Positions 1 through 32,000 of a stretch of 32,000 nt of DNA are shown here, in pieces. Made by a program: the position numbers and the translations under genes. Positions within the stretch are counted from its first letter, which is position 1. Each line of letters starts with the position of its first letter. The notes below the pieces were generated by a model. That model made no database searches. It was not told where the DNA came from and was given only the letters and a program-made list of their open reading frames with translations. Origin of the DNA: Methanobrevibacter sp. GTDB lineage: Archaea; Methanobacteriota; Methanobacteria; Methanobacteriales; Methanobacteriaceae. The stretch is taken from positions 1-32,000 of the forward strand of contig NZ_JBNMGD010000012.1 of NCBI RefSeq assembly GCF_050872065.1, written 5' to 3'.

Positions 1-59
1 AAAGAATACTTCACATATTTTTTTAAATTTTATATAATTATAAACTAAATAGTATAATT

Positions 60-1301
60 ATGATAATATCAAGAAAAAATTTAACCTATTATACCGGATG
101 CTTTTTAATGGGGATGATTTTTGCAGTTATTGTTTGGCTATTCATAGAATTAATGCACATCGGAACTGGATTTTTATGGGATTATCTTCCAGGACAATTT
201 GATTTAAAAGTTTATCCAATTATAATATGTTTAGTAGGAGGATTAATTTTAGGTTTGATTAAAAGTAAATACGGCGAATCCGTTTACGAAATGAATGTGC
301 TGCTCTCAGATAGAAAAAAAGGGAAAAAATTACAAAATGAAAATATACTTTTAATATTTGTCAGTGCACTGATTCCCATAATATTTGGAGGGAGTATAGG
401 ACCTGAAGCAGGATTATGCGGTATTATAATAGCTCTCTGTATGTGGTTATCAAAATTCATGACTTTTTTTAAGAAAAATATCTATGATATCTGTGATGTA
501 GGTATCAACTCAGTATTCTCTTTGATATTTGTAGCACCATTATACGGTCTGGTGGCTCCAATAGAAGATCAGGAAAACAGTGAAAAAAAGACATACAGTA
601 ATATTCTTTGTATTTTAGGAGCTCTTCTTGTATTTTATATTCTAAGACAAATTTTCAGTACCTCTGTGGGTTTTCCTCATGTTGGAGGATATGACATAAG
701 TAACTTTGAAAGATTATTAGGAATACCCTTGGCAATTATCGGCTCATTATTTGGAGTAGTATACTTGCTTTTTGATAAATATACTGAGAAAATACTTGAA
801 AAAATAAAATTTAAAAGTAATATTTTAATTACATGTTTGATTGGAGGATTAATATTAGGTATTTTCGGCATGATATCACCATTCACTATGTTTTCAGGTG
901 AAACAAACATGACAGTGATTCTTGAAACTTATGCAGTATACAGCCCAGCCATTTTAATTGCTATTGGAATTGCAAAATTGCTTCTCACCAATATCTGCAT
1001 TAAGTCAGGATGGAAAGGAGGTCATTTCTTCCCAGTGATTTTTTGTGGAATCATAATTGGATGTGGATTCTCATTATTGTTTAATTTGGACATAGGATTT
1101 AGTGTAGCAGTCATAACCGCTTCAATTCTTGGTGTCTTAATGAAAAAACCAATAGGTGCTGCACTATTGCTGCTATTATGTTTTGATCCTAGAATAATTC
1201 CATGGCTTGTTGTAGCTGCATTTATCGGTTCTGTTATTCCAACCAATTGGATTAATCCAGTAAAAATAAAAAAAGAAGAATTAAAAATTGAGGAAGGTTA
1301 A
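60..1301 (+). CDS. ClC-type chloride channel family membrane protein
   Basis: 413-aa ORF, hydrophobic throughout with about 10 predicted spans. GGSIGPEAG (G-x-E-G-P-like) and GGHFFP (G-x-F-x-P) resemble ClC selectivity-filter motifs. Confidence 0.65.
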   Translation: MIISRKNLTYYTGCFLMGMIFAVIVWLFIELMHIGTGFLWDYLPGQFDLKVYPIIICLVGGLILGLIKSKYGESVYEMNVLLSDRKKGKKLQNENILLIFVSALIPIIFGGSIGPEAGLCGIIIALCMWLSKFMTFFKKNIYDICDVGINSVFSLIFVAPLYGLVAPIEDQENSEKKTYSNILCILGALLVFYILRQIFSTSVGFPHVGGYDISNFERLLGIPLAIIGSLFGVVYLLFDKYTEKILEKIKFKSNILITCLIGGLILGIFGMISPFTMFSGETNMTVILETYAVYSPAILIAIGIAKLLLTNICIKSGWKGGHFFPVIFCGIIIGCGFSLLFNLDIGFSVAVITASILGVLMKKPIGAALLLLLCFDPRIIPWLVVAAFIGSVIPTNWINPVKIKKEELKIEEG

Positions 1302-1442
1302 TCATTCCTCATTTTTTTGATCCAACATCTGTATTTCATTGCTCATATCATATTAATACATATGTATTAACTCATATCTCACTATGAACTCTATTTAGCA
1401 TCACCTATCTATATTTCTTCATTGAAAATTATAATAATCATT

Positions 1443-1718
1443 ATGTATACTATAGCTATTTTTGATGTTAAATTCAAAACTAACAAAGAGAAAATTGAAA
1501 ACATTTTAAGACACTTTGGACTTAGAAAAATTCAGACAAATACATATATTGGAAAATTAAGTAATGCTAATTTAACTAGTTTTAAAAAAGAAATTAAATT
1601 GGCAATTCCTAAAAAAGATAGCCTATTAATTCTACCAATTTGTGATAACTGCTATTCAAAAAAAGATACATTTGGACGAAGAATAAATTTCAGTGAAAAT
1701 TTGTATAGGGTGTTTTAG
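1443..1718 (+). CDS. cas2: CRISPR-associated endoribonuclease Cas2
   Basis: The track ORF starts at TTG 1422. ATG 1443 gives MYTIAIFDV..., the canonical Cas2 first beta-strand with the conserved Asp. GLRKIQTNTYIGKL and DSLLILPI fit the Cas2 ferredoxin fold. About 91 aa. The TAG stop at 1716-1718 abuts the cas1 ATG at 1720. Confidence 0.8.
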   Translation: MYTIAIFDVKFKTNKEKIENILRHFGLRKIQTNTYIGKLSNANLTSFKKEIKLAIPKKDSLLILPICDNCYSKKDTFGRRINFSENLYRVF

Positions 1719-1719
1719 A

Positions 1720-2715
1720 ATGAATATTCTAATTGAAGGATTCAACAAATCAATTCACAAAAAAGATAATCAACTTGTCATAAAACAAAAAGATATTATC
1801 CTAGATTCCATTAAAGCAGACAAAATATCTAGCATAGTTATAATAGGAAAAGGATATATAACATTTGATGCCCTAACACTAATTGCAAATAATAACATCA
1901 AACTAATTTCAATTGATTATTTAGGTAAATTAAATTATTTAATAGAATCACCAGACTGGAGAAATGTGAAAATAAAAAAACAGCAGTATTTACTAAGTGA
2001 AAATAAAAAAGGTATCAAGATATCCCGTGAAATAATAAAATCAAAAATGATAAACCAAAAATCAACATTAACAACCTTAAACAAGCGCCGTAAAATTAAA
2101 GAAATAGATGAAATAAAAAATAATATTACTCTTCAAATTAATAGATTGAATTCCATTAAACTAACAAATAATCATGAAAAAGTAAAAATGCAAATAATGG
2201 GGTGTGAAGGAAAAGCATCAGCTCATTATTGGAGTGGGATAAAATTATTAATCCCCAAAGATATAGGATTTGAAAAAAGAACCAAAAAACCAACAGACTT
2301 ATTGAATTCCATGCTGAACTATGGATATGCTATTTTGGCAACTGAAATAACCAAATCAATATTAATAAATGGATTAGATCCATATTGCGGTTTCCTCCAT
2401 TTCGACATGGACCAAAGAACAAGTTTAACATATGATTTAATAGAAGATTTCAGACAACAACTCGTAGACAAAACAGTATTAAATCTTATCAATAGAAAAC
2501 AAGTTACAAATAATGATTTAGATAAAAGAAACAAAACTATAAAATTAGAAAAAAGAAAACTGATTATTTCAAAAATTCAAGAAAAACTACACTCAACAAT
2601 AAAATACAATGATGAAGAAGTAACTTACAGCGAAATAATTAATAAACAATCATCAAATTTAGTAAAAACTCTTTTAAATGATGAAAAATTTAAAGGATTT
2701 AATTTGCATTGGTGA
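1720..2715 (+). CDS. cas1: CRISPR-associated integrase Cas1
   Basis: Cas1 hallmarks are present: GCEGKASAHYW (catalytic Glu region), NSMLNYGYAIL, and GLDPYCGFLHFDMDQRTSLTYDLIEDFR (His plus two Asp). The likely start is ATG 1720 after a GGGTG RBS; the track ORF start at 1693 overlaps cas2. Confidence 0.92.
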   Translation: MNILIEGFNKSIHKKDNQLVIKQKDIILDSIKADKISSIVIIGKGYITFDALTLIANNNIKLISIDYLGKLNYLIESPDWRNVKIKKQQYLLSENKKGIKISREIIKSKMINQKSTLTTLNKRRKIKEIDEIKNNITLQINRLNSIKLTNNHEKVKMQIMGCEGKASAHYWSGIKLLIPKDIGFEKRTKKPTDLLNSMLNYGYAILATEITKSILINGLDPYCGFLHFDMDQRTSLTYDLIEDFRQQLVDKTVLNLINRKQVTNNDLDKRNKTIKLEKRKLIISKIQEKLHSTIKYNDEEVTYSEIINKQSSNLVKTLLNDEKFKGFNLHW

Positions 2716-2900
2716 AGACAACATTAATATTTTTAAGTTATGAATGTTTGTCCTAAAAAACAGATAAAAAAAGATAGTACTTAGATAATTTTTTGAGGAC
2801 AACAATGCCCTTTTTTAAGGAAAAAATCATGACCCTGAAAAAAAATTTAAAAAAGAAAAATAAATACCTTAAATAACTAAAAGAAGAAAAAATAATAAGA
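2716..2900 (+). promoter_or_regulatory. Putative CRISPR leader
   Basis: 185-bp non-coding stretch rich in A/T runs, lying between the cas1 stop and the first repeat copy. This is the classical leader position. No promoter was mapped. Confidence 0.5.
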
Positions 2901-2937
2901 GTTTAAAACGAATATTATCTTAAGTAATATTCAGAAC
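2901..2937 (+). repeat. CRISPR-type repeat R1 (perfect)
   Basis: 37 nt. Parses as GTTTAAAAC, 8-bp stem GAATATTA/TAATATTC around a 7-nt loop TCTTAAG, then AGAAC. First copy after the leader. Confidence 0.9.
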
Positions 2938-2979
2938 CAAAGAATGCGAAAGAAATAATATATTGTGGAGGTAGATAAT

Positions 2980-3234
2980 ATGACATACTTTTTAGATATG
3001 GATTTACATGAACCTTTTGGTATACCAGAAGTTGTTGAAACTACTGCAGATACTCGCACACGTCTAAGCAATAAGACAACTAAGGAATTAGTTGATTATT
3101 TGATTGGGGTGGACAAGAGTATTAAAGCAGGTTTTGAGAATGCGATTTATTTCCAGGAATGGAGTGTTGGATCTGATATTCTACGTAAGCGTGGTTATGA
3201 AATTCATGGACCATCTGATATTTATAATTTATAG
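2980..3234 (+). CDS. Hypothetical protein (84 aa) in the compositionally foreign block
   Basis: ATG 2980 is preceded by GGAGGT at a 7-nt spacing (track ORF starts at GTG 2965). G+C is much higher than the surroundings. No family recognised. Confidence 0.6.
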   Translation: MTYFLDMDLHEPFGIPEVVETTADTRTRLSNKTTKELVDYLIGVDKSIKAGFENAIYFQEWSVGSDILRKRGYEIHGPSDIYNL

Positions 3235-3247
3235 GAGGTAGATATAA

Positions 3248-3931
3248 GTGGTTTTATTAGAATTGTTAGGTGTAGCTTTAGGTGCTTCTTTAGTTAATGG
3301 CATGGCTAAGAAATCAAGTATGAAAGCAAATCCGCAATTAGATGTTAAGCAATTTGATGCTGATTGTGCTAGATATAGTGTGATCGGTCAAGACATCATG
3401 GATGTTGCTGCTCGTTGTGGTGTAAAACCGAATAAATACGGTGTGTTGCCAGAAGATGGGTACAAGCATTGCATGGGATATGTCACTCAGTATGTCAATC
3501 ATCCTGACGATGTTGAATTATTCAAACGTGATTGGTTATTGACTGTTGAACAACAACTCAAAGCTAAATCAAATCTGATGATTCGTAAGTATTGGGATGA
3601 TTATCAGCATCAGTATAATGGTTACTTGAACAACAAAGAGTATTGGACTTCTGGACCGGAGATTGTACTGGAGTTTAAGCACTGGCATGGTTTGCCAAAA
3701 GATCAGCATTTGAAACGCTTAAAAGATATTCAAACTAAAACATTTTGGGGTGAATTATGTTTGCAAGATCCAATCTTACGCAAGAATCCACGCATTAATG
3801 ATTCATACATTGAAGTATGGGTAATGAGAGGTGGTAAACATGACAAACAAGGCAATTGGGTAACACATAATGCTTGGGAAATGACATATGAGATTTGCTG
3901 TGGTGTGTGTGGCTATGACGCAATGTTATAG
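3248..3931 (+). CDS. Hypothetical protein (227 aa) in the compositionally foreign block
   Basis: GTG start preceded by AGGAGGT. Hydrophobic N-terminus (LLELLGVALGASLV) and Cys-rich C-terminus (CCGVCGYD). About 42% G+C by hand count of lines 3361-3480 and 3661-3720. No family recognised. Confidence 0.7.
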   Translation: MVLLELLGVALGASLVNGMAKKSSMKANPQLDVKQFDADCARYSVIGQDIMDVAARCGVKPNKYGVLPEDGYKHCMGYVTQYVNHPDDVELFKRDWLLTVEQQLKAKSNLMIRKYWDDYQHQYNGYLNNKEYWTSGPEIVLEFKHWHGLPKDQHLKRLKDIQTKTFWGELCLQDPILRKNPRINDSYIEVWVMRGGKHDKQGNWVTHNAWEMTYEICCGVCGYDAML

Positions 3932-3955
3932 TCACATTTTTAAAAAGGTGATATT

Positions 3956-4209
3956 ATGGTATTAATTTATAAAACAGAAGATAATGAATATTTTACTTTA
4001 GCAGAATTAGCACAAAAATTTCCAAAAGAGTGGGCTTACTGTTTGAGTTTAAAACGAATATTATCTTAAGTAATATTCAGAACAAAACTTTGGGAAACAG
4101 ATCCAATTGCCTATTATGAATGGAAACGTGAGTGTATTGAACTGAATATGTTACCTGATTTTTTTGGTACTCGTGATAATCCTATTCCTATTGATGAATC
4201 TAAATTATA
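3956..4209 (+). pseudogene. Small ORF split by repeat copy R2
   Basis: ATG 3956 (MVLIYKTEDNEYFTLAELAQKFPKEWAYCL) runs into R2 and stops at the TAA inside the repeat. The same reading frame reopens right after R2 (KLWETDPIAYYEWKRECIELNMLPDFFGTRDNPIPIDESKL) and ends at TAA 4207-4209. Confidence 0.45.
4047..4083 (+). repeat. CRISPR-type repeat R2 (perfect)
   Basis: Identical 37-mer, same orientation as R1. Confidence 0.9.
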
Positions 4210-4229
4210 AAACTTTTTTTTTAAATTTT

Positions 4230-4266
4230 GTTCTGAATATTACTTAAGATAATATTCGTTTTAAAC
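4230..4266 (-). repeat. CRISPR-type repeat R3 (perfect, inverted)
   Basis: Exact reverse complement of the 37-mer, 146 bp from R2. Confidence 0.9.
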
Positions 4267-4306
4267 GTAATAAAAATATGTATGTTAAGGATTGGAGTGA
4301 AAACAA

Positions 4307-5419
4307 ATGGTGGAGAAAAAACTCAAAAAGTCAGATGAAAGATTTGGTCTTGAATTTGAAGTTAAGAAAAATACAAAGAATGCAAACCGTATCGGATTCA
4401 GTAATACATTATTTGATGTTGGTGAAAAAGTCTATGTTCTGTCAGAAGAGCAGCACTATGATATTATAAAACAGATAGATCAGGTTGATGAATACAAAGA
4501 AAGAATAGCTGAACTTGAAACTGAAATAGCTAATGGATTAACAGACAATAATCTTGAAAATGAACTTCAGGAAAAAGATCAAATGATTAACACTCTGAAA
4601 GATAGGGTTGATTCACTTGGAAAAGAACTTGAATCAAATAAATCAGAAGTTAAAGTCCATGATAAAGATGAAATGGAAGAGTTAAAAGAACAGCTTAAAA
4701 GTTCACAGTCTCAGGAAGCTTATTGGAAAAATGCTTATGAAAATCTGATTGATACATCTGATGAATTATCTGCCAGAAATGAATCCCTCATTAAAGAAAA
4801 TGAAAAACTAAGAAACGATAACAATAACATTAACGAAACCAACAAATTGTTAAATGACAATATGATGGGATTAAACGATAACTATAAAGAAACAAAAGAC
4901 GAACTCCAGTCCAATTTTGAAGAAAAGGAAAATGAATTAAAAGAAACCATTGAAAAACAACAATCTCATATAGATGAATTAAATGATAAATTACAATCCT
5001 TATCCAGTCTTAAAGAATATATTCCACCAAAAGAACATTATGAAGCACTTGAGGAATTGAAAGATAAAATAAAAGAAGTTGAAACAGAATTAAACAAAGC
5101 CAATGCTGAAATCAATCTTAAACTATCCAATCAGAAATCTGAACTGGAAATAAAACACACTGAAGAAAAAGCACAAATGCTAATAGCTTACAATCAAGAG
5201 CTTAACAATAACAAATTAAAATATAATGAACTAGCAAAAGATTATAATCATTTACTTGGAGATGCTAATTCATTATCAAGAATAAACACTTTCTTTAATG
5301 GGAAACATAAACTAATTGTTAAAGATAAAGAACCTGTGGAACTTGAAGAGATAGAGGTGGAAAAAGAACCAACAGAAACAATAGAATATGTTCCCAAAGA
5401 CAAAGTAACATTAATATGA
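4307..5419 (+). CDS. Coiled-coil protein (370 aa), function unknown
   Basis: GGAGTGA RBS before the ATG. Long E/K/N/L-rich heptad-like stretches (ELETEIANG..., LKEQLKSSQ..., ELNDKLQSL...). The last 82 nt are duplicated at 6949-7030. Confidence 0.75.
   Translation: MVEKKLKKSDERFGLEFEVKKNTKNANRIGFSNTLFDVGEKVYVLSEEQHYDIIKQIDQVDEYKERIAELETEIANGLTDNNLENELQEKDQMINTLKDRVDSLGKELESNKSEVKVHDKDEMEELKEQLKSSQSQEAYWKNAYENLIDTSDELSARNESLIKENEKLRNDNNNINETNKLLNDNMMGLNDNYKETKDELQSNFEEKENELKETIEKQQSHIDELNDKLQSLSSLKEYIPPKEHYEALEELKDKIKEVETELNKANAEINLKLSNQKSELEIKHTEEKAQMLIAYNQELNNNKLKYNELAKDYNHLLGDANSLSRINTFFNGKHKLIVKDKEPVELEEIEVEKEPTETIEYVPKDKVTLI
5336..5417 (+). repeat. 82-bp direct repeat, left copy (3' end of the coiled-coil gene)
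   Basis: GTGGAACTTGAAGAGATAGAGGTGG...AACATTAATAT matches 6949-7030 at 80 of 82 positions. Confidence 0.9.
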
Positions 5420-5452
5420 ATATTTATTTATTAATATATGAAAGGTGAAACT

Positions 5453-6925
5453 ATGGATAAAGCATCAGAAAAAGTACCTAAAGTATTTATATCTTATTCT
5501 TGGACAAATGAAGAACATATAGAACAAGTTATAGAATTTGCTACATATTTGGTTAATAATCATGTTGATGTCATATTGGATGAATGGGATGCTCCTGAAG
5601 GAATAGACTTAAATTATTTCATGGAAGAAAATGTTAGATCAGAAGACACAGATTTTGTTCTCATAATTTCTGATAAAGAATATGCTCGTAAAGCTAACGA
5701 AAGAACGGGTGGTGTTGGTACTGAAACACAAATTATTAGCAAAAGAGTTTATGAAGATGTAAACCAAACAAAGTTTATCCCAATAGTTTGGCAAAATGAT
5801 GATGATGGAAAACCATGTCTACCAGATTATTTAGCATCTAGAAGATATTTTGATTTAACACCGAAGAATAGATATTCAAATTCTGAAAAAGTATTACGAA
5901 GATTACATGGTATTCCAGAAAATCCAAAACCAAAATTGGGTGAATTTCCTAAGAAATTGTTAGAAACTAATAAATATTATCCCTCGTTAAAAGAAATTAT
6001 CGAAACATTTGATGAAAAAATTGAAAAAAATCCTAAATCAATCAATTCAATTTCAAGACATTTCTTTAAAGATTTTTTACATAATTTTGATGAGTTTAAA
6101 ATAAAATTTCAGACACGAAATGCGTTAGAAATTGCTAATCAATTACACGATAATATTGAAGAGTTTATTCCATTAAGAAATTATTATATTGAATTTATTG
6201 AAAAAATTACTCAAGTTTATGAGTTTGCCCCAGTAGATGGCGATATAATTAAAGAATTATTTGAAAATATTTATTCTAACTATTTTATACCTAAACCTGG
6301 TGAATCTTATATAAGTGAAGATTTTATGAATTTTGACTTTATCGTAAGAGAACTTTTTTTATATACAATTACTATCTCAATTAAAAATGAATATTACCAA
6401 CTTACAAGTAATCTTTTAAACACTCCGTATTTTTTTAATGACCCATATAATTCTAATGATACTAAAACATTTTTAGATTTGGACAAAAGAAGATATGTTC
6501 GTACTGATGAATATTTAACATATTATTGTAAGGAACATAATCTTAATAAATTAACTGGGATGGGACATTTTTTGATTTCAAGAATTCATAAAAATTATGT
6601 AATTGAAGAATTAGTAAACTCAGACATCTTATGTTGTCATATTTCTATAATTAATTTGCAGGATTCCGATGGTTGGTTCCCATTTACATATATTTACAAA
6701 GAAACAAAGTACATGCATTTATATCAAAAATTAATTTCTGAAAGTTATTATAAGAAAGTTAAATGTATCTTTGACATTGAATCTAAAGAAGAATTGGTAA
6801 AGAAGATTAAATATTCTGATGAGTATTTTGGAAAAATGAGATATGGATTTAGAAGTGTTTTCATGAATTATGTTAAACCAATTAGTGAATATATTAATGC
6901 TGATGAAATTGCAAGTAGAAAATAG
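5453..6925 (+). CDS. TIR/SEFIR-like domain protein with a roughly 300-aa uncharacterised C-terminal domain
   Basis: The N-terminus KVFISYSWTNEEH...VDVILDEWD...FVLIISDKEYARKANERTGGVGTETQII...KFIPIVW matches the bacterial TIR-like/SEFIR pattern (FISYSW, DxWD, GGVGxE). ATG 5453 follows an AAAGGTGA RBS; the track start is 5438. Confidence 0.7.
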   Translation: MDKASEKVPKVFISYSWTNEEHIEQVIEFATYLVNNHVDVILDEWDAPEGIDLNYFMEENVRSEDTDFVLIISDKEYARKANERTGGVGTETQIISKRVYEDVNQTKFIPIVWQNDDDGKPCLPDYLASRRYFDLTPKNRYSNSEKVLRRLHGIPENPKPKLGEFPKKLLETNKYYPSLKEIIETFDEKIEKNPKSINSISRHFFKDFLHNFDEFKIKFQTRNALEIANQLHDNIEEFIPLRNYYIEFIEKITQVYEFAPVDGDIIKELFENIYSNYFIPKPGESYISEDFMNFDFIVRELFLYTITISIKNEYYQLTSNLLNTPYFFNDPYNSNDTKTFLDLDKRRYVRTDEYLTYYCKEHNLNKLTGMGHFLISRIHKNYVIEELVNSDILCCHISIINLQDSDGWFPFTYIYKETKYMHLYQKLISESYYKKVKCIFDIESKEELVKKIKYSDEYFGKMRYGFRSVFMNYVKPISEYINADEIASRK

Positions 6926-6948
6926 TTTGTATATACCAATATTTAAAA

Positions 6949-7030
6949 GTGGAACTTGAAGAGATAGATGTGGAAAAAGAACCAACAGAAACAATAGAAT
7001 ATGTTTCCAAAGACAAAGTAACATTAATAT
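6949..7030 (+). repeat. 82-bp direct repeat, right copy
   Basis: 80/82 identical to 5336-5417. It retains the coding frame of the coiled-coil C-terminus (VELEEIDVEKEPTETIEYVSKDKVTLI, then a stop) without an upstream gene body. Confidence 0.9.
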
Positions 7031-7033
7031 AAA

Positions 7034-7564
7034 CTATTCAATTGATTTGAGTATCTCATCCATCAATTCAGAAGTGTTAATGTTATTTTCCTCACCTATT
7101 TCATATTCAATAACAGATCCAACCAGCTTGTCAAGGGATCTATCTTGAATAGCTGAAATGATTCTTAACTTCATGTGAGTTTCAAGATCTACTTTAACAT
7201 TAATTCTTTTTCTGGGATTGCCTTTATTTAATAGCTTATCGTTAATATCATATGTAGAATTGTCTATATCTTTTCTTTTGAACCAGTCATCTTCATTAAC
7301 ATCTTTAAAAGCATCTTCAACATATTTGGCTATATCAATATCTGCAACTTTATCTTCAATAATGGATGTTGCAACTTTTTCTAAACTGGAATCTTTTGAA
7401 GCTGCAATAACTTTTAACTTCTTGTGAGTGTTTGGGAATAGCTTAACAGTTATTTGTTTTCTTTGTGTTTCAATATCGTTAATGTAGTCTTCTTTAACTT
7501 CTTTTATGGCGTTTTCTCTTTGAACTTGTTTTTCAATAAGCTCTTCAATTTTATTGTCTGTCAT
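7034..7564 (-). CDS. Tandem ribbon-helix-helix (CopG/Arc-like) DNA-binding protein
   Basis: Two internal RHH-like units: KQITVKLFPNTHKKLKVIAASKDSSLEKVATSIIEDKV and KRINVKVDLETHMKLRIISAIQDRSLDKLVGSVIEYEI. AGGAGGA RBS upstream. Confidence 0.7.
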   Translation of the reverse strand: MTDNKIEELIEKQVQRENAIKEVKEDYINDIETQRKQITVKLFPNTHKKLKVIAASKDSSLEKVATSIIEDKVADIDIAKYVEDAFKDVNEDDWFKRKDIDNSTYDINDKLLNKGNPRKRINVKVDLETHMKLRIISAIQDRSLDKLVGSVIEYEIGEENNINTSELMDEILKSIE

Positions 7565-7584
7565 GTTATTTTCCTCCTGTATGT

Positions 7585-7619
7585 TTAATAATGTAATTAC
7601 ATTAATAATGTATTTACAT
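7585..7619. promoter_or_regulatory. Tandem palindromic operator-like sites upstream of the RHH gene
   Basis: TTAATAATGTAATTACAT is followed directly by TAATAATGTATTTACAT. The cores are the perfect 12-bp palindrome ATGTAATTACAT (7591-7602) and the near-palindrome ATGTATTTACAT (7608-7619). The sites lie 20-55 bp upstream of the RHH start codon. Confidence 0.5.
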
Positions 7620-7678
7620 AATATATTTTTGTTGATATATAAATATTATGTTATTTTGAAAAATAAGCTGCCCATCTC

Positions 7679-7725
7679 TGATGGACAGGTTGCGACGAGT
7701 GAAACGAGTCGCAATAGGTATATAC
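7679..7725. other. Two adjacent GC-rich hairpins in an AT-rich intergenic region
   Basis: CTGCCCATC-tct-GATGGACAG forms a 9-bp stem with one mismatch. TTGCGAC-gagtgaaacga-GTCGCAA forms a 7-bp stem. Function unknown. Confidence 0.3.
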
Positions 7726-7755
7726 TAAAAAGTTAGTTAATGGTTGGGTTAAAGT

Positions 7756-7773
7756 GACATTAACATTAACGAT
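7756..7773 (+). repeat. Solo left end of the MITE-like element
   Basis: GACATTAACATTAACGAT is identical to the left terminus of copy B (11983-12000). No matching right end follows. Confidence 0.5.
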
Positions 7774-7959
7774 TGATATTTCCTTACTGGAATTATATTT
7801 TCTTACTAGACAGACATCATACTGGCAAATATGATATATTTTTTTTAAAAGTAACTTTATCAGGTTCTTTGAATGATTTTTTACAACTGGTTTTATTAGG
7901 GATTCAAGAGTTTAATTTGTTGATGATTGTTATTAAGTTATTAATTTAATGGAATGGCT

Positions 7960-8072
7960 TTAACATTAACGGCAAGGGTTCTGGAATTGGATTTGGTTTT
8001 CACACTTGGATATATATGCACGAGTTTCAGGAATTAAGTTTTGAAATGGTAATGTTGGATGTTAATGTTAAT
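7960..8072 (+). repeat. MITE-like element, copy A (about 113 bp)
   Basis: Perfect 11-bp terminal inverted repeats: TTAACATTAAC (7960-7970) and GTTAATGTTAA (8061-8071). About 85% identical to copy B by eye. Non-coding. Confidence 0.7.
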
Positions 8073-8128
8073 AGTTTATATCATAACATTTACAAAACTA
8101 GATTTAACAAAATAATGTTTGGATACAT

Positions 8129-9577
8129 ATGTCAAATTATCATTTTTTTAATAGAAAAGAGCTAGAACAAATTCTTGATGAATGCCTTAATAAAACATTA
8201 GGTGAAGTAGATAAGAACAATGTTTTTGAAATAACAAAGACACATCCTAAATATACTGGAATAGCTGGACATGTAATTGAACAATCTGTATTGGGATATC
8301 CTGCAGATACTAGACAAGAACCTGACTTGGATGTTGATGGTGTTAAAACAGAATTAAAAACAACTGGTATTAAATACATAAGAAATAACACTCAATTTGT
8401 TGCTAAAGAACCTATGAGTATTACGGCCGTGTCTCCTCACACTATCGTTAATGAAACATTTGATGATTCTAATTTTTGGCATAAACTAGCTCACTTATTA
8501 TTTGTTTATTATTTATATGACTCACCAACCACTGTTAAAGCTGCAGGATATGCAGACTTTCCAATTAAAGGTTATCAATTTTATGAATTCAATTCAGAGG
8601 ATACAGAAATATTAAAAAATGACTGGACAATAGTTAGAAACTTTATTTCCTGCTTACAGGATAACTATGAGAATTATGAGGATGAATATCCAAGAATATC
8701 TCATGAATTAAGACCTAAGTTGATGTATATTGATACTGCTCCTAAATGGCCACATAATCCAAGATTCAGATTAAAAAGAAGTGTGGTGTCATCTATCATT
8801 CAAGATCACTTTGGTGAATCTTTAGAGCAATTACCTAAAACATATACTTCCTATTCTGAGATTTATGAAACCTGTCATGAGTTGACAGATCAATATAAAA
8901 ATAAACCAATCCATGAACTTGTTGATTTATTGGATATTAAGGTTAATAGAATTAATAAAGCAATTGGAGAACAGATTATTGTTAAAATGTTTGGTGGAAC
9001 ATCAAGGAAAATGCAAAAGATAAAACTATTCAATAGATTAGGAATTATTGGTAAAACATTAACATTAACAGAGAGAGGACTTCGAAAGGAAGATATGAAA
9101 CTGTTTACAATTGATTTTGATGAATTTACTGAAGATATTGAATTTGAAGATTCACAAACCTATGATTACTTTAACAACAATAGATTTTTATCTATAATAT
9201 TCCAAAGGCCTGAAGCTGATGCTGAAATGAAAGATAATATCTTTTTAGGATTTAAAATGCTTACTTTTGAAAGTAGCTTTATTGAAAATGATGTTAAGAA
9301 TACTTGGGAGAGAATTAAGGATTTAATAGTTAATGATAATCTGGAGGATGTTGTTGTCTTAGATAGCCAAGGACAACCTCGTAAAAATAGAAGCGGTAAT
9401 ATAATGAGTGCTCCTAACTTTCCTAAGAGTTCTGAAGGAAATGTATTCGTTAGAGGAACAAGTTCCACATCTGATGAGAAACCATTGACATTGAATGGAA
9501 TAAAAATGTATAGACAACAAATGTGGGTTAAAGGATTGTATATAGTTAATAAGCTCAATGAAGAGGATTATATTTAA
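8129..9577 (+). CDS. Type II restriction endonuclease, Sau3AI/MutH-like (predicted GATC specificity)
   Basis: 482 aa. The N-terminal MutH-like catalytic region is KYTGIAGHVIEQSVLG...EPDLDVDGVKTELKT (D...ELK). Size and the two-domain layout resemble Sau3AI. The gene is paired with a C5-methyltransferase. Confidence 0.7.
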   Translation: MSNYHFFNRKELEQILDECLNKTLGEVDKNNVFEITKTHPKYTGIAGHVIEQSVLGYPADTRQEPDLDVDGVKTELKTTGIKYIRNNTQFVAKEPMSITAVSPHTIVNETFDDSNFWHKLAHLLFVYYLYDSPTTVKAAGYADFPIKGYQFYEFNSEDTEILKNDWTIVRNFISCLQDNYENYEDEYPRISHELRPKLMYIDTAPKWPHNPRFRLKRSVVSSIIQDHFGESLEQLPKTYTSYSEIYETCHELTDQYKNKPIHELVDLLDIKVNRINKAIGEQIIVKMFGGTSRKMQKIKLFNRLGIIGKTLTLTERGLRKEDMKLFTIDFDEFTEDIEFEDSQTYDYFNNNRFLSIIFQRPEADAEMKDNIFLGFKMLTFESSFIENDVKNTWERIKDLIVNDNLEDVVVLDSQGQPRKNRSGNIMSAPNFPKSSEGNVFVRGTSSTSDEKPLTLNGIKMYRQQMWVKGLYIVNKLNEEDYI

Positions 9578-10833
9578 TCTTCTTTTTCAATTACTCCTTC
9601 TAAATATTTTCCTAGCTTTTGAACAATACCTACTACTAAAGCATTACCCATCATAAAATATCTTCTTCTTTCTGTCATAGCTTTAGATTCTATATTAGTC
9701 CAATTATCCGGAAACATTTGTATTCTTTCAGCTTCAACTGGTGTTAATGTTCTATATATGTCTTTTTCTTCATTAACTCCTATGATATGTGAACTTCTGT
9801 TTGTTGTGCTTTCACTTGTGAGCATTGTTCTTGCAGGTGCATCTAAATGATCTGGAAATGCAATAGCTCCTTCTGAATAGCAATAGGTTTCACCATTTGG
9901 TTTTTTCCTTTCAAGTTTTTTAGAACCTTTCAAGTATTTCCATTTCTCAAGTTTTTCACCAGATATAATGTATTTATCATCAAAATTAGTTTCAAGGATG
10001 TCTCCTAATGTTGTAAACTCTCCAGAATAATTTGGTTCAACTTTATATGTATAAACATTACCATTAATCATACATCCTGCATTATAGAAATGAAAATCAA
10101 ACTCATCACTAACGGAAACAATATCTTCATAGTCTTCTTTAGAAATACTTGATTTGCCTTTTTCTAATTGAGTATCTTTAATTGGGAAATTTGTAGCGAA
10201 TATTCCGTTAGTATACACAAGTTGTTCTGCTGAATATTTTATCATGTCTTTAAAGTAATTGGTAGATTTATGATAAGCATAAATGAATACTCTTCTTCTT
10301 TTTTGAGGAAATCCATATTCTGCTGCATTAATTACTCTCCATTCAACTGCATATCCATTATCAAGAAATGACCTTAACATTATTCCAAAGTCACGTCCTC
10401 TTTGAGTTGATGGTGAACGTAATAATCTATCTACATTTTCAAGTAAAACAAATGGAGGTTGTTTGGTTTCAAGGACTTCGGCTATTTCCCACCAGAGAAC
10501 TCCTTTCTTACCTTCAATACCTTTTTCATTGGATAAAGACCTTGCCACTGAATAATCCTGACATGGAAAACCTCCTACAAGTAATGTGTGATTTGGAATG
10601 GTAGTTTTGTCAACTTTGCCAATATCTTCACATACATGATTTTCAGATGCTCCGAATCTTTCAGTATAGCAATCAAATGCTGCCTGTGTTTTAGTGGATG
10701 GTTCCCATTGGTTAGCCCAGATAAAATCCCAATTATCTTTTTCAGTAACTTCATTGCCGTTATATGTTACTTCATTGAATCCACAGCGGAATCCACCAAC
10801 TCCAGCAAATAATTCTACAACTGTCTTATCCAT
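9574..10833 (-). CDS. DNA (cytosine-5)-methyltransferase
   Basis: Motif I ELFAGVGGF, motif IV GGFPCQDYS, motif VI LLENV, motif VIII QKRRRVFI and motif X GNALVV are present. The likely start is MDKTVVELF at 10833 after a GGAGA RBS; the track extends to 10893. The 3' ends overlap the endonuclease gene by 4 nt. Confidence 0.9.
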   Translation of the reverse strand: MDKTVVELFAGVGGFRCGFNEVTYNGNEVTEKDNWDFIWANQWEPSTKTQAAFDCYTERFGASENHVCEDIGKVDKTTIPNHTLLVGGFPCQDYSVARSLSNEKGIEGKKGVLWWEIAEVLETKQPPFVLLENVDRLLRSPSTQRGRDFGIMLRSFLDNGYAVEWRVINAAEYGFPQKRRRVFIYAYHKSTNYFKDMIKYSAEQLVYTNGIFATNFPIKDTQLEKGKSSISKEDYEDIVSVSDEFDFHFYNAGCMINGNVYTYKVEPNYSGEFTTLGDILETNFDDKYIISGEKLEKWKYLKGSKKLERKKPNGETYCYSEGAIAFPDHLDAPARTMLTSESTTNRSSHIIGVNEEKDIYRTLTPVEAERIQMFPDNWTNIESKAMTERRRYFMMGNALVVGIVQKLGKYLEGVIEKED

Positions 10834-10983
10834 AGTAATTTCTCCAATAGTTAATATATTTATAACAAACATATTAATAATTAACGAGATCAATTAAAAA
10901 GTATTAATTAACTTAAAATTAAACTGATATATAAGAATAATTAAATTAAGAATTCAATTCGTTATAGAACATTATAGGAGCAG

Positions 10984-11229
10984 ATGTTTATGGAAAATTT
11001 AGAAAATGTACATGCTATAATTAATACAATAGCTGAAGACCCAAGAGTGGATGTTTCTAAAATAGATGATTATACATTTAATGTTGTTATTAATGGAGAA
11101 CTAATGGATTCATTTGAAAAACTTGGAGAAATCCAAAAGAAGATAAATGATGGTTGTTCTGATGAATATACTCTTAAAACTATTTATGGTGACGGACAAG
11201 ATGCAAAATTAATTTTAGAAAAGAATTAA
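10984..11229 (+). CDS. Hypothetical small acidic protein (81 aa)
   Basis: AGGAG RBS before the ATG. No family recognised. Confidence 0.55.
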   Translation: MFMENLENVHAIINTIAEDPRVDVSKIDDYTFNVVINGELMDSFEKLGEIQKKINDGCSDEYTLKTIYGDGQDAKLILEKN

Positions 11230-11245
11230 ATTCATAGGTCTTACA

Positions 11246-11527
11246 ATGAGTGCTGACATATTTGAAAAGAATAATATAAGATTACCTACTATTGAAGAAG
11301 TTGAGGAAATAGATAATCCTCCAGTTGTAGCACATTTTACCAATGGACTTTGGGATTGGTATGTAATAGCTGGAGAAAAACTTGATGATGATTATCGTTT
11401 ATTAGGATTAGTTAATGGTGATTATAAAGAGATGGGAACATTTACTTTAAAACAATTAGAAAATGTCTCAGCTAAATTAATATCTATTGAAAACATAAGT
11501 CTTCAAGAAGTAAAGTCCAGAATATAA
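11246..11527 (+). CDS. DUF2958-like protein
   Basis: LPTIEEVEEIDNPPVVAHFTNGLWDWYVIAGEKLDDDYRLLGLVNGDYKEMGTFTLKQLE fits the DUF2958 pattern from memory (LP.lys.E...dp.v..kFf.p...WtWY..E....d..fGlV.G.e.ElGyfsL.EL). That family is common on plasmids and conjugative elements. Confidence 0.55.
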   Translation: MSADIFEKNNIRLPTIEEVEEIDNPPVVAHFTNGLWDWYVIAGEKLDDDYRLLGLVNGDYKEMGTFTLKQLENVSAKLISIENISLQEVKSRI

Positions 11528-11528
11528 T

Positions 11529-11906
11529 TTATTTAACATAATCCGTATATTTCATTAATAATCCAATAACTGTAGGTAATGCAGACTCATAACTTGCAAA
11601 TTCTATGTTTTCTTTTTTACCAATATCTATTTCAATTCCTGTAATCCCTTGAATGGTTTCCGTGTTTATACTTTTAATATCTTTGAACTTGATTACTTTT
11701 CTTGGTTTTTGAATTATTAATCTGTCATCTTCGAGAAATAAAGTTGTAGTTATAACTTCTTGTTCTTCTTTAGCTCCGCCTGCAAGAATTCCTGTTGTTA
11801 AAAATAGTGCAGCACTTGCTAAAGCGGTATTGGATTTTTTAGTAATGACCATTTTAATTTCAGCTTTACCTGCTCTTAAAAGTCTTTCAACTTCTGAATC
11901 AACCAT
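11529..11906 (-). CDS. Hypothetical protein (125 aa)
   Basis: AGGTGA RBS, then ATG 11906 (MVDSEVERLL...). The track start at 11915 is the GTG inside the RBS. One central hydrophobic segment. No family recognised. Confidence 0.55.
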   Translation of the reverse strand: MVDSEVERLLRAGKAEIKMVITKKSNTALASAALFLTTGILAGGAKEEQEVITTTLFLEDDRLIIQKPRKVIKFKDIKSINTETIQGITGIEIDIGKKENIEFASYESALPTVIGLLMKYTDYVK

Positions 11907-11982
11907 GATATTCACCTATTAAAATATTGTTTTTATTATTAATTAAATTGATAGATTTATTTTAAGTTGAATTTAATTCATT

Positions 11983-12097
11983 GACATTAACATTAACGAT
12001 AGGGGTTCTATAATTGGATTTGGATTTCGCACTTGGATATAATGTGCAGGGGTTTCGGGAATTAAGTTTTGAATTGGTGATGGTGGATGTTAATGTC
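11983..12097 (+). repeat. MITE-like element, copy B (about 115 bp)
   Basis: Perfect 11-bp terminal inverted repeats: GACATTAACAT (11983-11993) and ATGTTAATGTC (12087-12097). The internal sequence aligns with copy A. Confidence 0.7.
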
Positions 12098-12486
12098 AGC
12101 AGCCAGAATTTTATTGATGTATATATTTATTTTTTTTATTATGTTTGTTCTATATTTTTTTAAATATTTTTTATAATTTGTAATTTAATTTAATATATAA
12201 ATAGTTCGTATCTTTTCTTTTTTTACGTATATTATAAACAGAAATATACGTTTAATTTATATATAAAATAAGAGAATTTTGAAGTTTTTAGTTAAAAATC
12301 CAAAAAAGAACAAGGACATATACATATGTGTATTACAAGTAGTACATTTATCTAAATTAATAAAAAAGTGTATATGTTGCTTTATTATTCATCATATGTT
12401 ACAATTTTGAAAATATTTTTTGGGTGTTAAATGCTTTACAGAAGTTTCTAATATCTTGAATCAATATCAATAGTTATTAATTTAAA

Positions 12487-12605
12487 ACATTAACATTAAC
12501 ATTAACGGAAGGAGTAATGGTTTTGGATTTGGGTTTTAAACTGGGATATATATGAAAGCATTTCTAAAAAGAGTTTTCAAATAGCTATTGGTGAGTATTA
12601 ATGTA
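12487..12605 (+). repeat. MITE-like element, copy C (diverged)
   Basis: Starts ACATTAACATTAACATTAACGG and ends TATTAATGTA. Internal blocks (TTGGATTTGG, GGGATATATATG, GAGTTTTCAA) are colinear with copies A and B, at roughly 65-70% identity by eye. Confidence 0.5.
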
Positions 12606-12754
12606 TCTGTTATTAATCCGCCCCAGTTTACAAATACTTATTCTAAAATATTAGTTCTTGAGCAATTCATTGTCTTTTAGATATTCAATGAATTTCAAAA
12701 TCATTTTTGTTTCACGTTATCCAATAGCAGTTCTGAAAAGTCAGTTACATAATA

Positions 12755-13297
12755 TCATAAAGAAAAATTATATCGTAATGAACGTCCTGCATGTGCTTTA
12801 GATTCTAATTCATCAATTTTCCTATGAATAATTTTTCTTGCATCATCAACACAACAATTTTCATATAAATAATCATTTTCTTCAGGAGTTACTAATTTAT
12901 AATATTCTGAACTATATCCGTATTTTCGGTATATTTCATTTTCTATTGTTTGTAATATTCTTAATTTAAGTTCTAAGAAATAGGTTGTATTTTTTTTATC
13001 ATTTAAATAAATAAAGATTGGAATTGCATTATCACAAACTTCTGTAATTTTAAATAAATTATTGGTTCTTTCGTATATATTACATAATCTTTTATATGTT
13101 GTTGGACTACCAACTTTTTCAGAAACATTTATTTCATATAAGTTTATAGCTCCTTCTAAATCATTCATTTCTTCTAATAGTTTAGCTTTTTTATTTCTTT
13201 CCAATTGTTTTTTTGTTGGTCTAAAATCTGCAAAAACATTAAGAGTATATCTTTTTCTAGCTTTATCATATCTATCTTTTTTATTTGATGTTTCCAT
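12755..13297 (-). CDS. Hypothetical protein (180 aa), possibly TPR-like helical
   Basis: Complete ORF. On the minus strand its ATG lies 2 nt downstream of repeat R4. The AINLYE...YKRLCNIYE pattern is weakly TPR-like. Confidence 0.6.
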   Translation of the reverse strand: METSNKKDRYDKARKRYTLNVFADFRPTKKQLERNKKAKLLEEMNDLEGAINLYEINVSEKVGSPTTYKRLCNIYERTNNLFKITEVCDNAIPIFIYLNDKKNTTYFLELKLRILQTIENEIYRKYGYSSEYYKLVTPEENDYLYENCCVDDARKIIHRKIDELESKAHAGRSLRYNFSL

Positions 13298-13299
13298 AA

Positions 13300-13336
13300 G
13301 TTCTGAATATTACTTAAGATAATATTCGTTTTAAAC
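13300..13336 (-). repeat. CRISPR-type repeat R4 (perfect, inverted)
   Basis: Exact reverse complement of the 37-mer, same orientation as R3. Confidence 0.9.
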
Positions 13337-13391
13337 GTATGAGTACGAAAAATTATTATTCAAACATATAAATCCAGTTCCTGAAATTGAT

Positions 13392-13718
13392 ATGGACTCA
13401 TTCTTTTTAGATAATCAAAATATTAGAGGAGCACGTACAATCGCAGGAACTATATTGGAGAAAAAACAAATAAAAATACAGGGAAAAATTATTCTAAATT
13501 GGGAAGAATTGCATGCTGTAAAAACATATAGTGGACATTTCCATAAACAAATTAATGGATATGTCCGAAAAAATAGTGATTGGGAGAAATATTTCGAGAA
13601 CCAATTAAATAAAGAATTCACAGGAGATGAGACTATAAAAGAAATTGAAGATTTGATTGAAGACCCTGATTCAGCAATGAAGAAAACACCAAGTTTAACT
13701 CAGAGTATGACCAAATGA
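13392..13718 (+). pseudogene. N-terminal fragment of an ADP-ribosyltransferase (C3/exoenzyme-like) domain gene
   Basis: AVKTYSGHFHKQINGYVRKN matches the Y-[TS]-G-x-x-Y-x-x-IN-x-x-LR region of ART toxins, and IEDPDSAMKKTPSLTQSMT matches the following helix. The ORF stops just where the catalytic Arg strand would begin. Confidence 0.35.
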
Positions 13719-13758
13719 AATAAAGTTAAGGTTTTTATTGCTTCAGTCGTTTCATTGG

Positions 13759-13793
13759 GTTTAAATCAAATTATCTTAAGTAATATCCAGAAC
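13759..13793 (+). repeat. CRISPR-type repeat R5 (degenerate, 35 nt)
   Basis: GTTTAAATCAAATTATCTTAAGTAATATCCAGAAC. The right 24 nt differ from consensus at 1 position. The left part has a 2-nt deletion plus substitutions. Confidence 0.7.
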
Positions 13794-13815
13794 TCACTTG
13801 AAAATTAATTTAACA

Positions 13816-14835
13816 CTATTCATTTAATTTAAACCTTAATATATCATCCCAATGCCTTCTTAATACAATTTCACATTCTAGTTTGTCTAAATCATATGCA
13901 ATAGACCATTGAGTATTACTTGCAATATCTTCAGGGTTTGGGTCTTGTGCTGATGCTTTTAATGCTTTCCATACATCAGTTATTCCATTTCCACCATTAT
14001 TTATTACATCCATTATGGAGTCATACCTTTCTTTTCCTTTTCCATATATTCCATTTACTCTATTTGGTTTTACTTTATCAATATACATTCCATAGAAATT
14101 TGTTGCAGCTTTAAATTTAGTAACAACCATTGGTCTTTCTTCTTTTTCAGGATCAAATTCCACTACTCTACCATCCCCAGTCTTATCTGTTATATAGAAA
14201 TGATAATCCCTCCCACTCGTAGATAAAATATCATATTGTTTGATTAATTTTATCGCTTCTTCTGTTGTTTTAGCTTTATCTAAAATTAATCTAATTAATA
14301 CAGTCGTTAATAAAATAGGTTTCCCAGTTTTTTGAATTGTTGGTTTGCTTGTTTGTGTCAATACAGCTATTCCAAGCCCCTTTTCATTAATCCCATCTAA
14401 ACAGATATATGGTGAAATTAAACATAATGCTTTTGTTCCCCTGCTTATTTCGGGATCATTATTATAAATATGATTTAATGCTGCAAATCCTATTGATTTA
14501 TATCCATTTTTAGGATTACATCTTACAAGTAGTGCTGATGAATCAAAAGAGAAATCATAGTTCCTTCCAAATAAAAATTTTTCATCATTTGGCATTGTAA
14601 ATGCTGAACATCCATAATTAGGAATTTCCAATTCCAATTCTACTCCCGGAAGAGCATCTGCGAAGGTTAATTCCATCATTTGTTGATCACTTATCTCTCC
14701 TTCGACAATTGGAGTTACCTTATCGATATTATAATCATATTTTATTTCTATAGAATAAAGATTATAATCATTATATTCCGTAAGTTTTTTAATGGTTTTA
14801 ATTGATTCCATTCTATCTTCTGATAATTCTAACAT
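13816..14835 (-). CDS. Ntn-hydrolase, peptidase C45 / choloylglycine-hydrolase-like
   Basis: NYGCSAFTM (candidate nucleophile Cys after a roughly 74-aa pro-region) followed by FGRNYDF. DKTGDGRVVEF and the overall length fit linear-amide C-N hydrolases. Confidence 0.6.
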   Translation of the reverse strand: MLELSEDRMESIKTIKKLTEYNDYNLYSIEIKYDYNIDKVTPIVEGEISDQQMMELTFADALPGVELELEIPNYGCSAFTMPNDEKFLFGRNYDFSFDSSALLVRCNPKNGYKSIGFAALNHIYNNDPEISRGTKALCLISPYICLDGINEKGLGIAVLTQTSKPTIQKTGKPILLTTVLIRLILDKAKTTEEAIKLIKQYDILSTSGRDYHFYITDKTGDGRVVEFDPEKEERPMVVTKFKAATNFYGMYIDKVKPNRVNGIYGKGKERYDSIMDVINNGGNGITDVWKALKASAQDPNPEDIASNTQWSIAYDLDKLECEIVLRRHWDDILRFKLNE

Positions 14836-14956
14836 TCTTTCATCCTATTAATATTTTTTCTATATTTATAAAAAAAAGTTCAATGAAATACTGACTAATT
14901 TTAAATATTTCACCATTCCATATTTAAAGTTTATGTAAAATTACCCCTTCACCCTA

Positions 14957-14993
14957 GTTTAAAACGAATATTACCTCAAGTAATATTTAAAAC
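14957..14993 (+). repeat. CRISPR-type repeat R6 (degenerate, 33/37)
   Basis: GTTTAAAACGAATATTACCTCAAGTAATATTTAAAAC. There are four substitutions: two in the loop, one turning a stem G-C pair into G-T, and one in the 3' tail. Confidence 0.75.
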
Positions 14994-15354
14994 TGAAAGA
15001 TTAATGAGAATACAGCAAACCCTAAAAGTTGATAATAGCATATTTATATGGTTGAGTTATTACCTACCCATTCTTCAGAAATCATAAAATTATATAACTC
15101 TTTAATTTTTTCGCTTATGAACTGATTATCCTCCTCAAAAACCTGAATCAAAACAGGGACGCCATACACTTTTCAGTTTGAATAAAATTACCAGTTTCAT
15201 TACTTAAAAAAATATATAGAATATATTATTCTCATTTAAAATTTCAAAAAATAAAGTTTGAGGAACTCTACCCCACGCCTTTAATTAAATAATTTACTTT
15301 TGCGAATTTTAATAATGTTTTTCCATTCTTTTTTTATATTCAATAACCCTTTCA

Positions 15355-16624
15355 ATGGTTTCTATTTCTTTATATAATATAATAGACACCCTATTCGTAG
15401 CAGGGATCAGTGCAAATGCATTAACAGCAATTGGAATATTTCCTCCAGTTTATATACTGATTGTATCAATCGGACAAGGTTTAATTACAGGAATGATAAG
15501 CATAATGTCCAATTACATAGGAGCAAATGAAAAAGAAAAAGCAAATAACGTCTTTTGGCATGGGATTTTAATATCCCTTATAATTTCAATAATCTGTTTT
15601 GTATTTGCATTTTTTGGTCTTAAAGAACTATTAATTATCATGGGAGCAGAATCTGTAATAGATCTTACTATGGATTATGCTCAAACAGTATTTGCAGGAA
15701 GTATTATAATAATTTTAAATACTGTAACAATTTCATCTTTAAGAGCAGAAGGAGATATGAAAAAAGCATCAAATATTACCATTTTTGGATTTGTTTTGAA
15801 TATAATTCTTGATTACTTCTTAATATATTTCCTTAATTTTGGAATTTGGGGAGCTGGTGCTGCAACAATACTATCCACATTAATTGGAACAATTGTTGTT
15901 ATATACTGGCTATTTGTTAAGAAAGATACATACCTACAAACTAAATGGTCTCATTTTAAATTTAATATGAAATATATAAAAAATATACTATCTTTAAGTA
16001 TTCCAGCTACTTTAGAAGGGTTTGTAATGAGTTTTCTATTTATATTTGTTAATATGATTTAATAGTAGCTGGTGGAGACATCCATGTTGCAGCATTTACA
16101 GGATCTTAGAAAATACTGTCCTTAGGAATGATACCTGCAATAGGAGTTGAAGCAGCTATTTTAACTATTTCCGAATATTATTTTGGAGCTGAAAATTATA
16201 AGAGAATTAAAAGCATATATAAATATTCAATTATATTTTCCACAACCATCTCAATCATAATAGCTATTATCCTATTTATTTTTGCAAACCAAATTTCATA
16301 CTTATTCACATTATTAAATGGAGATAAATCATTAGGTTACTTAATAGCAAATATCATAAGATTATTTGGAATTTATATAATATTTGTTCCACTTGGTCTT
16401 TCATCAACCGCAATGTTTCAATCAGCACAAAAAGGATTTACTTCATTATCTTTAGTTATTTTAAGAGATCTTTTATTATCAACAATTTTTGCGTATATAT
16501 TGGGAATTCTATTAAACTTCGGAGTTTATGGAATTTATGTAGGAATCATACTTGGATGATTGTATCTTCCATATTTAGTTATTTCTACTTTAATTGGTAT
16601 TTAGATAAACTTAAAAATAATTAA
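15355..16624 (+). pseudogene. MATE-family efflux transporter, disrupted
   Basis: MATE-like TM pattern (YNIIDTLFVAG...ALTAIG...). About 25 N-terminal residues are missing. There are in-frame stops at 16060 and about 16107. The reading frame changes between 15355-16062 and 16128-16559, and again near 16556. Confidence 0.65.
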
Positions 16625-16641
16625 ACACTAGATTTAATATT

Positions 16642-17100
16642 ATGAAACCACAGTTTAATAAAGAGATGTTAAATAATAATTCATTAGATTCTTTAATATC
16701 TATAATCGATAGAAGCTTTAAAATCGCTTGTTTAGATAAATTTGATGAATTAGATTTAACTTTTCATAATTATATGACTTTAGAATTTATATATAATCAT
16801 GAAAATGTAATTCAAAAAGATTTAGCTAGGCTATTCCATAGAAATCAAAGTACAATAACCAGATCTATTGATAAATTGGAAAATAAAGGATTTGTTGAAA
16901 GAATTCATGATGATAATAATAAAAAAAATAATATTATCATATTAACTACTAAAGGCCAAAAAGCTGTAGAGGAAATAAATAGTTTTAAAAAAGACTTGGA
17001 AAAGAATTTAGTTTATAATTTCACAGAAAATGAAAGAGAAATATTCAAGAAACTATTAAATAGGTTAATTCATAATTTTAATAGTTATATTTTCAAATAA
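16642..17100 (+). CDS. MarR-family transcriptional regulator
   Basis: Winged-helix core QKDLARLFHRNQSTITRSIDKLENKGFVERIHD...ILTTKG. Confidence 0.8.
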   Translation: MKPQFNKEMLNNNSLDSLISIIDRSFKIACLDKFDELDLTFHNYMTLEFIYNHENVIQKDLARLFHRNQSTITRSIDKLENKGFVERIHDDNNKKNNIIILTTKGQKAVEEINSFKKDLEKNLVYNFTENEREIFKKLLNRLIHNFNSYIFK

Positions 17101-17859
17101 TCCCACAATTTATATTTTCTAAAATTTTATTATAATAACAGTACTAAAAAAATATTTATTTTATATGTATTAGTGGATTTTCTTCTTGTTTTTCATGTGA
17201 CTGTTTAGCTAGTAATTTTAACCATGCATTATCAATTTCAATAAGCAAGTAATTTCAACATCTAAATAATCTTACTTCTGTTGTTGAATATCACTAAAGC
17301 ATATGATTAAAACTAGAATTAAGTATTATATAAAAAGAAAAGTAGATAATTATTTCATCTAGTGTTTTTTTGGAAACATTTCTTCAGATATTTCTTGTCT
17401 TCGTTACTCATTCCAATAGCTTCTGCGATTTTTAGAACACAAAAATCTATCATTCATACATATTAACTTCGCTGATAAACTCCCCATCTTGGTATCAATA
17501 TTTACAATAGTCATGGCTTTTAGATAATCATTTTTCAGTTCAAAATCATTACCACTCATTGACCTTGTACCTAATTGAGAAAATTTCATATTTTCAAAAT
17601 TCATAATAAAACCACTTGTTGTACACAAGCCATATATAACTTTTCACTAATCATTTACCAACTTAAAAAAAAACATCTAATTATTCACCCTTTTTTAAAA
17701 TGTTTTGAATATAACATTTAAAACAAAAATTAGCTTGTAAACAGGAACATAACAATCATAGACAGATGAGTTTGAGTTTATGTAAAAACTAAAATTTGAT
17801 TAACATATTTATATTTTGAAATCAAAAATTAACATATTATAATTATTGGATGTTTTATT

Positions 17860-19251
17860 ATGAAAGTGACTTTAGTTAATCCACCACAAACTGCATCTAA
17901 ATATAAATTCATGGGTGTTATTGCACCACCTTTAGGTATTGGTTATATAGCCGCAGTTTTGCGAGATAATGGAATTGATGTTAATATTCTTGATGCTTCT
18001 GCAGAGGATATGGATTTTAATGAATTTTCAGAAGAAATCAAAAACAGAAGTCCTGACATCATTTCAATATCTGCACTTACACCAACAATAAATAAGGCTT
18101 TAGAAACAGCTAAAATAGCAAAAGAAGTGCTCCCTAATTCAATTATTGTAATGGGAGGATATCATCCAACTTTTGATTTTGAAGAAACATTGAAAAATGA
18201 CTTTGTTGATATTGTTATTCGTGGCGAGGGAGAATATGTTCTTCGTGATTTAGTTAAAACTATTGAAAATAAAGGTGATTTAAGGGAAGTTAGAGGAATT
18301 GTCTTTAAAGAGGATGGCAACATTGTTTTAAATCCAGATGCTGATTTAATTTATGATTTGGATGCTCTTCCATTCCCAGCTTTTGATTTAATGCCTATGG
18401 ATAAATATAAACTTTTAGATATGGACACTCACATGGCAACTATGATTACAACAAGAGGATGTCCTATGAAATGCTCCTTCTGTTCTTCTGCTGCAATGCA
18501 TGGTAGAAAAATGAGACAACGTAGTGTTGATAATATTTTATCTGAAATTGATTTTTTACGTGAAAAATATGATATTAATACTATTGCATTCATGGATGAT
18601 ACATTCACATTAAAAAAATCAAGATTAATGGAATTTTGTGATAAACTTAAGCAAAAAGATTATGAGATTATGTGGGGCTGTACTGCTCGTGTTGATACTT
18701 TAGATGAAGAAGTACTTAAAAACATGAAGGAATCTGGATGTATTACTGTCTTTATGGGTGTAGAATCTGTAGATCAAAACCAGCTTGATTCAATGGATAA
18801 AGGAATTACAGTTCCAAAAATTGAAAATGCATTTAAAATGTCAAGAAAATTAGGAATTAGAACAATAGCTTCTGTTGCCTTAGGCATGCCTGGTGACACT
18901 AAAAAGATTATGAATAAAACAATTAAATTTGTCCATAAACTTAAACCGAATTATGCTATTTACAGTTTATCTACACCATATCCTGGAACAAGATTTTATA
19001 AAGAATCCTTTGAGAAAAATTTAATTAAAGTAAAAGATTGGTCTAAATACACATTAATTAGCCCAATTTTAGAGACCGCAGACTGTTCCCTAAAAGATTT
19101 AAGGAAAATGCAAACTAAAGCATTTATAAAATTCTATCTAAGACCACAATATCTTTTAAGCCAATTCAGACAAGACGGAATGTATTTCATTAAAACAATA
19201 TTTGGCGTAATCAAAACAGCATTAACTAAAAATAATGACAAGAAAGCCTAA
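17860..19251 (+). CDS. B12-binding-domain radical SAM protein
   Basis: N-terminal Rossmann-like B12-binding region (ISISALTP...GGYHPT) and the CxxxCxxC cluster motif GCPMKCSFC. Confidence 0.85.
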   Translation: MKVTLVNPPQTASKYKFMGVIAPPLGIGYIAAVLRDNGIDVNILDASAEDMDFNEFSEEIKNRSPDIISISALTPTINKALETAKIAKEVLPNSIIVMGGYHPTFDFEETLKNDFVDIVIRGEGEYVLRDLVKTIENKGDLREVRGIVFKEDGNIVLNPDADLIYDLDALPFPAFDLMPMDKYKLLDMDTHMATMITTRGCPMKCSFCSSAAMHGRKMRQRSVDNILSEIDFLREKYDINTIAFMDDTFTLKKSRLMEFCDKLKQKDYEIMWGCTARVDTLDEEVLKNMKESGCITVFMGVESVDQNQLDSMDKGITVPKIENAFKMSRKLGIRTIASVALGMPGDTKKIMNKTIKFVHKLKPNYAIYSLSTPYPGTRFYKESFEKNLIKVKDWSKYTLISPILETADCSLKDLRKMQTKAFIKFYLRPQYLLSQFRQDGMYFIKTIFGVIKTALTKNNDKKA

Positions 19252-19264
19252 AAAAATAATATGA

Positions 19265-19444
19265 ATATTAAACGGTGAAAATATACGGGAATGTCCTAAA
19301 TATGGAAAAATAAATGATGATTTTAAAGACAGATGTGGTTGTGGAGTGTGGACATGTCCTACCTGCGGAAATGTGAATGAATATCCTGAAGGAAGAGGTG
19401 AATGGTGCGACTTTGATGTAAATGTAAATTACGGTATGTTCTAA
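19265..19444 (+). CDS. Zinc-ribbon small protein, start codon unresolved
   Basis: ECPKYG...CGCGVWTCPTCGN carries two CxxC-type pairs. The frame is open from 19265 but has no in-frame ATG, GTG or TTG before the first Cys pair. ATG 19261 is one base out of frame. The opposite-strand track ORF (19268-19480) looks like a shadow. Confidence 0.35.
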   Translation: MLNGENIRECPKYGKINDDFKDRCGCGVWTCPTCGNVNEYPEGRGEWCDFDVNVNYGMF

Positions 19445-19612
19445 TGAATAAATTTCCATTGAGAATAGGAAATTTACCAATGATTTCTAAAATCAATGAA
19501 AAACCATTATACATTAAAATATTATCAATTTCTAATTTTTAAACAACACTCTTTAAAAGACTGTATACTGATTGAATGCTTTAACTCAAATGGCAAGAAA
19601 TCCAAAGAAAAA

Positions 19613-20122
19613 TTACAAGCTAATTAAAATTGATTTAGAATCAGTTGGTGTTATATAAGCTTCTGCCTCAATAATAGTTTTTAGTTTAGAAAATGAAATA
19701 TCAAAACCTTTCTGATTTAATTTTTTCGTCAGAAGTTTCAAATCTTCATATTCTGCTTTCAATGAAATTAACTTCTCATTATCATTAAATAAATACTTAA
19801 TTTTAACAGTAGATTCTAGAGAATAATTATTAATATTTATTAAAACCTGTTTCTCAATCAATTCATATGGAAACTTTTTATGCTCATGTTTAAATATTTT
19901 CATACCAATTGTGCCAAATTCTAAAGCTAAAAGACTTGAAATGTCATCAAAGTATTTTTCCTCAAAATCAACAAGTACAATATATTCCATTCGTCCTTTT
20001 TTAGTAAGAGCATTAATTACATGGACATTTTTAGCTCCAGTATCAATTATTTTATCTATAATATAAGGAATGCCTTCAGGAGATAAATCATCAATTGTAG
20101 TCATTATTAACATGATTTTCAC
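19613..20122 (-). CDS. LarC/DUF111-family C-terminal-domain-like protein
   Basis: MTTIDDLSPEGIPYIIDKIIDTGAKNVHVINALTKKGRMEYIVLV resembles the t-N-i-DD-x-s-p-E...GA-x-D-v...KK-x-R conserved block of LarC. Only 169 aa. Confidence 0.5.
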   Translation of the reverse strand: MKIMLIMTTIDDLSPEGIPYIIDKIIDTGAKNVHVINALTKKGRMEYIVLVDFEEKYFDDISSLLALEFGTIGMKIFKHEHKKFPYELIEKQVLININNYSLESTVKIKYLFNDNEKLISLKAEYEDLKLLTKKLNQKGFDISFSKLKTIIEAEAYITPTDSKSILISL

Positions 20123-20189
20123 CTAAAAATAAAAAAAATAAGAGAAATTATTTAAATAATTCAAACTTATTTAATTTTTAAATGTTTCA

Positions 20190-21974
20190 CTATAAATCTT
20201 TCATTATAGCAGCAGCACGTTTTGCAACATCTTGAGCTCTTTCCATTCCTCCAGGAATAGAAGAAGTTACATAAGCTCCACGAACTGCTTCTTTTGCAAT
20301 AGCTTTAATATCTCCATCAGCATATCCCATTGCACCTGCAACTGCTGCAGGAACAATTACATTAATAATAGTGTGTCCACATAATTGTAATTCAGTAATA
20401 GGGACTGCTGCAAGAGGCATAACTTCTAAAATTTCAGAATTTTTATTTACTACAGCATCAGGCAATACTTTATTAGCAAATTCTTCAAATACTATTTTTT
20501 CACCATCAATAGTAACTTCTACATCTGCTCTAGTATCAAAACCAGCATAATTATCTAAGAATGGATTTTCCTTCCTACGTGATCTTCCGGAATAATTAGT
20601 AATATTAATTTGAATATCTTTTTCCATCATCTCACTAAATAATCCAGAAGCTGCAGTTTGAACATTATTAAGTTTTTCATCATCAAGTGCTTTAGTAATT
20701 TCTCTAAGAGTCATGCCCTCATTAAGTTTTTCATATGTAAATTCAGCAATTCTAAGAGTTTCAGCACTTAATGTACCTTCAGTTGCTAATATCATAGCTT
20801 TTGTAACTGGTCCTCTCATAACTTGTTCAGATTTACGAGCAATAGTATTAGTAGCTATTTTAGCTATTGTTGGTTCAAGATAGAAATTAGATTTTACATT
20901 ATTAATAGCTTCAGCTGCTTTATCAACATCTCCATTGCTTGCAAGTAAAACTTTAAGTGAAAGTATTGCATCAGCAGTCATATGACCTAAAGGTGGTTGT
21001 AATGGACCTCCAGAAAAACCTGCACCAATATCCAATGATTCTTCAAATGCAGAAAGCATTTCTTCAAATGCCATCATACCAACTACACTTGGACCACCAA
21101 TATCTTTCATAATTACTCCAAAGTCACCTACAACTGTAGCTGTGTCATATTCTTCTCCAGTTCCCCTAATATGTAATTTTTCAGGCAATCCTGCTGCTTC
21201 ACAAGCACCTAAACCTGCTACATATGCACTGTTAGCTACGAAAAATTCACCATATTCCTCTGAAACTTCAGAATCTGGATGAACAATTTCTAAAATTGCT
21301 GCTACACCAAAAATAGCTGCAATTATTGGACATGGGGGCATACCTACATTAGAATATGCAGTTAACATTCCTTTTGTACCTGCATATGCTCCTTTACGAG
21401 CAAGTTCTGAAAAACCAATATCTTCTCCTAATGCATTATGTCCATATAATGGACCTCCTCCAACACCTAATGGAAGTATAGCTCCTTCAATAGGTGTTAA
21501 ATTATTATTGAATATTTCATCATAAACCGCCCTTACAGCAGCATAACCTGAGATTCTATTATTTGCTTTTGGAGTAGGAATAGCAAGTACACCACAGCGA
21601 TCTACACCTGCAATCATTCTTGCCATAGCTCCTAATTTCCTGTTTCCTGCTGGAACACCAGCTTGTGCATTAGTTCCTGCAAAATAACATAATGCTGCGC
21701 TTAATAAAGCTGCATTTGCTGCATCTGCACCACATTCTTCTGCTGCTTCAATCGCTTTTCTCAAGATATCATCAATAGGAAGTGTACCGACATTTTCGTC
21801 AGTTAACATTATATTAGTTCCCCTCAATACATCTTCTGCAATTGAGTTTGCAGAACAAATAGCTGCAAGATTTAACATACCATGTCCTTTTGTTAAAGCT
21901 TCTAATCTGTCACTAGACATATTATCTATATTTAATGTAGAAGCCATCATTGCTGCAATAATCTCTTTTTCCAT
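20190..21974 (-). CDS. Conserved hypothetical soluble protein (594 aa), Ala/Gly-rich
   Basis: Long uninterrupted ORF with markedly higher G+C than its neighbours. AGGTGA RBS, then ATG 21974 (the track start at 21983 is the GTG inside the RBS). No family recognised by eye. Confidence 0.8.
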   Translation of the reverse strand: MEKEIIAAMMASTLNIDNMSSDRLEALTKGHGMLNLAAICSANSIAEDVLRGTNIMLTDENVGTLPIDDILRKAIEAAEECGADAANAALLSAALCYFAGTNAQAGVPAGNRKLGAMARMIAGVDRCGVLAIPTPKANNRISGYAAVRAVYDEIFNNNLTPIEGAILPLGVGGGPLYGHNALGEDIGFSELARKGAYAGTKGMLTAYSNVGMPPCPIIAAIFGVAAILEIVHPDSEVSEEYGEFFVANSAYVAGLGACEAAGLPEKLHIRGTGEEYDTATVVGDFGVIMKDIGGPSVVGMMAFEEMLSAFEESLDIGAGFSGGPLQPPLGHMTADAILSLKVLLASNGDVDKAAEAINNVKSNFYLEPTIAKIATNTIARKSEQVMRGPVTKAMILATEGTLSAETLRIAEFTYEKLNEGMTLREITKALDDEKLNNVQTAASGLFSEMMEKDIQINITNYSGRSRRKENPFLDNYAGFDTRADVEVTIDGEKIVFEEFANKVLPDAVVNKNSEILEVMPLAAVPITELQLCGHTIINVIVPAAVAGAMGYADGDIKAIAKEAVRGAYVTSSIPGGMERAQDVAKRAAAIMKDL

Positions 21975-22523
21975 ACATATCACCTTTTTAATTAAGTTTT
22001 AAGCCTAAATTAATAATATACCACCATTATATCATTATTAATACTATAAACTTTAATATAAATAAATATTATTAAAATAAATACTCACATTATATTATCT
22101 CTTTGACTAATAAATTTTTAACCTATTCCTACTTCTTTTTGGAGGTTCAAAAATTATTTGATGAAATTCAATGGGATTCTACAAATTATGAAAATAAAAT
22201 TTCTGTTGAGGATATTCAATTATTTTTAGATGAATATGCCAAGGAAATTTGAATCCAACAATTACTTTCATGTGATAATAAAGTTGAATATACTTATCAC
22301 TCAGATAAAAATAACTATTTAAAATTATAAAAACCAACTAGTGGAAACTGAATCCTTTACGCTTACATCTAGTACAATACATTTCCCACCACATGATTTA
22401 AAAATGTGTCTTTTAGAAAATATACATATAAAAATAGAAAAAAATTAGAAAAAAGCTTTAAAAAGCCCTTTTCTATTGATTATTAAATTTCACAACTTTT
22501 CATGTAAATTAAAAGAATTTGTT

Positions 22524-23300
22524 TTATACTTTAGAATAAATTAAACCCATAGCACGAGCATTAAACATTAATAAATAAGGCATGAGAATAAGTGCTGCAA
22601 TAATAAATCCAACAAGTGGAATTAATATTGATATAATAGATGAAATTAGTAAAATTATGAAATCTATTATCATTAACACAATAATATAAGCTAACATGTT
22701 TAAAAATCCAATTTTTTTAGTTTCACTAATAATTGTACCTACAGAACATGCTTCTTTTAAATTACCAGTTTTACCTAATTTTCCAAAAGCAACTATACTA
22801 ACTAATGAAAATATAATAACTAAAATAACTGATACTACAACAGTGAAGAATATAGATCCCGCGAAAATAATAGCAACATTATCCCCAATATTATTTAAAT
22901 CTGTATTAGTTAAAATTGTGACAAGATAATCAAAACCACCAGTTAAAAAAATAAGAGCAATAATTAGTATTATAGGAATTATATAATAAACAATTTCTAC
23001 AATAAAGGATTTAATCCCAAGTACAAAATCATCTTTAAAATTAATAGCTGGAATTTCATCTTTTTGTGTTATACCAACACCAATAATATCTATAATATGA
23101 CCTTGAATAACAAAATCAACTACCAAAGTAATAATAAGAGAAATTAATGCTAAAATAGCCATAGCATTATCATTTGTAGATGAAGTTCCTAAAAAAGTGA
23201 AAATTCCACAAACCATAACTAAAATACCTAAAATTAAAAGTTTTTTAAAATCTAATGTCGGGTATTTTAAAGAATCTTTAAAAATTTCAATAAAATTCAA
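22524..23300 (-). CDS. Polytopic membrane protein (DUF4013-like)
   Basis: TTG start after GGAGGA. The N-terminus FKDSLKYPTLDFKKLLILGIL plus 5-6 hydrophobic spans resembles archaeal DUF4013 proteins (from memory). Confidence 0.6.
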   Translation of the reverse strand: MNFIEIFKDSLKYPTLDFKKLLILGILVMVCGIFTFLGTSSTNDNAMAILALISLIITLVVDFVIQGHIIDIIGVGITQKDEIPAINFKDDFVLGIKSFIVEIVYYIIPIILIIALIFLTGGFDYLVTILTNTDLNNIGDNVAIIFAGSIFFTVVVSVILVIIFSLVSIVAFGKLGKTGNLKEACSVGTIISETKKIGFLNMLAYIIVLMIIDFIILLISSIISILIPLVGFIIAALILMPYLLMFNARAMGLIYSKV

Positions 23301-23652
23301 TTTATCATCCTCCGTTTAATATAACTTATTTTTATTAATTATTTGATATAAATATTACCATTAAAGCAATGAAAACCTTTAAAAATGCCGCACCTTTGAA
23401 AAAATAGATGTAAGTTATTATGTTATGTTTATTTTTTGAAAATAAGAGTAATAAATAGAATTAATATCATACTAAATCTACTGAGCACATTTATGTTTAA
23501 TTCTTTTATTTCTTTAAAATACTCTTCATTTAAATATAAATTTAGAATTATTTTATTAACTAAAGTATTATTTTCATTTTTAACAAATTTAATATATTTG
23601 TTATGACTAATTTTTATATGAGCATTTAATAAAAAAGTGAGGATAAATTATT

Positions 23653-25473
23653 ATGTCAAGTATGAGTAGTGTTGCAGGATTGTCCAAATATATTAAAACC
23701 TTACCAAAAGCTAAGTTCTCAATAATAGGAATGCTTATTATCAGTTTTATCATTGGAAGTGCATATTATCTAATAGATTTGAATTCAGAAATTGGTATTT
23801 TTGAAAATATTATTGCAGGAGGACTCTTTGGCTTAACTGTATTTGGGATTTCATCCATCATGAGTGGAGCATTGAATCAACAAACAATCAGTATTGTTCA
23901 TGGAATTAACTTGAAAATCAAACACTCAATGTTTTTATCTGCTCTTTCAATGACCATACTTGGAATAATAATAATTATCGGAGGCATAATCTCTCAAATA
24001 TTACAACTAAACCTATTTTTAAACTCAATGCTATTTGGTTGTGTCTTGGTCTATGGATTCAACACATTAGTATTCTGGGCTACCTCCAAAGTTAGATTTA
24101 TGACCGCTGCATTTACTGGTTTAATTCAACCATTACTTATCTTAGCAATGTATACATTAGTTACATTTTTATTCATTGATACAAGCTTTTTAGGTCCTAT
24201 TATTTTACAGATTACCATAAAAGCAATAATTGCTGCAATAATATTCGTTATGGCAATATATGCATTTATCAAAGTTATTGCATCCCCATTTAAGAAGAAT
24301 TTGGGAATAGGTGTTTTGGATTTATTAAGTCTATTCATTGCTCATATGAATGAAGGCTCAAATTCTCTTGAAGGATTATTTGAAAACATGAGTGAGGCTA
24401 TTGATACAATTGTTACATTTGTTAGTTTTAAAACTGAAAAAGGAATAAAAGCATTATTCATATCACCTTCCGTTCATCCAGGACCATTAGGGGACCTTGG
24501 AGGATCAAATATGCCAACCATTTTAGCGAACAAATTTGATCATTTTACAATGGTTGCTCATGGACCATCTACACATGATTTTAACCCAATTGCAGTATCT
24601 GAAATTGATAAAGTTGAAAAATCCGTAAGAAAAGGATTAGAAAAAGTGGAATACTCTTCAAATGCAAGTAAATTTGTAAGGTATGCTTCTCAAAAAGCAA
24701 AAATTGGTGTTCAGTTATTTAATGAAGGTATGGTCATTTTATCAACTTTTGCTCCGGATGCAGTTGATGATATTGAATTTGGTGTGGGACTAACCATGAT
24801 GGCTCAAAGTAGAAACCATTGCAATGTTAAAGACTCAATAATTGTAGATTGTCATAATTCATTTACTCCTGAAAGCGGAGAAATTTTACCTGGAAATTCA
24901 GAAGTTTTCCAAATAATTGAAGTTATTGATACAATCAATCCAAACCAGGAAAAACACGAAGTAAAAGTAGGCTGCTATGAAGATACAATGGAAACTCTGG
25001 ATAAACATGAAGGTATTGGGGATAGTGGTATAAAAACAATGATTGTTGAAGTTGACAATCAAAGAACAGCATATGTTCTTTTTGACTCAAATAATATGGA
25101 AATGGGATTTAGACAAGAAATTATTGATGCTGTCAGTGATTTGGAAATAGATGAAATCGAAGTAATGACAACTGATACTCATACAGTAAATACACTTTCA
25201 AGAGGATATAATCCTGTTGGAATTTCAAAAAGACCAGAAATCATAGAGTATGTTAAAATAAGTATCAAAGAAGCAATAAAAGATTTAGAAAAAGTAGAAG
25301 TTGGAACTGGAACTGAAAAAATTGAAAATCTTAACACATTCGGACCAAAAAATTCAACTGAATTAATTTCAACAATCAGTTCAGTAGTTGCCGTGAGTAA
25401 AATTATAGCTCCAGTATTGTTGATTACAGCATTACTAATTGCATTTATATGGATATTCTTTGGTGGTTTATAA
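23653..25473 (+). CDS. Large membrane protein with a soluble C-terminal domain (DUF2070-like)
   Basis: 606 aa. About 7 N-terminal TM spans, a central soluble region (SPSVHPGPLGDLGGSN...HGPSTHDFNP...TTDTHTVNT) and one C-terminal TM span. The family assignment is from memory and unverified. Confidence 0.6.
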   Translation: MSSMSSVAGLSKYIKTLPKAKFSIIGMLIISFIIGSAYYLIDLNSEIGIFENIIAGGLFGLTVFGISSIMSGALNQQTISIVHGINLKIKHSMFLSALSMTILGIIIIIGGIISQILQLNLFLNSMLFGCVLVYGFNTLVFWATSKVRFMTAAFTGLIQPLLILAMYTLVTFLFIDTSFLGPIILQITIKAIIAAIIFVMAIYAFIKVIASPFKKNLGIGVLDLLSLFIAHMNEGSNSLEGLFENMSEAIDTIVTFVSFKTEKGIKALFISPSVHPGPLGDLGGSNMPTILANKFDHFTMVAHGPSTHDFNPIAVSEIDKVEKSVRKGLEKVEYSSNASKFVRYASQKAKIGVQLFNEGMVILSTFAPDAVDDIEFGVGLTMMAQSRNHCNVKDSIIVDCHNSFTPESGEILPGNSEVFQIIEVIDTINPNQEKHEVKVGCYEDTMETLDKHEGIGDSGIKTMIVEVDNQRTAYVLFDSNNMEMGFRQEIIDAVSDLEIDEIEVMTTDTHTVNTLSRGYNPVGISKRPEIIEYVKISIKEAIKDLEKVEVGTGTEKIENLNTFGPKNSTELISTISSVVAVSKIIAPVLLITALLIAFIWIFFGGL

Positions 25474-25740
25474 GTAGATGGTAAAAAGAGTATATGCTAT
25501 AACCCATACAAAATAGAATGGTGCGATTCCATCCCATAACCATTGGGAAAATCCAGAAATCTCATCGCCAGCCATTTTCTGACAAGCTTGGCCAATGAAA
25601 TACAATATGATTAATGCAATGAAGAATGCGAAAACATCATTTTTGAATCCAAACCAACCTAAAGTTAAACCAGCAGAAATAAGAGAAGCAAATAAAGCCG
25701 CAACAATATGAATACTTGTGATTTTAATAGTTGTGTCCAT
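25468..25740 (-). CDS. Small membrane protein (90 aa)
   Basis: GGAGGA RBS and three hydrophobic spans. Confidence 0.6.
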   Translation of the reverse strand: MDTTIKITSIHIVAALFASLISAGLTLGWFGFKNDVFAFFIALIILYFIGQACQKMAGDEISGFSQWLWDGIAPFYFVWVIAYTLFTIYL

Positions 25741-25824
25741 TGATATCCTCCGTTAAATTAAATATATTAATATAAATTTAGTAAGTTATAATATATTAAA
25801 GTATTGATAAAAAAGGTGTTAACA

Positions 25825-27831
25825 ATGAAATCCATGTCCAATGTAGACATTTATACAATAAGTGATGAGTTAAATAATTTATTAAGTGGTGCTAGAGTAG
25901 ATAAATCATTCCAACCTACAAATGATATTGTAGTAATGAGATTCCATGTTCCTGGGACTGGTAGAATCGATTTAGTAATGCAGTGCGGTTCTAGAATACA
26001 TACTAGTCAGTACCCTCTTGAAAATCCGACTACACCACCATCATTTCCCATGCTTTTAAGAAAAAGAATCAAAGGAGCGCATGTTGAAAGCATTAAACAA
26101 CATAATTTTGATCGTGTAATTGAAATTAAAGTTAAAAAAGATAAATATTACACAATAATTGTTGAATTATTTGATAAAGGAAATATAATTCTTTTAGATG
26201 ATAAAAATAATATCATCCAACCATTAAAAAGAAAACAGTTAAGTGCAAGAGATATCAGTTCTAAGCGAGAATACAAATTCCCCGAAGAGAGGGGAATGAA
26301 TCCTATCACAATTACTGAAGAAGAACTAAAGGAATTGTTTGAAAATACTGAAAGCGATGTTGTAAGAACACTTGCAATGAATGGACTTGGAAGTTTATAT
26401 GCAGAAGAAATTATTCAAAGAGCTAATAATGTTATTGAAATAGACAAAAATACACCAACATCACAATTAACCGACACACAAATTAAAGAAATCCATAAAA
26501 GTCTAAATGACTTGTTTAACAGTCTTAAAAACGGATTAATTAAACCACAAATTGTAAAAAAAGATTCAAAAGAAGATGTTGTTCCATTAGATCTTGTTAA
26601 ATATGCTGATTTTGAAAAAACTTCTTATAATACTTTCAATGAAGCCTGTGATGAATTTTATTCAAAAAAAGTAAACAGCAGCATAAAAAATGTAAAAGAA
26701 GCTGCATGGAATAAAAAAGTAAAGAAGTTTGAAAAAAGATTAAGTTTACAACAAGAAACACTTGATAATTTTACAAGAACCATTGAAGAAAGTCAACATA
26801 AAGGAGAAGTAATCTATTCTAATTACTCCACAATTGAAAACATCATAAATGTTGTAAACACTGCATGGAGTAACAACTACTCATTCAAGGAAATTGGTAA
26901 AACACTTAAAAAAGCTAAAAAAGATGGAATGGTAGAAGCTCAAATTTATGAATCAATTGATAAGATGGGTGTTTTAACACTTAATATAAATGATACAACA
27001 TTAAATATAAATCCTAAATTAACAATTCCTGAAAATGCTGAAATATACTATGAAAAAGCTAAAAAAGCAAAAAGAAAAACAAAAGGTGCGTTAATAGCTA
27101 TTGAAAATACTAAAAAACAACTTGAAGATATCAAGTCTAAAAAAGATATGGCAATGGAGCATGTTGCAGTACCTAAAAAAAGAGTTAAAAAAAATTTGAA
27201 ATGGTATGAAAAGCTTAGATGGTTCATTAGCTCTGATAACATATTAGTTGTTGGTGGACGTGATGCTAACAGTAATGAAATGGTTGTTAAAAAATATTTA
27301 GAACCAAATGACATATACTTACACGCAGATATACATGGTGCAAGTTCAACTGCAATAAAATTAAATGGTAATGAATTAAATGAGAATATCATTAAAGAAT
27401 CTGGAGAGTTTGCAGCAGCATTTTCATCTGCTTGGTCAATGGGCTTCACATCACAGGATGTATATTGGGTTCATCCGGACCAAGTTACAAAAACACCGGA
27501 AGCAGGGGAATTTTTAGCCAAAGGATCATTTGTAATAAGAGGTCATCGTAATTATATCAGAGGTGCAAGAGTAAAATTAGCTATTGGAATTGTTGACTAT
27601 GAAGGTAAAAGAATAATGGCAGGTCCAGTTGAATCACTTGAAGCACACTGTGATAATTATGTTGTATTAAAACCAGGATTTACAAAAAAAGAAGCAATAG
27701 CTAAAAAAATATTAAAGAAAATTAATGAAGATGATTTATTAACACTTGACGATATCATAAGAGTGTTACCATCCGGAAAATGTGATATCGACGAAGAATA
27801 TCATTTAAGAAAAAAATATGAGAAAAATTAA
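25825..27831 (+). CDS. NFACT-family (Rqc2/FbpA-like) ribosome quality-control protein
   Basis: N-terminal NFACT-N-like region, a central coiled coil, and the DUF814/NFACT-R block LRWFISSDNILVVGGRDANSNEMVVKKYLEPNDIYLHADIHGASSTAIK. ATG 25825 follows AAAGGTG. Confidence 0.85.
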   Translation: MKSMSNVDIYTISDELNNLLSGARVDKSFQPTNDIVVMRFHVPGTGRIDLVMQCGSRIHTSQYPLENPTTPPSFPMLLRKRIKGAHVESIKQHNFDRVIEIKVKKDKYYTIIVELFDKGNIILLDDKNNIIQPLKRKQLSARDISSKREYKFPEERGMNPITITEEELKELFENTESDVVRTLAMNGLGSLYAEEIIQRANNVIEIDKNTPTSQLTDTQIKEIHKSLNDLFNSLKNGLIKPQIVKKDSKEDVVPLDLVKYADFEKTSYNTFNEACDEFYSKKVNSSIKNVKEAAWNKKVKKFEKRLSLQQETLDNFTRTIEESQHKGEVIYSNYSTIENIINVVNTAWSNNYSFKEIGKTLKKAKKDGMVEAQIYESIDKMGVLTLNINDTTLNINPKLTIPENAEIYYEKAKKAKRKTKGALIAIENTKKQLEDIKSKKDMAMEHVAVPKKRVKKNLKWYEKLRWFISSDNILVVGGRDANSNEMVVKKYLEPNDIYLHADIHGASSTAIKLNGNELNENIIKESGEFAAAFSSAWSMGFTSQDVYWVHPDQVTKTPEAGEFLAKGSFVIRGHRNYIRGARVKLAIGIVDYEGKRIMAGPVESLEAHCDNYVVLKPGFTKKEAIAKKILKKINEDDLLTLDDIIRVLPSGKCDIDEEYHLRKKYEKN

Positions 27832-28547
27832 TCCTGATAATCTTCAGGATTATATTCAAAATATTCATTAGAATTCATAACCACAATATCAATATTAGGA
27901 TTAAATTGACTTACAAAATTAGCAAAAATTGCAGGATCCTGTTCTATTGCTGGAAATGTATTATAATGCATTGGAATAACCACTTTTGGGTTCATCCACA
28001 TAGAAGCTAATGCTGCTTCAAAAGGACCCATAGTGAATTTATCCCCAATAGGCACCATTACCACATCAGGTTTATATATTGCACCAATAACATCTTTCAT
28101 GTCACCAAATAATCCAGTATCACCACAGTGATATATTGTAGTCCCATCTTCAAAGGTTATTAAAAAGCTTGCAGCAGTTCCACCAGGAACAGTTTCCTCA
28201 ACAATATCAATATCAGAGGAATGTTTAGCCTCAAGCATGGTGAATTTAATATTTCTATAGATAAAAGAACCACCAATGTTAACACTAATGTTCCTAATTC
28301 CTTGTTTAGCTAAAAAAAGTGAAATTTCATGAATACATGCAATAGGAGCATTAGTAGTATTTGATATTTCTAAAGCATCACCAAAATGATCAGAATGCCC
28401 ATGAGTAAGTAAGATAATATCTGGATTTAATTCTTCTACAGGAACCTGACAAGCAGGATTATTACTAATGAAAGGATCTATTAAAATCCTAACATTATCA
28501 TCACTAATTATTTCAAATGCTGAATGACCTAACCATCTTATTTCCAT
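27828..28547 (-). CDS. Metallo-beta-lactamase-fold hydrolase (UPF0173 family)
   Basis: MEIRWLGHSAFEI...ILIDPF...ILLTHGHSDHFGDA (HxHxDH motif). Confidence 0.85.
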   Translation of the reverse strand: MEIRWLGHSAFEIISDDNVRILIDPFISNNPACQVPVEELNPDIILLTHGHSDHFGDALEISNTTNAPIACIHEISLFLAKQGIRNISVNIGGSFIYRNIKFTMLEAKHSSDIDIVEETVPGGTAASFLITFEDGTTIYHCGDTGLFGDMKDVIGAIYKPDVVMVPIGDKFTMGPFEAALASMWMNPKVVIPMHYNTFPAIEQDPAIFANFVSQFNPNIDIVVMNSNEYFEYNPEDYQD

Positions 28548-29698
28548 TACATAGACACTCCATTAGAACCAATAACAATATTTTCATCTAAATTAGATGC
28601 AATATTCCAAGTTTTTTCAAAACTGGCACGAATATTTGAAATAGAACTCCTATCATCATATATCGCACCATATTCCATATCCCTTTGGCCTTCAGAGATA
28701 ATCATAGCATAAGAATCATCAGTGATTAAATTAATTGTATGAACCTTAGGAACAGTCTTAATATGAACACCTTGTTTTAAAAGAGATGAAATTAAGAACA
28801 TGTAAGACATATCAGATGTATCAAATTCATTAATGATTATTCTTGAATAGCTTGTAGGAACATGAGATAAGAATCTGTCGGACAATACATTTAAAGAAGG
28901 AATTTCCAACATAATTTCTTTATTAATATGAACTGCTAATTGATCAAAAGCTTCCTGGGAAGTTATTACAGAATCATTACAGATTATATGACTATTAAGT
29001 GATTTTGGTATAGGTAAACTTTCAGGGTCATTAATATCAATTTTAATGTCTCTAGGTTGAGTAACTTCGCGAGCAGATAATGTAGGAATTTCATCTACTT
29101 TTTCAACTGGAGTTGGTTCTTCTAAAGCACGTTCAATTTCCTCTGTTTTATCATTTTCAACAATGATTGAAGGTGTTTCCTGTTCAAAATAATCAGATTG
29201 ACGTTTTTTAGGAGACCTAGTAACTTTTAATGGTCTCTCATAATTTGGAGTGAAAACTAATTTTTTATCCAAATCCAATTCTTTTTCTTGTCTTGGAACT
29301 GTTTTCAATACTTCCTTAGGATTATCTTCTAAAGAACGACTATAATATCCATTATTAGTAGATTCAGCATAATCTTCAAGGACTAAATCTTCATATTCCA
29401 CATCATCAAAATCATCATAATCATGACGAATTTTTAAAGGTCCCTCATTAGTGGAATTTTTCCTATCAAAACTTGAATTCCTTTCTCTAGACTCTAAAAA
29501 CTCTTTAATGTTATTTGCTGTCTTATTAGCATTAGATTCAACAAAATAACTAACAATCATAAATGCCCCAATGATTGCAATAAGTATAGCAACAATTAAT
29601 AAAATATCTAATAAATTATAGACCGTTGTCTCATAAGCCATGAGAACACCAATCACTAATAAAATAAAACCTGAAACTAATTTTATTGTATTTCCCAC
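28547..29698 (-). CDS. Membrane-anchored hypothetical protein (383 aa)
   Basis: GTG start after GGGTGA. Two N-terminal TM spans, an acidic low-complexity linker and a globular C-terminal domain of unknown family. Confidence 0.7.
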   Translation of the reverse strand: MGNTIKLVSGFILLVIGVLMAYETTVYNLLDILLIVAILIAIIGAFMIVSYFVESNANKTANNIKEFLESRERNSSFDRKNSTNEGPLKIRHDYDDFDDVEYEDLVLEDYAESTNNGYYSRSLEDNPKEVLKTVPRQEKELDLDKKLVFTPNYERPLKVTRSPKKRQSDYFEQETPSIIVENDKTEEIERALEEPTPVEKVDEIPTLSAREVTQPRDIKIDINDPESLPIPKSLNSHIICNDSVITSQEAFDQLAVHINKEIMLEIPSLNVLSDRFLSHVPTSYSRIIINEFDTSDMSYMFLISSLLKQGVHIKTVPKVHTINLITDDSYAMIISEGQRDMEYGAIYDDRSSISNIRASFEKTWNIASNLDENIVIGSNGVSM

Positions 29699-29892
29699 GT
29701 TTTCACCCTTATAAATTTTTAATCACTCTATTTTTAACTATTATATAATTATCTAAATAACTATTTATAAATCTAATGGAAAAAAACACGAAAATAGATA
29801 GATAAAGATTAAAAAAAGAAATTAGTATTACTTTTTTATAATATAGTAATATTAATATAGTAAAAAATCTAATTTAATACTGGTGAAAAAAC

Positions 29893-30099
29893 ATGAAGAA
29901 TATGAAACAACTCATCAAAGAAAATTCAGGACAAGGTGCAGCAGAATATATATTGCTTTTTGGAGGCGTTCTTGTAATTGCATTGCTTGCATTAACAATA
30001 TATAGATCATACATGGAAACAAGTGATGTCAGCCTAAAAGCTAAAGATGATATCATTGATGTTAGAAACACCATACTCGACAACCGCACCCATGTTTAG
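29893..30099 (+). CDS. Class III signal-peptide (archaeal type IV pilin-like) protein
   Basis: SGQGAAEYILLFGGVLVIALLAL is a prepilin-type G-Q-G/A-x-E motif followed by a hydrophobic helix. Confidence 0.7.
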   Translation: MKNMKQLIKENSGQGAAEYILLFGGVLVIALLALTIYRSYMETSDVSLKAKDDIIDVRNTILDNRTHV

Positions 30100-30274
30100 A
30101 AAAAAAATTGATAACAAAGGACAGGGAAGTGCTGAATTACTTTTAATCGTTGGCGGATTAATTGTTATTGTACTCCTTGTAGGAAGTTATATATCAAATA
30201 TAACCGAAAAATCACAAACAAATATACAAAATTTGCTAAAAACAGAAAGAAATTTTTTAATAAATAAAATATAA
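30092..30274 (+). CDS. Class III signal-peptide (archaeal type IV pilin-like) protein
   Basis: MFRKKIDNKGQGSAELLLIVGGLIVIVLLV. ATG 30092 overlaps the upstream stop by 8 nt (track ORF starts at 30047). Confidence 0.7.
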   Translation: MFRKKIDNKGQGSAELLLIVGGLIVIVLLVGSYISNITEKSQTNIQNLLKTERNFLINKI

Positions 30275-30291
30275 ATAGAGAGTAAACCTCT

Positions 30292-31299
30292 CTATTTTCC
30301 AACTAAAGTTGAATTTAAGATTTCATTCCAAGATTCAGAATGGATATTTTCTAAATTCAAACCAGTTCTTGTTAAAATTCTAATATTTTGTGAACATGCT
30401 TTTACACAAGCCCCACATAAATTACAGAAAGATAAATCAGTTACAGATTTTCCATCAACAATTGAAACTGCATTACATGGACAAACATCCATACAAGCAT
30501 GGCAAGAATCACCTTTACAGATTTTTTCTTCACTTTCAACCAATTCTAATTTTCCATCAAATGGTTTAGTTATATCAATTGCATCAACTGGACAAACTTC
30601 AGAACACCATGAACAGTATACGCATGAATTATCTAAAATCATTACGTTACCAGTAATTTCTGGAACTTCAATCTCCTCAATTAACATACAAGTAGAACAT
30701 ATTTGCTTAATAGCATTTTCAGGACAAATTCTCTTACAAATACCACAGAAAATACATTTAGAATCATCTACTTCAATAGACCAATTTAAATTACCATCAG
30801 AAGAAGGAATATTTTTAATTATAATTGCTTCAGCAGGACACATGTCTGCACAAAAAGAACAATATATACACTCATCTTTATTTATATCAATTTCCCCTCT
30901 GACTAAATCTACAGGATTTGGAAGTTTCCTTTCAAAGATTATTGCATCGCTAGGACATACATTGTGACATTTACCACAGTATATACATTCCCCATCATCA
31001 ACAGCAGTTCCTTTATTCCAGACAGGATAAGAATCCATGTTTTTAATATCTTCACCATCAACAAGCAAAGATAATGCATCAAATGGACAAGCAACTGAAC
31101 ATAATCCACAGAACACACAGGAATCTTTTTTAATAGAAACTAAATCCATTTCAATTAATCCACGAGCTACTGGAACTATAGGTCCTAATCTTAAAGAGGA
31201 AGTTGGACAAACATCCGCACAAATTCCACAACCAACACAATATCCATCATTATATGATAAACTACGGTGTTCTTCACCATCTCTTTCTATATTAAACAT
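30292..31299 (-). CDS. Polyferredoxin with eight [4Fe-4S]-type motifs (FwdF/MvhB-like)
   Basis: Eight CxxCxxCxxxC(P)-type motifs, including CVGCGICADVCP, CVFCGLCSVACP, CIYCGKCHNVCP, CIYCSFCADMCP, CIFCGICKRICP and CVYCSWCSEVCP, plus two variants. Confidence 0.85.
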   Translation of the reverse strand: MFNIERDGEEHRSLSYNDGYCVGCGICADVCPTSSLRLGPIVPVARGLIEMDLVSIKKDSCVFCGLCSVACPFDALSLLVDGEDIKNMDSYPVWNKGTAVDDGECIYCGKCHNVCPSDAIIFERKLPNPVDLVRGEIDINKDECIYCSFCADMCPAEAIIIKNIPSSDGNLNWSIEVDDSKCIFCGICKRICPENAIKQICSTCMLIEEIEVPEITGNVMILDNSCVYCSWCSEVCPVDAIDITKPFDGKLELVESEEKICKGDSCHACMDVCPCNAVSIVDGKSVTDLSFCNLCGACVKACSQNIRILTRTGLNLENIHSESWNEILNSTLVGK

Positions 31300-31308
31300 T
31301 TATATCCC

Positions 31309-31500
31309 TCATGCTTTAGATATAGCTTGATTTGGACAGTTTTGAATGCAGAGATCACAATCATCACAATTTTCAGGAACGATACATACATCGCCATCTT
31401 TTTCTATGATTGCACCTTGCTCACAAAGTTTAATGCATAATCCTTGTACAGGACAATCTTGAATATGTCCACATAAATCAGAATCAATTTTTACTGCCAT
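31309..31500 (-). CDS. Small ferredoxin-like 4Fe-4S protein
   Basis: 63 aa. CDDCDLCIQNCP plus an atypical N-terminal Cys cluster. Lies immediately upstream of the polyferredoxin. Confidence 0.75.
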   Translation of the reverse strand: MAVKIDSDLCGHIQDCPVQGLCIKLCEQGAIIEKDGDVCIVPENCDDCDLCIQNCPNQAISKA

Positions 31501-31587
31501 ATAATCACCTCAAAAATATACATAAAATAATTTATGTAATTAATTATTTATCGAACTGTATTAATAAACATATCGATATTTTTTGGA

Positions 31588-32000
31588 TTATTCAACAACA
31601 TTTCCCTCTTGATTAATCTCACCACGCCTAATTCGTGTGGAAGATATGGGAATTCCATCATAAGCTAGCACAAAACTTACTATGACAATATCGAGAGGTT
31701 CCATACCTTTAGAAACTCTAATTTTATTAATTTCAACTGCAGTAGGTTCAGTCTCCTCACTAACAACAATAGCTTCAAAATCATCATCATATATTGTAGT
31801 TCCATATGGATCATTTAATGGAATTACAACAAAATCTGATTTATCTGAAAAGAAGGCTTTAAGATTACTCATTCTTACTTTACAAGAATCAATATCTCCT
31901 TTTAACCCGCCAAAAGCATCAGAAGTAACACCAATCTCCACGTGGTCACCTAATTCAAAAGCAGCAGATAATAATTTTTTGTGCCCATCATGGAATTTAT
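31588..32000 (-). CDS. Archaeal-type phosphopantetheine adenylyltransferase (partial; the N-terminus lies beyond the window)
   Basis: The reverse strand at the window end encodes FHDGHKKLLSAAFELGDHVEIGVTSD... (the nucleotidyltransferase H-x-G-H motif), followed by ISSTRIRRGEI near the C-terminus. Confidence 0.7.
   Translation of the reverse strand, partial: KFHDGHKKLLSAAFELGDHVEIGVTSDAFGGLKGDIDSCKVRMSNLKAFFSDKSDFVVIPLNDPYGTTIYDDDFEAIVVSEETEPTAVEINKIRVSKGMEPLDIVIVSFVLAYDGIPISSTRIRRGEINQEGNVVE

Follow-up and report, generated by a model that had tools for sequence, protein, structure and literature searches.

A Cas1-Cas2 lineage of Methanobrevibacter and its arrays of kilobase-sized spacers

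In this study we describe a lineage of Cas1-Cas2 proteins from Methanobrevibacter and related Methanobacteriaceae that probably inserts kilobase-sized DNA fragments at the leader-proximal repeat of its own array, which is the simplest account of the data presented here. In the genome from which we started, the pair is intact and under purifying selection, and whole-genome searches returned none of the effector proteins looked for. Throughout the clade, the spacers are far longer than those of CRISPR arrays, the arrays are polarised, and the spacer ends carry a symmetric base bias; the spacers are of foreign origin.

The DNA analysed, referred to below as the window, covers 32 kb from the start of contig C31 in genome G000, a MAG of 1.45 Mb in 91 contigs (90.4% completeness, 0.03% contamination). 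Its near relatives are rumen and gut Methanobrevibacter; the closest of them is Methanobrevibacter sp. SARD03_bin.040 (G004), and the Cas1 of M. thaueri SIG19 shares 91% identity with that of G000. The genus sample consisted of 103 genomes, 42 of which carry a Cas1 of the clade with kilobase spacers. For the comparison of gene content, 40 loci of the clade were fetched, and spacers were measured in 27 loci that have at least two repeat copies and that span at least four genera of Methanobacteriaceae.

The cas2-cas1 pair and the adjacent array

The features identified in the window are listed below, with positions counted from its first nucleotide.

60-1301: ClC channel gene, upstream of cas2 (ORF and family scan)
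1443-1718, plus strand: cas2, 91 aa, ATG at 1443, TAG at 1716-1718 (PF09827, 7.8e-15; TIGR01573, 48 bits, cut-off 24.5)
1720-2715, plus strand: cas1, 331 aa, CRISPR-type integrase, ATG at 1720, TGA at 2713-2715 (PF01867, 2.8e-67; TIGR00287, 235 bits, cut-off 71.7)
2716-2900, plus strand: leader, 185 nt (alignment of 24 leaders)
2901-2937, plus strand: repeat R1, 37 nt, exact
2938-4046, plus strand: spacer S1, 1109 nt, 35% GC, virus-like, with two small genes complete and a third one truncated
4047-4083, plus strand: repeat R2, exact
4084-4229, unstranded: spacer S2, 146 nt, with copies of about 80% identity in several other genomes
4230-4266, minus strand: repeat R3, exact, inverted
4267-13299, unstranded: spacer S3, 9033 nt, with viral genes, bSEFIR, a Sau3AI-like R-M pair and small ORFs
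13300-13336, minus strand: repeat R4, exact, inverted, shared with G004
13337-13758, plus strand: spacer S4a, 422 nt, with one 108-aa ORF, 97% identical in G004
13759-13793, plus strand: degenerate repeat, 35 nt
13794-14956, minus strand: trailer spacer S4b, 1163 nt, with a complete gene of the choloylglycine hydrolase family at 13816-14835 (PF02275)
14957-14993, plus strand: terminal degenerate repeat, four mismatches

An earlier sequence-only reading of this DNA had described cas2 and cas1 as the only cas genes in the 32 kb, tightly coupled, and placed between a ClC gene and a leader. This description was confirmed: a single nucleotide separates the cas2 stop at 1718 from the cas1 start at 1720, the ClC gene lies upstream, the leader and R1 follow downstream, and no further cas gene was found among the scanned ORFs of the window (about 70 aa or longer). 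Scans of the window for tRNAs and Rfam families gave no matches. The same reading had regarded the cas2-then-cas1 order as less usual, and in this it was mistaken as far as the genus is concerned. In all 40 related loci cas2 is directly upstream of cas1, Cas2 and Cas1 are the only proteins common to all of these loci, and III-A loci with canonical arrays have the same order, which is therefore a trait of the lineage and no sign of recruitment.

Both proteins score above the cut-offs of their families. None of the subtype-specific NCBIfam models was reached by the G000 Cas1, and the PADLOC calls on the pair were limited to generic Cas1 and generic Cas2. Among solved structures, the best relative of Cas1 is the Cas1 of Archaeoglobus fulgidus (4N06, 1.8e-64), the casposase 6OPM reaching just 1e-29, while the sole match of Cas2 is weak (3EXC, E 4.8e-4). 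The catalytic residues expected from the sequence-only reading were E/H/D in Cas1 and an N-terminal Asp in Cas2. The Cas1 triad of metal ligands is indeed intact, but it is E163/H227/E242, with Glu rather than Asp as the third ligand; it is invariant in 50 sequences. The Asp of Cas2 is present as D8 in G000, but the position is occupied by D, E or N elsewhere in the clade. Catalysis by Cas2 is dispensable for integration by Cas1-Cas2 of E. coli, and the variation at D8 is consistent with this. For unsaturated pairs of sequences, dN/dS was 0.07-0.12 for cas1 and 0.06-0.16 for cas2, values of about 0.1 which indicate that both proteins are under purifying selection. Family scores, invariant triad and dN/dS agree with the earlier view of the module as intact.

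In a maximum-likelihood tree without a settled root, the III-A-associated Cas1 sequences formed a single long branch, placed either beside the kilobase-spacer group or within it, and the Cas1 genes associated with type I systems were remote from the clade; because of the long branch, rooting the tree with type I Cas1 is unreliable. The phylogeny places III-A Cas1 nearest. The structural matches identify the protein as CRISPR-type rather than as a casposase. It is generally assumed that CRISPR integrases measure the DNA they insert, and the length of spacers has been treated as a hard property of Cas1-Cas2. When kilobase-spacer Cas1 was compared with III-A Cas1, there were no clade-specific indels and just two residues fixed differently, so the Cas1 sequence gives no explanation for the missing length ruler, a point that counts against the account preferred here. 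No clade-specific change in Cas1 was convincing as a cause of the long inserts.

The alignment of leaders revealed conserved elements, a TATA-like box at 2869-2876 and GTCCT/AGGAC motifs. The box stands 28 nt ahead of R1 and, judging from the archaeal TATA-to-start spacing, the leader is a putative promoter from which transcription would start at repeat 1.

As the sequence-only reading had noted, the array is non-canonical, with spacers of 1109, 146, 9033, 422 and 1163 nt. The exact 37-nt repeat is confined to the array on C31 and occurs nowhere else in G000, and the spacer DNA has no homologue in the rest of G000, either at the DNA or at the protein level. S1 differs in composition from the genome (35% against 27% GC) and lacks a homologue among the 103 genus genomes. 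Relatives of its 227-aa protein were found only in metagenomes and, with an alignment as query, on one 145-kb virus contig of IMG/VR; a single-sequence query against IMG/VR and a search of INPHARED gave no match. The idea of a gene split across R2 (3956-4210) was discarded, since its N-terminal part has a weak viral homologue and the part beyond R2 is unaligned. S2 is present in other genomes without S1, so the two are treated as separate fragments. From 3 nt past R3, S3 opens with sequence that shares 78% identity with vir323 (BK063679.1), a tailed virus of Methanobacteriales in which unrelated sequence continues beyond the point where the homology to S3 ends at the edge of R3. S3 further encodes bSEFIR (PADLOC, 4.9e-89) and an R-M pair made up of a MutH/Sau3AI-type nuclease and a C5 methylase. 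S4b is 99% identical in G004 and in G031, and in G031 it directly follows that genome's own leader and repeat.

Spacer length, polarity and borders across the clade

The unusual spacing is a property of the whole clade. About 80 spacers were measured in the 27 loci. The shortest has 146 nt, the longest 9033 nt, and the median is 895 nt; not one falls below 100 nt or has the canonical size of about 25-50 nt. The repeats are always about 37 nt long, exact within one genome and different between species. The first repeat always follows the cas1 stop at a distance of 108-114 nt in the smithii-like subclade and of 185-197 nt elsewhere in the clade. A second repeat copy was not seen in seven loci for which at least 5 kb of downstream sequence is available, which is a further point against the preferred account. 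The clade as a whole has the makings of an adaptation module, namely a Cas1 above threshold with its triad, an adjacent Cas2, and a leader followed by repeats whose length lies within the usual 23-50 nt, but not the short regular spacers. Spacers of 0.15-9 kb are unable to feed a classical crRNA pathway. Their gene content is varied: a G092 spacer encodes a Mu-F-like head protein, G004 spacers encode a TMEM175-like channel and a DUF11 protein, and fragments of cas1 and cas2 are found inside some arrays. Inverted repeat copies occur in G000 (R3 and R4) and also in G133 and G175. They are not a product of simple leader-end integration, which counts against the preferred account, and they may reflect the capture of pieces of other arrays.

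Comparison of arrays indicates that acquisition is polarised towards the leader. When species are compared, cas2, cas1 and the leader are homologous up to the very last base of repeat 1; beyond it, homology is found again only in distal units or in the flank. Relative to G281:C179, G126 has four additional leader-proximal units, and G066 and G111 have two distal units in common at 97.5% identity while their leader ends differ. G000, G004 and G031 have in common, at 97-99% identity, a trailer unit in which the hydrolase gene is flanked on either side by a degenerate repeat; Cas1 identity between G031 and G000 is only 64%, and the first repeat of G031 is a hybrid.

The borders of the spacers were analysed in all loci. 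At least 50 open codons were found at 51% of 162 spacer edges, compared with 80% for random cuts of the G000 genome. The first figure means that many borders cut genes, which counts against tidy cassettes; the comparison with random cuts means that the borders are not fully random, as ORFs are cut less often than expected. This lower frequency, along with spacers that hold tidy whole genes, is an observation that weighs against the preferred account. Read in the orientation of the repeat, the 95 flanks that follow a repeat have A at +3 in 64% and at +4 in 63% of cases, and the 68 flanks that precede one have T at -4 in 66% and at -3 in 59% (binomial p 3e-6 and 3e-7 against assumed backgrounds of about 0.40 and 0.35, with no correction for the inspection of some 96 combinations of position and base). 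The bias is mirror-symmetric (NNAA...TTNN), so that both inserted 3' ends read TTNN. Such symmetry would be the trace expected of an enzyme that treats both ends alike, unlike that of homologous recombination.

In the mechanism that we propose, an intact Cas1-Cas2 integrase, whose nearest relatives are the III-A adaptation modules of the same genus and whose effector partner would have been lost or never been present, would insert double-stranded fragments, about 0.15-9 kb long, at the 37-nt repeat next to the leader. These fragments would derive from viruses, other mobile elements and foreign chromosomes, and the repeat would be duplicated at each insertion. Cas1-Cas2 itself would join both ends. 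The newest units would thus stand at the leader end, with older units and their repeats decaying towards the trailer, and the array would probably be transcribed from the TATA-like box ahead of repeat 1, to which we ascribe a promoter role. As for a benefit, we can only guess that the array might serve as a store of foreign DNA that acts against returning viruses through long transcripts or through homology; the entry of useful genes, such as the R-M pair, bSEFIR and the gene resembling bile-salt hydrolases, might be a by-product.

Whether Cas1-Cas2 would complete the reaction is a question on which the same data bear. The enzyme might instead nick the repeat or join a half-site and leave the remainder to host repair or recombination, or long DNA might enter breaks made by Cas1. 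The very wide range of lengths (146-9033 nt), the inverted repeat copies and rearranged units, and a Cas1 sequence that does not explain the loss of length control would all suit such a scheme. Repair or recombination of this kind fits less well with a repeat that is duplicated exactly each time, with junctions that are filler-free wherever the source is known, and with an end bias that is the same at both ends, and we consider this scheme unlikely.

An integron-like system, in which circular elements bearing the repeat would recombine with the chromosomal repeat by means of a tyrosine recombinase or of Cas1 acting as a recombinase, appears less probable still. The repeats do form hairpins, some units contain complete genes (the hydrolase, the 108-aa ORF and the R-M pair), and a tyrosine recombinase gene is found near cas2 in 14 loci, at a distance of at most 5 kb in 11 of them. 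This recombinase was rejected as a partner, being independent of the arrays: it occurs as a single-copy gene of 78-96% identity in 73 of the 103 genomes, some of which are without this Cas1, and searches of G000 and G004 did not find it. The repeats are moreover identical, not attC-like, and half of the unit edges cut ORFs. A repeat carried by viruses was also rejected, as it is absent from IMG/VR and from the phage records of INPHARED; in JGI metagenomes the exact repeat was detected on a single contig, which is a variant of the G004 and G031 units. An Argonaute-fed supply of fragments, after the manner of a piRNA cluster, was dismissed because no Piwi domain was detected in the 103 genomes.

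Effector genes in the source genome and in the genus

The sequence-only reading had found no effector, cas4 or cas6 gene nearby and had taken an integrase without interference genes as the arrangement expected of a module recruited for something other than classical immunity. None of these genes was found among the scanned ORFs of the window, and the wider searches extend the first part of this view. HMM searches of the whole G000 MAG, which is 90.4% complete, revealed a single Cas1 and neither RAMP, Cas6, DevR/Cas7, Cas5 nor Cas9 proteins, and for Cas3 nothing above the cut-off. The families searched were RAMP, Cas5, Cas6, Cas3 and Cas9 in both G000 and G126, and DevR in G000 only. G126, a single-contig genome, likewise lacks RAMP, Cas5, Cas6, Cas3 and Cas9. 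The genes csm2-5 and cas10, which define type III-A when they stand beside adaptation genes, were not among the genes found at the G000 locus, and an effector module of the families searched, using the same repeat as in a complete CRISPR-Cas system, was found in neither G000 nor G126. Cas4-family genes of G000 are located only on other contigs (C73 and C44); they have orthologues in every relative checked and are accordingly read as housekeeping genes.

Since the contig extends only 60 nt upstream of the ClC gene, the flank beyond it was inspected in the nearest relative. In G004, the 10 kb beyond the ClC gene encode a MatE transporter, a fumarase subunit, a biotin ligase, a carboxylase, ribosomal protein L3 and other housekeeping functions of this kind, with no effector operon in this stretch.

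Across the 42 genomes that carry the clade Cas1, 27, among them G126, show none of RAMP, Cas5 and Cas6, and 15 have some effector. In the genus as a whole, RAMP proteins occur in 13 of the 103 genomes, Cas5 in 12 and Cas6 in 22. Genes for these three families are always located beside other Cas1 genes. The Cas1 proteins of the III-A loci (csm2-5/CARF) are 40-43% identical to G000 Cas1, those of the type I loci 25-28%, and both kinds of loci have repeats of their own, different from those of the kilobase arrays, and canonical arrays of 11-60 repeats.

These findings bear on the possibility that the pair is an ordinary adaptation module which serves a type I or type III effector in trans, the effector being encoded in the missing 10% of the genome and the array being a decayed canonical one with mobile elements inserted into it. 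What speaks for this is that the MAG is 90% complete, that G004 has a type I locus on a different contig, and that some effector is present in 15 of the 42 carriers. It would leave the absence of a single canonical-sized spacer among about 80 in 27 loci to be explained, however, and the effector loci are equipped with a separate Cas1 (25-43% identical), other repeats and canonical arrays. With the closed genome of G126 lacking RAMP, Cas5, Cas6, Cas3 and Cas9, an effector acting in trans is largely refuted and we regard it as very improbable. An assembly artefact, in which short-read assemblers would walk from the repeats into viral contigs by way of spacer-protospacer identity, might be suspected because G000, G004 and many relatives are MAGs, but it is refuted for the clade and its probability is negligible, since the layout recurs in three single-contig genomes (G066, 1,853,160 bp; G126, 2,273,296 bp; G161, 2,543,538 bp) and in about 25 assemblies made independently, conserved trailer units are shared across species, and the canonical type I and III-A arrays of the same genomes assemble normally.

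An intact, selected pair without effectors, combined with kilobase spacing throughout the lineage, suggests that the integrase has been put to a non-classical use. Recruitment beyond classical immunity, as proposed from the sequence, is thus supported by the selected effector-less module and by spacers of 0.15-9 kb; the gene order is no evidence for it.

Relation to known systems and implications

The closest comparison is with the cas2-cas1 modules of Methanobrevibacter III-A loci, which share with the G000 clade a Cas1 of 40-43% identity, the order of the two genes, a leader, an exact repeat of CRISPR length, polarity with degenerate trailer repeats, and a foreign origin of the spacers. The G000-clade spacers differ in measuring 146-9033 nt rather than about 35-40 nt, and the locus differs in having no csm, cas6 or other effector genes, which for the most part are missing from the genome as well. 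As the kilobase spacers are biased alike at both ends, their capture looks orientation-blind, in contrast to that of III-A modules.

Casposons also use an integrase of the Cas1 family for the insertion of kilobase DNA, with duplication of the target. The clade Cas1 is nevertheless CRISPR-type (4N06 at 1.8e-64 against 6OPM at 1e-29) and is accompanied by Cas2; its inserts are unrelated, with no gene common to them and with truncated genes, and the target site, a 37-nt repeat, follows a leader. Integrons resemble the arrays in providing a promoter-proximal platform for insertion and an array of foreign units, some of which contain whole adaptive genes. The clade differs from them in lacking an associated tyrosine recombinase, in having identical repeats instead of variable attC sites, and in that half of the borders cut genes.

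In our search of the literature we found no account of arrays with kilobase spacers, whether in Methanobrevibacter or in other organisms. The nearest case is SiL-E1, a 'pseudo-spacer' of Sulfolobus islandicus LAL14/1, in which a plasmid fragment of ~2 kb lies between two perfect repeats with filler-free junctions (PMC3718332; Open Biol 2013). SiL-E1 is a single exception in an ordinary effector-bearing array, whereas in the kilobase clade every spacer is long.

We tentatively propose, as a possibility and from comparative data, that Cas1-Cas2 of gut and rumen methanogens may be an effector-independent writer of kilobase DNA which recognises the same short end motif, and that its arrays may record viral and other foreign DNA in chronological order and at the same time be a gate for the entry of genes. 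If this is true, the adaptation machinery of CRISPR systems would be shown to have an independent life. Cultured strains and closed genomes would make the clade a tractable case for learning how length control is set, and the lineage would be a candidate natural tool for the site-specific insertion of long DNA. For the dominant methanogens of gut and rumen, it would represent a new route of gene flow and of virus memory.

Possible recombination between arrays, and changes in their units

In locus L031 (contig C128 of the related genome G281), the repeat and a first-spacer segment of about 220 nt are also present as a further copy 1.6 kb 5' of cas2, and direct repeats therefore bracket the block formed by cas2, cas1 and the leader, a possible route for module exchange.

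7753-8008 and 10832-11086 (L031, G281:C128): duplicated segment of repeat and first spacer

The first repeat of locus L053 (G031:C15, about 7138-7174) is a hybrid: its 5' half is of G031's own type, whereas its 3' half corresponds to the window's degenerate repeat (13759-13793). This suggests that arrays have recombined with each other within a repeat. A metagenome contig from the SAMEA3663250 coassembly (L088) carries the 37-nt repeat of the window and has units in common with G004 and G031. In one of these units, 367 nt are missing directly beside the repeat; therefore, unit borders can alter after insertion.

A tandem duplication of cas1 was found in G049 (L072, G049:C17, 5999-8101), and pieces of cas1 or cas2 lie within the arrays of other genomes (L075, 10041-10195; L052, 9252-9446), as though these arrays had taken up parts of related cas loci.

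Elements inside the large spacer S3

Spacer S3 (4267-13299) contains three copies of an element of about 110-150 nt (7920-8068, 11948-12096, and 12472-12604), and its restriction-modification pair is flanked on both sides by such copies. Most genomes of the genus also contain copies similar to a distinct conserved stretch at 12150-12287; these copies usually adjoin the gene for a conserved tyrosine recombinase, which is present in single copy, and they often lie just 5' of cas2. The bSEFIR gene (5438-6925) lies between direct 85-nt duplicates (5336-5420 and 6949-7033); in the tailed virus vir323 (BK063679.1) and in several genomes, the two genes flanking this position adjoin directly and bSEFIR is missing.

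The trailer unit and the genes beyond the array

Just past the array, two neighbouring ORFs (15355-16062 and 16128-16559) each match MatE and are probably one split, pseudogenised efflux gene. Further on, a 597-aa ORF on the reverse strand (20190-21983), with a high local GC content (37%), gave no matches in Pfam or PADLOC.

The trailer 'spacer' (13794-14956), with a degenerate repeat on each side, holds a complete gene of the choloylglycine hydrolase family. This unit is 97-99% identical across three species (G000, the genome of the window, G004, and G031), the Cas1 genes of which diverge by up to 36%. The hydrolase gene looks like a horizontally moved gene that has since been retained.

Follow-up and report, generated by a model that had tools for sequence, protein, structure and literature searches.

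The locus described here raises the question of whether the DNA between the repeats of a CRISPR-type array can consist of whole genes and, if so, how it was placed there. A first-pass annotation of the window (the whole 32,000-nt stretch of DNA that was analysed, from a Methanobrevibacter, a gut methanogen) noted six copies of a 37-nt hairpin repeat downstream of cas1 and a 185-nt leader. Our analysis confirms their coordinates and strands (Table 1), the division into four perfect copies and two decayed copies at the trailer end, and the inter-repeat intervals of 1109, 146, 9033, 422 and 1163 bp, none of which is of spacer length. The number of exact copies of the 37-mer, GTTTAAAACGAATATTATCTTAAGTAATATTCAGAAC, expected by chance is 0 (100 shuffles). 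Our best reading of the locus is that it represents a lineage-wide Methanobrevibacter variant of the CRISPR adaptation module, in which the “spacers” are pieces of DNA of 0.15-12.6 kb.

Table 1. Features of the cas2-cas1 locus and its repeat-bounded segments (positions within the window)
Feature	Position	Strand	Description
cas2	1443..1718	+	91 aa; Pfam CRISPR_Cas2 7.8e-15; TIGR01573
cas1	1720..2715	+	331 aa; Pfam Cas_Cas1 2.8e-67; TIGR00287 235 bits
Leader	2716..2900	+	185 nt; seven-lineage alignment
Repeat R1	2901..2937	+	Perfect; 8-9 bp hairpin
Segment A	2938..4046	+	1.1-kb virus-like fragment; two full ORFs and first 30 codons of a third
Repeat R2	4047..4083	+	Perfect
Segment B	4084..4229		146 bp; only the 3' end of an ORF; bounded by 3' edges of two inverted repeats
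Repeat R3	4230..4266	-	Perfect, inverted
Segment C	4267..13299		9033 bp; host-like composition
Coiled-coil ORF (C)	4307-5419
bSEFIR defence protein (C)	5438-6925		PADLOC 4.9e-89
Double-RHH ORF (C)	7034-7564	-
Sau3AI-like REase (C)	8129-9577
C5-MTase (C)	9574-10893	-
Integrase-upstream-like block (C)	12190-12335
ORF (C)	12755-13297	-	Start 2 nt from R4
Repeat R4	13300..13336	-	Perfect, inverted
Segment D	13337..13758		422 bp; 108-aa ORF; bounded by 5' edges of two inverted repeats
Repeat R5	13759..13793	+	Decayed, 35 nt: 2-nt deletion and 3 substitutions; 5' stem arm broken
Segment E	13794..14956		Ntn/C45-type hydrolase gene 13816-14835(-)
Repeat R6	14957..14993	+	Trailer copy; 4 substitutions

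The true start of cas1 is the ATG at 1720 (a GTG at 1693 was rejected), and the best PDB match of its product is 4n06, with which the EGKAS, GFLH and DLIEDFR motifs align, showing that the catalytic motifs are intact. The second-best solved structure is 6opm, which we take to be the casposase of Methanosarcina mazei, and no NCBIfam subtype model matches this Cas1 at its cut-off. Values of dN/dS for cas1 are 0.05-0.1 in closer pairs and at most 0.24 in distant pairs, which are near synonymous saturation, and the value for cas2 against its relatives is ~0.15; strong purifying selection acts on both proteins. There are no further cas genes in the 32-kb window. The leader contains two units of the form GA(A/G)GACAAC…N~22…GTCCTAAAA (at ~2716-2760 and ~2795-2841) and a TTAAATAA box at 2869-2876, ~29 nt upstream of R1, which is a putative promoter element judging from archaeal TATA spacing. 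Between species, homology of the leader region stops at the 3' end of R1.

The ORFs of segment A, initially described as being of foreign composition, have a GC content of 35% against 28%, and positions 2957-4044 are 94.6% identical to positions 7902-8991 (1090 nt) of a virus-like contig (L026). A comparison of sequences ruled out segment B as the continuation of the third viral ORF. The Sau3AI-like restriction-modification (R-M) pair of segment C was borne out by domain and defence-system profiles; the Ntn-hydrolase of segment E was also confirmed, and the supposed TIR-like protein is a defence protein, but of the bSEFIR type. Segment C also carries small ORFs and a ~130-nt element in three copies. 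What had been called a toxin fragment, the ORF of segment D, gives only a weak ADP-ribosyltransferase-like match (E 0.004). Accretion of defence genes, as originally envisaged, suits the bSEFIR and R-M genes of this window but is too narrow for the related loci, whose cargo comprises adhesin-like proteins, a TMEM175-like channel, a flippase-like protein, IS remnants and gene fragments.

A stand-alone cas2-cas1 pair with leader and repeat is found in the window and in at least seven related Methanobrevibacter lineages, with 1-6 repeats at intervals of 0.15-12.6 kb that contain viral and cellular DNA with whole genes. The related loci (L010 and L012-L025, Cas1 64-97% identical) derive mostly from metagenome assemblies and include the isolate M. 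thaueri (GCA_003111625). All those fetched possess a homologous leader of ~190 nt (145 nt in L021), a 37-nt repeat and then genes, the repeats being 433, 488, 1072, 1691, 2714, 3365, 3456, 5527, ~6934 or ~12591 bp apart. None of these loci contains short spacers, let alone a normal short-spacer array, or an effector gene within 10 kb of cas2-cas1. The locus is thus not a one-off decayed array, since the same arrangement is seen in every related locus fetched, and the earlier suggestion of decay accompanied by insertions leaves unexplained why the architecture is lineage-wide and its cas genes are under selection, although shuffling of units by recombination between repeats is indicated.

It is highly unlikely that the repeat is an ordinary dispersed element (MITE or REP) or an assembly artefact, although the R2/R3 and R4/R5 pairs resemble terminal inverted repeats around short DNA, and Logan contigs stop at the repeat. 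An identical Cas1 protein is encoded on eight of these contigs, which were built at k=31, and the six that reach more than ~110 nt beyond cas1 (L001-L006) end inside R1, so that the breaks fall at the repeat. The architecture nevertheless recurs in independent SPAdes and MEGAHIT (k141) assemblies and in the isolate genome. Rather than being scattered genome-wide, the repeat has just six exact copies in the sole GTDB genome that possesses it, all inside two cas-linked stretches; the inverted pairs are not surrounded by target-site duplications, and the sequences flanking a repeat are not contiguous in donor DNA.

Alignment of strains revealed that the segments differ and that the junctions fall exactly at repeat edges. 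In a same-species strain (97% identity) cas1-leader-R1 and R4-D-R5-E-R6 are common, the DNA between them is unrelated and homology ends exactly at the repeat edges. In a related strain a different 12.6-kb segment takes the place of segment C, between equivalent repeats. A related MAG has R4 and everything to its right, including segment D, and the R5 counterpart in the MAG (L009) is likewise decayed. The array-like polarity proposed at the outset is upheld by the strains, the leader end being variable and the trailer end, with its decayed repeats, conserved. Two loci (L012 and L013) share 99.9% identity across 20 kb, the sole difference being a leader-proximal 433-bp segment and one repeat, which could represent deletion instead of gain. 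Elsewhere a fragment of a metallophosphoesterase-like (MPE) gene plus repeat is common to strains whose downstream DNA differs. Variation is thus not always by unit, as is also seen in L011, where 367 bp are missing beside a repeat edge with no loss of a repeat. The repeat loops of L016 and L018 differ even though the cas regions are 99.6% identical. These observations show that repeats are supplied by other arrays through exchange as well as by duplication of R1. An inverted copy is also present in L024 (18163, minus strand); for this copy, as for R3 and R4, simple insertion at the leader end is insufficient and an extra step is needed.

Donor DNA is known at two junctions. The donor ORF3 (83 aa) is interrupted by R2 at the end of segment A, and this right end coincides with the sole GTTTAAAAC 9-mer of the donor contig, a sequence with which the repeat begins; for this one case, joining guided by homology is hinted at. 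At the second junction the MPE gene is severed at the repeat edge and its donor shows no homology to the repeat, which speaks against homologous or site-specific recombination at that point. Further segment boundaries likewise sever genes. The ends of the inserts share a two-fold symmetric motif (repeat-NNAA…TTNN-repeat), with A at +3 in 22/26 junctions (p=2e-7), A at +4 in 19/26 (p=7e-5) and T at -4 in 11/16 (p=0.005); the motif is not a general trait of AAC contexts.

The viral origin of segment A and the position of its right end inside the donor's GTTTAAAAC would accord with another early proposal, in which the host repeat underwent successive recombination with viruses or mobile elements that bore a solitary repeat or mini-array, and solitary repeat units are known on viruses (PMC10651486). 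We consider this very unlikely, and the proposal is not supported: the repeat is absent from the virus-like donor contigs (L026 and L027), the exact sequence has 0 matches in 2.9 million IMG/VR contigs, and the degenerate core of the repeat family gives chance matches only in that database, all without the 5' part. Most segments are host-like in composition and sever host genes, and a single crossover would import whole elements, not fragments of 0.4-1.1 kb.

We assign a probability of roughly 0.5 to the reading in which long DNA is inserted by Cas1-Cas2 at the repeat nearest the leader, after which the units are reshuffled by inter-repeat recombination. Among the three readings in the first-pass annotation, capture of long DNA linked to Cas1-Cas2 has the most support on account of the repeat-edge junctions, the leader-proximal gain or loss of a unit, the symmetric end motif, the genus-wide conservation of cas2-cas1 and leader, and the lack of short spacers in relatives. 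Cas1-Cas2 would make its usual staggered attack at both borders of the leader-proximal repeat and ligate there the 3' ends of a DNA fragment with essentially no limit on its length. The fragment ends would be chosen or trimmed symmetrically to give an NNAA…TTNN insert, and gap filling would duplicate the repeat. The captured pieces would come from virus-like DNA (segment A), from Methanobrevibacter chromosomes or mobile elements, and occasionally from other arrays. The inverted R3 and R4, together with the short and incomplete segments B and D, may stem from the capture or inversion of an R-C-R block. Identical repeats would recombine to delete, swap or invert units, a process to which the observed junction patterns and strain differences point, and segments bearing useful genes (bSEFIR, R-M, adhesins, transporters) would persist while trailer repeats decay. 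This suggests that gene-sized DNA can be captured by the spacer-insertion machinery. Canonical Cas1-Cas2 complexes measure ~30-40 bp, and we know of no biochemical precedent for full-site integration of kilobase DNA by Cas1-Cas2. A full-text literature search found no report of arrays with gene-sized inserts, which fits novelty and lends no support.

It is possible, though less likely, that the locus is a recombination hot spot harbouring a naive or relict array that derives from an ancestral cas2-cas1, leader and single repeat as found in M. thaueri. Extra repeats and the long segments would then have arisen by illegitimate recombination, rearrangement and exchange between the arrays of different strains, with Cas1-Cas2 uninvolved, or merely nicking the repeat borders, and retained to serve arrays elsewhere in the genome. 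Such use in trans is conceivable because Methanobacteriales are reported to have a type I-B, a type III-A or no CRISPR-Cas system (PMC11375127). Single-repeat loci do occur (L014 and L020), the same 2.9-kb HEPN/MNT-cas2-cas1-R1 module has different flanks in L012 and L014, and the swaps 3' of a fixed repeat, the non-unit indel at a repeat edge and the replacement of the L018 repeat loops in concert are all in keeping with a hot spot. Left unexplained, however, are the exact placement of junctions on either edge of the repeat, including where the donor lacks homology to it, the symmetric insert-end motif, and the clean leader-adjacent segment-plus-repeat unit that alone distinguishes the 99.9%-identical strains. 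Neither the GTDB genome nor JGI metagenomes yielded a canonical array with the 37-mer.

In L020 and L022-L025 a divergently oriented gene of the Phage_integrase family (360 aa) is found immediately 5' of cas2, and a ~140-nt block in segment C is homologous to the region upstream of that gene. Together with the hairpin-forming repeat, these features could indicate an integron-like, site-specific system in which a tyrosine recombinase acts on the repeats and Cas1-Cas2 is a bystander, but this is very unlikely. Neither the window nor the vicinity of cas2 in L012-L019 and L021 contains an integrase, and the MPE donor site and the repeat share no core homology. The likening of the repeat to attC sites, which had accompanied the proposal of long-DNA capture, likewise fails: segments are multi-gene and not single promoterless-ORF cassettes, genes lie in both orientations, boundaries pass through genes to leave truncated ends, and any one genome has identical copies of the repeat, whereas attC sites are diverse. 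Integrons do resemble the locus in their ordered gene-bearing segments, hairpin-forming sites, adjoining integrase-type gene and strain-variable content that includes defence genes, although their enzyme is the tyrosine recombinase IntI whereas Cas1-Cas2 adjoins the segments here.

Canonical CRISPR loci share with this one intact Cas1 and Cas2 motifs, a conserved AT-rich leader abutting the first repeat, a partially palindromic 37-nt repeat ending in …AUUCAGAAC, direct-repeat units gained or lost as repeat plus segment, a variable leader end with a conserved, decayed trailer end, and a segment from a virus-like element. In contrast to canonical intervals of ~30-45 bp, those here are irregular (146 bp to 12.6 kb) with whole genes inside; there are only 1-6 repeats, some inverted, cas2 lies 5' of cas1, cas4 is absent, and no lineage has an effector gene within 10 kb. 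In casposons (Cas1-solo transposons), as proposed here, a Cas1-family integrase mobilises kilobase DNA, making staggered cuts that lead to target duplication. The present locus differs in that Cas2 is present, PolB is absent, cas1 is not part of the segments, a leader-adjacent 37-nt repeat serves as the duplicated target and the inserts lack terminal inverted repeats. Non-canonical (“off-target”) spacer integration generates neo-arrays, in which Cas1-Cas2 similarly acts outside its normal rules and repeat duplications are made, although the insert is still spacer-sized. Prophage integration into a CRISPR repeat is known, and mobile elements that insert in this way also place kilobase DNA between CRISPR repeats; they are discrete, have defined ends and encode a transposase or integrase of their own. 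The present segments lack such genes apart from severed IS remnants, and their ends cut arbitrary genes. Tn7-like elements, which target CRISPR arrays (PMC11837452), belong to the same group of mobile elements. Solitary repeats, mini-arrays and Racr RNAs of viruses and plasmids (PMC10651486) place CRISPR repeats off regular arrays beside non-spacer DNA, but the repeats described here are chromosomal and cas-linked, with none on viral contigs.

The hairpin is retained in 94% of cells, including one A-U/U-A swap, and its G·U pairs are workable only on the leader-sense strand. Its maintenance on this strand makes it likely that the array is transcribed.

The repeats downstream of cas2 and cas1 are arranged as the first-pass annotation had described, with the 37-nt sequence GTTTAAAACGAATATTATCTTAAGTAATATTCAGAAC occurring four times without a mismatch (R1 to R4; 0 occurrences expected by chance), followed by two degenerate leader-distal copies, of which R5 is the more decayed (35 nt) and R6 carries four substitutions. 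The inter-repeat intervals of 1109, 146, 9033, 422 and 1163 bp (segments A to E) were likewise confirmed, none of them being of canonical spacer length. A leader of 185 nt lies directly 5' of R1, and alignment of the leaders of relatives revealed two GAGGACAAC…GTCCTAAAA units as well as, ~29 nt 5' of the repeat, a TTAAATAA box. The position of this box, together with standard archaeal promoter geometry, predicts a transcription start just before R1. Alignment to the A. fulgidus protein (PDB 4n06) indicates that Cas1 retains its catalytic motifs. There are no further cas genes in the 32-kb window, in which the remaining genes are ordinary archaeal ones, and Rfam gave no match at the repeats or anywhere in window positions 1-17500. 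An exact-protein look-up returned no record for Cas1 with a GTG start or for the coiled-coil ORF of segment C; Cas1 with an ATG start was found, although six of the seven Logan contigs encoding exactly this protein (L001-L006) end inside R1 and are thus uninformative on the downstream DNA.

Coordinates of the repeats, inter-repeat segments and accompanying features in the window and in comparison loci
Sequence	Feature	Position	Strand	Remarks
Window	cas2	1443-1718		Pfam and NCBIfam; upstream of all repeat copies
Window	cas1	1720-2715		Pfam and NCBIfam; upstream of all repeat copies
Window	R1	2901-2937	+	
Window	Segment A	2938-4046		
Window	End of homology to L026 (at L026 8988-8996)	4038-4055		
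Window	R2	4047-4083	+	
Window	Segment B	4084-4229		
Window	R3	4230-4266	-	
Window	Segment C	4267-13299		
Window	Coiled-coil ORF	4307-5419		
Window	bSEFIR gene	5438-6925		
Window	85-nt direct repeat	5336-5420; 6949-7033		
Window	~130-nt element	7936-8068; 11963-12095; 12472-12604		
Window	Block shared with M. thaueri group	12190-12335		
Window	R4	13300-13336	-	
Window	Segment D	13337-13758		
Window	R5	13759-13793	+	
Window	Segment E	13794-14956		Ntn/C45-type hydrolase gene
Window	R6	14957-14993	+	
Window	MatE transporter ORFs	15355-16062; 16128-16559		
Window	MarR	16642-17100		
L001	DpnII-type restriction-modification pair	1120-2926		
L012	~180-nt direct repeats	8260-8438; 17477-17656		
L014	Similar to L012 ~180-nt repeats	6039-6209		
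L016	Repeat	11192-11228		Loop TCTATTG
L018	Repeats	2764-2800; 3289-3325		Loop TCACCAG
L018	C/A-rich stretch	3030-3230		
L020	Phage_integrase-family gene	7975-9054		
L020	Counterpart of window block	9111-9209		
L022	Phage_integrase-family gene	5741-6823		
L022	Counterpart of window block	6880-6982		
L024	Phage_integrase-family gene	8348-9430		
L024	Counterpart of window block	9491-9593		
L026	GTTTAAAAC	8988-8996		First 9 nt of repeat

Homologues of this Cas1 number in the hundreds in Methanobrevibacter. We retrieved loci in which Cas1 is 90, 81, 75, 66, 65 and 64% identical to that of the window, plus that of a 97% strain (L010 and L012-L025); the genome of an M. thaueri isolate is among them. 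In all of these cas2 is immediately 5' of cas1, and a homologous leader of ~190 nt (145 nt in L021) leads to a 37-nt repeat of the same family and then to ordinary-looking genes. Further repeat copies are found at 433, 488, 1072, 1691, 2714, 3365, 3456, 5527, ~6934 (inverted) and ~12591 bp, and some loci have no second copy within about 10 kb. The window and the fetched loci, representing at least eight lineages, contain no short spacers, nor does a normal short-spacer array occupy this position in any fetched relative. Effector genes are absent from the window and from the 10 kb on either side in the relatives. Long intervals are thus a trait of this locus family and not peculiar to a single genome. 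Purifying selection acts on both Cas1 and Cas2, with dN/dS of 0.05-0.1 for cas1 in closer pairs (up to 0.24 in distant pairs, which are near synonymous saturation) and of about 0.15 for cas2. Across nine variants, 94% of cells preserve the 8-bp hairpin of the repeat; one position is G·U in five variants and A-U in four, and hence pairs on the leader-sense strand only, and another shows an A-U/U-A swap, the sense strand folding better. These changes support a maintained hairpin but do not prove it, as the shuffle control for covariation was weak (57/500). The main alternative is that the locus is a relict or naive array situated at a recombination hot spot and that Cas1-Cas2 has been retained to serve elsewhere; members of the Methanobacteriales have been reported with I-B, III-A or no CRISPR-Cas systems (PMC11375127). 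We regard this as rather unlikely, and even then a genus-wide module under purifying selection that never accumulates short spacers would need explaining.

Among GTDB species genomes the exact repeat was found in one only, the MAG Methanobrevibacter sp. SARD03_bin.040 (~97% identity to the window where the two share sequence); rather than being scattered, its six exact copies all lie in cas-linked stretches. MITE and REP elements occur as many genome-wide copies unlinked to cas genes and are associated with target-site duplications. In contrast, the copies here are six, cas-linked and devoid of target-site duplications in the window, and the same architecture is seen again in assemblies made independently and in the genome of an isolate, so that a MITE or an assembly artefact is poorly supported as an explanation. 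The 97% strain and the window share cas1, the leader and R1 and also, on a separate contig in the strain, the stretch from R4 through D, R5, E and R6 to the MatE gene. The strain's other inter-repeat DNA is unrelated to segments A, B and C, its counterpart of segment C being 12.6 kb long and containing IS remnants and an adhesin-like ORF of 3458 codons, and homology to the window breaks at the repeat edges, where the first-pass annotation had proposed to look for junctions. Over 20 kb, loci L012 and L013 share 99.9% identity, the sole difference being a 433-bp segment and one repeat, located directly after the leader-proximal repeat. Both comparisons uphold the array-like polarity claimed for the locus, in which the leader end is variable and the trailer end, with its decayed repeats, is conserved. 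L014 encodes the same Cas1 as L012, and homology between them stops at the last base of R1. Variation is not always by whole units: a third strain is missing 367 bp beside a repeat edge with its repeat count unchanged, three strains have a gene fragment and repeat in common followed by different DNA, and L016 and L018, whose cas regions are 99.6% identical, have repeats differing in five of seven loop bases, both L018 copies carrying the variant. Exchange between arrays therefore occurs too.

Over 1090 nt, segment A (GC 35% versus 28%) matches L026 at 94.6% identity. L026 is phage-like, with densely packed genes running in a single direction, and encodes relatives of PcfJ-like, ASCH, HNH and DUF3310 proteins; a contig related to L026 is 148 kb long. 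This source could be located only via a large protein collection, the 227-aa ORF of segment A having no relative in IMG/VR (pattern scan), GenBank phages, Pfam, PHROGs or NCBIfam. R2 truncates the third viral ORF behind its codon 30, and this ORF does not continue in segment B; at the left junction of segment A the donor-like contigs differ. Segment C is of host composition and encodes a bSEFIR defence protein, a Sau3AI-like restriction-modification pair, RHH and coiled-coil proteins and small ORFs. None of the window's segments contains an integrase or transposase gene. Cargo in relatives includes adhesin-like proteins, a TMEM175-like channel, a MurJ/MatE-like flippase, unknown ORFs, IS remnants and gene fragments. 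Solitary repeats carried by viruses are among the nearest precedents in the literature (PMC10651486), and it had been suggested that the repeats arrived on viral or plasmid DNA. This origin is poorly supported, since the exact repeat has no match in IMG/VR, matches there to the degenerate family core lack the 5' part of the repeat, the donor-like contigs of segment A do not carry it, and the Cas1 family of the locus is absent from IMG/VR.

Segment C has features of its own. An 85-nt direct repeat (96% identical) represents the 3' end of the coiled-coil ORF, duplicated right after the bSEFIR gene, and the defence gene therefore looks to have been inserted with target duplication. A G/U-rich non-coding element of ~130 nt, delimited by CATTAACATTAAC…GTTAATG and with a long + strand hairpin (z -1.8 and -3.9), is present in three copies (73-83% identical); it has no Rfam match, is not found in any other fetched locus, and may be a small RNA or a MITE. 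A block of ~100-140 nt, in which the palindrome ACGTATATT-N9-AATATACGT and a box reading TTTATATATAAAA are found, shows 77-79% identity to the DNA separating the start of a tyrosine-integrase gene from cas2 in loci of the M. thaueri group; no integrase gene is present in the window. L018 has, in its 488-bp inter-repeat segment, a C/A-rich low-complexity stretch (…ccaccccaccaactccagaacc…) that differs strongly from AT-rich host DNA.

Junctions often cut genes. For example, an adhesin ORF runs into a repeat and has its stop codon within it, a 3' ORF stub immediately follows R1 in L014, and an IS5-like DUF772 transposase remnant in a segment of the MAG begins 11 nt from the repeat edge, a distance too short for an intact IS terminus, so that the end of this element appears to have been cut. 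A metallophosphoesterase-like gene that is uninterrupted in pig-gut contigs is interrupted at an array boundary (donor …TATCCTGG/AATAGATAATG, array …TATCTTGG/GTTTAAAAC, with the slash at the joint). Gene-cutting boundaries of this sort exclude both cassette-like units and discrete elements possessing ends of their own, and for the metallophosphoesterase junction, at which donor and repeat have no homology, homologous or site-specific recombination is excluded as well. Among 26 different junctions at repeat 3' edges, from eight lineages, A occupies insert position 3 in 22 (p=2e-7) and position 4 in 19 (p=7e-5); at the 5' edges of repeats (non-leader junctions), T is found at -4 in 11 of 16 (p=0.005) and at -3 in 9 of 16. 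Generic AAC, GAAC and AAAAC contexts in the same DNA have 29-39% A at the same positions. The ends of inserts thus tend towards NNAA…TTNN. A rule with such two-fold symmetry is expected from a symmetric end-processing and integration complex, and is not what random breakage, homologous exchange or cargo selection would leave. The base pair after the cut is AA in both known donors, an anecdotal sample (n=2), and no conserved extension of the repeat into the flanks was seen beyond the NNAA/TTNN signal. The GA before R1 and R2 is not taken as part of a 39-nt staggered duplication with two leader bases, since TTGA conforms to the general TTNN pattern of insert ends and TTAA stands at this place in the donor. 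In the 9.6-kb contig L026 the sole GTTTAAAAC lies exactly where homology to segment A stops (chance roughly 5e-4, post hoc); the microhomology-guided joining that this prompted us to consider was not reproduced at the metallophosphoesterase junction.

The most economical reading, to which we give a probability of about 0.5, is that Cas1-Cas2 inserts long DNA at the leader-proximal repeat and that the repeats then recombine with one another. Cas1-Cas2, the catalyst that we infer from the junction patterns observed, would attack both borders of this repeat, a DNA fragment of unmeasured length would be joined in, and repair would duplicate the repeat; recombination between identical repeats would delete, swap or invert units, and those with useful genes would persist. 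The inversion of R3 and R4 may reflect flipping of an R-C-R block with breakpoints at the outer repeat edges, or a 9.7-kb fragment of another array may have been captured in reverse, which would also account for B and D being short gene fragments, each between two like edges. Long-DNA capture by Cas1-Cas2 was one proposal of the first-pass annotation, and the edge junctions, end motif and leader-proximal unit favour it; its integron-like component does not stand. Integrons employ an IntI-type tyrosine recombinase and collect cassettes of one (rarely two) promoterless ORFs in one orientation, with diverse attC hairpins. In contrast, the window encodes no IntI-type recombinase, its repeats are identical, and its segments are multi-gene, bidirectional and truncated. 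A recombinase of this kind acting on the repeats is poorly supported, as a Phage_integrase gene is found beside cas2 in one clade only and not in the window. There is a substantial, if less than even, chance that this Methanobrevibacter Cas1-Cas2 clade has lost, or never had, a molecular ruler, such that gene-sized viral and cellular DNA is inserted at a leader-proximal hairpin repeat. Accessory and defence genes would then make up an array that is inherited and reshuffled, a Cas1-based gene-capture platform.

The locus shares with CRISPR adaptation modules intact Cas1 and Cas2 and a conserved leader directly 5' of the first repeat, and with CRISPR arrays short near-identical hairpin repeats and a polarity with a variable leader end and a decayed terminal repeat. 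CRISPR arrays gain new units at the leader end and have repeats of 23-55 nt, often palindromic, and spacers of similar length (about 21-72 bp). Here, in contrast, two of the six copies are inverted, and intervals of 146-9033 bp (433-12591 bp in relatives) depart from the defining feature of short, regular spacers. Casposons encode Cas1 without Cas2 and a family B polymerase, and have terminal inverted repeats and a target-site duplication around the whole element, whereas this locus has Cas2, no PolB and no inverted repeat copy upstream of cas2. Prophages, Tn7-like elements or IS elements inserted in a CRISPR repeat would carry an integrase or transposase of their own, unlike the window's segments, and would have defined ends or att sites; Tn7-like elements that target CRISPR repeats are again among the nearest literature (PMC11837452). 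Full-text searches of the literature turned up no account of Cas1-Cas2 arrays with kilobase spacers.

The prevailing view of Cas1-Cas2 as an integrase strictly for short spacers would change if a natural, conserved variant builds arrays of kilobase inserts. Such a gene-capture platform would lie functionally between casposon and CRISPR array, as an intermediate between transposition and adaptation, and would provide a living model for the origin of arrays from a casposon-like ancestor. It would also constitute a new route for acquiring genes and defence islands in the dominant methanogens of animal guts and point to an enzyme from nature that inserts long DNA next to a leader. Loci of this type will be overlooked or wrongly called by array finders, and links between viruses and Methanobrevibacter hosts that are drawn from spacers could suffer.

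The M. thaueri clade has a divergent gene for a ~360-aa Phage_integrase-family protein upstream of cas2, 82% conserved between species versus about 72% for neighbouring genes. In the window, the MatE transporter gene that directly follows the trailer repeat is broken into two ORFs and is probably a pseudogene; it adjoins MarR, and an intact MarR-MatE pair lies upstream of cas2-cas1 in L020 and L024. In L001, from the species of the window, a DpnII-type restriction-modification pair is just upstream of a CLC channel gene and cas2-cas1, placing the module in a defence-rich neighbourhood. In L012 the entire island of HEPN/MNT toxin-antitoxin, cas2-cas1 and array lies between direct repeats of ~180 nt that are 76% identical and include a TTTATATA box resembling a promoter; these repeats have no counterpart in the window and a similar sequence is present in L014, where the 2.9-kb HEPN/MNT-cas2-cas1 module of L012 is located between different genes on both sides.

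Follow-up and report, generated by a model that had tools for sequence, protein, structure and literature searches.

The defining feature of CRISPR adaptation is a molecular ruler that keeps spacers short and fixed in length, and the known Cas1-Cas2 complexes measure the length of the spacer. To our knowledge, no Cas2-containing complex has been described that integrates kilobase-sized DNA. Literature searches returned no published account of kilobase spacers or of gene capture by Cas1-Cas2, the only matches being IS-disrupted arrays and general statements on the existence of stand-alone adaptation modules. The 32-kb stretch of DNA analysed here (the window) is Methanobrevibacter chromosome, and it carries a CRISPR-type adaptation locus made of cas2-cas1, a conserved leader and a 37-nt hairpin repeat, in which the "spacers" are 0.15-12.6 kb of foreign DNA and not about 35 nt.

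With canonical CRISPR adaptation this locus shares the cas2-cas1 pair, the AT-rich conserved leader and the 37-nt hairpin repeat, the base-precise insertion of viral DNA with duplication of the whole repeat, and a polarity in which the newest insert lies at the leader end and the decayed repeats at the far end. It differs in that the inserts measure from 146 nt to 12.6 kb, compared to about 30-45 nt, in that they carry whole genes, and in that two of the repeats are inverted. In addition, the effector and cas6 genes of a complete CRISPR-Cas system are absent from the surroundings of all five loci inspected here (none in the 32-kb window and none within 10 kb of cas1 in contigs L041-L051).

Casposons (PMC6452270) are similar in that a Cas1-family integrase would insert kilobase DNA with target duplication, in that a casposase (6opm) ranks second among the structural relatives of this Cas1 and, in concept, in the arrays of elements separated by duplicated target sites. 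However, the Cas1 described here is of the CRISPR type, is paired with Cas2 and is encoded outside the inserts, which are random, unrelated fragments that bring no terminal inverted repeats of their own, and the target duplication is 37 nt long; the PolB expected of a casposon is not encoded in the window. Integrons, including the archaeal ones (PMC9668308), also present an integrase gene beside a polar array of gene-sized units, with short imperfect-palindrome repeats and a strain-variable content that includes adaptive genes (here defence, adhesin-like and hydrolase genes). In contrast to integrons, the repeats here are identical duplicated copies and not cassette-borne attC sites, the donor DNA lacks the site, and many units consist of truncated genes, which may lie in either orientation; there is no Phage_integrase among the window ORFs, and the defining IntI, attI and attC were not found. 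Long "spacers" are also produced by IS or transposon insertion into CRISPR arrays (PMC4524480), giving inter-repeat distances of at least 100 nt in an otherwise CRISPR-like array, as observed here, but this locus shows no transposase, IS ends or short-spacer remnant, and the foreign DNA abuts the repeats. Finally, virus-borne mini-arrays and solitary repeat units that recombine with host arrays (PMC6858448; PMC8616872) likewise link viral DNA to host repeats. Virus-borne copies of the present repeat were considered as recombination partners and rejected, since no repeat-like sequences were found in the donor contigs and the 2.9 million contigs of IMG/VR contain neither the exact repeat nor the 23-position pattern of its family.

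Architecture of the adaptation locus

The features of the locus are listed below (a strand is given where one was assigned; "the MAG" is a metagenomic assembly from the same species).

1443..1718, + strand: cas2, 91 aa (Pfam CRISPR_Cas2, 7.8e-15; TIGR01573, 48 bits)
1720..2715, + strand: cas1, CRISPR-type, 331 aa (Pfam Cas_Cas1, 2.8e-67; TIGR00287, 235 bits)
2716..2900, + strand: leader, 185 nt (leader alignment of four Methanobrevibacter lineages)
2901..2937, + strand: R1, leader-proximal exact repeat, GTTTAAAACGAATATTATCTTAAGTAATATTCAGAAC (exact match)
2938..4046, + strand: insert A, 1,109 nt, fragment of a virus-like element (BLASTN to contigs L034, L008, L035 and L036, with base-level junctions)
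2938-2974, within insert A: tail of the upstream viral gene, last 12 codons and stop
2980-3234, within insert A: 84-aa gene
3248-3931, within insert A: gene for a 227-aa membrane-anchored protein
3956-4045, within insert A: first 30 codons of viral gene Y
4047..4083, + strand: R2, exact repeat, direct with R1 (exact match)
4084..4229, + strand: insert B, 146 nt, C-terminal 41 codons of an 82-aa family-X gene plus 19 nt downstream (phrog_19593, 1.5e-17)
4230..4266, - strand: R3, exact repeat, inverted (exact match)
4267..13299: insert C, 9,033 nt, a mosaic combining vir323-like virus with defence genes, between R3 and R4
4307-5419, within insert C: vir323-like coiled-coil gene
5438-6925: bSEFIR gene, inserted between the coiled-coil and RHH genes (PADLOC bSEFIR, 298 bits)
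7034-7564, - strand, within insert C: vir323-like RHH gene
8129-9577: Sau3AI-like REase (PADLOC REase_II, 445 bits)
9574-10893, - strand: C5 MTase (PADLOC MTase_II, 564 bits)
13300..13336, - strand: R4, exact repeat, inverted, 9 kb downstream (exact match; orthologous copy in the MAG)
13337..13758: segment D, 422 nt, carrying a 108-aa ORF (13392-13718) and bordered by the 5' ends of R4 and R5*; kept in the MAG
13759..13793, + strand: R5*, decayed repeat with 2 substitutions and 2 deletions; identical copy in the MAG
13794..14956: segment E, with one C45/choloylglycine-hydrolase-family gene (13816-14835, - strand; Pfam CBAH and AAT, NCBIfam C45_proenzyme), between the decayed repeats
14957..14993, + strand: R6*, decayed terminal repeat with 4 substitutions (repeat search)

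The cas genes look functional. The dN/dS values against three other lineages (0.05-0.09 for cas1 and 0.15-0.33 for cas2) indicate that both are under strong purifying selection. The best PDB match of Cas1 is the A. fulgidus Cas1 (4n06, full length, 221 bits), ahead of the casposase 6opm (107 bits), and the full-length alignment to 4n06 preserves the EGK, GFLH and DLxExFRQ motifs with the catalytic Glu, His and Asp; nearly all homologues of this Cas1 (63-95% identity) are 331 aa long. As in a CRISPR array, cas1-cas2 are neighbours and a leader meets the first repeat. The conserved leader motifs are GGACAAC, GTCCTnAAAA, TTTTGAGGACAAC and ATAActaAAAGA..AATAAG, the last adjoining the repeat, and they are kept even at saturated dS.

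The 37-nt repeat is present in the window as four exact copies, where none would be expected by chance, and two decayed ones. There are, therefore, several direct copies of a repeat within the 23-50-nt range of CRISPR arrays, two of the exact copies being inverted. The repeat begins with GTTT, ends with ATTCAGAAC and forms a central hairpin (z = -3.1); an Rfam scan of positions 2600-15200 yielded no match. The possibility of a second leader adjoining R4 was rejected, as segment D carries no leader motifs.

Origin and boundaries of the inserts

The sequence-only reading had taken positions 2938-4229 for a single 1.3-kb foreign block, bracketed by R1(+) and R3(-), with two tightly packed ORFs and a third small one. 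Because a third exact repeat copy, R2, lies within it, the block is in fact two inserts, A and B. Both bracketing copies are indeed exact, but the relevant bracket for insert A is the direct pair R1/R2. Likewise, the two packed ORFs (84 and 227 aa) are real and intact, whereas the third (ORF3) is a chimera, in which 30 codons of a truncated viral gene are read into R2 and stop there. Matches to phrog_19593 had suggested that ORF3 was a single viral gene split by R2, an idea that was rejected because its N part (identical to an 83-aa protein of L008) and its C part belong to two different families; the family alignment confirms that X and Y are distinct.

Insert A is the newest, leader-proximal insert. 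Its nucleotide identity to virus-like metagenomic contigs reaches 97.7% for L034 (over 751 nt), 94.6% for L008 and 93.0% for L035 (over 1,108 nt), its 84-aa protein is 100% identical to those of L034 and L035, and its counterparts sit within long co-directional gene clusters. The closest donors (L034, L008 and L009) are virus-like in carrying PcfJ-type PHROGs, HNH and DUF3310, and no capsid gene was seen on the stretches of them that were examined. Homologues of the 227-aa protein were examined with their gene contexts (P0001-P0031), and they lie at a distance of 2.4 kb from a terminase that shares 94.5% identity with the one of the Methanobacteriales virus vir323. Contig L011 has such a homologue together with this terminase (TerL), in agreement with a donor among the vir323-like head-tailed Methanobacteriales viruses, whose genomes encode terminase, portal and HK97 capsid. 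Searches with the block, the 227-aa protein and ORF3 (BLASTN/TBLASTN) against 50,697 GenBank phages gave no match, and among these phages the link to vir323 came only via the terminase of the L011 relative. The 227-aa protein itself has no Pfam, PHROG, NCBIfam or PADLOC match, and its AlphaFold2 model, although confident (pLDDT 86.7), found no Foldseek match at E<=0.001 in PDB or BFVD. The donor element is represented by contigs whose length is at least 11.7 kb (L034) and reaches 148 kb (L009), compared to 1.1 kb for insert A; the near-complete genome, integrase and att sites of an integrated provirus were not found.

The boundaries of insert A are sharp. Homology to the donor starts at 2938, the first base past R1, and its right end lies 0-2 nt from R2; at the left junction the virus reads ...TGTAATAATTG followed by CAAAGAATGCG, and the window ...ATTCAGAAC followed by CAAAGAATGCG. 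The fragment was cut from its donor regardless of gene borders, with viral genes severed at both ends, and is joined base-precisely to two perfect whole-repeat copies, R1 and R2. Exactly at the right end of insert A, the donor virus has GTTTAAAAC, which equals the first 9 nt of the repeat (chance expectation ~4e-4), and the donor region spanning the left junction matches the repeat at 21/37 positions (P ~0.014); these two matches suggest that sequence similarity may have guided the joint, and they could also fit a recombination or microhomology route. No consistent PAM-like motif was found at the ends of about 10 inserts, and neither inserts A and B nor the 433-nt and 5.5-kb inserts of related loci encode an integrase or transposase.

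Insert B, which has the 3' ends of R2 and R3 on its two sides, is 91% identical at the nucleotide level to the X gene of contigs L037-L039. Insert C meets R3 as precisely as insert A meets its repeats, its homology to L010 running from 4267-4270, adjoining R3. Parts of it are 77.9% and 70% identical to vir323 at the nucleotide level, and it matches L010 as well; besides the genes listed above, it contains small ORFs and three copies of a virus-type element of ~130 nt, but of vir323 it has just two genes, and structural and integrase genes are absent. The inter-repeat DNA thus derives from mobile elements, as in a CRISPR array, for insert A, insert B and part of insert C.

The block had been called compositionally foreign from hand counts of 60-nt lines, which gave about 42% G+C for three of its lines. 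These counts were accurate (27, 25 and 25 G+C in lines 3361, 3421 and 3661; 13, 16 and 14 in the low-GC comparison lines from cas1 and the TIR gene; an intermediate 21 and 19 in lines 4081 and 4141 of the tail), but the average of the block is lower, 35.3% for insert A and 34.0% for 2938-4229, in a window of 28.6% GC overall. Of the 533 lines, 21 have at least 25 G+C, three of them within the block. In the windowed calculation the insert is an outlier, as claimed, although a moderate and not an extreme one: windows of 1,109 nt have a mean of 28.5% GC (sd 3.0%), 1.8% of them reach the value of insert A, and the insert is the second-highest peak, after 20761-21869 (37.4%). GC3 makes a clearer outlier (32.5% for the 227-aa gene against 15-23% for host genes), and the donor contigs have 34.4-34.9% GC.

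Related loci and competing explanations

The kilobase-insert architecture recurs in other Methanobrevibacter lineages, the inspection having covered four lineages. The inter-repeat intervals are 1109, 146, 9033, 422 and 1163 nt in the window, 1072, 1691, 3456 and 12591 nt in the MAG, 433 and about 5530 nt in species 2, and 488 nt in species 3; the M. thaueri locus has a single repeat only. None of the 12 measured intervals falls within 25-60 nt (range 146 nt to 12.6 kb), and the short, near-uniform spacers of CRISPR arrays (about 25-70 nt) are not seen. Some inserts in these relatives contain adhesin-like or membrane genes, and a PHROG scan of the inserts in related loci gave no match except phrog_8928 for one ORF.

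Window and MAG, whose flanks are ~97% identical, differ in their leader-side inserts and have D, E, R5* and R6* in common, the slot of insert A being occupied in the MAG by a different insert of 1,072 nt. Contigs L041 and L042 are 99.9% identical over 20 kb, except that L041 has exactly 470 nt more, a 433-nt insert plus a 37-nt repeat, at the leader-proximal repeat; this could equally be a deletion between two repeats. Contig L043 has the same cas1 and leader and one repeat, and homology stops at the last base of that repeat. A 367-nt indel adjoining a repeat without an extra repeat copy was also observed (L040 vs L033).

That related strains carry the same kilobase-sized "spacers" suggests that Cas1-Cas2 captures long DNA. 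On balance, the best and the probable explanation is that Cas1-Cas2 integrates long DNA that has not been trimmed, duplicating the repeat as it does so. According to this model, a long fragment would be inserted untrimmed where leader and repeat meet, in a full-site reaction catalysed by Cas1-Cas2: its two 3'-OH ends would attack both borders of the first repeat, and gap repair would then duplicate the 37-nt repeat. The chemistry would be that of normal spacer acquisition or casposon insertion, minus the length ruler or trimming step. Repeated insertions, together with deletions between repeats, would build and turn over the kilobase-insert array, with new inserts closest to the leader, and decayed repeats together with the old, shared inserts at the far end. 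Counting against the integration model, the inverted R3 and R4 cannot be produced by simple leader-proximal integration, segment D beside R4 lacks leader motifs, and the 367-nt indel came without an additional repeat.

A less probable, though still serious, alternative is that DNA from viruses, mobile elements or the arrays of other strains entered at the repeats by homologous, microhomology or copy-choice recombination, followed by deletions and independently of Cas1-Cas2. The 9-nt match at the right junction, the weakly repeat-like donor sequence across the left one and the dinucleotide GA directly before both R1 and R2 would fit this route, as would insert C, a 9-kb mosaic resembling a chunk of a vir323-like genome carrying morons. 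The inverted repeats and the inversion of insert C relative to A (on the L010 map) indicate rearrangements, and identical repeats would permit cassette exchange between strains. However, a full or near-full repeat is absent from the donor contigs and IMG/VR, the left junction has no terminal microhomology (AAC against TTG), both flanking repeats are perfect and not hybrids, and the fragment ends inside genes. Moreover, the unit of an insert plus one repeat recurs at the leader-proximal position in several lineages, and recombination leaves unexplained why cas2-cas1 and the leader are conserved beside every such array. It is improbable that the 37-nt repeat is instead the core site of an unlinked tyrosine recombinase, an integron-like cassette array lying beside cas2-cas1 by chance, even if the repeat has an arm-spacer-arm geometry (8-nt inverted arms GAATATTA/TAATATTC flanking a 7-nt centre), strains with identical Cas1 differ at 4/7 of the central bases, segments D and E are neat single-gene units, and in M. 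thaueri a Phage_integrase gene lies 0.7 kb upstream of cas2. Such hairpin repeats are ordinary for CRISPR, the loci of the window, species 2 and species 3 have no linked recombinase gene, and inserts A and B are gene fragments, not cassettes; crossover at a donor pseudo-site would leave hybrid sites, whereas here perfect repeats are found, with the foreign DNA beginning beyond the 37 nt.

The remaining two possibilities concern the data and the nature of the block. A misjoining of host and virus contigs at the shared 37-mer might be suspected because the k=31 Logan contigs all break inside the repeat (L012-L021 end inside R4, and L022-L030, from independent samples, begin inside it), which also leaves the segment order R2-B-R3-C without independent confirmation. 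Yet every repeat-insert junction tested recurs in independent samples or assemblies (L001-L007, L012-L030, L036 and L040), including L036, which is insert A with repeat ends, in three samples; independent SPAdes/megahit assemblies cross several repeats (L033, L040, L041, L042, L044 and L048), and the 9 nt that donor viruses share with the repeat are too little to seed a false join, making an assembly chimera very improbable. As for ordinary chromosomal genes of odd composition that were always at this position, the moderate GC excess and the existence of a richer region elsewhere in the window would agree with them, but the different DNA in the slot of the MAG and the 93-98% identity to virus-like contigs with long co-directional gene clusters refute this reading, whose probability is negligible. 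The MAG insert likewise removes what would have overturned the sequence-only reading, conserved genes at this position in related genomes. That reading's proposal of recently acquired virus or plasmid DNA in the leader-proximal spacer slot is supported as essentially right: the foreign homology begins right after R1, which follows the conserved leader, its source is virus-like, and the slot differs within the species.

A candidate long-DNA capture system

It is possible, and we propose it tentatively, that a clade of Methanobrevibacter Cas1-Cas2 modules lacking effectors nearby is a long-DNA capture system, which would insert kilobase-sized pieces of viral and other foreign DNA at the leader-repeat site, duplicate the 37-nt repeat and generate strain-specific islands of virus, defence and adhesin-like genes; in function it could be an integron-like platform that runs on a CRISPR integrase, and a living intermediate between casposon transposition and spacer acquisition, or a reversion. 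More speculatively, the module may owe its retention to the usefulness of capturing long DNA with such genes, or to a role in serving another array in trans.

If this were true, a CRISPR integrase would be able to act, or would have been repurposed to act, on long DNA in vivo, offering a testable bridge between casposons and CRISPR and possibly a natural enzyme for site-specific insertion of kilobase DNA. As regards annotation, CRISPR finders will miss such arrays, which pipelines for virus-host linkage will mistake for proviruses. For the methanogens of gut and rumen, it would represent a new route of gene acquisition, with a cargo that includes adhesin-like proteins, bSEFIR and restriction-modification defence genes, and a bile-salt-hydrolase-family gene.

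Repeats downstream of a conserved cas2-cas1 pair

The window is archaeal chromosome of low G+C (28.6%), with genes for methanogen-type housekeeping proteins across its right-hand two-thirds (DUF2070, DUF4013, NFACT, a polyferredoxin and a B12-radical-SAM protein). At the left end, cas2 and cas1 come after a ClC channel gene; 3' of cas1 come a 185-nt leader and then a 37-nt repeat, GTTTAAAACGAATATTATCTTAAGTAATATTCAGAAC, and no effector genes were found in the whole 32 kb. The copies of the repeat (R) delimit three inserts (A to C) and two further segments (D and E).

Features of the locus (coordinates, strand of the repeats, description)
1443-1718, cas2
1720-2715, cas1
2901-2937, +, R1, exact
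2938-4046, insert A
4047-4083, +, R2, exact
4084-4229, insert B
4230-4266, -, R3, exact
4267-13299, insert C
13300-13336, -, R4, exact
13337-13758, segment D
13759-13793, +, R5*, decayed
13794-14956, segment E
14957-14993, +, R6*, decayed

Both cas genes are under purifying selection, with dN/dS values of 0.05-0.09 for cas1 and 0.15-0.33 for cas2. Among the matches listed, nearly every Cas1 homologue at 63-95% identity has a length of 331 aa, and the leader motifs are retained even with synonymous sites saturated. Cas1 aligns over its full length with that of A. fulgidus, its catalytic motifs being kept, and the next-best solved relative is a casposase. The folded repeat has a central 9-bp hairpin, kept in three related repeat variants from other lineages, with a G-U replacement in the stem. 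In the first repeat after cas1, contigs L046, L047 and L049 differ from L048, which encodes an identical Cas1, at four of seven loop bases (TCTATTG vs TCACCAG); stems and ends are the same, and both copies within a strain are alike. Beyond the repeats, a MatE transporter gene (15355-16559) is split into two ORFs (235 and 143 aa), as in several Logan contigs, probably by a frameshift or stop.

Viral origin and junctions of insert A

The sequence-only reading treated 2938-4229 as one compositionally foreign block; R2 lies within it, so that it resolves into A, R2 and B. Its hand counts of G+C were exact but represent only the richest lines: A averages 35.3%, about 2.3 sd above the mean of 1,109-nt windows, and is the second-highest peak of the window rather than the highest. 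A clearer outlier is the GC3 of the gene for a 227-aa protein (32.5%, against 15-23% in host genes), and the closest donor contigs, at 34.4-34.9% GC, are in line with A. Within the window, GC content peaks (37.4%) in a kilobase that contains a 597-aa ORF (20190-21983, -) without a Pfam match.

Family, PHROG and fold searches gave no match for the 227-aa protein, which has 31 homologues in metagenomes. In contigs L008, L009 and L034 these lie in long co-directional clusters of small genes encoding PcfJ-type, ASCH, HNH and DUF3310 proteins; those in L010 and L011 belong to a head-tailed virus that shares 94.5% terminase identity with Caudoviricetes sp. vir323, a Methanobacteriales virus of 34 kb. 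The nucleotide identity of A is 97.7% to L034 (over 751 nt), 94.6% to L008 and 93.0% to L035, and these donor contigs contain no copy of the repeat.

Both junctions of A are base-precise. At the left one, donors read ...TGTAATAATTG/CAAAGAATGCG and the window ...ATTCAGAAC/CAAAGAATGCG, so that viral DNA begins at 2938, 12 codons ahead of the stop of the upstream viral gene. At the right one, where donors read ...CTTACTGTTT/AAAACATG and the window ...CTTACTGTTTGA/GTTTAAAAC..., a small viral gene, Y, is severed after codon 30. A 1,167-nt contig from three other samples consists of A with some 30 nt of repeat at either end. Donors, too, have the 9 nt with which the repeat begins, GTTTAAAAC, precisely at A's right end (L008 8988, L035 1441), the site equivalent to window 4041-4046, where the window junction is GTTTGA/GTTTAAAAC; the chance expectation is ~4e-4, and this orthologous site accounts for two of the three occurrences of the 9-mer in 97 kb of viral contigs. 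The donor region spanning A's left junction is weakly repeat-like (P ~0.014).

The proposal that recently acquired viral or plasmid DNA occupies the newest-spacer slot is supported by A's identity to virus-like contigs and its leader-proximal position, and can be made more specific: the 1.1 kb of A are a fragment, acquired recently, of a virus-like element of Methanobrevibacter.

Other inserts and related loci

R2 and R3 both face insert B with their 3' ends. B is the C-terminal half of a gene of another family, X (71-87 aa), unrelated to Y. A PHROG match had suggested that B continues gene Y across R2; alignment with family members ruled this out, and the in-frame arrangement is a coincidence. 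Insert C (9,033 nt) is, directly at R3, 78% identical in DNA to vir323_00029; next comes a bSEFIR gene, its insertion separating two viral genes that are neighbours in vir323 and L010, and the remainder comprises small ORFs and a Sau3AI-type restriction-modification pair. C stops 2 nt short of R4, and independent-sample contigs start or stop inside R4 on both sides. The genes on either side of this bSEFIR/TIR defence gene (5438-6925) are a viral coiled-coil gene and an RHH gene. An 85-nt direct repeat borders the insertion (5336-5420 and 6949-7033, 96% identical) and duplicates the 3' end of the coiled-coil gene. An intergenic element of ~130 nt recurs in C (7941-8078, 11971-12098 and 12466-12588) and in vir323-like viruses (vir323 contig L050, 20519-20642 and 28557-28694; also L010 and L011). 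It has 14-nt terminal inverted repeats (ACATTAACATTAAC...GTTAATGTTAATGT) and a conserved core (GATATATATGAAAGGGTTTCAGAAA) but is not matched in Rfam; it may be a MITE-like sequence, or else a small element with a regulatory or RNA role.

Among the genomes scanned, one for each GTDB species, only the Methanobrevibacter sp. MAG SARD03_bin.040 had the repeat; its flanks match the window at ~97% identity, and it has D, R5*, E and R6* in common with the window. The sole gene of E, of the C45/choloylglycine-hydrolase family (13816-14835, -), sits exactly between the decayed repeats (13759-14993), and a 108-aa ORF lies in D, which separates R4 from the first of them. The MAG conserves both, and they look like old, fixed captures. 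After the leader and first repeat, the MAG carries a different insert (1,072 nt), followed by inserts of 1,691 and 3,456 nt with genes for a membrane protein and for an adhesin-like protein of 898 aa. Between two inverted repeats lie 12,591 nt coding for an adhesin-like protein of ~3,400 aa; most of this interval is one ORF of ~3,458 codons with a C-terminal membrane anchor (L031 + L032; NZ_JBJEIO010000001.1, 498-10871). Adhesin-like genes also occur in inserts of L033 (898 aa) and L041/L042 (919 aa). One MAG repeat junction was confirmed by an independent JGI contig. Two assemblies of one repeat junction, in L040 (578-614) and L033 (4371-4774), differ by 367 nt, containing a 97-aa ORF, which abut the repeat's 5' end with no additional repeat copy.

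A second species (Cas1 90% identical) has cas2-cas1 and a homologous leader, with no effector genes nearby, and its repeat variant brackets a 5.5-kb insert (a flippase and an adhesin-like gene). Two of its contigs, L041 and L042, are 99.9% identical save for one more unit in L041, a 433-nt insert plus a 37-nt repeat, located at the leader-proximal repeat; L043 shares cas1, leader and one repeat with them and diverges from the first base past the repeat. L041 and L043 share a 2.9-kb module (HEPN-nucleotidyltransferase pair, cas2, cas1, leader and one repeat) at 99.3% identity in surroundings that differ on both sides, which suggests that the module or its neighbourhood is mobile or highly plastic. 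A third species (Cas1 81% identical) has two repeats 525 nt apart, and an M. thaueri isolate genome (Cas1 64% identical) has a single one. None of the 12 inter-repeat intervals across all loci is of spacer size.

Possible route of insertion and comparison with known systems

In combination, several features favor integration by staggered cuts across the repeat, as known for both Cas1-Cas2 and casposases (PMC6452270): the perfect duplication of the whole 37-nt repeat, the base-precise junctions, the repeat-free donors and the fragment ends within genes. Such integration is further favored by the leader-proximal position of the newest or polymorphic unit, the decay of the distal repeats and the absence of another integrase. 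We infer that Cas1-Cas2 is the enzyme behind the inserts, its chemistry presumably acting here on long, untrimmed DNA. A tyrosine-recombinase cassette system is less likely because there is no linked recombinase and no hybrid sites were seen, and misassembly is unlikely since the junctions are reproducible.

The main rival is a route guided by recombination or microhomology. Leader-proximal integration cannot yield the inverted orientation of R3 and R4; this, the donor 9-mer, the weakly repeat-like donor region at the left junction and the 367-nt indel against a repeat without duplication all count against a simple mechanism and leave room for such a route. Under Cas1-Cas2 integration, the inversion might possibly reflect reverse integration of a self-derived, repeat-containing fragment, or intramolecular strand transfer.

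The locus operates like CRISPR adaptation and casposon insertion. It lacks the short uniform spacers that define a CRISPR array and has no effector module nearby; without PolB, with cas1 outside the inserts and with Cas2 present, it is not a casposon, and without IntI or attC it is not an integron. The long "spacers" reported from bacterial arrays are IS insertions (PMC4524480), unlike the inserts described here. Stand-alone adaptation modules exist (PMC6452270), and a non-exhaustive literature search found no description of kilobase-insert arrays attached to them. The wider finding is that a conserved Cas1-Cas2 locus with no effector genes close by has inserts that are all of kilobase scale.

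What the first reader, a model, noticed from the sequence alone, without database searches (positions are those of the whole stretch)
5336..7030. An 82-bp direct duplication (80/82) of a gene's 3' end brackets the TIR-like gene as a single-gene cassette
The last 82 nt of the coiled-coil gene, up to the stop codon, recur at 6949-7030 immediately after the TIR-like gene. The unit 5418-7030 (1613 bp: the TIR gene plus one repeat copy) therefore looks like a discrete insertion. 82 bp is far too long for a transposon target-site duplication. It is typical of attL/attR sites left by site-specific integration, or of a duplication-mediated cassette exchange. Yet no integrase or transposase lies within the unit. 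Both copies end in AACATTAATAT, which resembles the ACATTAAC termini of the nearby MITE-like element; that resemblance may be coincidental in AT-rich DNA.
Basis: seen in the sequence. Interest (0 to 1): 0.7.

Follow-up and report, generated by a model that had tools for sequence, protein, structure and literature searches.

The report
Defence gene insertion scar in provirus remnant
A known anti-virus defence gene (bacterial-type SEFIR) has been spliced between two abutting genes of a decayed virus in a gut methanogen, and the 82-85-bp repeat is most likely the scar of sloppy recombination, not a dedicated integration site.

Summary
An independent assembly seen in 7 samples spans both junctions. 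Copy 1 is the last 27 codons plus stop of a virus-derived coiled-coil (CC) gene. Copy 2 is a non-coding vestige whose two changes hit conserved residues. It abuts the stop of a convergent RHH gene. Between them lies one gene, a full-length bSEFIR defence protein (PADLOC E=1.4e-88).

About 15 distinct Methanobrevibacter virus or provirus loci show the empty site: one copy, with CC and RHH stops 1-60 nt apart. The sister lineage (94% nt) carries a different 248-aa gene at the same place. Its right junction is a patchwork: 46 nt of another viral gene's 3' end plus a decayed 51-nt CC end.

So the single-gene insertion reading holds. The attL/attR reading does not:
- no recombinase, inverted termini or hairpin;
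- the duplicated length differs between events;
- nothing of the 82-mer lies next to SEFIR homologues elsewhere.

Best explanation: illegitimate, out-of-register or template-switch recombination at a viral accessory-gene hot spot. This is a new member of a known kind and of modest interest.

The parts
4307..5419 (+). Coiled-coil (CC) gene, 370 aa. It is virus-derived and intact here. Homologues (60-75% aa) lie next to a PeiW-like pseudomurein endoisopeptidase in Methanobrevibacter viruses and proviruses, e.g. Caudoviricetes sp. vir323.
5336..5420 (+). Repeat copy 1: the functional last 27 codons plus TGA stop of the CC gene. It keeps the consensus residues, including the invariant Pro363.
5421..5428 (.). 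Left junction filler, about 7-8 nt of unassigned origin, between the end of the repeat and the start of recognisable SEFIR-locus homology.
5429..6927 (+). Cargo of foreign origin: bSEFIR defence gene (CDS 5453-6925, 490 aa) with only 24 nt of its own leader (RBS GGTGA) and 2 nt after the stop. It is 80-83% nt identical to SEFIR genes that sit in unrelated defence islands.
6928..6948 (.). Right junction filler, 21 nt of unassigned origin (TGTATATACCAATATTTAAAA). It shares the 8-mer TACCAATA with the 132-aa-gene fragment at the L002 junction, which may be chance.
6949..7033 (+). Repeat copy 2: vestigial duplicate of the CC 3' end, still in its native adjacency to the RHH stop. Both internal substitutions are non-synonymous at conserved positions (E to D; invariant P to S). 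It is therefore not under coding selection.
7034..7564 (-). Convergent 176-aa gene with two weak ribbon-helix-helix matches. It is conserved next to the CC gene in all empty sites. In this lineage its stop lies 1 nt from the CC-type stop.
7565..7810 (.). Upstream region of the RHH gene. It marks the end of the first block of viral backbone shared with L002/L033 (window 6973-7810, 90% nt).
4047..4266 (.). 220-bp element with 44-nt, 98% complementary terminal inverted repeats (MITE-like). Homology to the L002-type provirus begins exactly at 4267, so it marks the left edge of the virus-derived block.

Best explanation
The window holds a decayed Methanobrevibacter provirus backbone (4267-7810 and 12119-12619) embedded in a chromosomal defence island. 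In the ancestral virus, the coiled-coil gene and a convergent RHH gene abut stop-to-stop. A tightly trimmed bSEFIR anti-virus gene, copied from a chromosomal defence island of a related methanogen, was joined in at that point by illegitimate recombination. The left joint lies at or 1-3 nt after the CC stop codon. The right joint lies 82-85 nt further upstream in a second copy of the backbone. This could arise by an out-of-register crossover between two viral genome copies, or by template switching during replication or break repair. That stagger leaves the CC 3' end on both sides of the insert. The product survived because both flanking genes stay whole. The downstream copy is a non-functional scar that is beginning to decay.

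Shown:
- it is an insertion, with empty sites and alternative cargo in relatives;
- the repeat boundaries are sharp;
- there is no recombinase or terminal structure;
- the independent event in the sister lineage has a patchwork junction;
- copy 2 is vestigial.

Inferred:
- the precise recombination mechanism;
- that the two 36-85-nt identical stretches now make the cassette prone to loop-out by homologous recombination.
For: - Empty sites: about 15 distinct loci have CC stop and RHH stop 1-60 nt apart with a single copy.
- Independent event in the closest relatives (L002, L003, L033, L048, L049, L051; CC 94% nt). The order there is CC, 248-aa gene, 62 nt, a 46-nt internal fragment of the 3' end of the virus's 132-aa gene (93% to L008 12128-12173), a roughly 51-nt decayed CC end (13/51 differences including a frameshift), then RHH. 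Vestigial gene ends stitched together are a hallmark of illegitimate or template-switch joining. The duplicated length also differs from the window's.
- No integrase or transposase hit in any window ORF scanned (all of 90 aa or more except two internal antisense ORFs).
- No hairpin in the repeat, z between -0.01 and -0.94.
- No inverted repeat at the cargo ends.
- Cargo homology to other SEFIR loci spans only 5429-6927. Those loci have other neighbours (DUF4062, FRG) and no 82-mer.
- Copy 2's two substitutions hit conserved residues, one of them invariant in 29 homologues. The copies differ by 2/82, whereas dS to the L002 lineage is 0.29-0.42. The event is therefore recent and separate.
- The same region shows other rearrangements by short homology: hsdS fused in frame to the last 74 CC codons, and an R-M cassette that sits elsewhere in L015.
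Against: - No near-identical donor was found, so microhomology at the joints cannot be read.
- Both independent insertions begin within about 1-5 nt of the CC stop. Random joining would explain that only with strong selection for intact flanking genes.
- No empty site was recovered inside the 90%-or-closer clade. All empties are 78% nt identical or less.
- The first two-thirds of the 82-mer show the highest synonymous-site conservation in the CC gene (0.85-0.88 against a mean of 0.71). This hints at a cis-acting nucleotide element that could be a recombination or termination site.
- The 36-nt perfect core would also allow homologous (Campbell-type) integration of a circle.
Confidence: 0.58

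Rival explanations
1. Cassette integration through the 82-mer itself. A small circle carrying SEFIR plus one copy of the CC 3' end integrated into the CC end of an empty virus. The crossover was either a single homologous (Campbell-type) one or was made by a trans-acting site-specific recombinase, so the repeats are attL/attR.
For: - A direct repeat of a gene's 3' end, with the upstream copy keeping the gene intact, is the classic att geometry.
- The copies share a 36-nt perfect core.
- The start of the 82-mer is unusually conserved at synonymous sites.
- Methanobrevibacter smithii is reported to make small gene-sized extrachromosomal circles lacking mobile-element genes (PMC12134362).
Against: - No recombinase in the unit or in any window ORF scanned.
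- The second insertion at the site has a different repeat length and a junction containing a fragment of a third gene.
- SEFIR homologues elsewhere carry no 82-mer, so a source for a circle with that homology is missing.
- The reported M. smithii circle has no direct repeats at its borders.
- Nothing related was found in IMG/VR.
Confidence: 0.15
2. Nuclease-driven hot spot. Repeated breaks at the CC/RHH junction are repaired with capture of ectopic DNA, and the duplication comes from fill-in of long staggered ends. The breaks could be made by a homing endonuclease such as the SegE-like GIY-YIG gene next to RHH in vir323. Alternatively they could be made by whatever enzyme acts on the ACATTAAC-ended elements.
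For: - A GIY-YIG/SegE-like gene lies directly beside RHH in vir323.
- Nearly all empty sites carry ACATTAAC(ATTAAC)G, the terminus of a 115-nt repeated element, exactly between the two stops.
- The motif is 8-fold enriched in the window.
- Two independent insertions start within a few nt of the same point.
Against: - There is no such nuclease gene in the window.
- The window/L002 lineage lacks the intergenic motif; the stops are 1 nt apart.
- No enzyme is known for the elements.
- This is a cause of the hot spot rather than an alternative to illegitimate joining.
Confidence: 0.12
3. Remnant of a tandem gene duplication. Copy 2 is the tail of a second, largely deleted CC paralogue, and SEFIR merely sits between the paralogues.
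For: Copy 2 keeps the reading frame and a stop codon.
Against: - No similarity to CC upstream of 6949: score 22 against a shuffle mean of 25.
- The SEFIR stop is only 23 nt before copy 2.
- About 15 relatives have a single CC directly abutting RHH.
Confidence: 0.03
4. Assembly artefact: a mis-join or collapsed repeat in a metagenome-assembled genome.
For: The source is probably a MAG. The SEFIR and RHH proteins are recorded as Methanobrevibacter sp. on a 35-kb contig.
Against: An independent Logan contig present in 7 samples reproduces 5363-6999 at 100%, including both junctions and both copy-specific SNPs.
Confidence: 0.02

Closest known systems
Accessory-gene ('moron') and defence-gene hot spots in temperate phage and provirus genomes, including the hypervariable defence/counter-defence locus of Methanobrevibacter virus MSTV1 and relatives (PMC11375127)
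   Same: Presence/absence and cargo-swap polymorphism between conserved flanking genes of related viruses. The cargo is a stand-alone defence gene. The host is a gut Methanobrevibacter.
   Different: This is a different virus group (vir323-like) and a different locus, at the convergent CC/RHH gene ends. The backbone here is only a remnant inside a chromosomal island. The junction also keeps an unusually clear 82-85-bp duplication scar.
Mosaic junctions made by illegitimate recombination in tailed-phage genomes (the Hendrix/Hatfull model; cited from my own knowledge)
   Same: The joints fall at gene boundaries. The junctions carry vestigial fragments of neighbouring genes, there are no recombination sites, and selection keeps only products with intact genes.
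   Different: The model is usually inferred from sharp homology breaks. Here both the duplicated target and, in L002, a stitched 46-nt + 51-nt patchwork are still visible.
attL/attR repeats of integrative elements that target and restore the 3' end of a gene (tRNA or protein-coding)
   Same: The direct repeat equals the 3' end of the target gene, and the upstream copy keeps the gene complete.
   Different: There is no integrase. The unit is 1.6 kb and holds a single gene. The repeat length is not reproducible between events, and the element is not seen at any other att-like site.
bSEFIR single-gene anti-phage system (Millman et al., bioRxiv 10.1101/2022.05.11.491447)
   Same: N-terminal SEFIR domain scoring above TIR. 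Full-length match to the PADLOC bSEFIR profile (E=1.4e-88) and to phrog_11745 (E=2.6e-102). Similar size class, about 490 aa.
   Different: Archaeal host, inside virus-derived DNA. Activity and the interaction residue were not tested here.
Repeat-flanked small cassettes that shuffle by loop-out and re-insertion, e.g. PeSL cassettes of T4-type phages (cited from my own knowledge)
   Same: A small gene is bracketed by short direct repeats. In principle this allows excision as a circle and homologous re-insertion into genomes with one repeat.
   Different: The repeat here is a one-off duplication of coding sequence rather than a dispersed regulatory repeat family. The dispersed 115-nt ACATTAAC elements flanking the neighbouring R-M cassette are the better analogue.

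Membership tests
Site-specific integrative element (attL/attR) | Tyrosine or serine recombinase encoded in or next to the element | tested here: not met
   The unit holds only the SEFIR ORF. No integrase, recombinase or transposase Pfam hit in any window ORF scanned (all of 90 aa or more except the antisense ORFs 27048-27449 and 31037-31330).
Site-specific integrative element (attL/attR) | The same repeat boundaries (core site) in independent insertions | tested here: not met
   The window duplicates 82-85 nt. L002-type loci retain about 51 nt, preceded by a 46-nt fragment of another gene.
Site-specific integrative element (attL/attR) | Element carries its att copy in other locations, or in a donor or circular form | tested here: not met
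   13 loci with SEFIR homologues of 74-79% aa identity have no 82-mer. No related locus in IMG/VR. Circular forms could not be tested without reads.
Transposon or MITE with target-site duplication | Terminal inverted repeats and a short fixed-length TSD | tested here: not met
   No inverted repeat at 5421/6948. The duplication is 82-85 nt and differs between events.
Integron-type gene cassette | attC-like imperfect palindrome at the cassette end | tested here: not met
   The 85-mers and the whole 6920-7045 region fold no better than shuffles, z between -0.94 and +0.12.
Tandem gene duplication remnant | Homology extends beyond the repeat into the rest of the gene | tested here: not met
   Local alignment of 6701-6948 against CC 4701-5335 scores 22, with shuffle mean 25.1 and maximum 38.
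Viral accessory-gene (moron-like) insertion at a hot spot | Empty site in related genomes, with the same flanking genes directly adjacent | tested here: met
   Loci L004-7, L011-15, L017-21, L023-26 and L028-30.
Viral accessory-gene (moron-like) insertion at a hot spot | Different cargo at the same site in other relatives | tested here: met
   A 248-aa gene in L002, L003, L033, L048, L049 and L051.
Viral accessory-gene (moron-like) insertion at a hot spot | Own promoter and terminator for the inserted gene | not tested
   Only 24 nt of native leader came with the gene. An AT-rich TATA-like stretch lies at 5420-5440, but the tools offer no archaeal promoter model.
bSEFIR defence system | N-terminal SEFIR domain scoring above TIR, plus a full-length match to the family profile | tested here: met
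   Pfam SEFIR 8.5e-17 against TIR_2 3.9e-14 at residues 14-146. PADLOC bSEFIR E=1.4e-88 over residues 6-489. This criterion is the one described.
bSEFIR defence system | Protection against viruses; requirement for the SEFIR-SEFIR interaction residue | not testable with these tools
   Needs infection assays. Only the Bacillus homologue has been tested.

The most novel reading that the evidence does not exclude
The 3' end of the coiled-coil gene is a genuine cis-acting capture site of vir323-like Methanobrevibacter viruses. Its first roughly 50 nt are more conserved at synonymous sites than any other part of the gene. The junction next to it usually carries the ACATTAAC terminus of a dispersed 115-nt element. 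Under this reading, single defence genes are captured and exchanged there as small circles bracketed by copies of that site. A trans-acting viral or host recombinase, or homologous recombination, would do the joining. That would amount to an integron-like cassette system in archaeal viruses.
Probability: 0.1. Interest if true: 0.7.

Novelty: new member of a known kind. Interest (0 to 1): 0.35.

Why it matters
The locus gives an unusually legible before/after picture of how a gut methanogen's virus-derived DNA picks up a single defence gene. The set includes an empty site, two independent fillings and junction scars that still show which pieces were joined. It places a bSEFIR system inside archaeal viral DNA. 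It also marks the convergent CC/RHH gene ends as an accessory-gene hot spot in a poorly known group of Methanobrevibacter viruses. If the 82-mer turned out to be an active recombination site, it would be a new cassette-capture mechanism, but the present evidence points to ordinary illegitimate recombination.

Tried and rejected
- Exact look-ups of the CC protein and of the 495-aa SEFIR ORF found nothing. The 490-aa start worked.
- Longer CC homologues (430-520 aa) were checked as possible CC-cargo fusions. They are only coiled-coil length variants with the normal C-terminus.
- The hsdS-CC fusion proteins were first taken for a third cargo type with a 222-nt duplication. Their loci lack the CC body and RHH, so they are deletion or fusion remnants and not insertions between repeats.
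- The apparent roughly 62-nt second copy in L002 shrank to about 51 nt, because its first 11 nt belong to a fragment of the 132-aa gene.
- The idea that the window's 21-nt filler is the same 132-aa-gene fragment rests on one shared 8-mer (TACCAATA). I treat it as unproven.
- The idea that copy 2 is kept as the RHH terminator: a T5 tract lies in its reverse complement, but vir323 lacks that tract. It remains speculation.
- Rfam found nothing in the window. The 115-nt element shows no covarying structure.
- The phage collection holds only vir323. IMG/VR holds no relatives of SEFIR or of the 248-aa gene.
- GC content does not set the cargo apart: 0.22-0.30 against about 0.28 in the flanks.
- The last two context look-ups, aimed at finding an empty site in the 90%-or-closer clade, returned only L002-type loci.
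Full report
**Observation.** The 82-mer at 5336-5417 recurs at 6949-7030 with 2 mismatches. No dinucleotide-preserving shuffle of the window gives even two matches. Ungapped extension gives 85 nt at 82/85 (5336-5420 / 6949-7033). Copy 1 is the last 27 codons plus the TGA stop of a 370-aa ORF (4307-5419). Copy 2 keeps the frame and a TAA stop, and ends 1 nt before the stop of a convergent 176-aa ORF (7034-7564, minus strand). An independent Logan contig seen in 7 samples (L001, 1637 bp) is 100% identical to window 5363-6999. It carries both junctions and both copy-specific variants, so the arrangement is not a mis-assembly. The contig's ends fall inside the 36-nt perfectly identical core, as expected for a k=31 graph.

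**The cargo.** The ORF between the copies has an N-terminal SEFIR domain (E=8.5e-17) that outscores TIR_2 (3.9e-14). It matches the PADLOC bSEFIR profile over its whole length (E=1.4e-88) and phrog_11745 (E=2.6e-102). The 490-aa form starting at 5453, preceded by GGTGA, is the one on record. It is named 'SEFIR domain-containing protein [Methanobrevibacter sp.]'. bSEFIR is an experimentally shown single-gene anti-phage system from Bacillus, with homologues reported in archaea.

The nearest other homologues are 74-79% identical at the protein level and 80-83% at the nucleotide level. They sit in unrelated defence-island contexts next to DUF4062 and FRG genes, with no coiled-coil gene nearby. Nucleotide homology to them spans only window 5429-6927, which is 24 nt of leader, the ORF and 2 nt after the stop. 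That leaves 7-8 nt and 21 nt of unassigned filler at the two joints. None of those loci contains anything like the 82-mer.

**The surroundings.**
- The coiled-coil (CC) protein has more than 100 homologues. One is in Caudoviricetes sp. vir323, whose host is recorded as Methanobacteriales. There it lies beside a PeiW-like pseudomurein endoisopeptidase in a genome that also encodes a terminase and tail protein.
- Genome and metagenome scans place the family in Methanobrevibacter from ruminant and human guts.
- The window shares with the closest provirus contigs (L002/L033 type) only 4267-5420 (94% nt), 6973-7810 (90%) and 12119-12619 (85-87%). The left edge coincides with a 220-bp inverted-repeat element at 4047-4266.
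- The rest of the window is chromosomal: CLC channel, Cas2/Cas1, MatE, radical SAM, DUF2070, NFACT.
- The CC-SEFIR-RHH block is therefore a provirus remnant inside a defence island. The island also holds a MutH/Sau3AI-like restriction enzyme and a C5 methylase.

**Comparative test.** In about 15 distinct loci the CC stop is followed within 1-60 nt by the RHH stop, and the 82-mer occurs once. These are L004-7, L011-15, L017-21, L023-26 and L028-30, with CC 63-78% identical. This is the empty site.

The closest relatives are L002, L003, L033, L048, L049 and L051, from different samples. They carry a different 248-aa gene, with no family hit in Pfam, PADLOC or PHROGs, at the same place. Its right junction is informative. 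After the gene come 62 unassigned nt. Next is a 46-nt internal piece of the 3' end of the virus's 132-aa gene (L002 6006-6051 = L008 12128-12173, 93%), in its native orientation. Then comes a roughly 51-nt decayed CC end, with 13/51 differences including a 1-nt insertion. Last is RHH.

There is no similarity to CC upstream of copy 2.

**Relative ages.** Synonymous divergence between the window and L002 is 0.29 for CC and 0.42 for RHH. The window's copies differ at 2 of 82 positions. Both changes are non-synonymous at conserved residues. One of them replaces a proline that is invariant in 29 homologues. Copy 2 is therefore a young, unconstrained vestige. The SEFIR event is recent and separate from the older L002-type event.

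**Mechanism.** A site-specific or transposase-type mechanism finds no support:
- no recombinase or transposase hit in any window ORF scanned (all of 90 aa or more except two internal antisense ORFs);
- no terminal inverted repeats;
- no attC-like hairpin;
- different duplicated lengths in the two events;
- a stitched-together junction in L002.

These features fit illegitimate joining. That means an out-of-register crossover between two copies of the viral backbone bridged by foreign DNA, or serial template switching during replication or break repair, followed by selection for products with both flanking genes intact. In this lineage the two stops are 1 nt apart. Any insertion there must either hit that single position or carry a duplication.

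The region shows other rearrangements of the same kind:
- hsdS half-genes fused in frame, at one identical junction, to the last 74 CC codons in chromosomal loci;
- an R-M cassette bracketed by 115-nt repeated elements that lies downstream of RHH here but upstream of CC in L015 (82.6% nt).

I put about 0.58 on this explanation.

**What keeps the rivals alive.**
- Both insertions start within a few nucleotides of the CC stop.
- The first two-thirds of the 82-mer have the highest synonymous-codon identity in the gene: 0.85-0.88 against a mean of 0.71.
- Most empty sites carry ACATTAAC(ATTAAC)G, the terminus of the dispersed 115-nt element, exactly between the two stops. The motif is 8-fold enriched in the window.
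- vir323 has a SegE-like GIY-YIG endonuclease gene next to RHH.
- M. smithii is reported to produce small gene-sized DNA circles, though without flanking repeats.

A recombination-prone or nuclease-targeted site, or homologous integration of a circle, therefore cannot be excluded. I give these roughly 0.15 and 0.12.

**Comparison with what is known.** Hypervariable loci with defence and counter-defence genes are already described for Methanobrevibacter viruses of the MSTV1 group. Defence-gene hot spots and mosaic junctions made by illegitimate recombination are standard in phage genomics (my own knowledge). This case adds a new locus and virus group, a bSEFIR cargo in archaeal viral DNA, and an unusually legible scar. 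It is a new member of a known kind and of moderate interest.

Noticed in passing
window 7963-8068, 11984-12096, 12487-12605; also L004, L012, L013, L015, L026 (alignment A4): A dispersed element of about 115 nt. It has ACATTAAC(ATTAAC)G ... GTTAATGT inverted termini and a highly conserved core, CGATATATATGAAAGGGTTTC, which is TATA-box-like. There are 3 copies in the window and 2-3 were aligned from each of five related virus contigs. ACATTAAC occurs 17 times against 2.05 expected. Only the terminal 9 bp pair and there is no covariation, so it is not a structured RNA. It could be a MITE or a mobile promoter/operator cassette.
   Followed up: partly
window 7941-12096 versus L015 2314-6065: The restriction enzyme, C5 methylase and two small ORFs are bracketed by two direct copies of the 115-nt element. 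The same bracketed cassette (82.6% nt) lies upstream of the CC gene in provirus contig L015, but downstream of RHH here. This is a repeat-flanked R-M cassette that has moved.
   Followed up: partly
CC/RHH intergenic region of loci L004, L011, L012, L020, L023-L026, L030, L032: In almost all empty sites the few nucleotides between the two convergent stop codons are (A)ACATTAAC(ATTAAC)G(A/T)TAGC. That is the left terminus of the 115-nt element. It is conserved across lineages whose CC genes are only 63-75% identical. It may be an operator, a terminator or a solo element end.
   Followed up: partly
L008-L010, L022, L027; proteins P0109-P0116: Half hsdS genes (type I specificity subunit) with different target-recognition domains are all fused in frame at the same junction (QQIF[TA]QKL[KR]F|NELAKDYN) to the last 74 residues of the viral CC protein. 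The 247-aa gene follows. These sit on chromosomal contigs of up to 1.6 Mb. One locus also has a full hsdS in inverted orientation, which suggests a shuffling hsdS locus that has swallowed a provirus fragment.
   Followed up: partly
L002 about 5085-5110, also L003, L048, L051: All L002-type contigs from independent samples share frameshifting 1-nt deletions about 100 nt before the CC stop, giving a 337-aa product. In those proviruses the duplicated C-terminal segment is therefore no longer translated in frame.
   Followed up: no
window 5315-5389 (CC codons 337-361): Synonymous codon identity among 15 CC genes peaks here: 0.85-0.88 against a gene mean of 0.71. This suggests a nucleotide-level constraint overlapping the start of the 82-mer. 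It might be the 3' flank or terminator of the convergent RHH gene.
   Followed up: partly
window 1422-2715: Cas2 and Cas1 genes overlap each other and lie next to the island. Tandem Repeats Finder detects no CRISPR array anywhere in the 32-kb window, and no other cas genes were seen.
   Followed up: no
window 4047-4266: A 220-bp element with 44-nt terminal inverted repeats that are 98% complementary. It is unrelated in sequence to the ACATTAAC elements. It sits exactly at the left edge of the virus-derived block, directly upstream of the CC gene.
   Followed up: no
L004 11872-12810 (vir323): A free-standing GIY-YIG (SegE-like) endonuclease gene lies immediately beside the RHH gene in vir323 but is absent from other relatives. 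This is another presence/absence polymorphism in the same variable region.
   Followed up: no
L035-L047: The nearest SEFIR homologues are consistently followed by a 495-aa FRG-domain gene and/or preceded by a DUF4062 gene. This suggests multi-gene defence islands from which the window's SEFIR was cut out alone.
   Followed up: no

What the first reader, a model, noticed from the sequence alone, without database searches (positions are those of the whole stretch)
4307..7619. Candidate defence module: coiled-coil protein, TIR/SEFIR-like protein with an unknown C-terminal domain, and a convergent tandem-RHH regulator
The TIR-like N-terminal domain (FISYSW...DEWD...GGVGTE) belongs to a type found widely in prokaryotic abortive-infection and NADase defence proteins. 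Here it is fused to a roughly 300-aa helical domain I cannot assign. A 370-aa SMC-like coiled-coil protein precedes it on the same strand with an 18-33 nt gap, depending on whether the TIR gene starts at ATG 5438 or 5453. An autoregulated-looking tandem-RHH protein follows on the opposite strand. The whole set lies inside a repeat-bounded island next to an R-M system. The architecture does not match the TIR systems I know (Thoeris ThsA/ThsB, CBASS/Pycsar effectors, SPARTA, TIR-STING).
Basis: partly seen in the sequence, partly recalled or inferred. Interest (0 to 1): 0.7.

Follow-up and report, generated by a model that had tools for sequence, protein, structure and literature searches.

The report
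Known SEFIR defence gene in viral slot
The "TIR-like protein with an unknown C-terminal domain" is a full-length member of the already described single-gene bacterial SEFIR (bSEFIR) anti-virus system, and it sits as an inserted cargo gene between two conserved genes of a Methanobrevibacter virus, not as part of a new three-gene system.

Summary
All three ORFs exist at the stated coordinates. The 495-aa protein (5438/5453-6925) matches the PADLOC bSEFIR model over its whole length (E 4.9e-89, aa 6-494). bSEFIR is a published single-gene NAD+-depleting defence system.

The coiled-coil gene (4307-5419) and the convergent tandem-RHH gene (7034-7564) are a conserved, tightly abutting pair. They occur in ~34-kb Methanobrevibacter caudoviruses such as vir323 and in related MAG contigs. 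In 11 distinct relatives nothing lies between them. In six contigs a 248-aa unknown ORF does. Only in this window does bSEFIR.

The insert is bracketed by an 85-nt direct repeat (82/85 identical), a duplicated 3' end of the coiled-coil gene. The closest bSEFIR homologues (74-79%) lie in unrelated defence islands without either flanking gene. The three-gene "module" is therefore refuted. What remains is a new archaeal, virus-derived member of a known system, sitting in a variable cargo slot.

The "repeats" that bound the island are the 37-nt CRISPR repeat of the adjacent cas2-cas1 locus, present in both orientations. One copy interrupts a small gene. Whether that context is real or an assembly artefact could not be settled.

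The parts
4307..5419 (+). Coiled-coil protein gene (370 aa). It is a conserved gene of vir323-type Methanobrevibacter caudoviruses and the homologue of vir323_00029. Function unknown. It forms the left flank of the cargo slot.
   Evidence: 116 homologues, all of Methanobrevibacter virus or MAG type. 70% identity to vir323. Only weak coiled-coil matches, with no ATPase head.
5336..5420 (+). Direct repeat copy 1: the functional 3' end of the coiled-coil gene, ending in TGA.
   Evidence: 82/85 positions identical to copy 2.
5438..6925 (+). bSEFIR gene. Probable true start is ATG 5453, giving 490 aa (= WP_432644898.1). It is the inserted cargo.
   Evidence: PADLOC bSEFIR E 4.9e-89 over aa 6-494. 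PHROG 11745 E 2.7e-102. 2126 homologues of about 480 aa. Nucleotide homology to other bSEFIR loci is confined to 5429-6927.
5477..5875 (+). N-terminal SEFIR (TIR-superfamily) domain, aa 14-146. Family-invariant residues include F17, S19, Y20, D48, D57, G92, G94 and E96.
   Evidence: Pfam SEFIR 8.5e-17 and TIR_2 3.9e-14. PDB 5y8e E 1e-27. Foldseek TM 0.82-0.85 to 5y8e/5y8f. Invariance in 60/60 sequences.
5951..6922 (+). C-terminal all-helical domain (aa ~172-495), characteristic of the bSEFIR family. Presumed sensor or regulatory domain. No solved structural relative.
   Evidence: AF2 model pLDDT 89.8. No PDB or BFVD fold match for this part. Covered by the PADLOC and PHROG family models. Invariant E305, D396, W413, T417, Y420, S434 and K442.
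6949..7033 (+). Direct repeat copy 2: a non-functional duplicate of the coiled-coil gene's 3' end. It abuts the RHH gene stop exactly as the real 3' end does in viruses with an empty slot.
7034..7564 (-). Single-chain tandem ribbon-helix-helix protein (176 aa). It is a conserved viral gene, the homologue of vir323_00028, and the right flank of the cargo slot. RHH unit 1 is aa 35-74 (7343-7462). Unit 2 is aa 119-156 (7097-7210).
   Evidence: Internal duplication KQITVKLFPNTHKKLKVIA / KRINVKVDxETHKKLRVIS. AF2 topology beta-alpha-alpha x2. Foldseek top hits are chains of the F-plasmid relaxosome entries 9f0x-9f12 (which I take to be TraY, from my own knowledge), then AvtR, VirC2 and single-chain Arc. 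Sub-threshold RHH/Arc family hits to both halves.
7565..7810 (.). Conserved region upstream of the RHH gene. Viral homology ends at 7810.
   Evidence: 90% identity to L005/L037/L040.
4230..4266 (-). Exact copy of the 37-nt CRISPR repeat, forming the left boundary of the island. Viral homology starts at the very next base (4267).
13300..13336 (-). Exact copy of the 37-nt CRISPR repeat, forming the right boundary of the island.
8129..10893 (.). Sau3AI-family endonuclease (+, 8129-9577) and C5 cytosine methyltransferase (-, 9574-10893). This R-M cassette is also carried by a vir323-like contig (L025) at a different position.
   Evidence: 83% nucleotide identity between window 7941-11485 and L025 3875-7410.
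7936..8068 (+). Intergenic element of about 130 nt, with further copies at 11963-12095 and 12472-12604. It has a TATA-like core flanked by inverted ACATTAACATTAACG motifs and brackets the R-M cassette.

Best explanation
The 495/490-aa protein is a stand-alone bSEFIR abortive-infection protein.

By homology with the characterised Bacillus system, the proposed mechanism is as follows. The C-terminal helical domain keeps the protein inactive until it senses infection. The N-terminal SEFIR domains then associate, using the invariant Asp48. This residue probably corresponds to the D40 that is essential in Bacillus. The associated domains hydrolyse NAD+; the invariant Glu96 of the GGVGTE loop is the candidate catalytic residue. 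NAD+ depletion then stops virus replication.

The gene is not part of an operon-level system with its neighbours. It was inserted, ORF plus ribosome-binding site only, into a variable cargo slot between two conserved convergent genes of a vir323-type Methanobrevibacter caudovirus. Those genes are the coiled-coil gene and the tandem-RHH regulator gene. The insertion left an 85-nt duplication of the coiled-coil gene's 3' end on either side. That is the pattern expected from a single-crossover (Campbell-type) integration of a circular intermediate, or from unequal recombination.

The surrounding 9-kb island is a mosaic of viral accessory modules: this slot, an R-M cassette and small ORFs. It carries no structural genes, so it is a provirus remnant or virus-derived defence island. 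bSEFIR is likely transcribed by read-through from the coiled-coil gene or from the short AT-rich spacer. It would protect the carrier cell, and the element, against other viruses.

Shown here: family membership, conservation of the key residues, the insertion anatomy and the absence of conserved partners.

Inferred: NADase activity, the sensing role of the C-terminal domain, the recombination mechanism and how the gene is expressed.
For: Family membership:
- PADLOC bSEFIR 298 bits over aa 6-494.
- Pfam SEFIR scores above TIR_2, which is the criterion Millman et al. used.
- PDB 5y8e E 1e-27.
- Foldseek TM 0.82-0.85 to the SEFIR structures, followed by Act1, SPARTA, SARM1 and AbTir TIR domains.
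- D48, D57 and E96 are invariant in 60/60 homologues.

Known function:
- SEFIR is a single-gene defence against phi29, and the D40A mutant is dead.

Insertion anatomy:
- The coiled-coil and RHH genes abut (12-68 nt apart) in vir323 and 10 other distinct contigs.
- A 248-aa ORF occupies the same slot in six contigs.
- The 85-nt repeats flank the insert, and copy 2 is contiguous with RHH as in the empty sites.
- An independent Logan contig seen in 7 samples (L007) reproduces window 5363-6999 at 100%, covering both junctions.

No conserved partners:
- bSEFIR homologues at 74-79% identity lie between DUF4062/PDC-S60, FRG/PDC-S15 and OLD/AriA-like genes, with no coiled-coil or RHH gene nearby.
- Full-length bSEFIR already occurs in phage records (Clostridium phage D-1873, Klebsiella phage ST15-OXA48phi14.1) and as a PHROG family.
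Against: - No experiment exists on this protein or on any archaeal bSEFIR.
- Identity to the Firmicutes homologues retrieved here (Brevibacillus, Paenibacillus) is only about 35%.
- The catalytic role of E96 is inferred from invariance and its position relative to TIR NADases. It was not checked by a residue-level structural superposition, and the loop at aa 90-95 is modelled at low confidence.
- The gene lies 18-33 nt downstream of the coiled-coil gene on the same strand, so regulatory coupling cannot be excluded.
- The census of slots is small: about 18 distinct contigs.
- The recombination mechanism is conjecture. No recombinase was identified.
- The chromosomal context, with CRISPR repeats at the island edges, might be partly an assembly artefact.
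Confidence: 0.75

Rival explanations
1. One reading: a new three-gene TIR system. The coiled-coil protein acts as sensor or scaffold, the SEFIR protein as effector and the tandem-RHH protein as the system's autoregulator.
For: Same-strand adjacency with an 18-33 nt gap. The coiled-coil protein gives weak hits to the coiled-coil regions of LmuB and JetC.
Against: The coiled-coil and RHH genes are paired without any SEFIR gene in 11 distinct viral or MAG contexts (vir323 plus 10 contigs), and with a different cargo in six contigs. The 12 loci holding close bSEFIR homologues lack both genes. bSEFIR works alone in Bacillus. The 85-nt duplication marks the SEFIR gene as a secondary insertion. The LmuB/JetC hits score 10-18 bits and cover coiled-coil regions only.
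Confidence: 0.04
2. bSEFIR is autonomous in mechanism but has been placed under viral control. It would be co-transcribed with the coiled-coil gene and indirectly governed by the RHH repressor. It would then act mainly as a superinfection-exclusion function of the virus rather than as a host defence.
For: There is no recognisable separate promoter in the 18-33 nt spacer. Only the ORF and its RBS were imported. Hypervariable regions carrying defence and counter-defence genes are described for Methanobrevibacter virus MSTV1. ACATTAAC-type repeats, which are plausible RHH operators, are enriched in intergenic regions and occur in the empty slot of vir323.
Against: There are no expression data. 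The island here lacks all structural genes, so there may be no active virus left to benefit. RHH binding to these motifs is untested.
Confidence: 0.15
3. The genomic context, though not the CC-bSEFIR-RHH unit itself, is a metagenome-assembly chimera. The assembler would have left the host CRISPR array at spacers identical to co-occurring virus DNA and re-entered at others. The 'island next to cas genes' would then not exist as such in any cell.
For: The source is a MAG contig. Viral homology begins exactly at the repeat edge at 4267. The repeats occur in both orientations with no normal-sized spacers anywhere. Relatives of the virus lack the repeat.
Against: One repeat copy (4047-4083) sits inside what homologues show to be one continuous ~71-aa gene. 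A chimera would need two spacers derived from exactly abutting protospacers. A partial copy (13770-13793) and a degenerate copy (14957-14993) also flank gene-bearing segments, and these are too short or too divergent to cause k-mer joins.
Confidence: 0.3

Closest known systems
bSEFIR / SEFIR single-gene anti-phage system (Millman et al. 2022; PADLOC PDLC03957; DefenseFinder 'SEFIR')
   Same: Same two-domain architecture over the full length: an N-terminal SEFIR domain and a C-terminal helical domain of about 300 aa. Same length class (~480-495 aa). The Asp and the GGVGTE Glu are invariant. No conserved partner gene. Close relatives lie in defence islands.
   Different: The host is an archaeon (Methanobrevibacter) and the gene sits in virus-derived DNA. 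Identity to the Firmicutes homologues retrieved here is only about 35%. Activity is untested. Millman et al. had already noted archaeal (Methanosarcina) homologues.
Defence-gene hotspots of temperate phages and satellites (P2/P4-type hotspots, Rousset et al. 2022, known to me only from the reference list seen) and the hypervariable defence/counter-defence region of Methanobrevibacter virus MSTV1 (PMC11375127)
   Same: A fixed position between conserved viral genes carries alternative cargo genes in different relatives: empty, a 248-aa ORF, or bSEFIR.
   Different: The virus family differs (vir323-type, not MSTV1-type). The slot lies between a coiled-coil gene and a convergent tandem-RHH gene. 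Cargo is bracketed by a duplicated 60-85 nt 3' end of the left flanking gene. Only two cargo types have been seen so far.
Single-chain tandem RHH DNA-binding proteins (F-plasmid TraY, lipothrixvirus AvtR, VirC2)
   Same: Two beta-alpha-alpha RHH units in one polypeptide. These proteins are the best fold matches.
   Different: No significant sequence similarity. There is an N-terminal helix of about 30 aa and a 40-aa linker. The model has only moderate confidence (pLDDT 67). The DNA target is unknown.
TIR-based multi-gene systems (Thoeris ThsA/ThsB, CBASS/Pycsar TIR effectors, SPARTA TIR-APAZ/Ago, TIR-STING)
   Same: TIR-superfamily fold. NAD+ is the likely substrate.
   Different: No ThsA, cyclase, Argonaute or STING partner lies nearby. 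The SEFIR profile scores higher than the TIR profile. The C-terminal domain is unrelated to APAZ or STING.

Membership tests
bSEFIR (single-gene SEFIR defence system) | N-terminal SEFIR domain whose SEFIR match is stronger than its TIR match (the selection rule of Millman et al.) | tested here: met
   Pfam SEFIR 62.2 bits versus TIR_2 53.6 bits, aa 14-146. The rule is quoted. 5y8e E 1e-27. Foldseek TM 0.82-0.85.
bSEFIR (single-gene SEFIR defence system) | Full-length match to the family model, including the C-terminal domain | tested here: met
   PADLOC PDLC03957 E 4.9e-89, aa 6-494 on profile positions 35-385 of 412. PHROG 11745 covers positions 3-480 of 482. Homologues at 97-99% coverage.
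bSEFIR (single-gene SEFIR defence system) | Conserved Asp needed for SEFIR-SEFIR interaction (D40 in the Bacillus sp. NIO-1130 protein) | tested here: inconclusive
   D48 is invariant in 60/60 sequences and lies at residue 37-48 in homologues. It aligns with the Asp of VILDRW in 5y8e. The NIO-1130 sequence itself was not available, so the equivalence is inferred.
bSEFIR (single-gene SEFIR defence system) | Acts alone, with no conserved partner gene | tested here: met
   Three different neighbourhoods for the 74-79% homologues, and a fourth in this window.
bSEFIR (single-gene SEFIR defence system) | Protects against virus infection by NAD+ depletion | not testable with these tools
   Known only for the Bacillus homologue.
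SMC-like / Lamassu LmuB / Wadjet JetC (for the coiled-coil protein) | Split ABC-type ATPase head (Walker A/B) flanking the coiled coil | tested here: not met
   Only the coiled-coil regions of the JetC, LmuB, Rad50 and SMC models match, at 10-23 bits against cut-offs of 300-1000. No ATPase Pfam domain. No GxxxxGK[ST] motif in the sequence (read by eye).
Thoeris / CBASS / SPARTA / TIR-STING | Partner gene (ThsA, CD-NTase, short pAgo) or a fused STING/APAZ domain | tested here: not met
   No such PADLOC or Pfam hit in 2900-13300. The C-terminal domain has no fold match to APAZ or STING.
Tandem ribbon-helix-helix regulators | Two beta-alpha-alpha units in one chain | tested here: met
   Internal sequence repeat. 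AF2 secondary structure E35-42/H44-57/H61-74 and E119-126/H127-140/H144-156. Foldseek probability 1.0 to chains of the F-plasmid relaxosome entries, which I take to be TraY. Pfam RHH families stay below their cut-offs at 14-20 bits.
Viral accessory-gene (defence) hotspot | Conserved flanking genes with alternative cargo at the same position in related genomes | tested here: met
   Empty slot in vir323 plus 10 contigs, a 248-aa ORF in 6 contigs, and bSEFIR here.

The most novel reading that the evidence does not exclude
The region 2901-14993 is real. On this reading it is a CRISPR array whose interior has been replaced by kilobase-scale pieces of virus DNA, including the bSEFIR slot and an R-M cassette. 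The pieces are joined precisely at CRISPR repeats in both orientations, and one repeat is inserted inside a viral gene.

This would mean one of two things. Methanobrevibacter viruses might carry solitary CRISPR repeats (Racr-like) that recombine with the host array. Alternatively, the adaptation machinery might capture whole gene cassettes.

The 85-nt duplication and the ACATTAAC repeats in the slot would, in the same spirit, mark a dedicated cassette-integration mechanism in these viruses.
Probability: 0.15. Interest if true: 0.75.

Novelty: new member of a known kind. Interest (0 to 1): 0.3.

Why it matters
It removes a false lead, because the 'unassignable' TIR architecture is bSEFIR. It also adds three modest points:
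- A bSEFIR gene is carried in archaeal virus-derived DNA of a gut/rumen methanogen.
- vir323-type viruses have a definable cargo slot in which defence genes are swapped.
- The slot's anatomy, with a duplicated gene end, hints at how such cargo is acquired.

For methanogen biology and methane-mitigation phage work, knowing which defence genes travel on Methanobrevibacter viruses is useful. If the CRISPR-repeat-bounded context proves real, it would bear on how viral solitary repeats and CRISPR arrays recombine.

Tried and rejected
- Exact-sequence look-ups of the two window proteins with the longest ORF starts found nothing. The annotated bSEFIR start is 5453.
- NCBIfam has no model for bSEFIR.
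- A PDB sequence-profile search with the RHH alignment found nothing. Only fold comparison recognised the tandem RHH.
- Foldseek against PDB and BFVD gave no credible match for the bSEFIR C-terminal domain.
- Pfam, PHROG and PADLOC gave nothing for the 248-aa alternative cargo, or for ORFs 2965, 3248, 10984, 11529 and 12755.
- The sigma-70 promoter and terminator scan is uninformative in an archaeon.
- Rfam found no family in the window, including none for the CRISPR repeat.
- The CRISPR repeat is absent from IMG/VR and from all fetched viral loci.
- Segment 2938-4229 has no match in phage records or IMG/VR.
- IMG/VR holds only one relative of the slot, so the census could not be widened.
- A fuzzy-regex script timed out.
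- Rejected: the idea that the coiled-coil protein is SMC/Lamassu-like, and the idea that the DUF4062 protein upstream of other bSEFIR genes is the same as the coiled-coil protein (no tblastn hit).

Full report
**Observation.** The window is about 28% G+C and carries cas2 (1422-1718) and cas1 (1693-2715) just left of the finding. The three ORFs of the finding are present as described: 4307-5419 (+, 370 aa), 5438-6925 (+, 495 aa) and 7034-7564 (-, 176 aa). A Sau3AI-family endonuclease (8129-9577) and a C5 methyltransferase (9574-10893) follow. RefSeq names the source Methanobrevibacter sp., a 35,225-nt MAG contig. The SEFIR protein is WP_432644898.1 (490 aa, start at ATG 5453, which has AAGGTGA 5 nt upstream).

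**The TIR-like protein is bSEFIR.** Pfam places aa 14-146 in SEFIR (62.2 bits) and TIR_2 (53.6 bits). The PADLOC model bSEFIR (PDLC03957) matches aa 6-494 at E 4.9e-89. PHROG 11745 matches aa 10-487 at E 2.7e-102.

A search of 5.8 billion proteins found 2126 homologues, nearly all 475-500 aa with 97-99% coverage. In an alignment of 60 of them, F17, S19, Y20, D48, D57, G92, G94 and E96 are invariant. So are E305, D396, W413, T417, Y420, S434 and K442 in the C-terminal domain.

The N-terminal domain matches the Bacillus cereus SEFIR crystal structure 5y8e (E 1e-27). An AlphaFold model (pLDDT 89.8) superposes on 5y8e/5y8f with TM 0.82-0.85, then on Act1 SEFIR and on SPARTA, MyD88, SARM1 and AbTir TIR domains. 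The C-terminal domain has no credible match in PDB or BFVD.

The literature held here describes SEFIR as a single-gene system from Bacillus sp. NIO-1130. It protects against phi29, is inactivated by D40A and has archaeal homologues. [quoted passage not shown] D48 lies at residue 37-48 in homologues, so it is probably the D40 equivalent. I infer, but have not shown, that E96 is the catalytic Glu.

**The neighbours are a conserved viral gene pair.** The coiled-coil protein has 116 homologues, including vir323_00029 of Caudoviricetes sp. vir323. That virus has a circular 34,179-bp genome with Methanobacteriales as host. In vir323 the coiled-coil gene is followed within about 30 nt by a convergent 180-aa gene, the homologue of the window's 176-aa protein (67% identity).

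The same abutting pair, with 12-68 nt between the two genes, occurs on ten further distinct contigs. These include four of 34-37 kb from Methanobrevibacter MAGs. Six contigs whose flanking genes are 92-95% identical to the window carry a 248-aa ORF of unknown function between the two genes. Only the window carries bSEFIR there.

Conversely, the closest bSEFIR homologues (79%, 74%, 74%) lie in three other neighbourhoods. Their neighbours are a DUF4062/PDC-S60 protein, an FRG/PDC-S15 protein and an OLD/AriA-like ATPase. Neither the coiled-coil gene nor the RHH gene is present in any of the 12 loci.

**Anatomy of the insertion.** An 85-nt direct repeat (82/85 identical) brackets the cargo. Copy 1 (5336-5420) is the working 3' end of the coiled-coil gene. 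Copy 2 (6949-7033) is a duplicate that abuts the RHH stop codon exactly as the genuine 3' end does in empty sites.

Nucleotide similarity to other bSEFIR loci (80-83%) is confined to 5429-6927, that is, the ORF and its ribosome-binding site. The contigs with the 248-aa cargo have the same layout, but their second copy is more decayed. A Logan contig found in seven runs (L007) is 100% identical to window 5363-6999 and so independently contains both junctions. It begins and ends inside the repeats, as expected for a k-mer assembler.

A single crossover with a circular intermediate that carried the 85-nt segment, or an unequal exchange, would give this pattern. That is inference, and no recombinase was found.

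**The other two proteins.** The coiled-coil protein has no ATPase head. Its only family matches are 10-23-bit alignments to coiled-coil regions of the Rad50, SMC, JetC and LmuB models. 'SMC-like' is therefore not supported, and its function in the virus is unknown.

The 176-aa protein is a true single-chain tandem RHH. It has an internal repeat, KQITVKLFPNTHKKLKVIA... / KRINVKVDxETHKKLRVIS.... Its predicted topology is beta-alpha-alpha twice. Its best fold matches are chains of the F-plasmid relaxosome entries 9f0x-9f12 (which I take to be TraY, from my own knowledge), then AvtR, VirC2 and single-chain Arc. Sequence-family hits to RHH/Arc models cover both halves but stay below thresholds.

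**The island.**
- Homology to the viruses covers 4267-5420 and 6949-7810.
- The block 7941-11485 (R-M plus two small ORFs) is 83% identical to a block in the vir323-like contig L025, where it sits upstream of the coiled-coil gene instead.
- That block is flanked in both genomes by an element of about 130 nt. The element has a TATA-like core (CGATATATATGCA) between inverted ACATTAACATTAACG motifs.
- The motif is strongly over-represented: 17 versus 1.6 expected in the window, and 23 versus 1.3 in vir323. One copy lies in the empty CC/RHH slot of vir323.
- No structural virus genes are in the window.

The island is therefore a mosaic of viral accessory modules, not a complete provirus.

**The 'repeats' bounding the island.** They are exact copies of a 37-nt hairpin-forming repeat, GTTTAAAACGAATATTATCTTAAGTAATATTCAGAAC. 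The repeat first appears 185 nt downstream of cas1. Copies lie at 2901 (+), 4047 (+), 4230 (-) and 13300 (-). A partial copy lies at 13770 and a degenerate copy at 14957. No normal-sized spacer exists between any two of them.

Viral homology begins at the base after the repeat, at 4267. That is what a spacer-mediated misassembly would also produce. However, the copy at 4047-4083 interrupts a single reading frame. An exhaustive HMMER search found 70-78-aa proteins that align across the junction without a gap. The short partial and degenerate copies also could not cause k-mer joins.

Virus-borne solitary CRISPR repeats are known as RNA anti-CRISPRs and have been proposed to mediate integration into arrays. 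I could not decide between real structure and artefact.

**Verdict.** It is wrong in its main claim of a novel multi-gene architecture. What is here is a new, archaeal, virus-associated member of the known bSEFIR system, sitting in a variable cargo slot of vir323-type viruses.

Noticed in passing
window 2901-2937, 4047-4083, 4230-4266, 13300-13336, 13770-13793, 14957-14993: Copies of the 37-nt CRISPR repeat of the adjacent cas2-cas1 locus, in both orientations. They are separated not by spacers but by 146 nt to 9 kb of gene-bearing, partly virus-derived DNA. This could be real (recombination at solitary repeats, or mis-integration) or a MAG misassembly.
   Followed up: partly
window 3956-4210: A ~71-aa gene (homologues are 70-78 aa) is interrupted in frame by 39 nt, made up of A + the CRISPR repeat + A. 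Homologues align across the junction without a gap (AYCL|KLW versus AYVK|KLW).
   Followed up: yes
window 7936-8068, 11963-12095, 12472-12604; also several copies in L022, L023, L025 and vir323 (L041): A conserved intergenic element of about 130 nt, with a TATA-like core flanked by inverted ACATTAACATTAACG motifs. It brackets the R-M cassette in two genomes. The hexamer-repeat motif is 10-18-fold over-represented and could be an operator for the tandem-RHH protein and/or a recombination hotspot.
   Followed up: partly
L027 10001-10798, L029 10001-10645 (host contigs of 111-201 kb); proteins P0229-P0236: Half-size HsdS proteins with different target-recognition domains all end in the last ~72 residues of the viral coiled-coil protein (89-93% identical). 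They are followed by the same 247/248-aa ORF that fills the slot in L005. This is a chromosomal hsdS::viral-fragment junction at a KLK(F/Y)NE microhomology.
   Followed up: partly
window 7941-11485 versus L025 3875-7410: The Sau3AI-like endonuclease, the C5 methyltransferase and two small ORFs form a mobile block. A vir323-like 34.7-kb contig carries the same block at a different genome position.
   Followed up: partly
L013 728-3330, L015 207-2815 (and L014, L016-L019): The closest bSEFIR homologues are immediately preceded (20-26 nt) by a 366-368-aa DUF4062 protein, which is the PADLOC PDC-S60 family and the recently named NIR NADase domain. This pairing of two putative NADases was not examined further.
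   Followed up: no
L005 5205-5951 (also L006, L030, L037, L040, L027, L029): A 248-aa ORF is the alternative cargo of the same slot. It has no hit in Pfam, PHROG or PADLOC and is a candidate unknown defence or anti-defence gene.
   Followed up: partly
window 3248-3931: A 227-aa ORF in a locally G+C-richer segment (35%). It belongs to a cluster of 544 sequences at >=90% identity, on contigs of up to 144 kb, with no family assignment.
   Followed up: no
window 1422-2715: cas2 precedes and overlaps cas1, an unusual order. No other cas genes lie in the window; a chloride-channel-like membrane protein lies upstream.
   Followed up: no

Follow-up and report, generated by a model that had tools for sequence, protein, structure and literature searches.

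Gene content of the virus-derived island

The window analysed in this work, i.e. a stretch of 32,000 nucleotides of Methanobrevibacter sp. with 28.6% G+C, contains a 9-kb virus-derived island flanked by 37-nt CRISPR-type repeats and located next to a stand-alone cas2-cas1. The repeat forming the left border (4230-4266, minus strand) is an exact copy of the one that follows cas2-cas1 at 2901, and homology to viral loci starts at 4267. The repeat forming the right border (13300-13336, minus strand) is also an exact copy; synteny with the reference MAG of the species begins at 13297, and short-read contigs of other strains break here.

The left part of the island carries genes of a viral backbone, compared below with other loci (designated L followed by a number) that carry the same repeat. 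The first one, c5 (4307-5419, plus strand), encodes a coiled-coil protein, is 75-76% identical at the nucleotide level to L150, L017, L125 and L134, and sits next to the Pei endolysin in the viruses. The second one, c4 (7034-7564, minus strand), is a backbone gene in six loci and encodes a double ribbon-helix-helix (RHH, Arc-like) protein, based on sub-threshold Pfam RHH scores and on the PHROG annotation of the L150 orthologue (Arc-like repressor or transcriptional regulator). It is a candidate binder of the ATTAAC hexamers described below, although binding is inferred only. Between c5 and c4, a bSEFIR (TIR/SEFIR) defence gene is inserted (5438-6925, plus strand; PADLOC bSEFIR 4.9e-89, Pfam SEFIR/TIR_2), which is absent from the related viruses and is flanked by an 85-bp direct duplication (5336-5420 = 6949-7033).

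The right part contains the repeats under study, i.e. three copies (A, B and C) and a solo motif. Copies A and B bracket a restriction-modification (R-M) module. Its endonuclease gene (8129-9577, plus strand) encodes a type II enzyme of the Sau3AI/MutH family (Pfam MutH; PADLOC REase_II 1e-133; NCBIfam Sau3AI family below cut-off), and is followed by a C5 cytosine DNA methyltransferase gene (9574-10833, minus strand; Pfam DNA_methylase 1e-64; PADLOC MTase_II 8e-170), whose identical protein was found in 10 other metagenome contigs with the same neighbours. Two small genes, c31 (10984-11229) and c32 (11246-11527), both on the plus strand, travel with R-M in L130, a goat-gut virus; c32 has only a weak DUF2958 hit. 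The third small ORF (11529-11915, minus strand) is a c39 fragment, 37% identical to the C-terminal part of a 311-aa protein that forms a single-gene cassette bracketed by the repeat in L131, and is absent from L130. We regard it as the remnant of a second cassette fused to the R-M cassette. Between B and C lies an AT-rich spacer (12098-12445) without any ORF of 60 aa or more and without homology to the other loci. At the right end of the island, a 180-aa ORF (12755-13297, minus strand), whose start codon abuts the CRISPR-type repeat, gave no family hit, is unrelated to viral c8 and is present with the island in other samples.

The repeat family E and its distribution

The observation made in the sequence-only reading, i.e. 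three copies of a repeat of roughly 113 bp with terminal inverted repeats (TIRs) plus a solo left end, was confirmed for all four features. Copy A (7960-8072) has a perfect 11-bp TIR at 7960-7970 / 8061-8071, copy B (11983-12097) also has a perfect 11-bp TIR, and copy C (12487-12605) starts with (ACATTA)3 and has an imperfect right arm of about 7 bp. The solo motif GACATTAACATTAACGAT (7756-7773, plus strand), i.e. (ACATTA)2AC, is identical to the first 18 nt of B. The motif ACATTAACATTAAC, with up to 2 mismatches, occurs 17 times in the window against 1.6 expected, an enrichment of about 10-fold over shuffles, and 0 of 100 shuffles reached 17.

Some details had to be corrected. Identity between A and B is 80% and not 85%, as had been claimed, whereas it is 68% for A-C and 65% for B-C. 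The conserved unit extends 45-70 nt to the left of the TIR, with AATCAATAGCTA, then a T-run, then TTTAATGA. We named this unit E, i.e. a core of about 115 nt plus a left linker. All three copies are on the plus strand: A covers 7915-8072 (linker from about 7915, core 7957-8072; nhmmer 87.8 bits), B covers 11937-12097 (74.1 bits) and C covers 12446-12605 (68.9 bits). The solo site lies in the upstream region of c4 and is separately conserved 120-200 nt upstream of E in related viruses, at the same place in L017, L125 and L129 and in a degenerate form in L134; it is therefore not a truncated copy.

Profile searches identified 64 copies of E in 40 loci from more than 30 genomes, nearly all Methanobrevibacter MAG contigs, plus a complete 34-kb virus (vir323) with 2 full and 1-2 degenerate copies. 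Most loci were 8-kb pieces of MAG contigs, some of them mis-binned as Bacilli or Erysipelotrichaceae, so that these counts give neither genome-wide copy numbers nor provirus ends. The reference MAG of the same species has zero copies. E lies in intergenic DNA of tailed (pro)viruses, and main-family loci carry TerL, HK97-like MCP, Pei endolysin, integrase and a GIY-YIG homing endonuclease. A diverged subfamily, with the same termini but a different interior, lies dispersed in ordinary chromosomal intergenic regions, its orientation being impossible to call as it is nearly symmetric. A local segmental duplication, which had been set beforehand as a refuting condition, or a chance resemblance in AT-rich DNA could be invoked since the window is AT-rich and A and B are each other's closest relatives, but both are refuted by the number of copies and by their conserved length and blocks, and the motif enrichment over shuffles also speaks against them.

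We next considered whether E could be a MITE mobilised in trans, the R-M module being a composite-transposon-like passenger, as had been proposed. Its size of about 115 bp, AT-richness, absence of a conserved ORF, occurrence in many genomes and 9-15 bp terminal arms, ACATTAAC(ATTAAC)G / CGTTAATGT(TAAT), with 109-112 nt between the arms, as well as the dispersed chromosomal subfamily, agree with this view. However, among 51 copies, target-site duplications of 2-8 bp, sought at two boundary definitions, were within the shuffled range. All copies are co-oriented in 15 of 15 multi-copy loci, their positions are conserved relative to backbone genes across viruses, conservation extends outside the TIRs on the left only, and the reference MAG of the same species lacks E altogether. 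No transposase or related IS was seen among the window ORFs scanned or in the 40 loci of 8 kb or less, a search that did not cover long elements in whole genomes. A classical MITE thus appears improbable.

A structured RNA of about 110 nt, also suggested previously, was found very unlikely. The plus strand of A and B folds better than shuffles (z = -2.4 and -3.6) and is more stable than the minus strand owing to G-U pairs, but copy C does not fold better than shuffles (z = -0.5). On 36 copies, RNAalifold kept only the invariant 9-bp terminal stem, without compensatory change; proposed inner helices pair in 51-87% of cells and do not exceed shuffles, and Rfam gave no match even at E<=1. The arms, invariant in sequence without covariation, point to protein recognition of DNA.

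Cassette boundaries and chimeric copies

In order to relate E to gene content, we compared related loci. Window 7941-11485 matches L130 3875-7410 at 82.6% identity over 3.6 kb, so that E, R-M and two small genes form one unit bracketed by E in both, at hot spot 1 in L130 and at hot spot 2 in the window. Copy A is contiguous with the left E and cassette of L130, whereas the best matches of copy C are the E copies that follow c4 in L125, L017, L134, L122 and L129, C being the resident copy of this viral hot spot. Between L150 and L130, homology runs to the right end of the left E and resumes at the left end of the right E, the cargo between them being an EEP nuclease in one and R-M in the other. 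The same pattern was seen between L150 and L153, and end-points also fall in the repeats for L130/L153 and window/L130. At least 9 different cargo sets occupy one hot spot, where L126 has a single E and no cargo.

At one chromosomal site, L123 has one E between ThiC and a PAN-like AAA ATPase, whereas orthologous L132, from another species, has E1, a 1.43-kb two-gene insert, then E2. The single E of L123 aligns to both: E1 shares its left flank and left part, and E2 shares its right part and right flank. These two copies are reciprocal chimeras, i.e. the attB x attP to attL/attR pattern. More generally, identities of the left and right parts of E are uncorrelated (r=0.15), with discordant pairs of 95%/59% and 59%/100%. 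The five significant switch points all fall at alignment column 102-103, just after GAATAGCTGA and about 8 nt before the right arm, but they come from only five related pairs, from few lineages, and the position cannot be placed exactly in L132. A tyrosine integrase gene lies next to E in L146, L137, L114 and L151, while none was found in the cassettes, in the window island or in the vir323 annotation, and no recombinase of any kind is encoded in the cassettes.

E as a putative cassette junction

The interpretation of the sequence-only reading was thus partly supported: E is a real multi-copy family with TIRs, and copies A and B do delimit the R-M module as a unit that has moved, but neither transposase-type mobility nor a small RNA was supported. 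With moderate confidence, we propose that E is a cassette-junction (att-like or PeSL-like) element of Methanobrevibacter tailed viruses and, as a diverged subfamily, of Methanobrevibacter chromosomes. Each E has two ATTAAC-hexamer arms in inverted orientation, held about 90 bp apart, between which are an invariant GATATATAT centre and a conserved GTTTTGAATAGCT block. In this view, a gene cassette carrying one E would recombine with a resident E to give E-cassette-E in direct orientation, and two different E copies flanking a hot spot would allow whole cassettes to be swapped between viruses. In the window, the Sau3AI-type R-M cassette, fused to the remnant of a second one, would have been inserted in this way next to copy C, at the hot spot that follows the viral RHH gene, although three E copies plus a 350-bp spacer are not produced by a single crossover.

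The coincidence of cassette boundaries with E, the occurrence of one cassette at two different hot spots, the single E in one genome versus a chimeric pair at the orthologous site of another, and the co-oriented and mosaic nature of the copies are established by our comparisons. By contrast, we only infer that the exchange is catalysed site-specifically, by a viral tyrosine integrase or host XerA-type enzyme helped by an RHH or wHTH protein on the hexamers, a possibility we favour only slightly over general homologous recombination. It is likewise inferred, from sequence inspection only, that E is bound by protein and supplies transcription signals, i.e. a T-run in the linker, the central TATA-like box (TATATATA) and an arm abutting the TATA box of the cassette.

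Alternatively, E could be only a regulatory unit (operator, TATA box, operator, plus a T-run terminator) used by a viral or host transcription factor and sitting at operon borders, so that cassette borders coincide with it passively and any exchange is ordinary homologous recombination. The invariant centre and fixed geometry (arm, 37 nt, TATA, about 40 nt, arm), the T-run, the solo site upstream of the RHH gene, which looks like an autoregulatory operator, the right arm abutting a TTTATATC box 50 nt before the endonuclease gene and the co-orientation, expected of a polar transcription signal, are consistent with this view, as is the precedent of the PeSLs (promoter-early stem-loops) of T4-type phages (Arbiol et al. 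2010, PMC2839356; Comeau et al. 2014, PMC4122927). However, E stands in every orientation relative to its neighbouring genes, i.e. upstream of plus-strand genes, at the 3' ends of convergent genes and overlapping the last codons of c8, and the reciprocal chimeras and clustered switch points suggest a defined crossover. At 65-80% identity with exact runs of 16 bp or less, E is a poor substrate for homologous recombination, yet conserved blocks of 10-16 bp could support rare events, in which case E would be PeSL-like rather than att-like. We consider this alternative possible but unlikely.

No such element is known to have been described for archaea. Like E, PeSLs are short, multi-copy, co-oriented intergenic repeats in the hyperplastic regions of tailed-virus genomes, at which insertions, deletions and replacements of accessory genes end, and both may carry transcription signals. 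PeSLs, however, are sigma-70 promoter plus terminator hairpins of bacterial phages acting by homologous recombination, with mini-circles shown experimentally (PMC2839356, PMC4122927), whereas E belongs to archaeal viruses, has inverted hexamer-repeat arms, also occurs in host chromosomes and has switch points clustered at one position. With att sites of tyrosine integrases and Xer-site-bounded modules (IMEX elements, pdif modules of Acinetobacter plasmids), E shares one site at the empty locus versus two direct, reciprocally chimeric sites around the insert, and modules of defence or accessory genes bounded by sites for a recombinase that would be supplied in trans; it differs by having no identified recombinase and by its length of about 115 nt with distant arms instead of a 28-30 bp core, without a demonstrated identical overlap sequence. 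Integron cassettes are similarly co-oriented, each associated with one imperfectly palindromic site, often carry defence genes and imply a circular intermediate, but no IntI, attI or Pc platform was seen in any locus, attC sites conserve structure rather than sequence whereas E conserves sequence and shows no covariation, and the cassettes associated with E carry their own putative promoters. Stoperators of cluster A mycobacteriophages also occur as many oriented copies of a short asymmetric protein-binding site in the intergenic regions of a temperate virus, but they are single 13-bp sites with no known role in cassette exchange, and E is a composite.

A more speculative and rather doubtful possibility is that E is the recombination site of a dedicated cassette-capture system shared by Methanobrevibacter chromosomes and their tailed viruses, in which circular cassettes, mostly defence genes, would each carry one E and integrate site-specifically at any resident E, with an accessory RHH or wHTH protein on the arms and strand exchange at a fixed point next to the right arm. 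This would be an archaeal counterpart of integrons or pdif modules, built from unrelated parts. Hypervariable defence and counter-defence regions are known in viruses of gut methanogens (PMC11375127), although not how their genes are exchanged. A defined junction element would give a sequence handle for finding cassette hot spots and their cargo (R-M, EEP nuclease, a probable DUF262 gene and many unknowns) in rumen and gut methanogens and their viruses, would make horizontal spread of defence genes between viruses and chromosomes directly testable, and could become a docking site for genetic tools in Methanobrevibacter, which is hard to manipulate genetically.

A separate and striking observation concerns the borders of the island, as the arrays formed by the 37-nt CRISPR-type repeats carry "spacers" of 0.15-9 kb.

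Distribution and extent of the repeat family

The three repeat copies described in the sequence-only reading, A (7960-8072), B (11983-12097) and C (12487-12605), together with the 18-nt solo motif (7756-7773), which is identical to the start of B, were all found in the window, and the observation was therefore correct. The terminal motif is built from ACATTA/ATTAAC hexamers, and ACATTAACATTAAC with up to 2 mismatches occurs 17 times in the window against 1.6 expected. One exact ACATTAACATTAAC (9056-9069) lies inside the restriction endonuclease gene, where it encodes T-L-T-L-T and may be either a functional site or a coincidence. Identities are 80% for A-B, 68% for A-C and 65% for B-C. A and B have perfect 11-bp inverted ends, whereas the right arm of C is imperfect. 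As had been stated, a Sau3AI/MutH-family endonuclease, a C5 methyltransferase and three small ORFs lie between A and B.

The window has a G+C content of 28.6% and encodes archaeal housekeeping proteins (DUF2070, NFACT, polyferredoxin). It is 97-99% identical over its right half to a Methanobrevibacter sp. MAG, SARD03_bin.040, and identical proteins occur in many gut metagenome assemblies. Exact-protein look-ups were unsuccessful for the restriction endonuclease (REase), for the 108-aa ORF and for the bSEFIR defence gene.

The repeat, termed E, belongs to a large family that was not recovered from this species' own genome. A strict core pattern gave 0 hits in GTDB representatives, strict patterns found nothing in the representative MAG of the species, and a second pattern, with which metagenomes were scanned, gave only chance hits apart from two E-bearing loci, L017 and L027. 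A looser pattern shared by all copies (TTAACATTAACG-N37-GATATA) identified about 36 true copies in more than 30 Methanobrevibacter MAGs, mostly from ruminants, and in one viral contig. A profile built from these copies found 64 non-overlapping copies in 40 loci. Three carrier contigs are labelled Bacilli or Erysipelotrichaceae, but they encode Methanobrevibacter-virus genes and we consider them to be mis-binned. The unit is also longer than had been seen from the sequence alone, as a linker of 45-70 nt (AATCAATAGCTA, a T-run, TTTAATGA) is conserved to the left of the core, while nothing is conserved to the right. In rumen viruses, E copies often stand in tandem about 190 nt apart (L017 6880-6925 and 7080-7100; also the loci L147, L119 and L027), and the linker between them holds an extra inverted copy of the arm motif (CAACGTTAATGTTGAA), so that each left arm has a potential partner on either side.

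Viral context and cassette boundaries

Clustering of the ORFs around the copies revealed a recurrent tailed-virus backbone: TerL, a 270-aa protein, two small proteins, a wHTH protein, [E], variable cargo, [E], a 92-aa protein, the pseudomurein endoisopeptidase Pei, a coiled-coil protein (c5), a double-RHH protein (c4), [E], then the capsid genes. A tyrosine integrase and a GIY-YIG homing endonuclease are present in other loci. A complete circular 34-kb genome in GenBank, Caudoviricetes sp. vir323 (BK063679, host Methanobacteriales), carries two full and one or two degenerate copies, all on one strand, plus several solo hexamer sites. In all 15 loci with at least two strong copies, every copy has the same orientation.

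The window contains only a piece of such a virus, i.e. c5 (4307-5419), c4 (7034-7564) and the E copies, at 75-76% nucleotide identity to the rumen viruses. The solo site at 7756 is conserved at the same place upstream of c4 in the related loci L017, L125 and L129 and is degenerate in L134; it is therefore a site in its own right and not a broken copy. A GC-rich hairpin (TTGCGAC...GTCGCAA, 7690-7716), conserved in L017, L125 and L129, lies about 40 nt before it. In the viruses, the c5 gene is preceded by an array of TTGCAAT/ATTGCAA repeats (L150 6150-6215, L017 about 2470-2560 and L154 about 23590-23680, the last two on the reverse complement). This array is missing in the window, where a CRISPR-type repeat (4230-4266) abuts the viral sequence 40 nt before the c5 start.

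Comparison of related viral loci showed that E marks the edges of exchangeable cassettes. L150 and L130, the latter from a goat-gut virus, share the backbone up to the right end of the left E and again from the left end of the right E, while between them L150 has an endonuclease/exonuclease/phosphatase-family gene and L130 has an R-M system. The pairs L150/L153 and L130/L153 behave the same way. At least nine different cargo sets occupy this one hot spot, and L126 has a single E and no cargo there. The cargo of L130 is the R-M module of the window, as window 7941-11485 aligns to L130 3875-7410 at 82.6%, starting at the left edge of E and ending at the fourth gene. In L130 the module sits after the wHTH gene, whereas in the window it sits after the RHH gene, next to copy C, whose closest relatives are the E copies resident at that second hot spot. 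The extra ORF before B (11529-11915) is related to a protein that forms its own E-bracketed cassette in the locus L131, so that the module of the window looks like two cassettes fused with loss of the E between them. In L131 the second E is followed by an ORF beginning MDAGKQNLLNFLGQNQQLSIPIYQRKYSW, which by inspection alone resembles the DUF262 signature. The cassette model does not account for the 350-bp AT-rich stretch between copies B and C (12098-12445), in which we found no ORF and no similarity to any of the loci retrieved.

Not every insertion in this region involves E. The bSEFIR gene (5438-6925), inserted between viral c5 and c4, is flanked by a 96%-identical 85-bp direct duplication of the 3' end of c5 (5336-5420 and 6949-7033) without any E, which indicates a different insertion mechanism from the one that placed the R-M cassette.

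A diverged subfamily with the same ends and spacing but a palindromic GGATATATATCC centre lies in ordinary chromosomal intergenic DNA, and one of its sites provided a natural experiment. Between ThiC and a PAN-like AAA ATPase, the chromosomal locus L123 has one E, while the orthologous site in L132 has E1, a 1.43-kb insert with two ORFs, then E2, in direct orientation, and the single E of L123 aligns to both. In the three-way alignment, E1 shares the left flank and left part of L123 but has a different right end, whereas E2 has a different left flank and left part but shares the right part and right flank of L123. This is what a reciprocal crossover between a resident site and a site on a circular molecule produces.

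The copies are also mosaic. Across 36 main-family copies, similarity of the left variable part does not predict similarity of the right part (r = 0.15), and discordant pairs reach 95%/59% and 59%/100%. In a breakpoint scan based on z-scores, the five statistically clear switch points all fall at alignment column 102-103, directly after GAATAGCTGA and about 8 nt before the right arm. In E1 of L132, the divergence from the resident sequence also starts a few nucleotides before the right arm. These results point to a preferred crossover position, although the sample is small and the lineages are related.

Nature of E and proposed mechanism

The sequence-only reading had interpreted the copies as a MITE-like element or as a possible structured small RNA, and this was only partly supported: the repeat and its role in bounding the R-M module held, the two proposed identities did not. 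No target-site duplications above chance were detected, and no transposase was seen among the window ORFs scanned or in the 40 loci. RNAalifold kept only the invariant terminal stem; an extension of this stem and an inner hairpin were tested and rejected, and neither the proposed inner helices nor the overall structure exceeded shuffled controls. Rfam gave no match at gathering thresholds or at E<=1. The better folding of the + strand of A and B is not shared by C and is explained by the inverted arms. Because the arms are conserved in sequence and not merely in pairing, we interpret them as putative protein-recognition sites on DNA. A replication origin, suggested by inverted boxes around an AT-rich centre, was also considered, but rejected because there are several co-oriented copies per virus and copies between housekeeping genes. 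A relationship of E to a CRISPR leader or repeat was considered as well, and there is none.

Our data establish that E bounds cassettes, that a cassette with its E occurs at different E sites, that one orthologous site holds either a single E or a chimeric pair, and that E is co-oriented and mosaic. What follows from this is inference: a cassette circle carrying one E would integrate at a resident E, and heterotypic E pairs would permit cassette replacement. The hexamer arms would bind an accessory protein, for which the neighbouring double-RHH protein c4 is the obvious candidate in the window, because a solo site lies in its own upstream region. Strand exchange would be done by a viral tyrosine integrase (adjacent to E in four loci) or by a host enzyme. 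General homologous recombination on the short conserved blocks, as in PeSLs, remains a serious alternative. A regulatory role is likely in addition, inferred from sequence alone, since the centre is an invariant TATATATA, the linker carries a T-run and the right arm abuts a TTTATATC box 50 nt before the R gene.

The closest functional analogue is the PeSL of T4-type phages (PMC2839356, PMC4122927), while the insertion signature is that of att or Xer-type sites and of integron cassettes. E lacks the target-site duplication and random orientation that define MITEs. The IntI platform and structure-based site of integrons were likewise absent, and E failed the defining test for structured RNAs. 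The paper on the M. smithii virus MSTV1 describes hypervariable defence regions but no junction repeats, and literature searches for a Methanobrevibacter MITE and for repeats in Methanobrevibacter proviruses found nothing relevant to this element. We therefore regard the general type of element as already known and this form of it as new.

The island and its CRISPR-type repeats

The virus-derived segment (4267-13299) is bounded by exact copies of a 37-nt CRISPR-type repeat, GTTTAAAACGAATATTATCTTAAGTAATATTCAGAAC, which explains why a fragment of a virus, with its E copies, sits in a chromosome whose reference genome otherwise lacks E. The 180-aa ORF at the right end of this island is not a diverged c8, a protein of the related viruses, and IMG/VR holds no close relative of this ORF or of the 227-aa ORF. 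The repeat first appears 185 nt after a bona fide, stand-alone cas2-cas1 pair (TIGR01573 / TIGR00287; cas2 1422-1718, cas1 1720-2715), which is followed by a conserved leader. In this region (window 1422-14993), repeats were found at 2901, 4047, 4230-4266 (-) and 13300-13336 (-), with degenerate repeats at 13757 and 14957, and no effector cas genes lie nearby.

The 'spacers' between these repeats are 146 bp to 9 kb long and carry whole genes. The MAG of the same species (L157) has different 1.1-, 1.7- and 3.5-kb segments. Another species (L117) has a homologous repeat with 165-, 255-, 1070- and 1337-nt segments, the last of which is a viral fragment that starts in mid-gene. Such an arrangement was also seen in L173, from M. 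thaueri, and in two strains that are 99.9% identical (L170 and L171). The latter differ by exactly one extra repeat plus a 433-bp insert at the leader-proximal repeat, which is the signature of polarised spacer acquisition. Neither this new insert of L170 nor window 2938-4046 had a match in the phage collection searched, and literature searches for gene-sized CRISPR spacers found no description of this arrangement. It could reflect long-fragment integration by Cas1-Cas2, with recombination at repeats as the alternative.

A choloylglycine-hydrolase/AAT-family gene (13816-14835, -) lies between the two degenerate copies of the CRISPR-type repeat. Apart from two Methanobrevibacter MAGs, its closest relatives are all gut Firmicutes, Coriobacteriia and similar bacteria at about 50-57% identity, so it looks like a cross-domain transfer. 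Further along, the MatE efflux gene is split into two ORFs of 235 and 143 aa (15355-16062 and 16128-16559), here and in other strains (L003, L008), whereas it is intact (462 aa) in M. thaueri (L173); it is probably a pseudogene.
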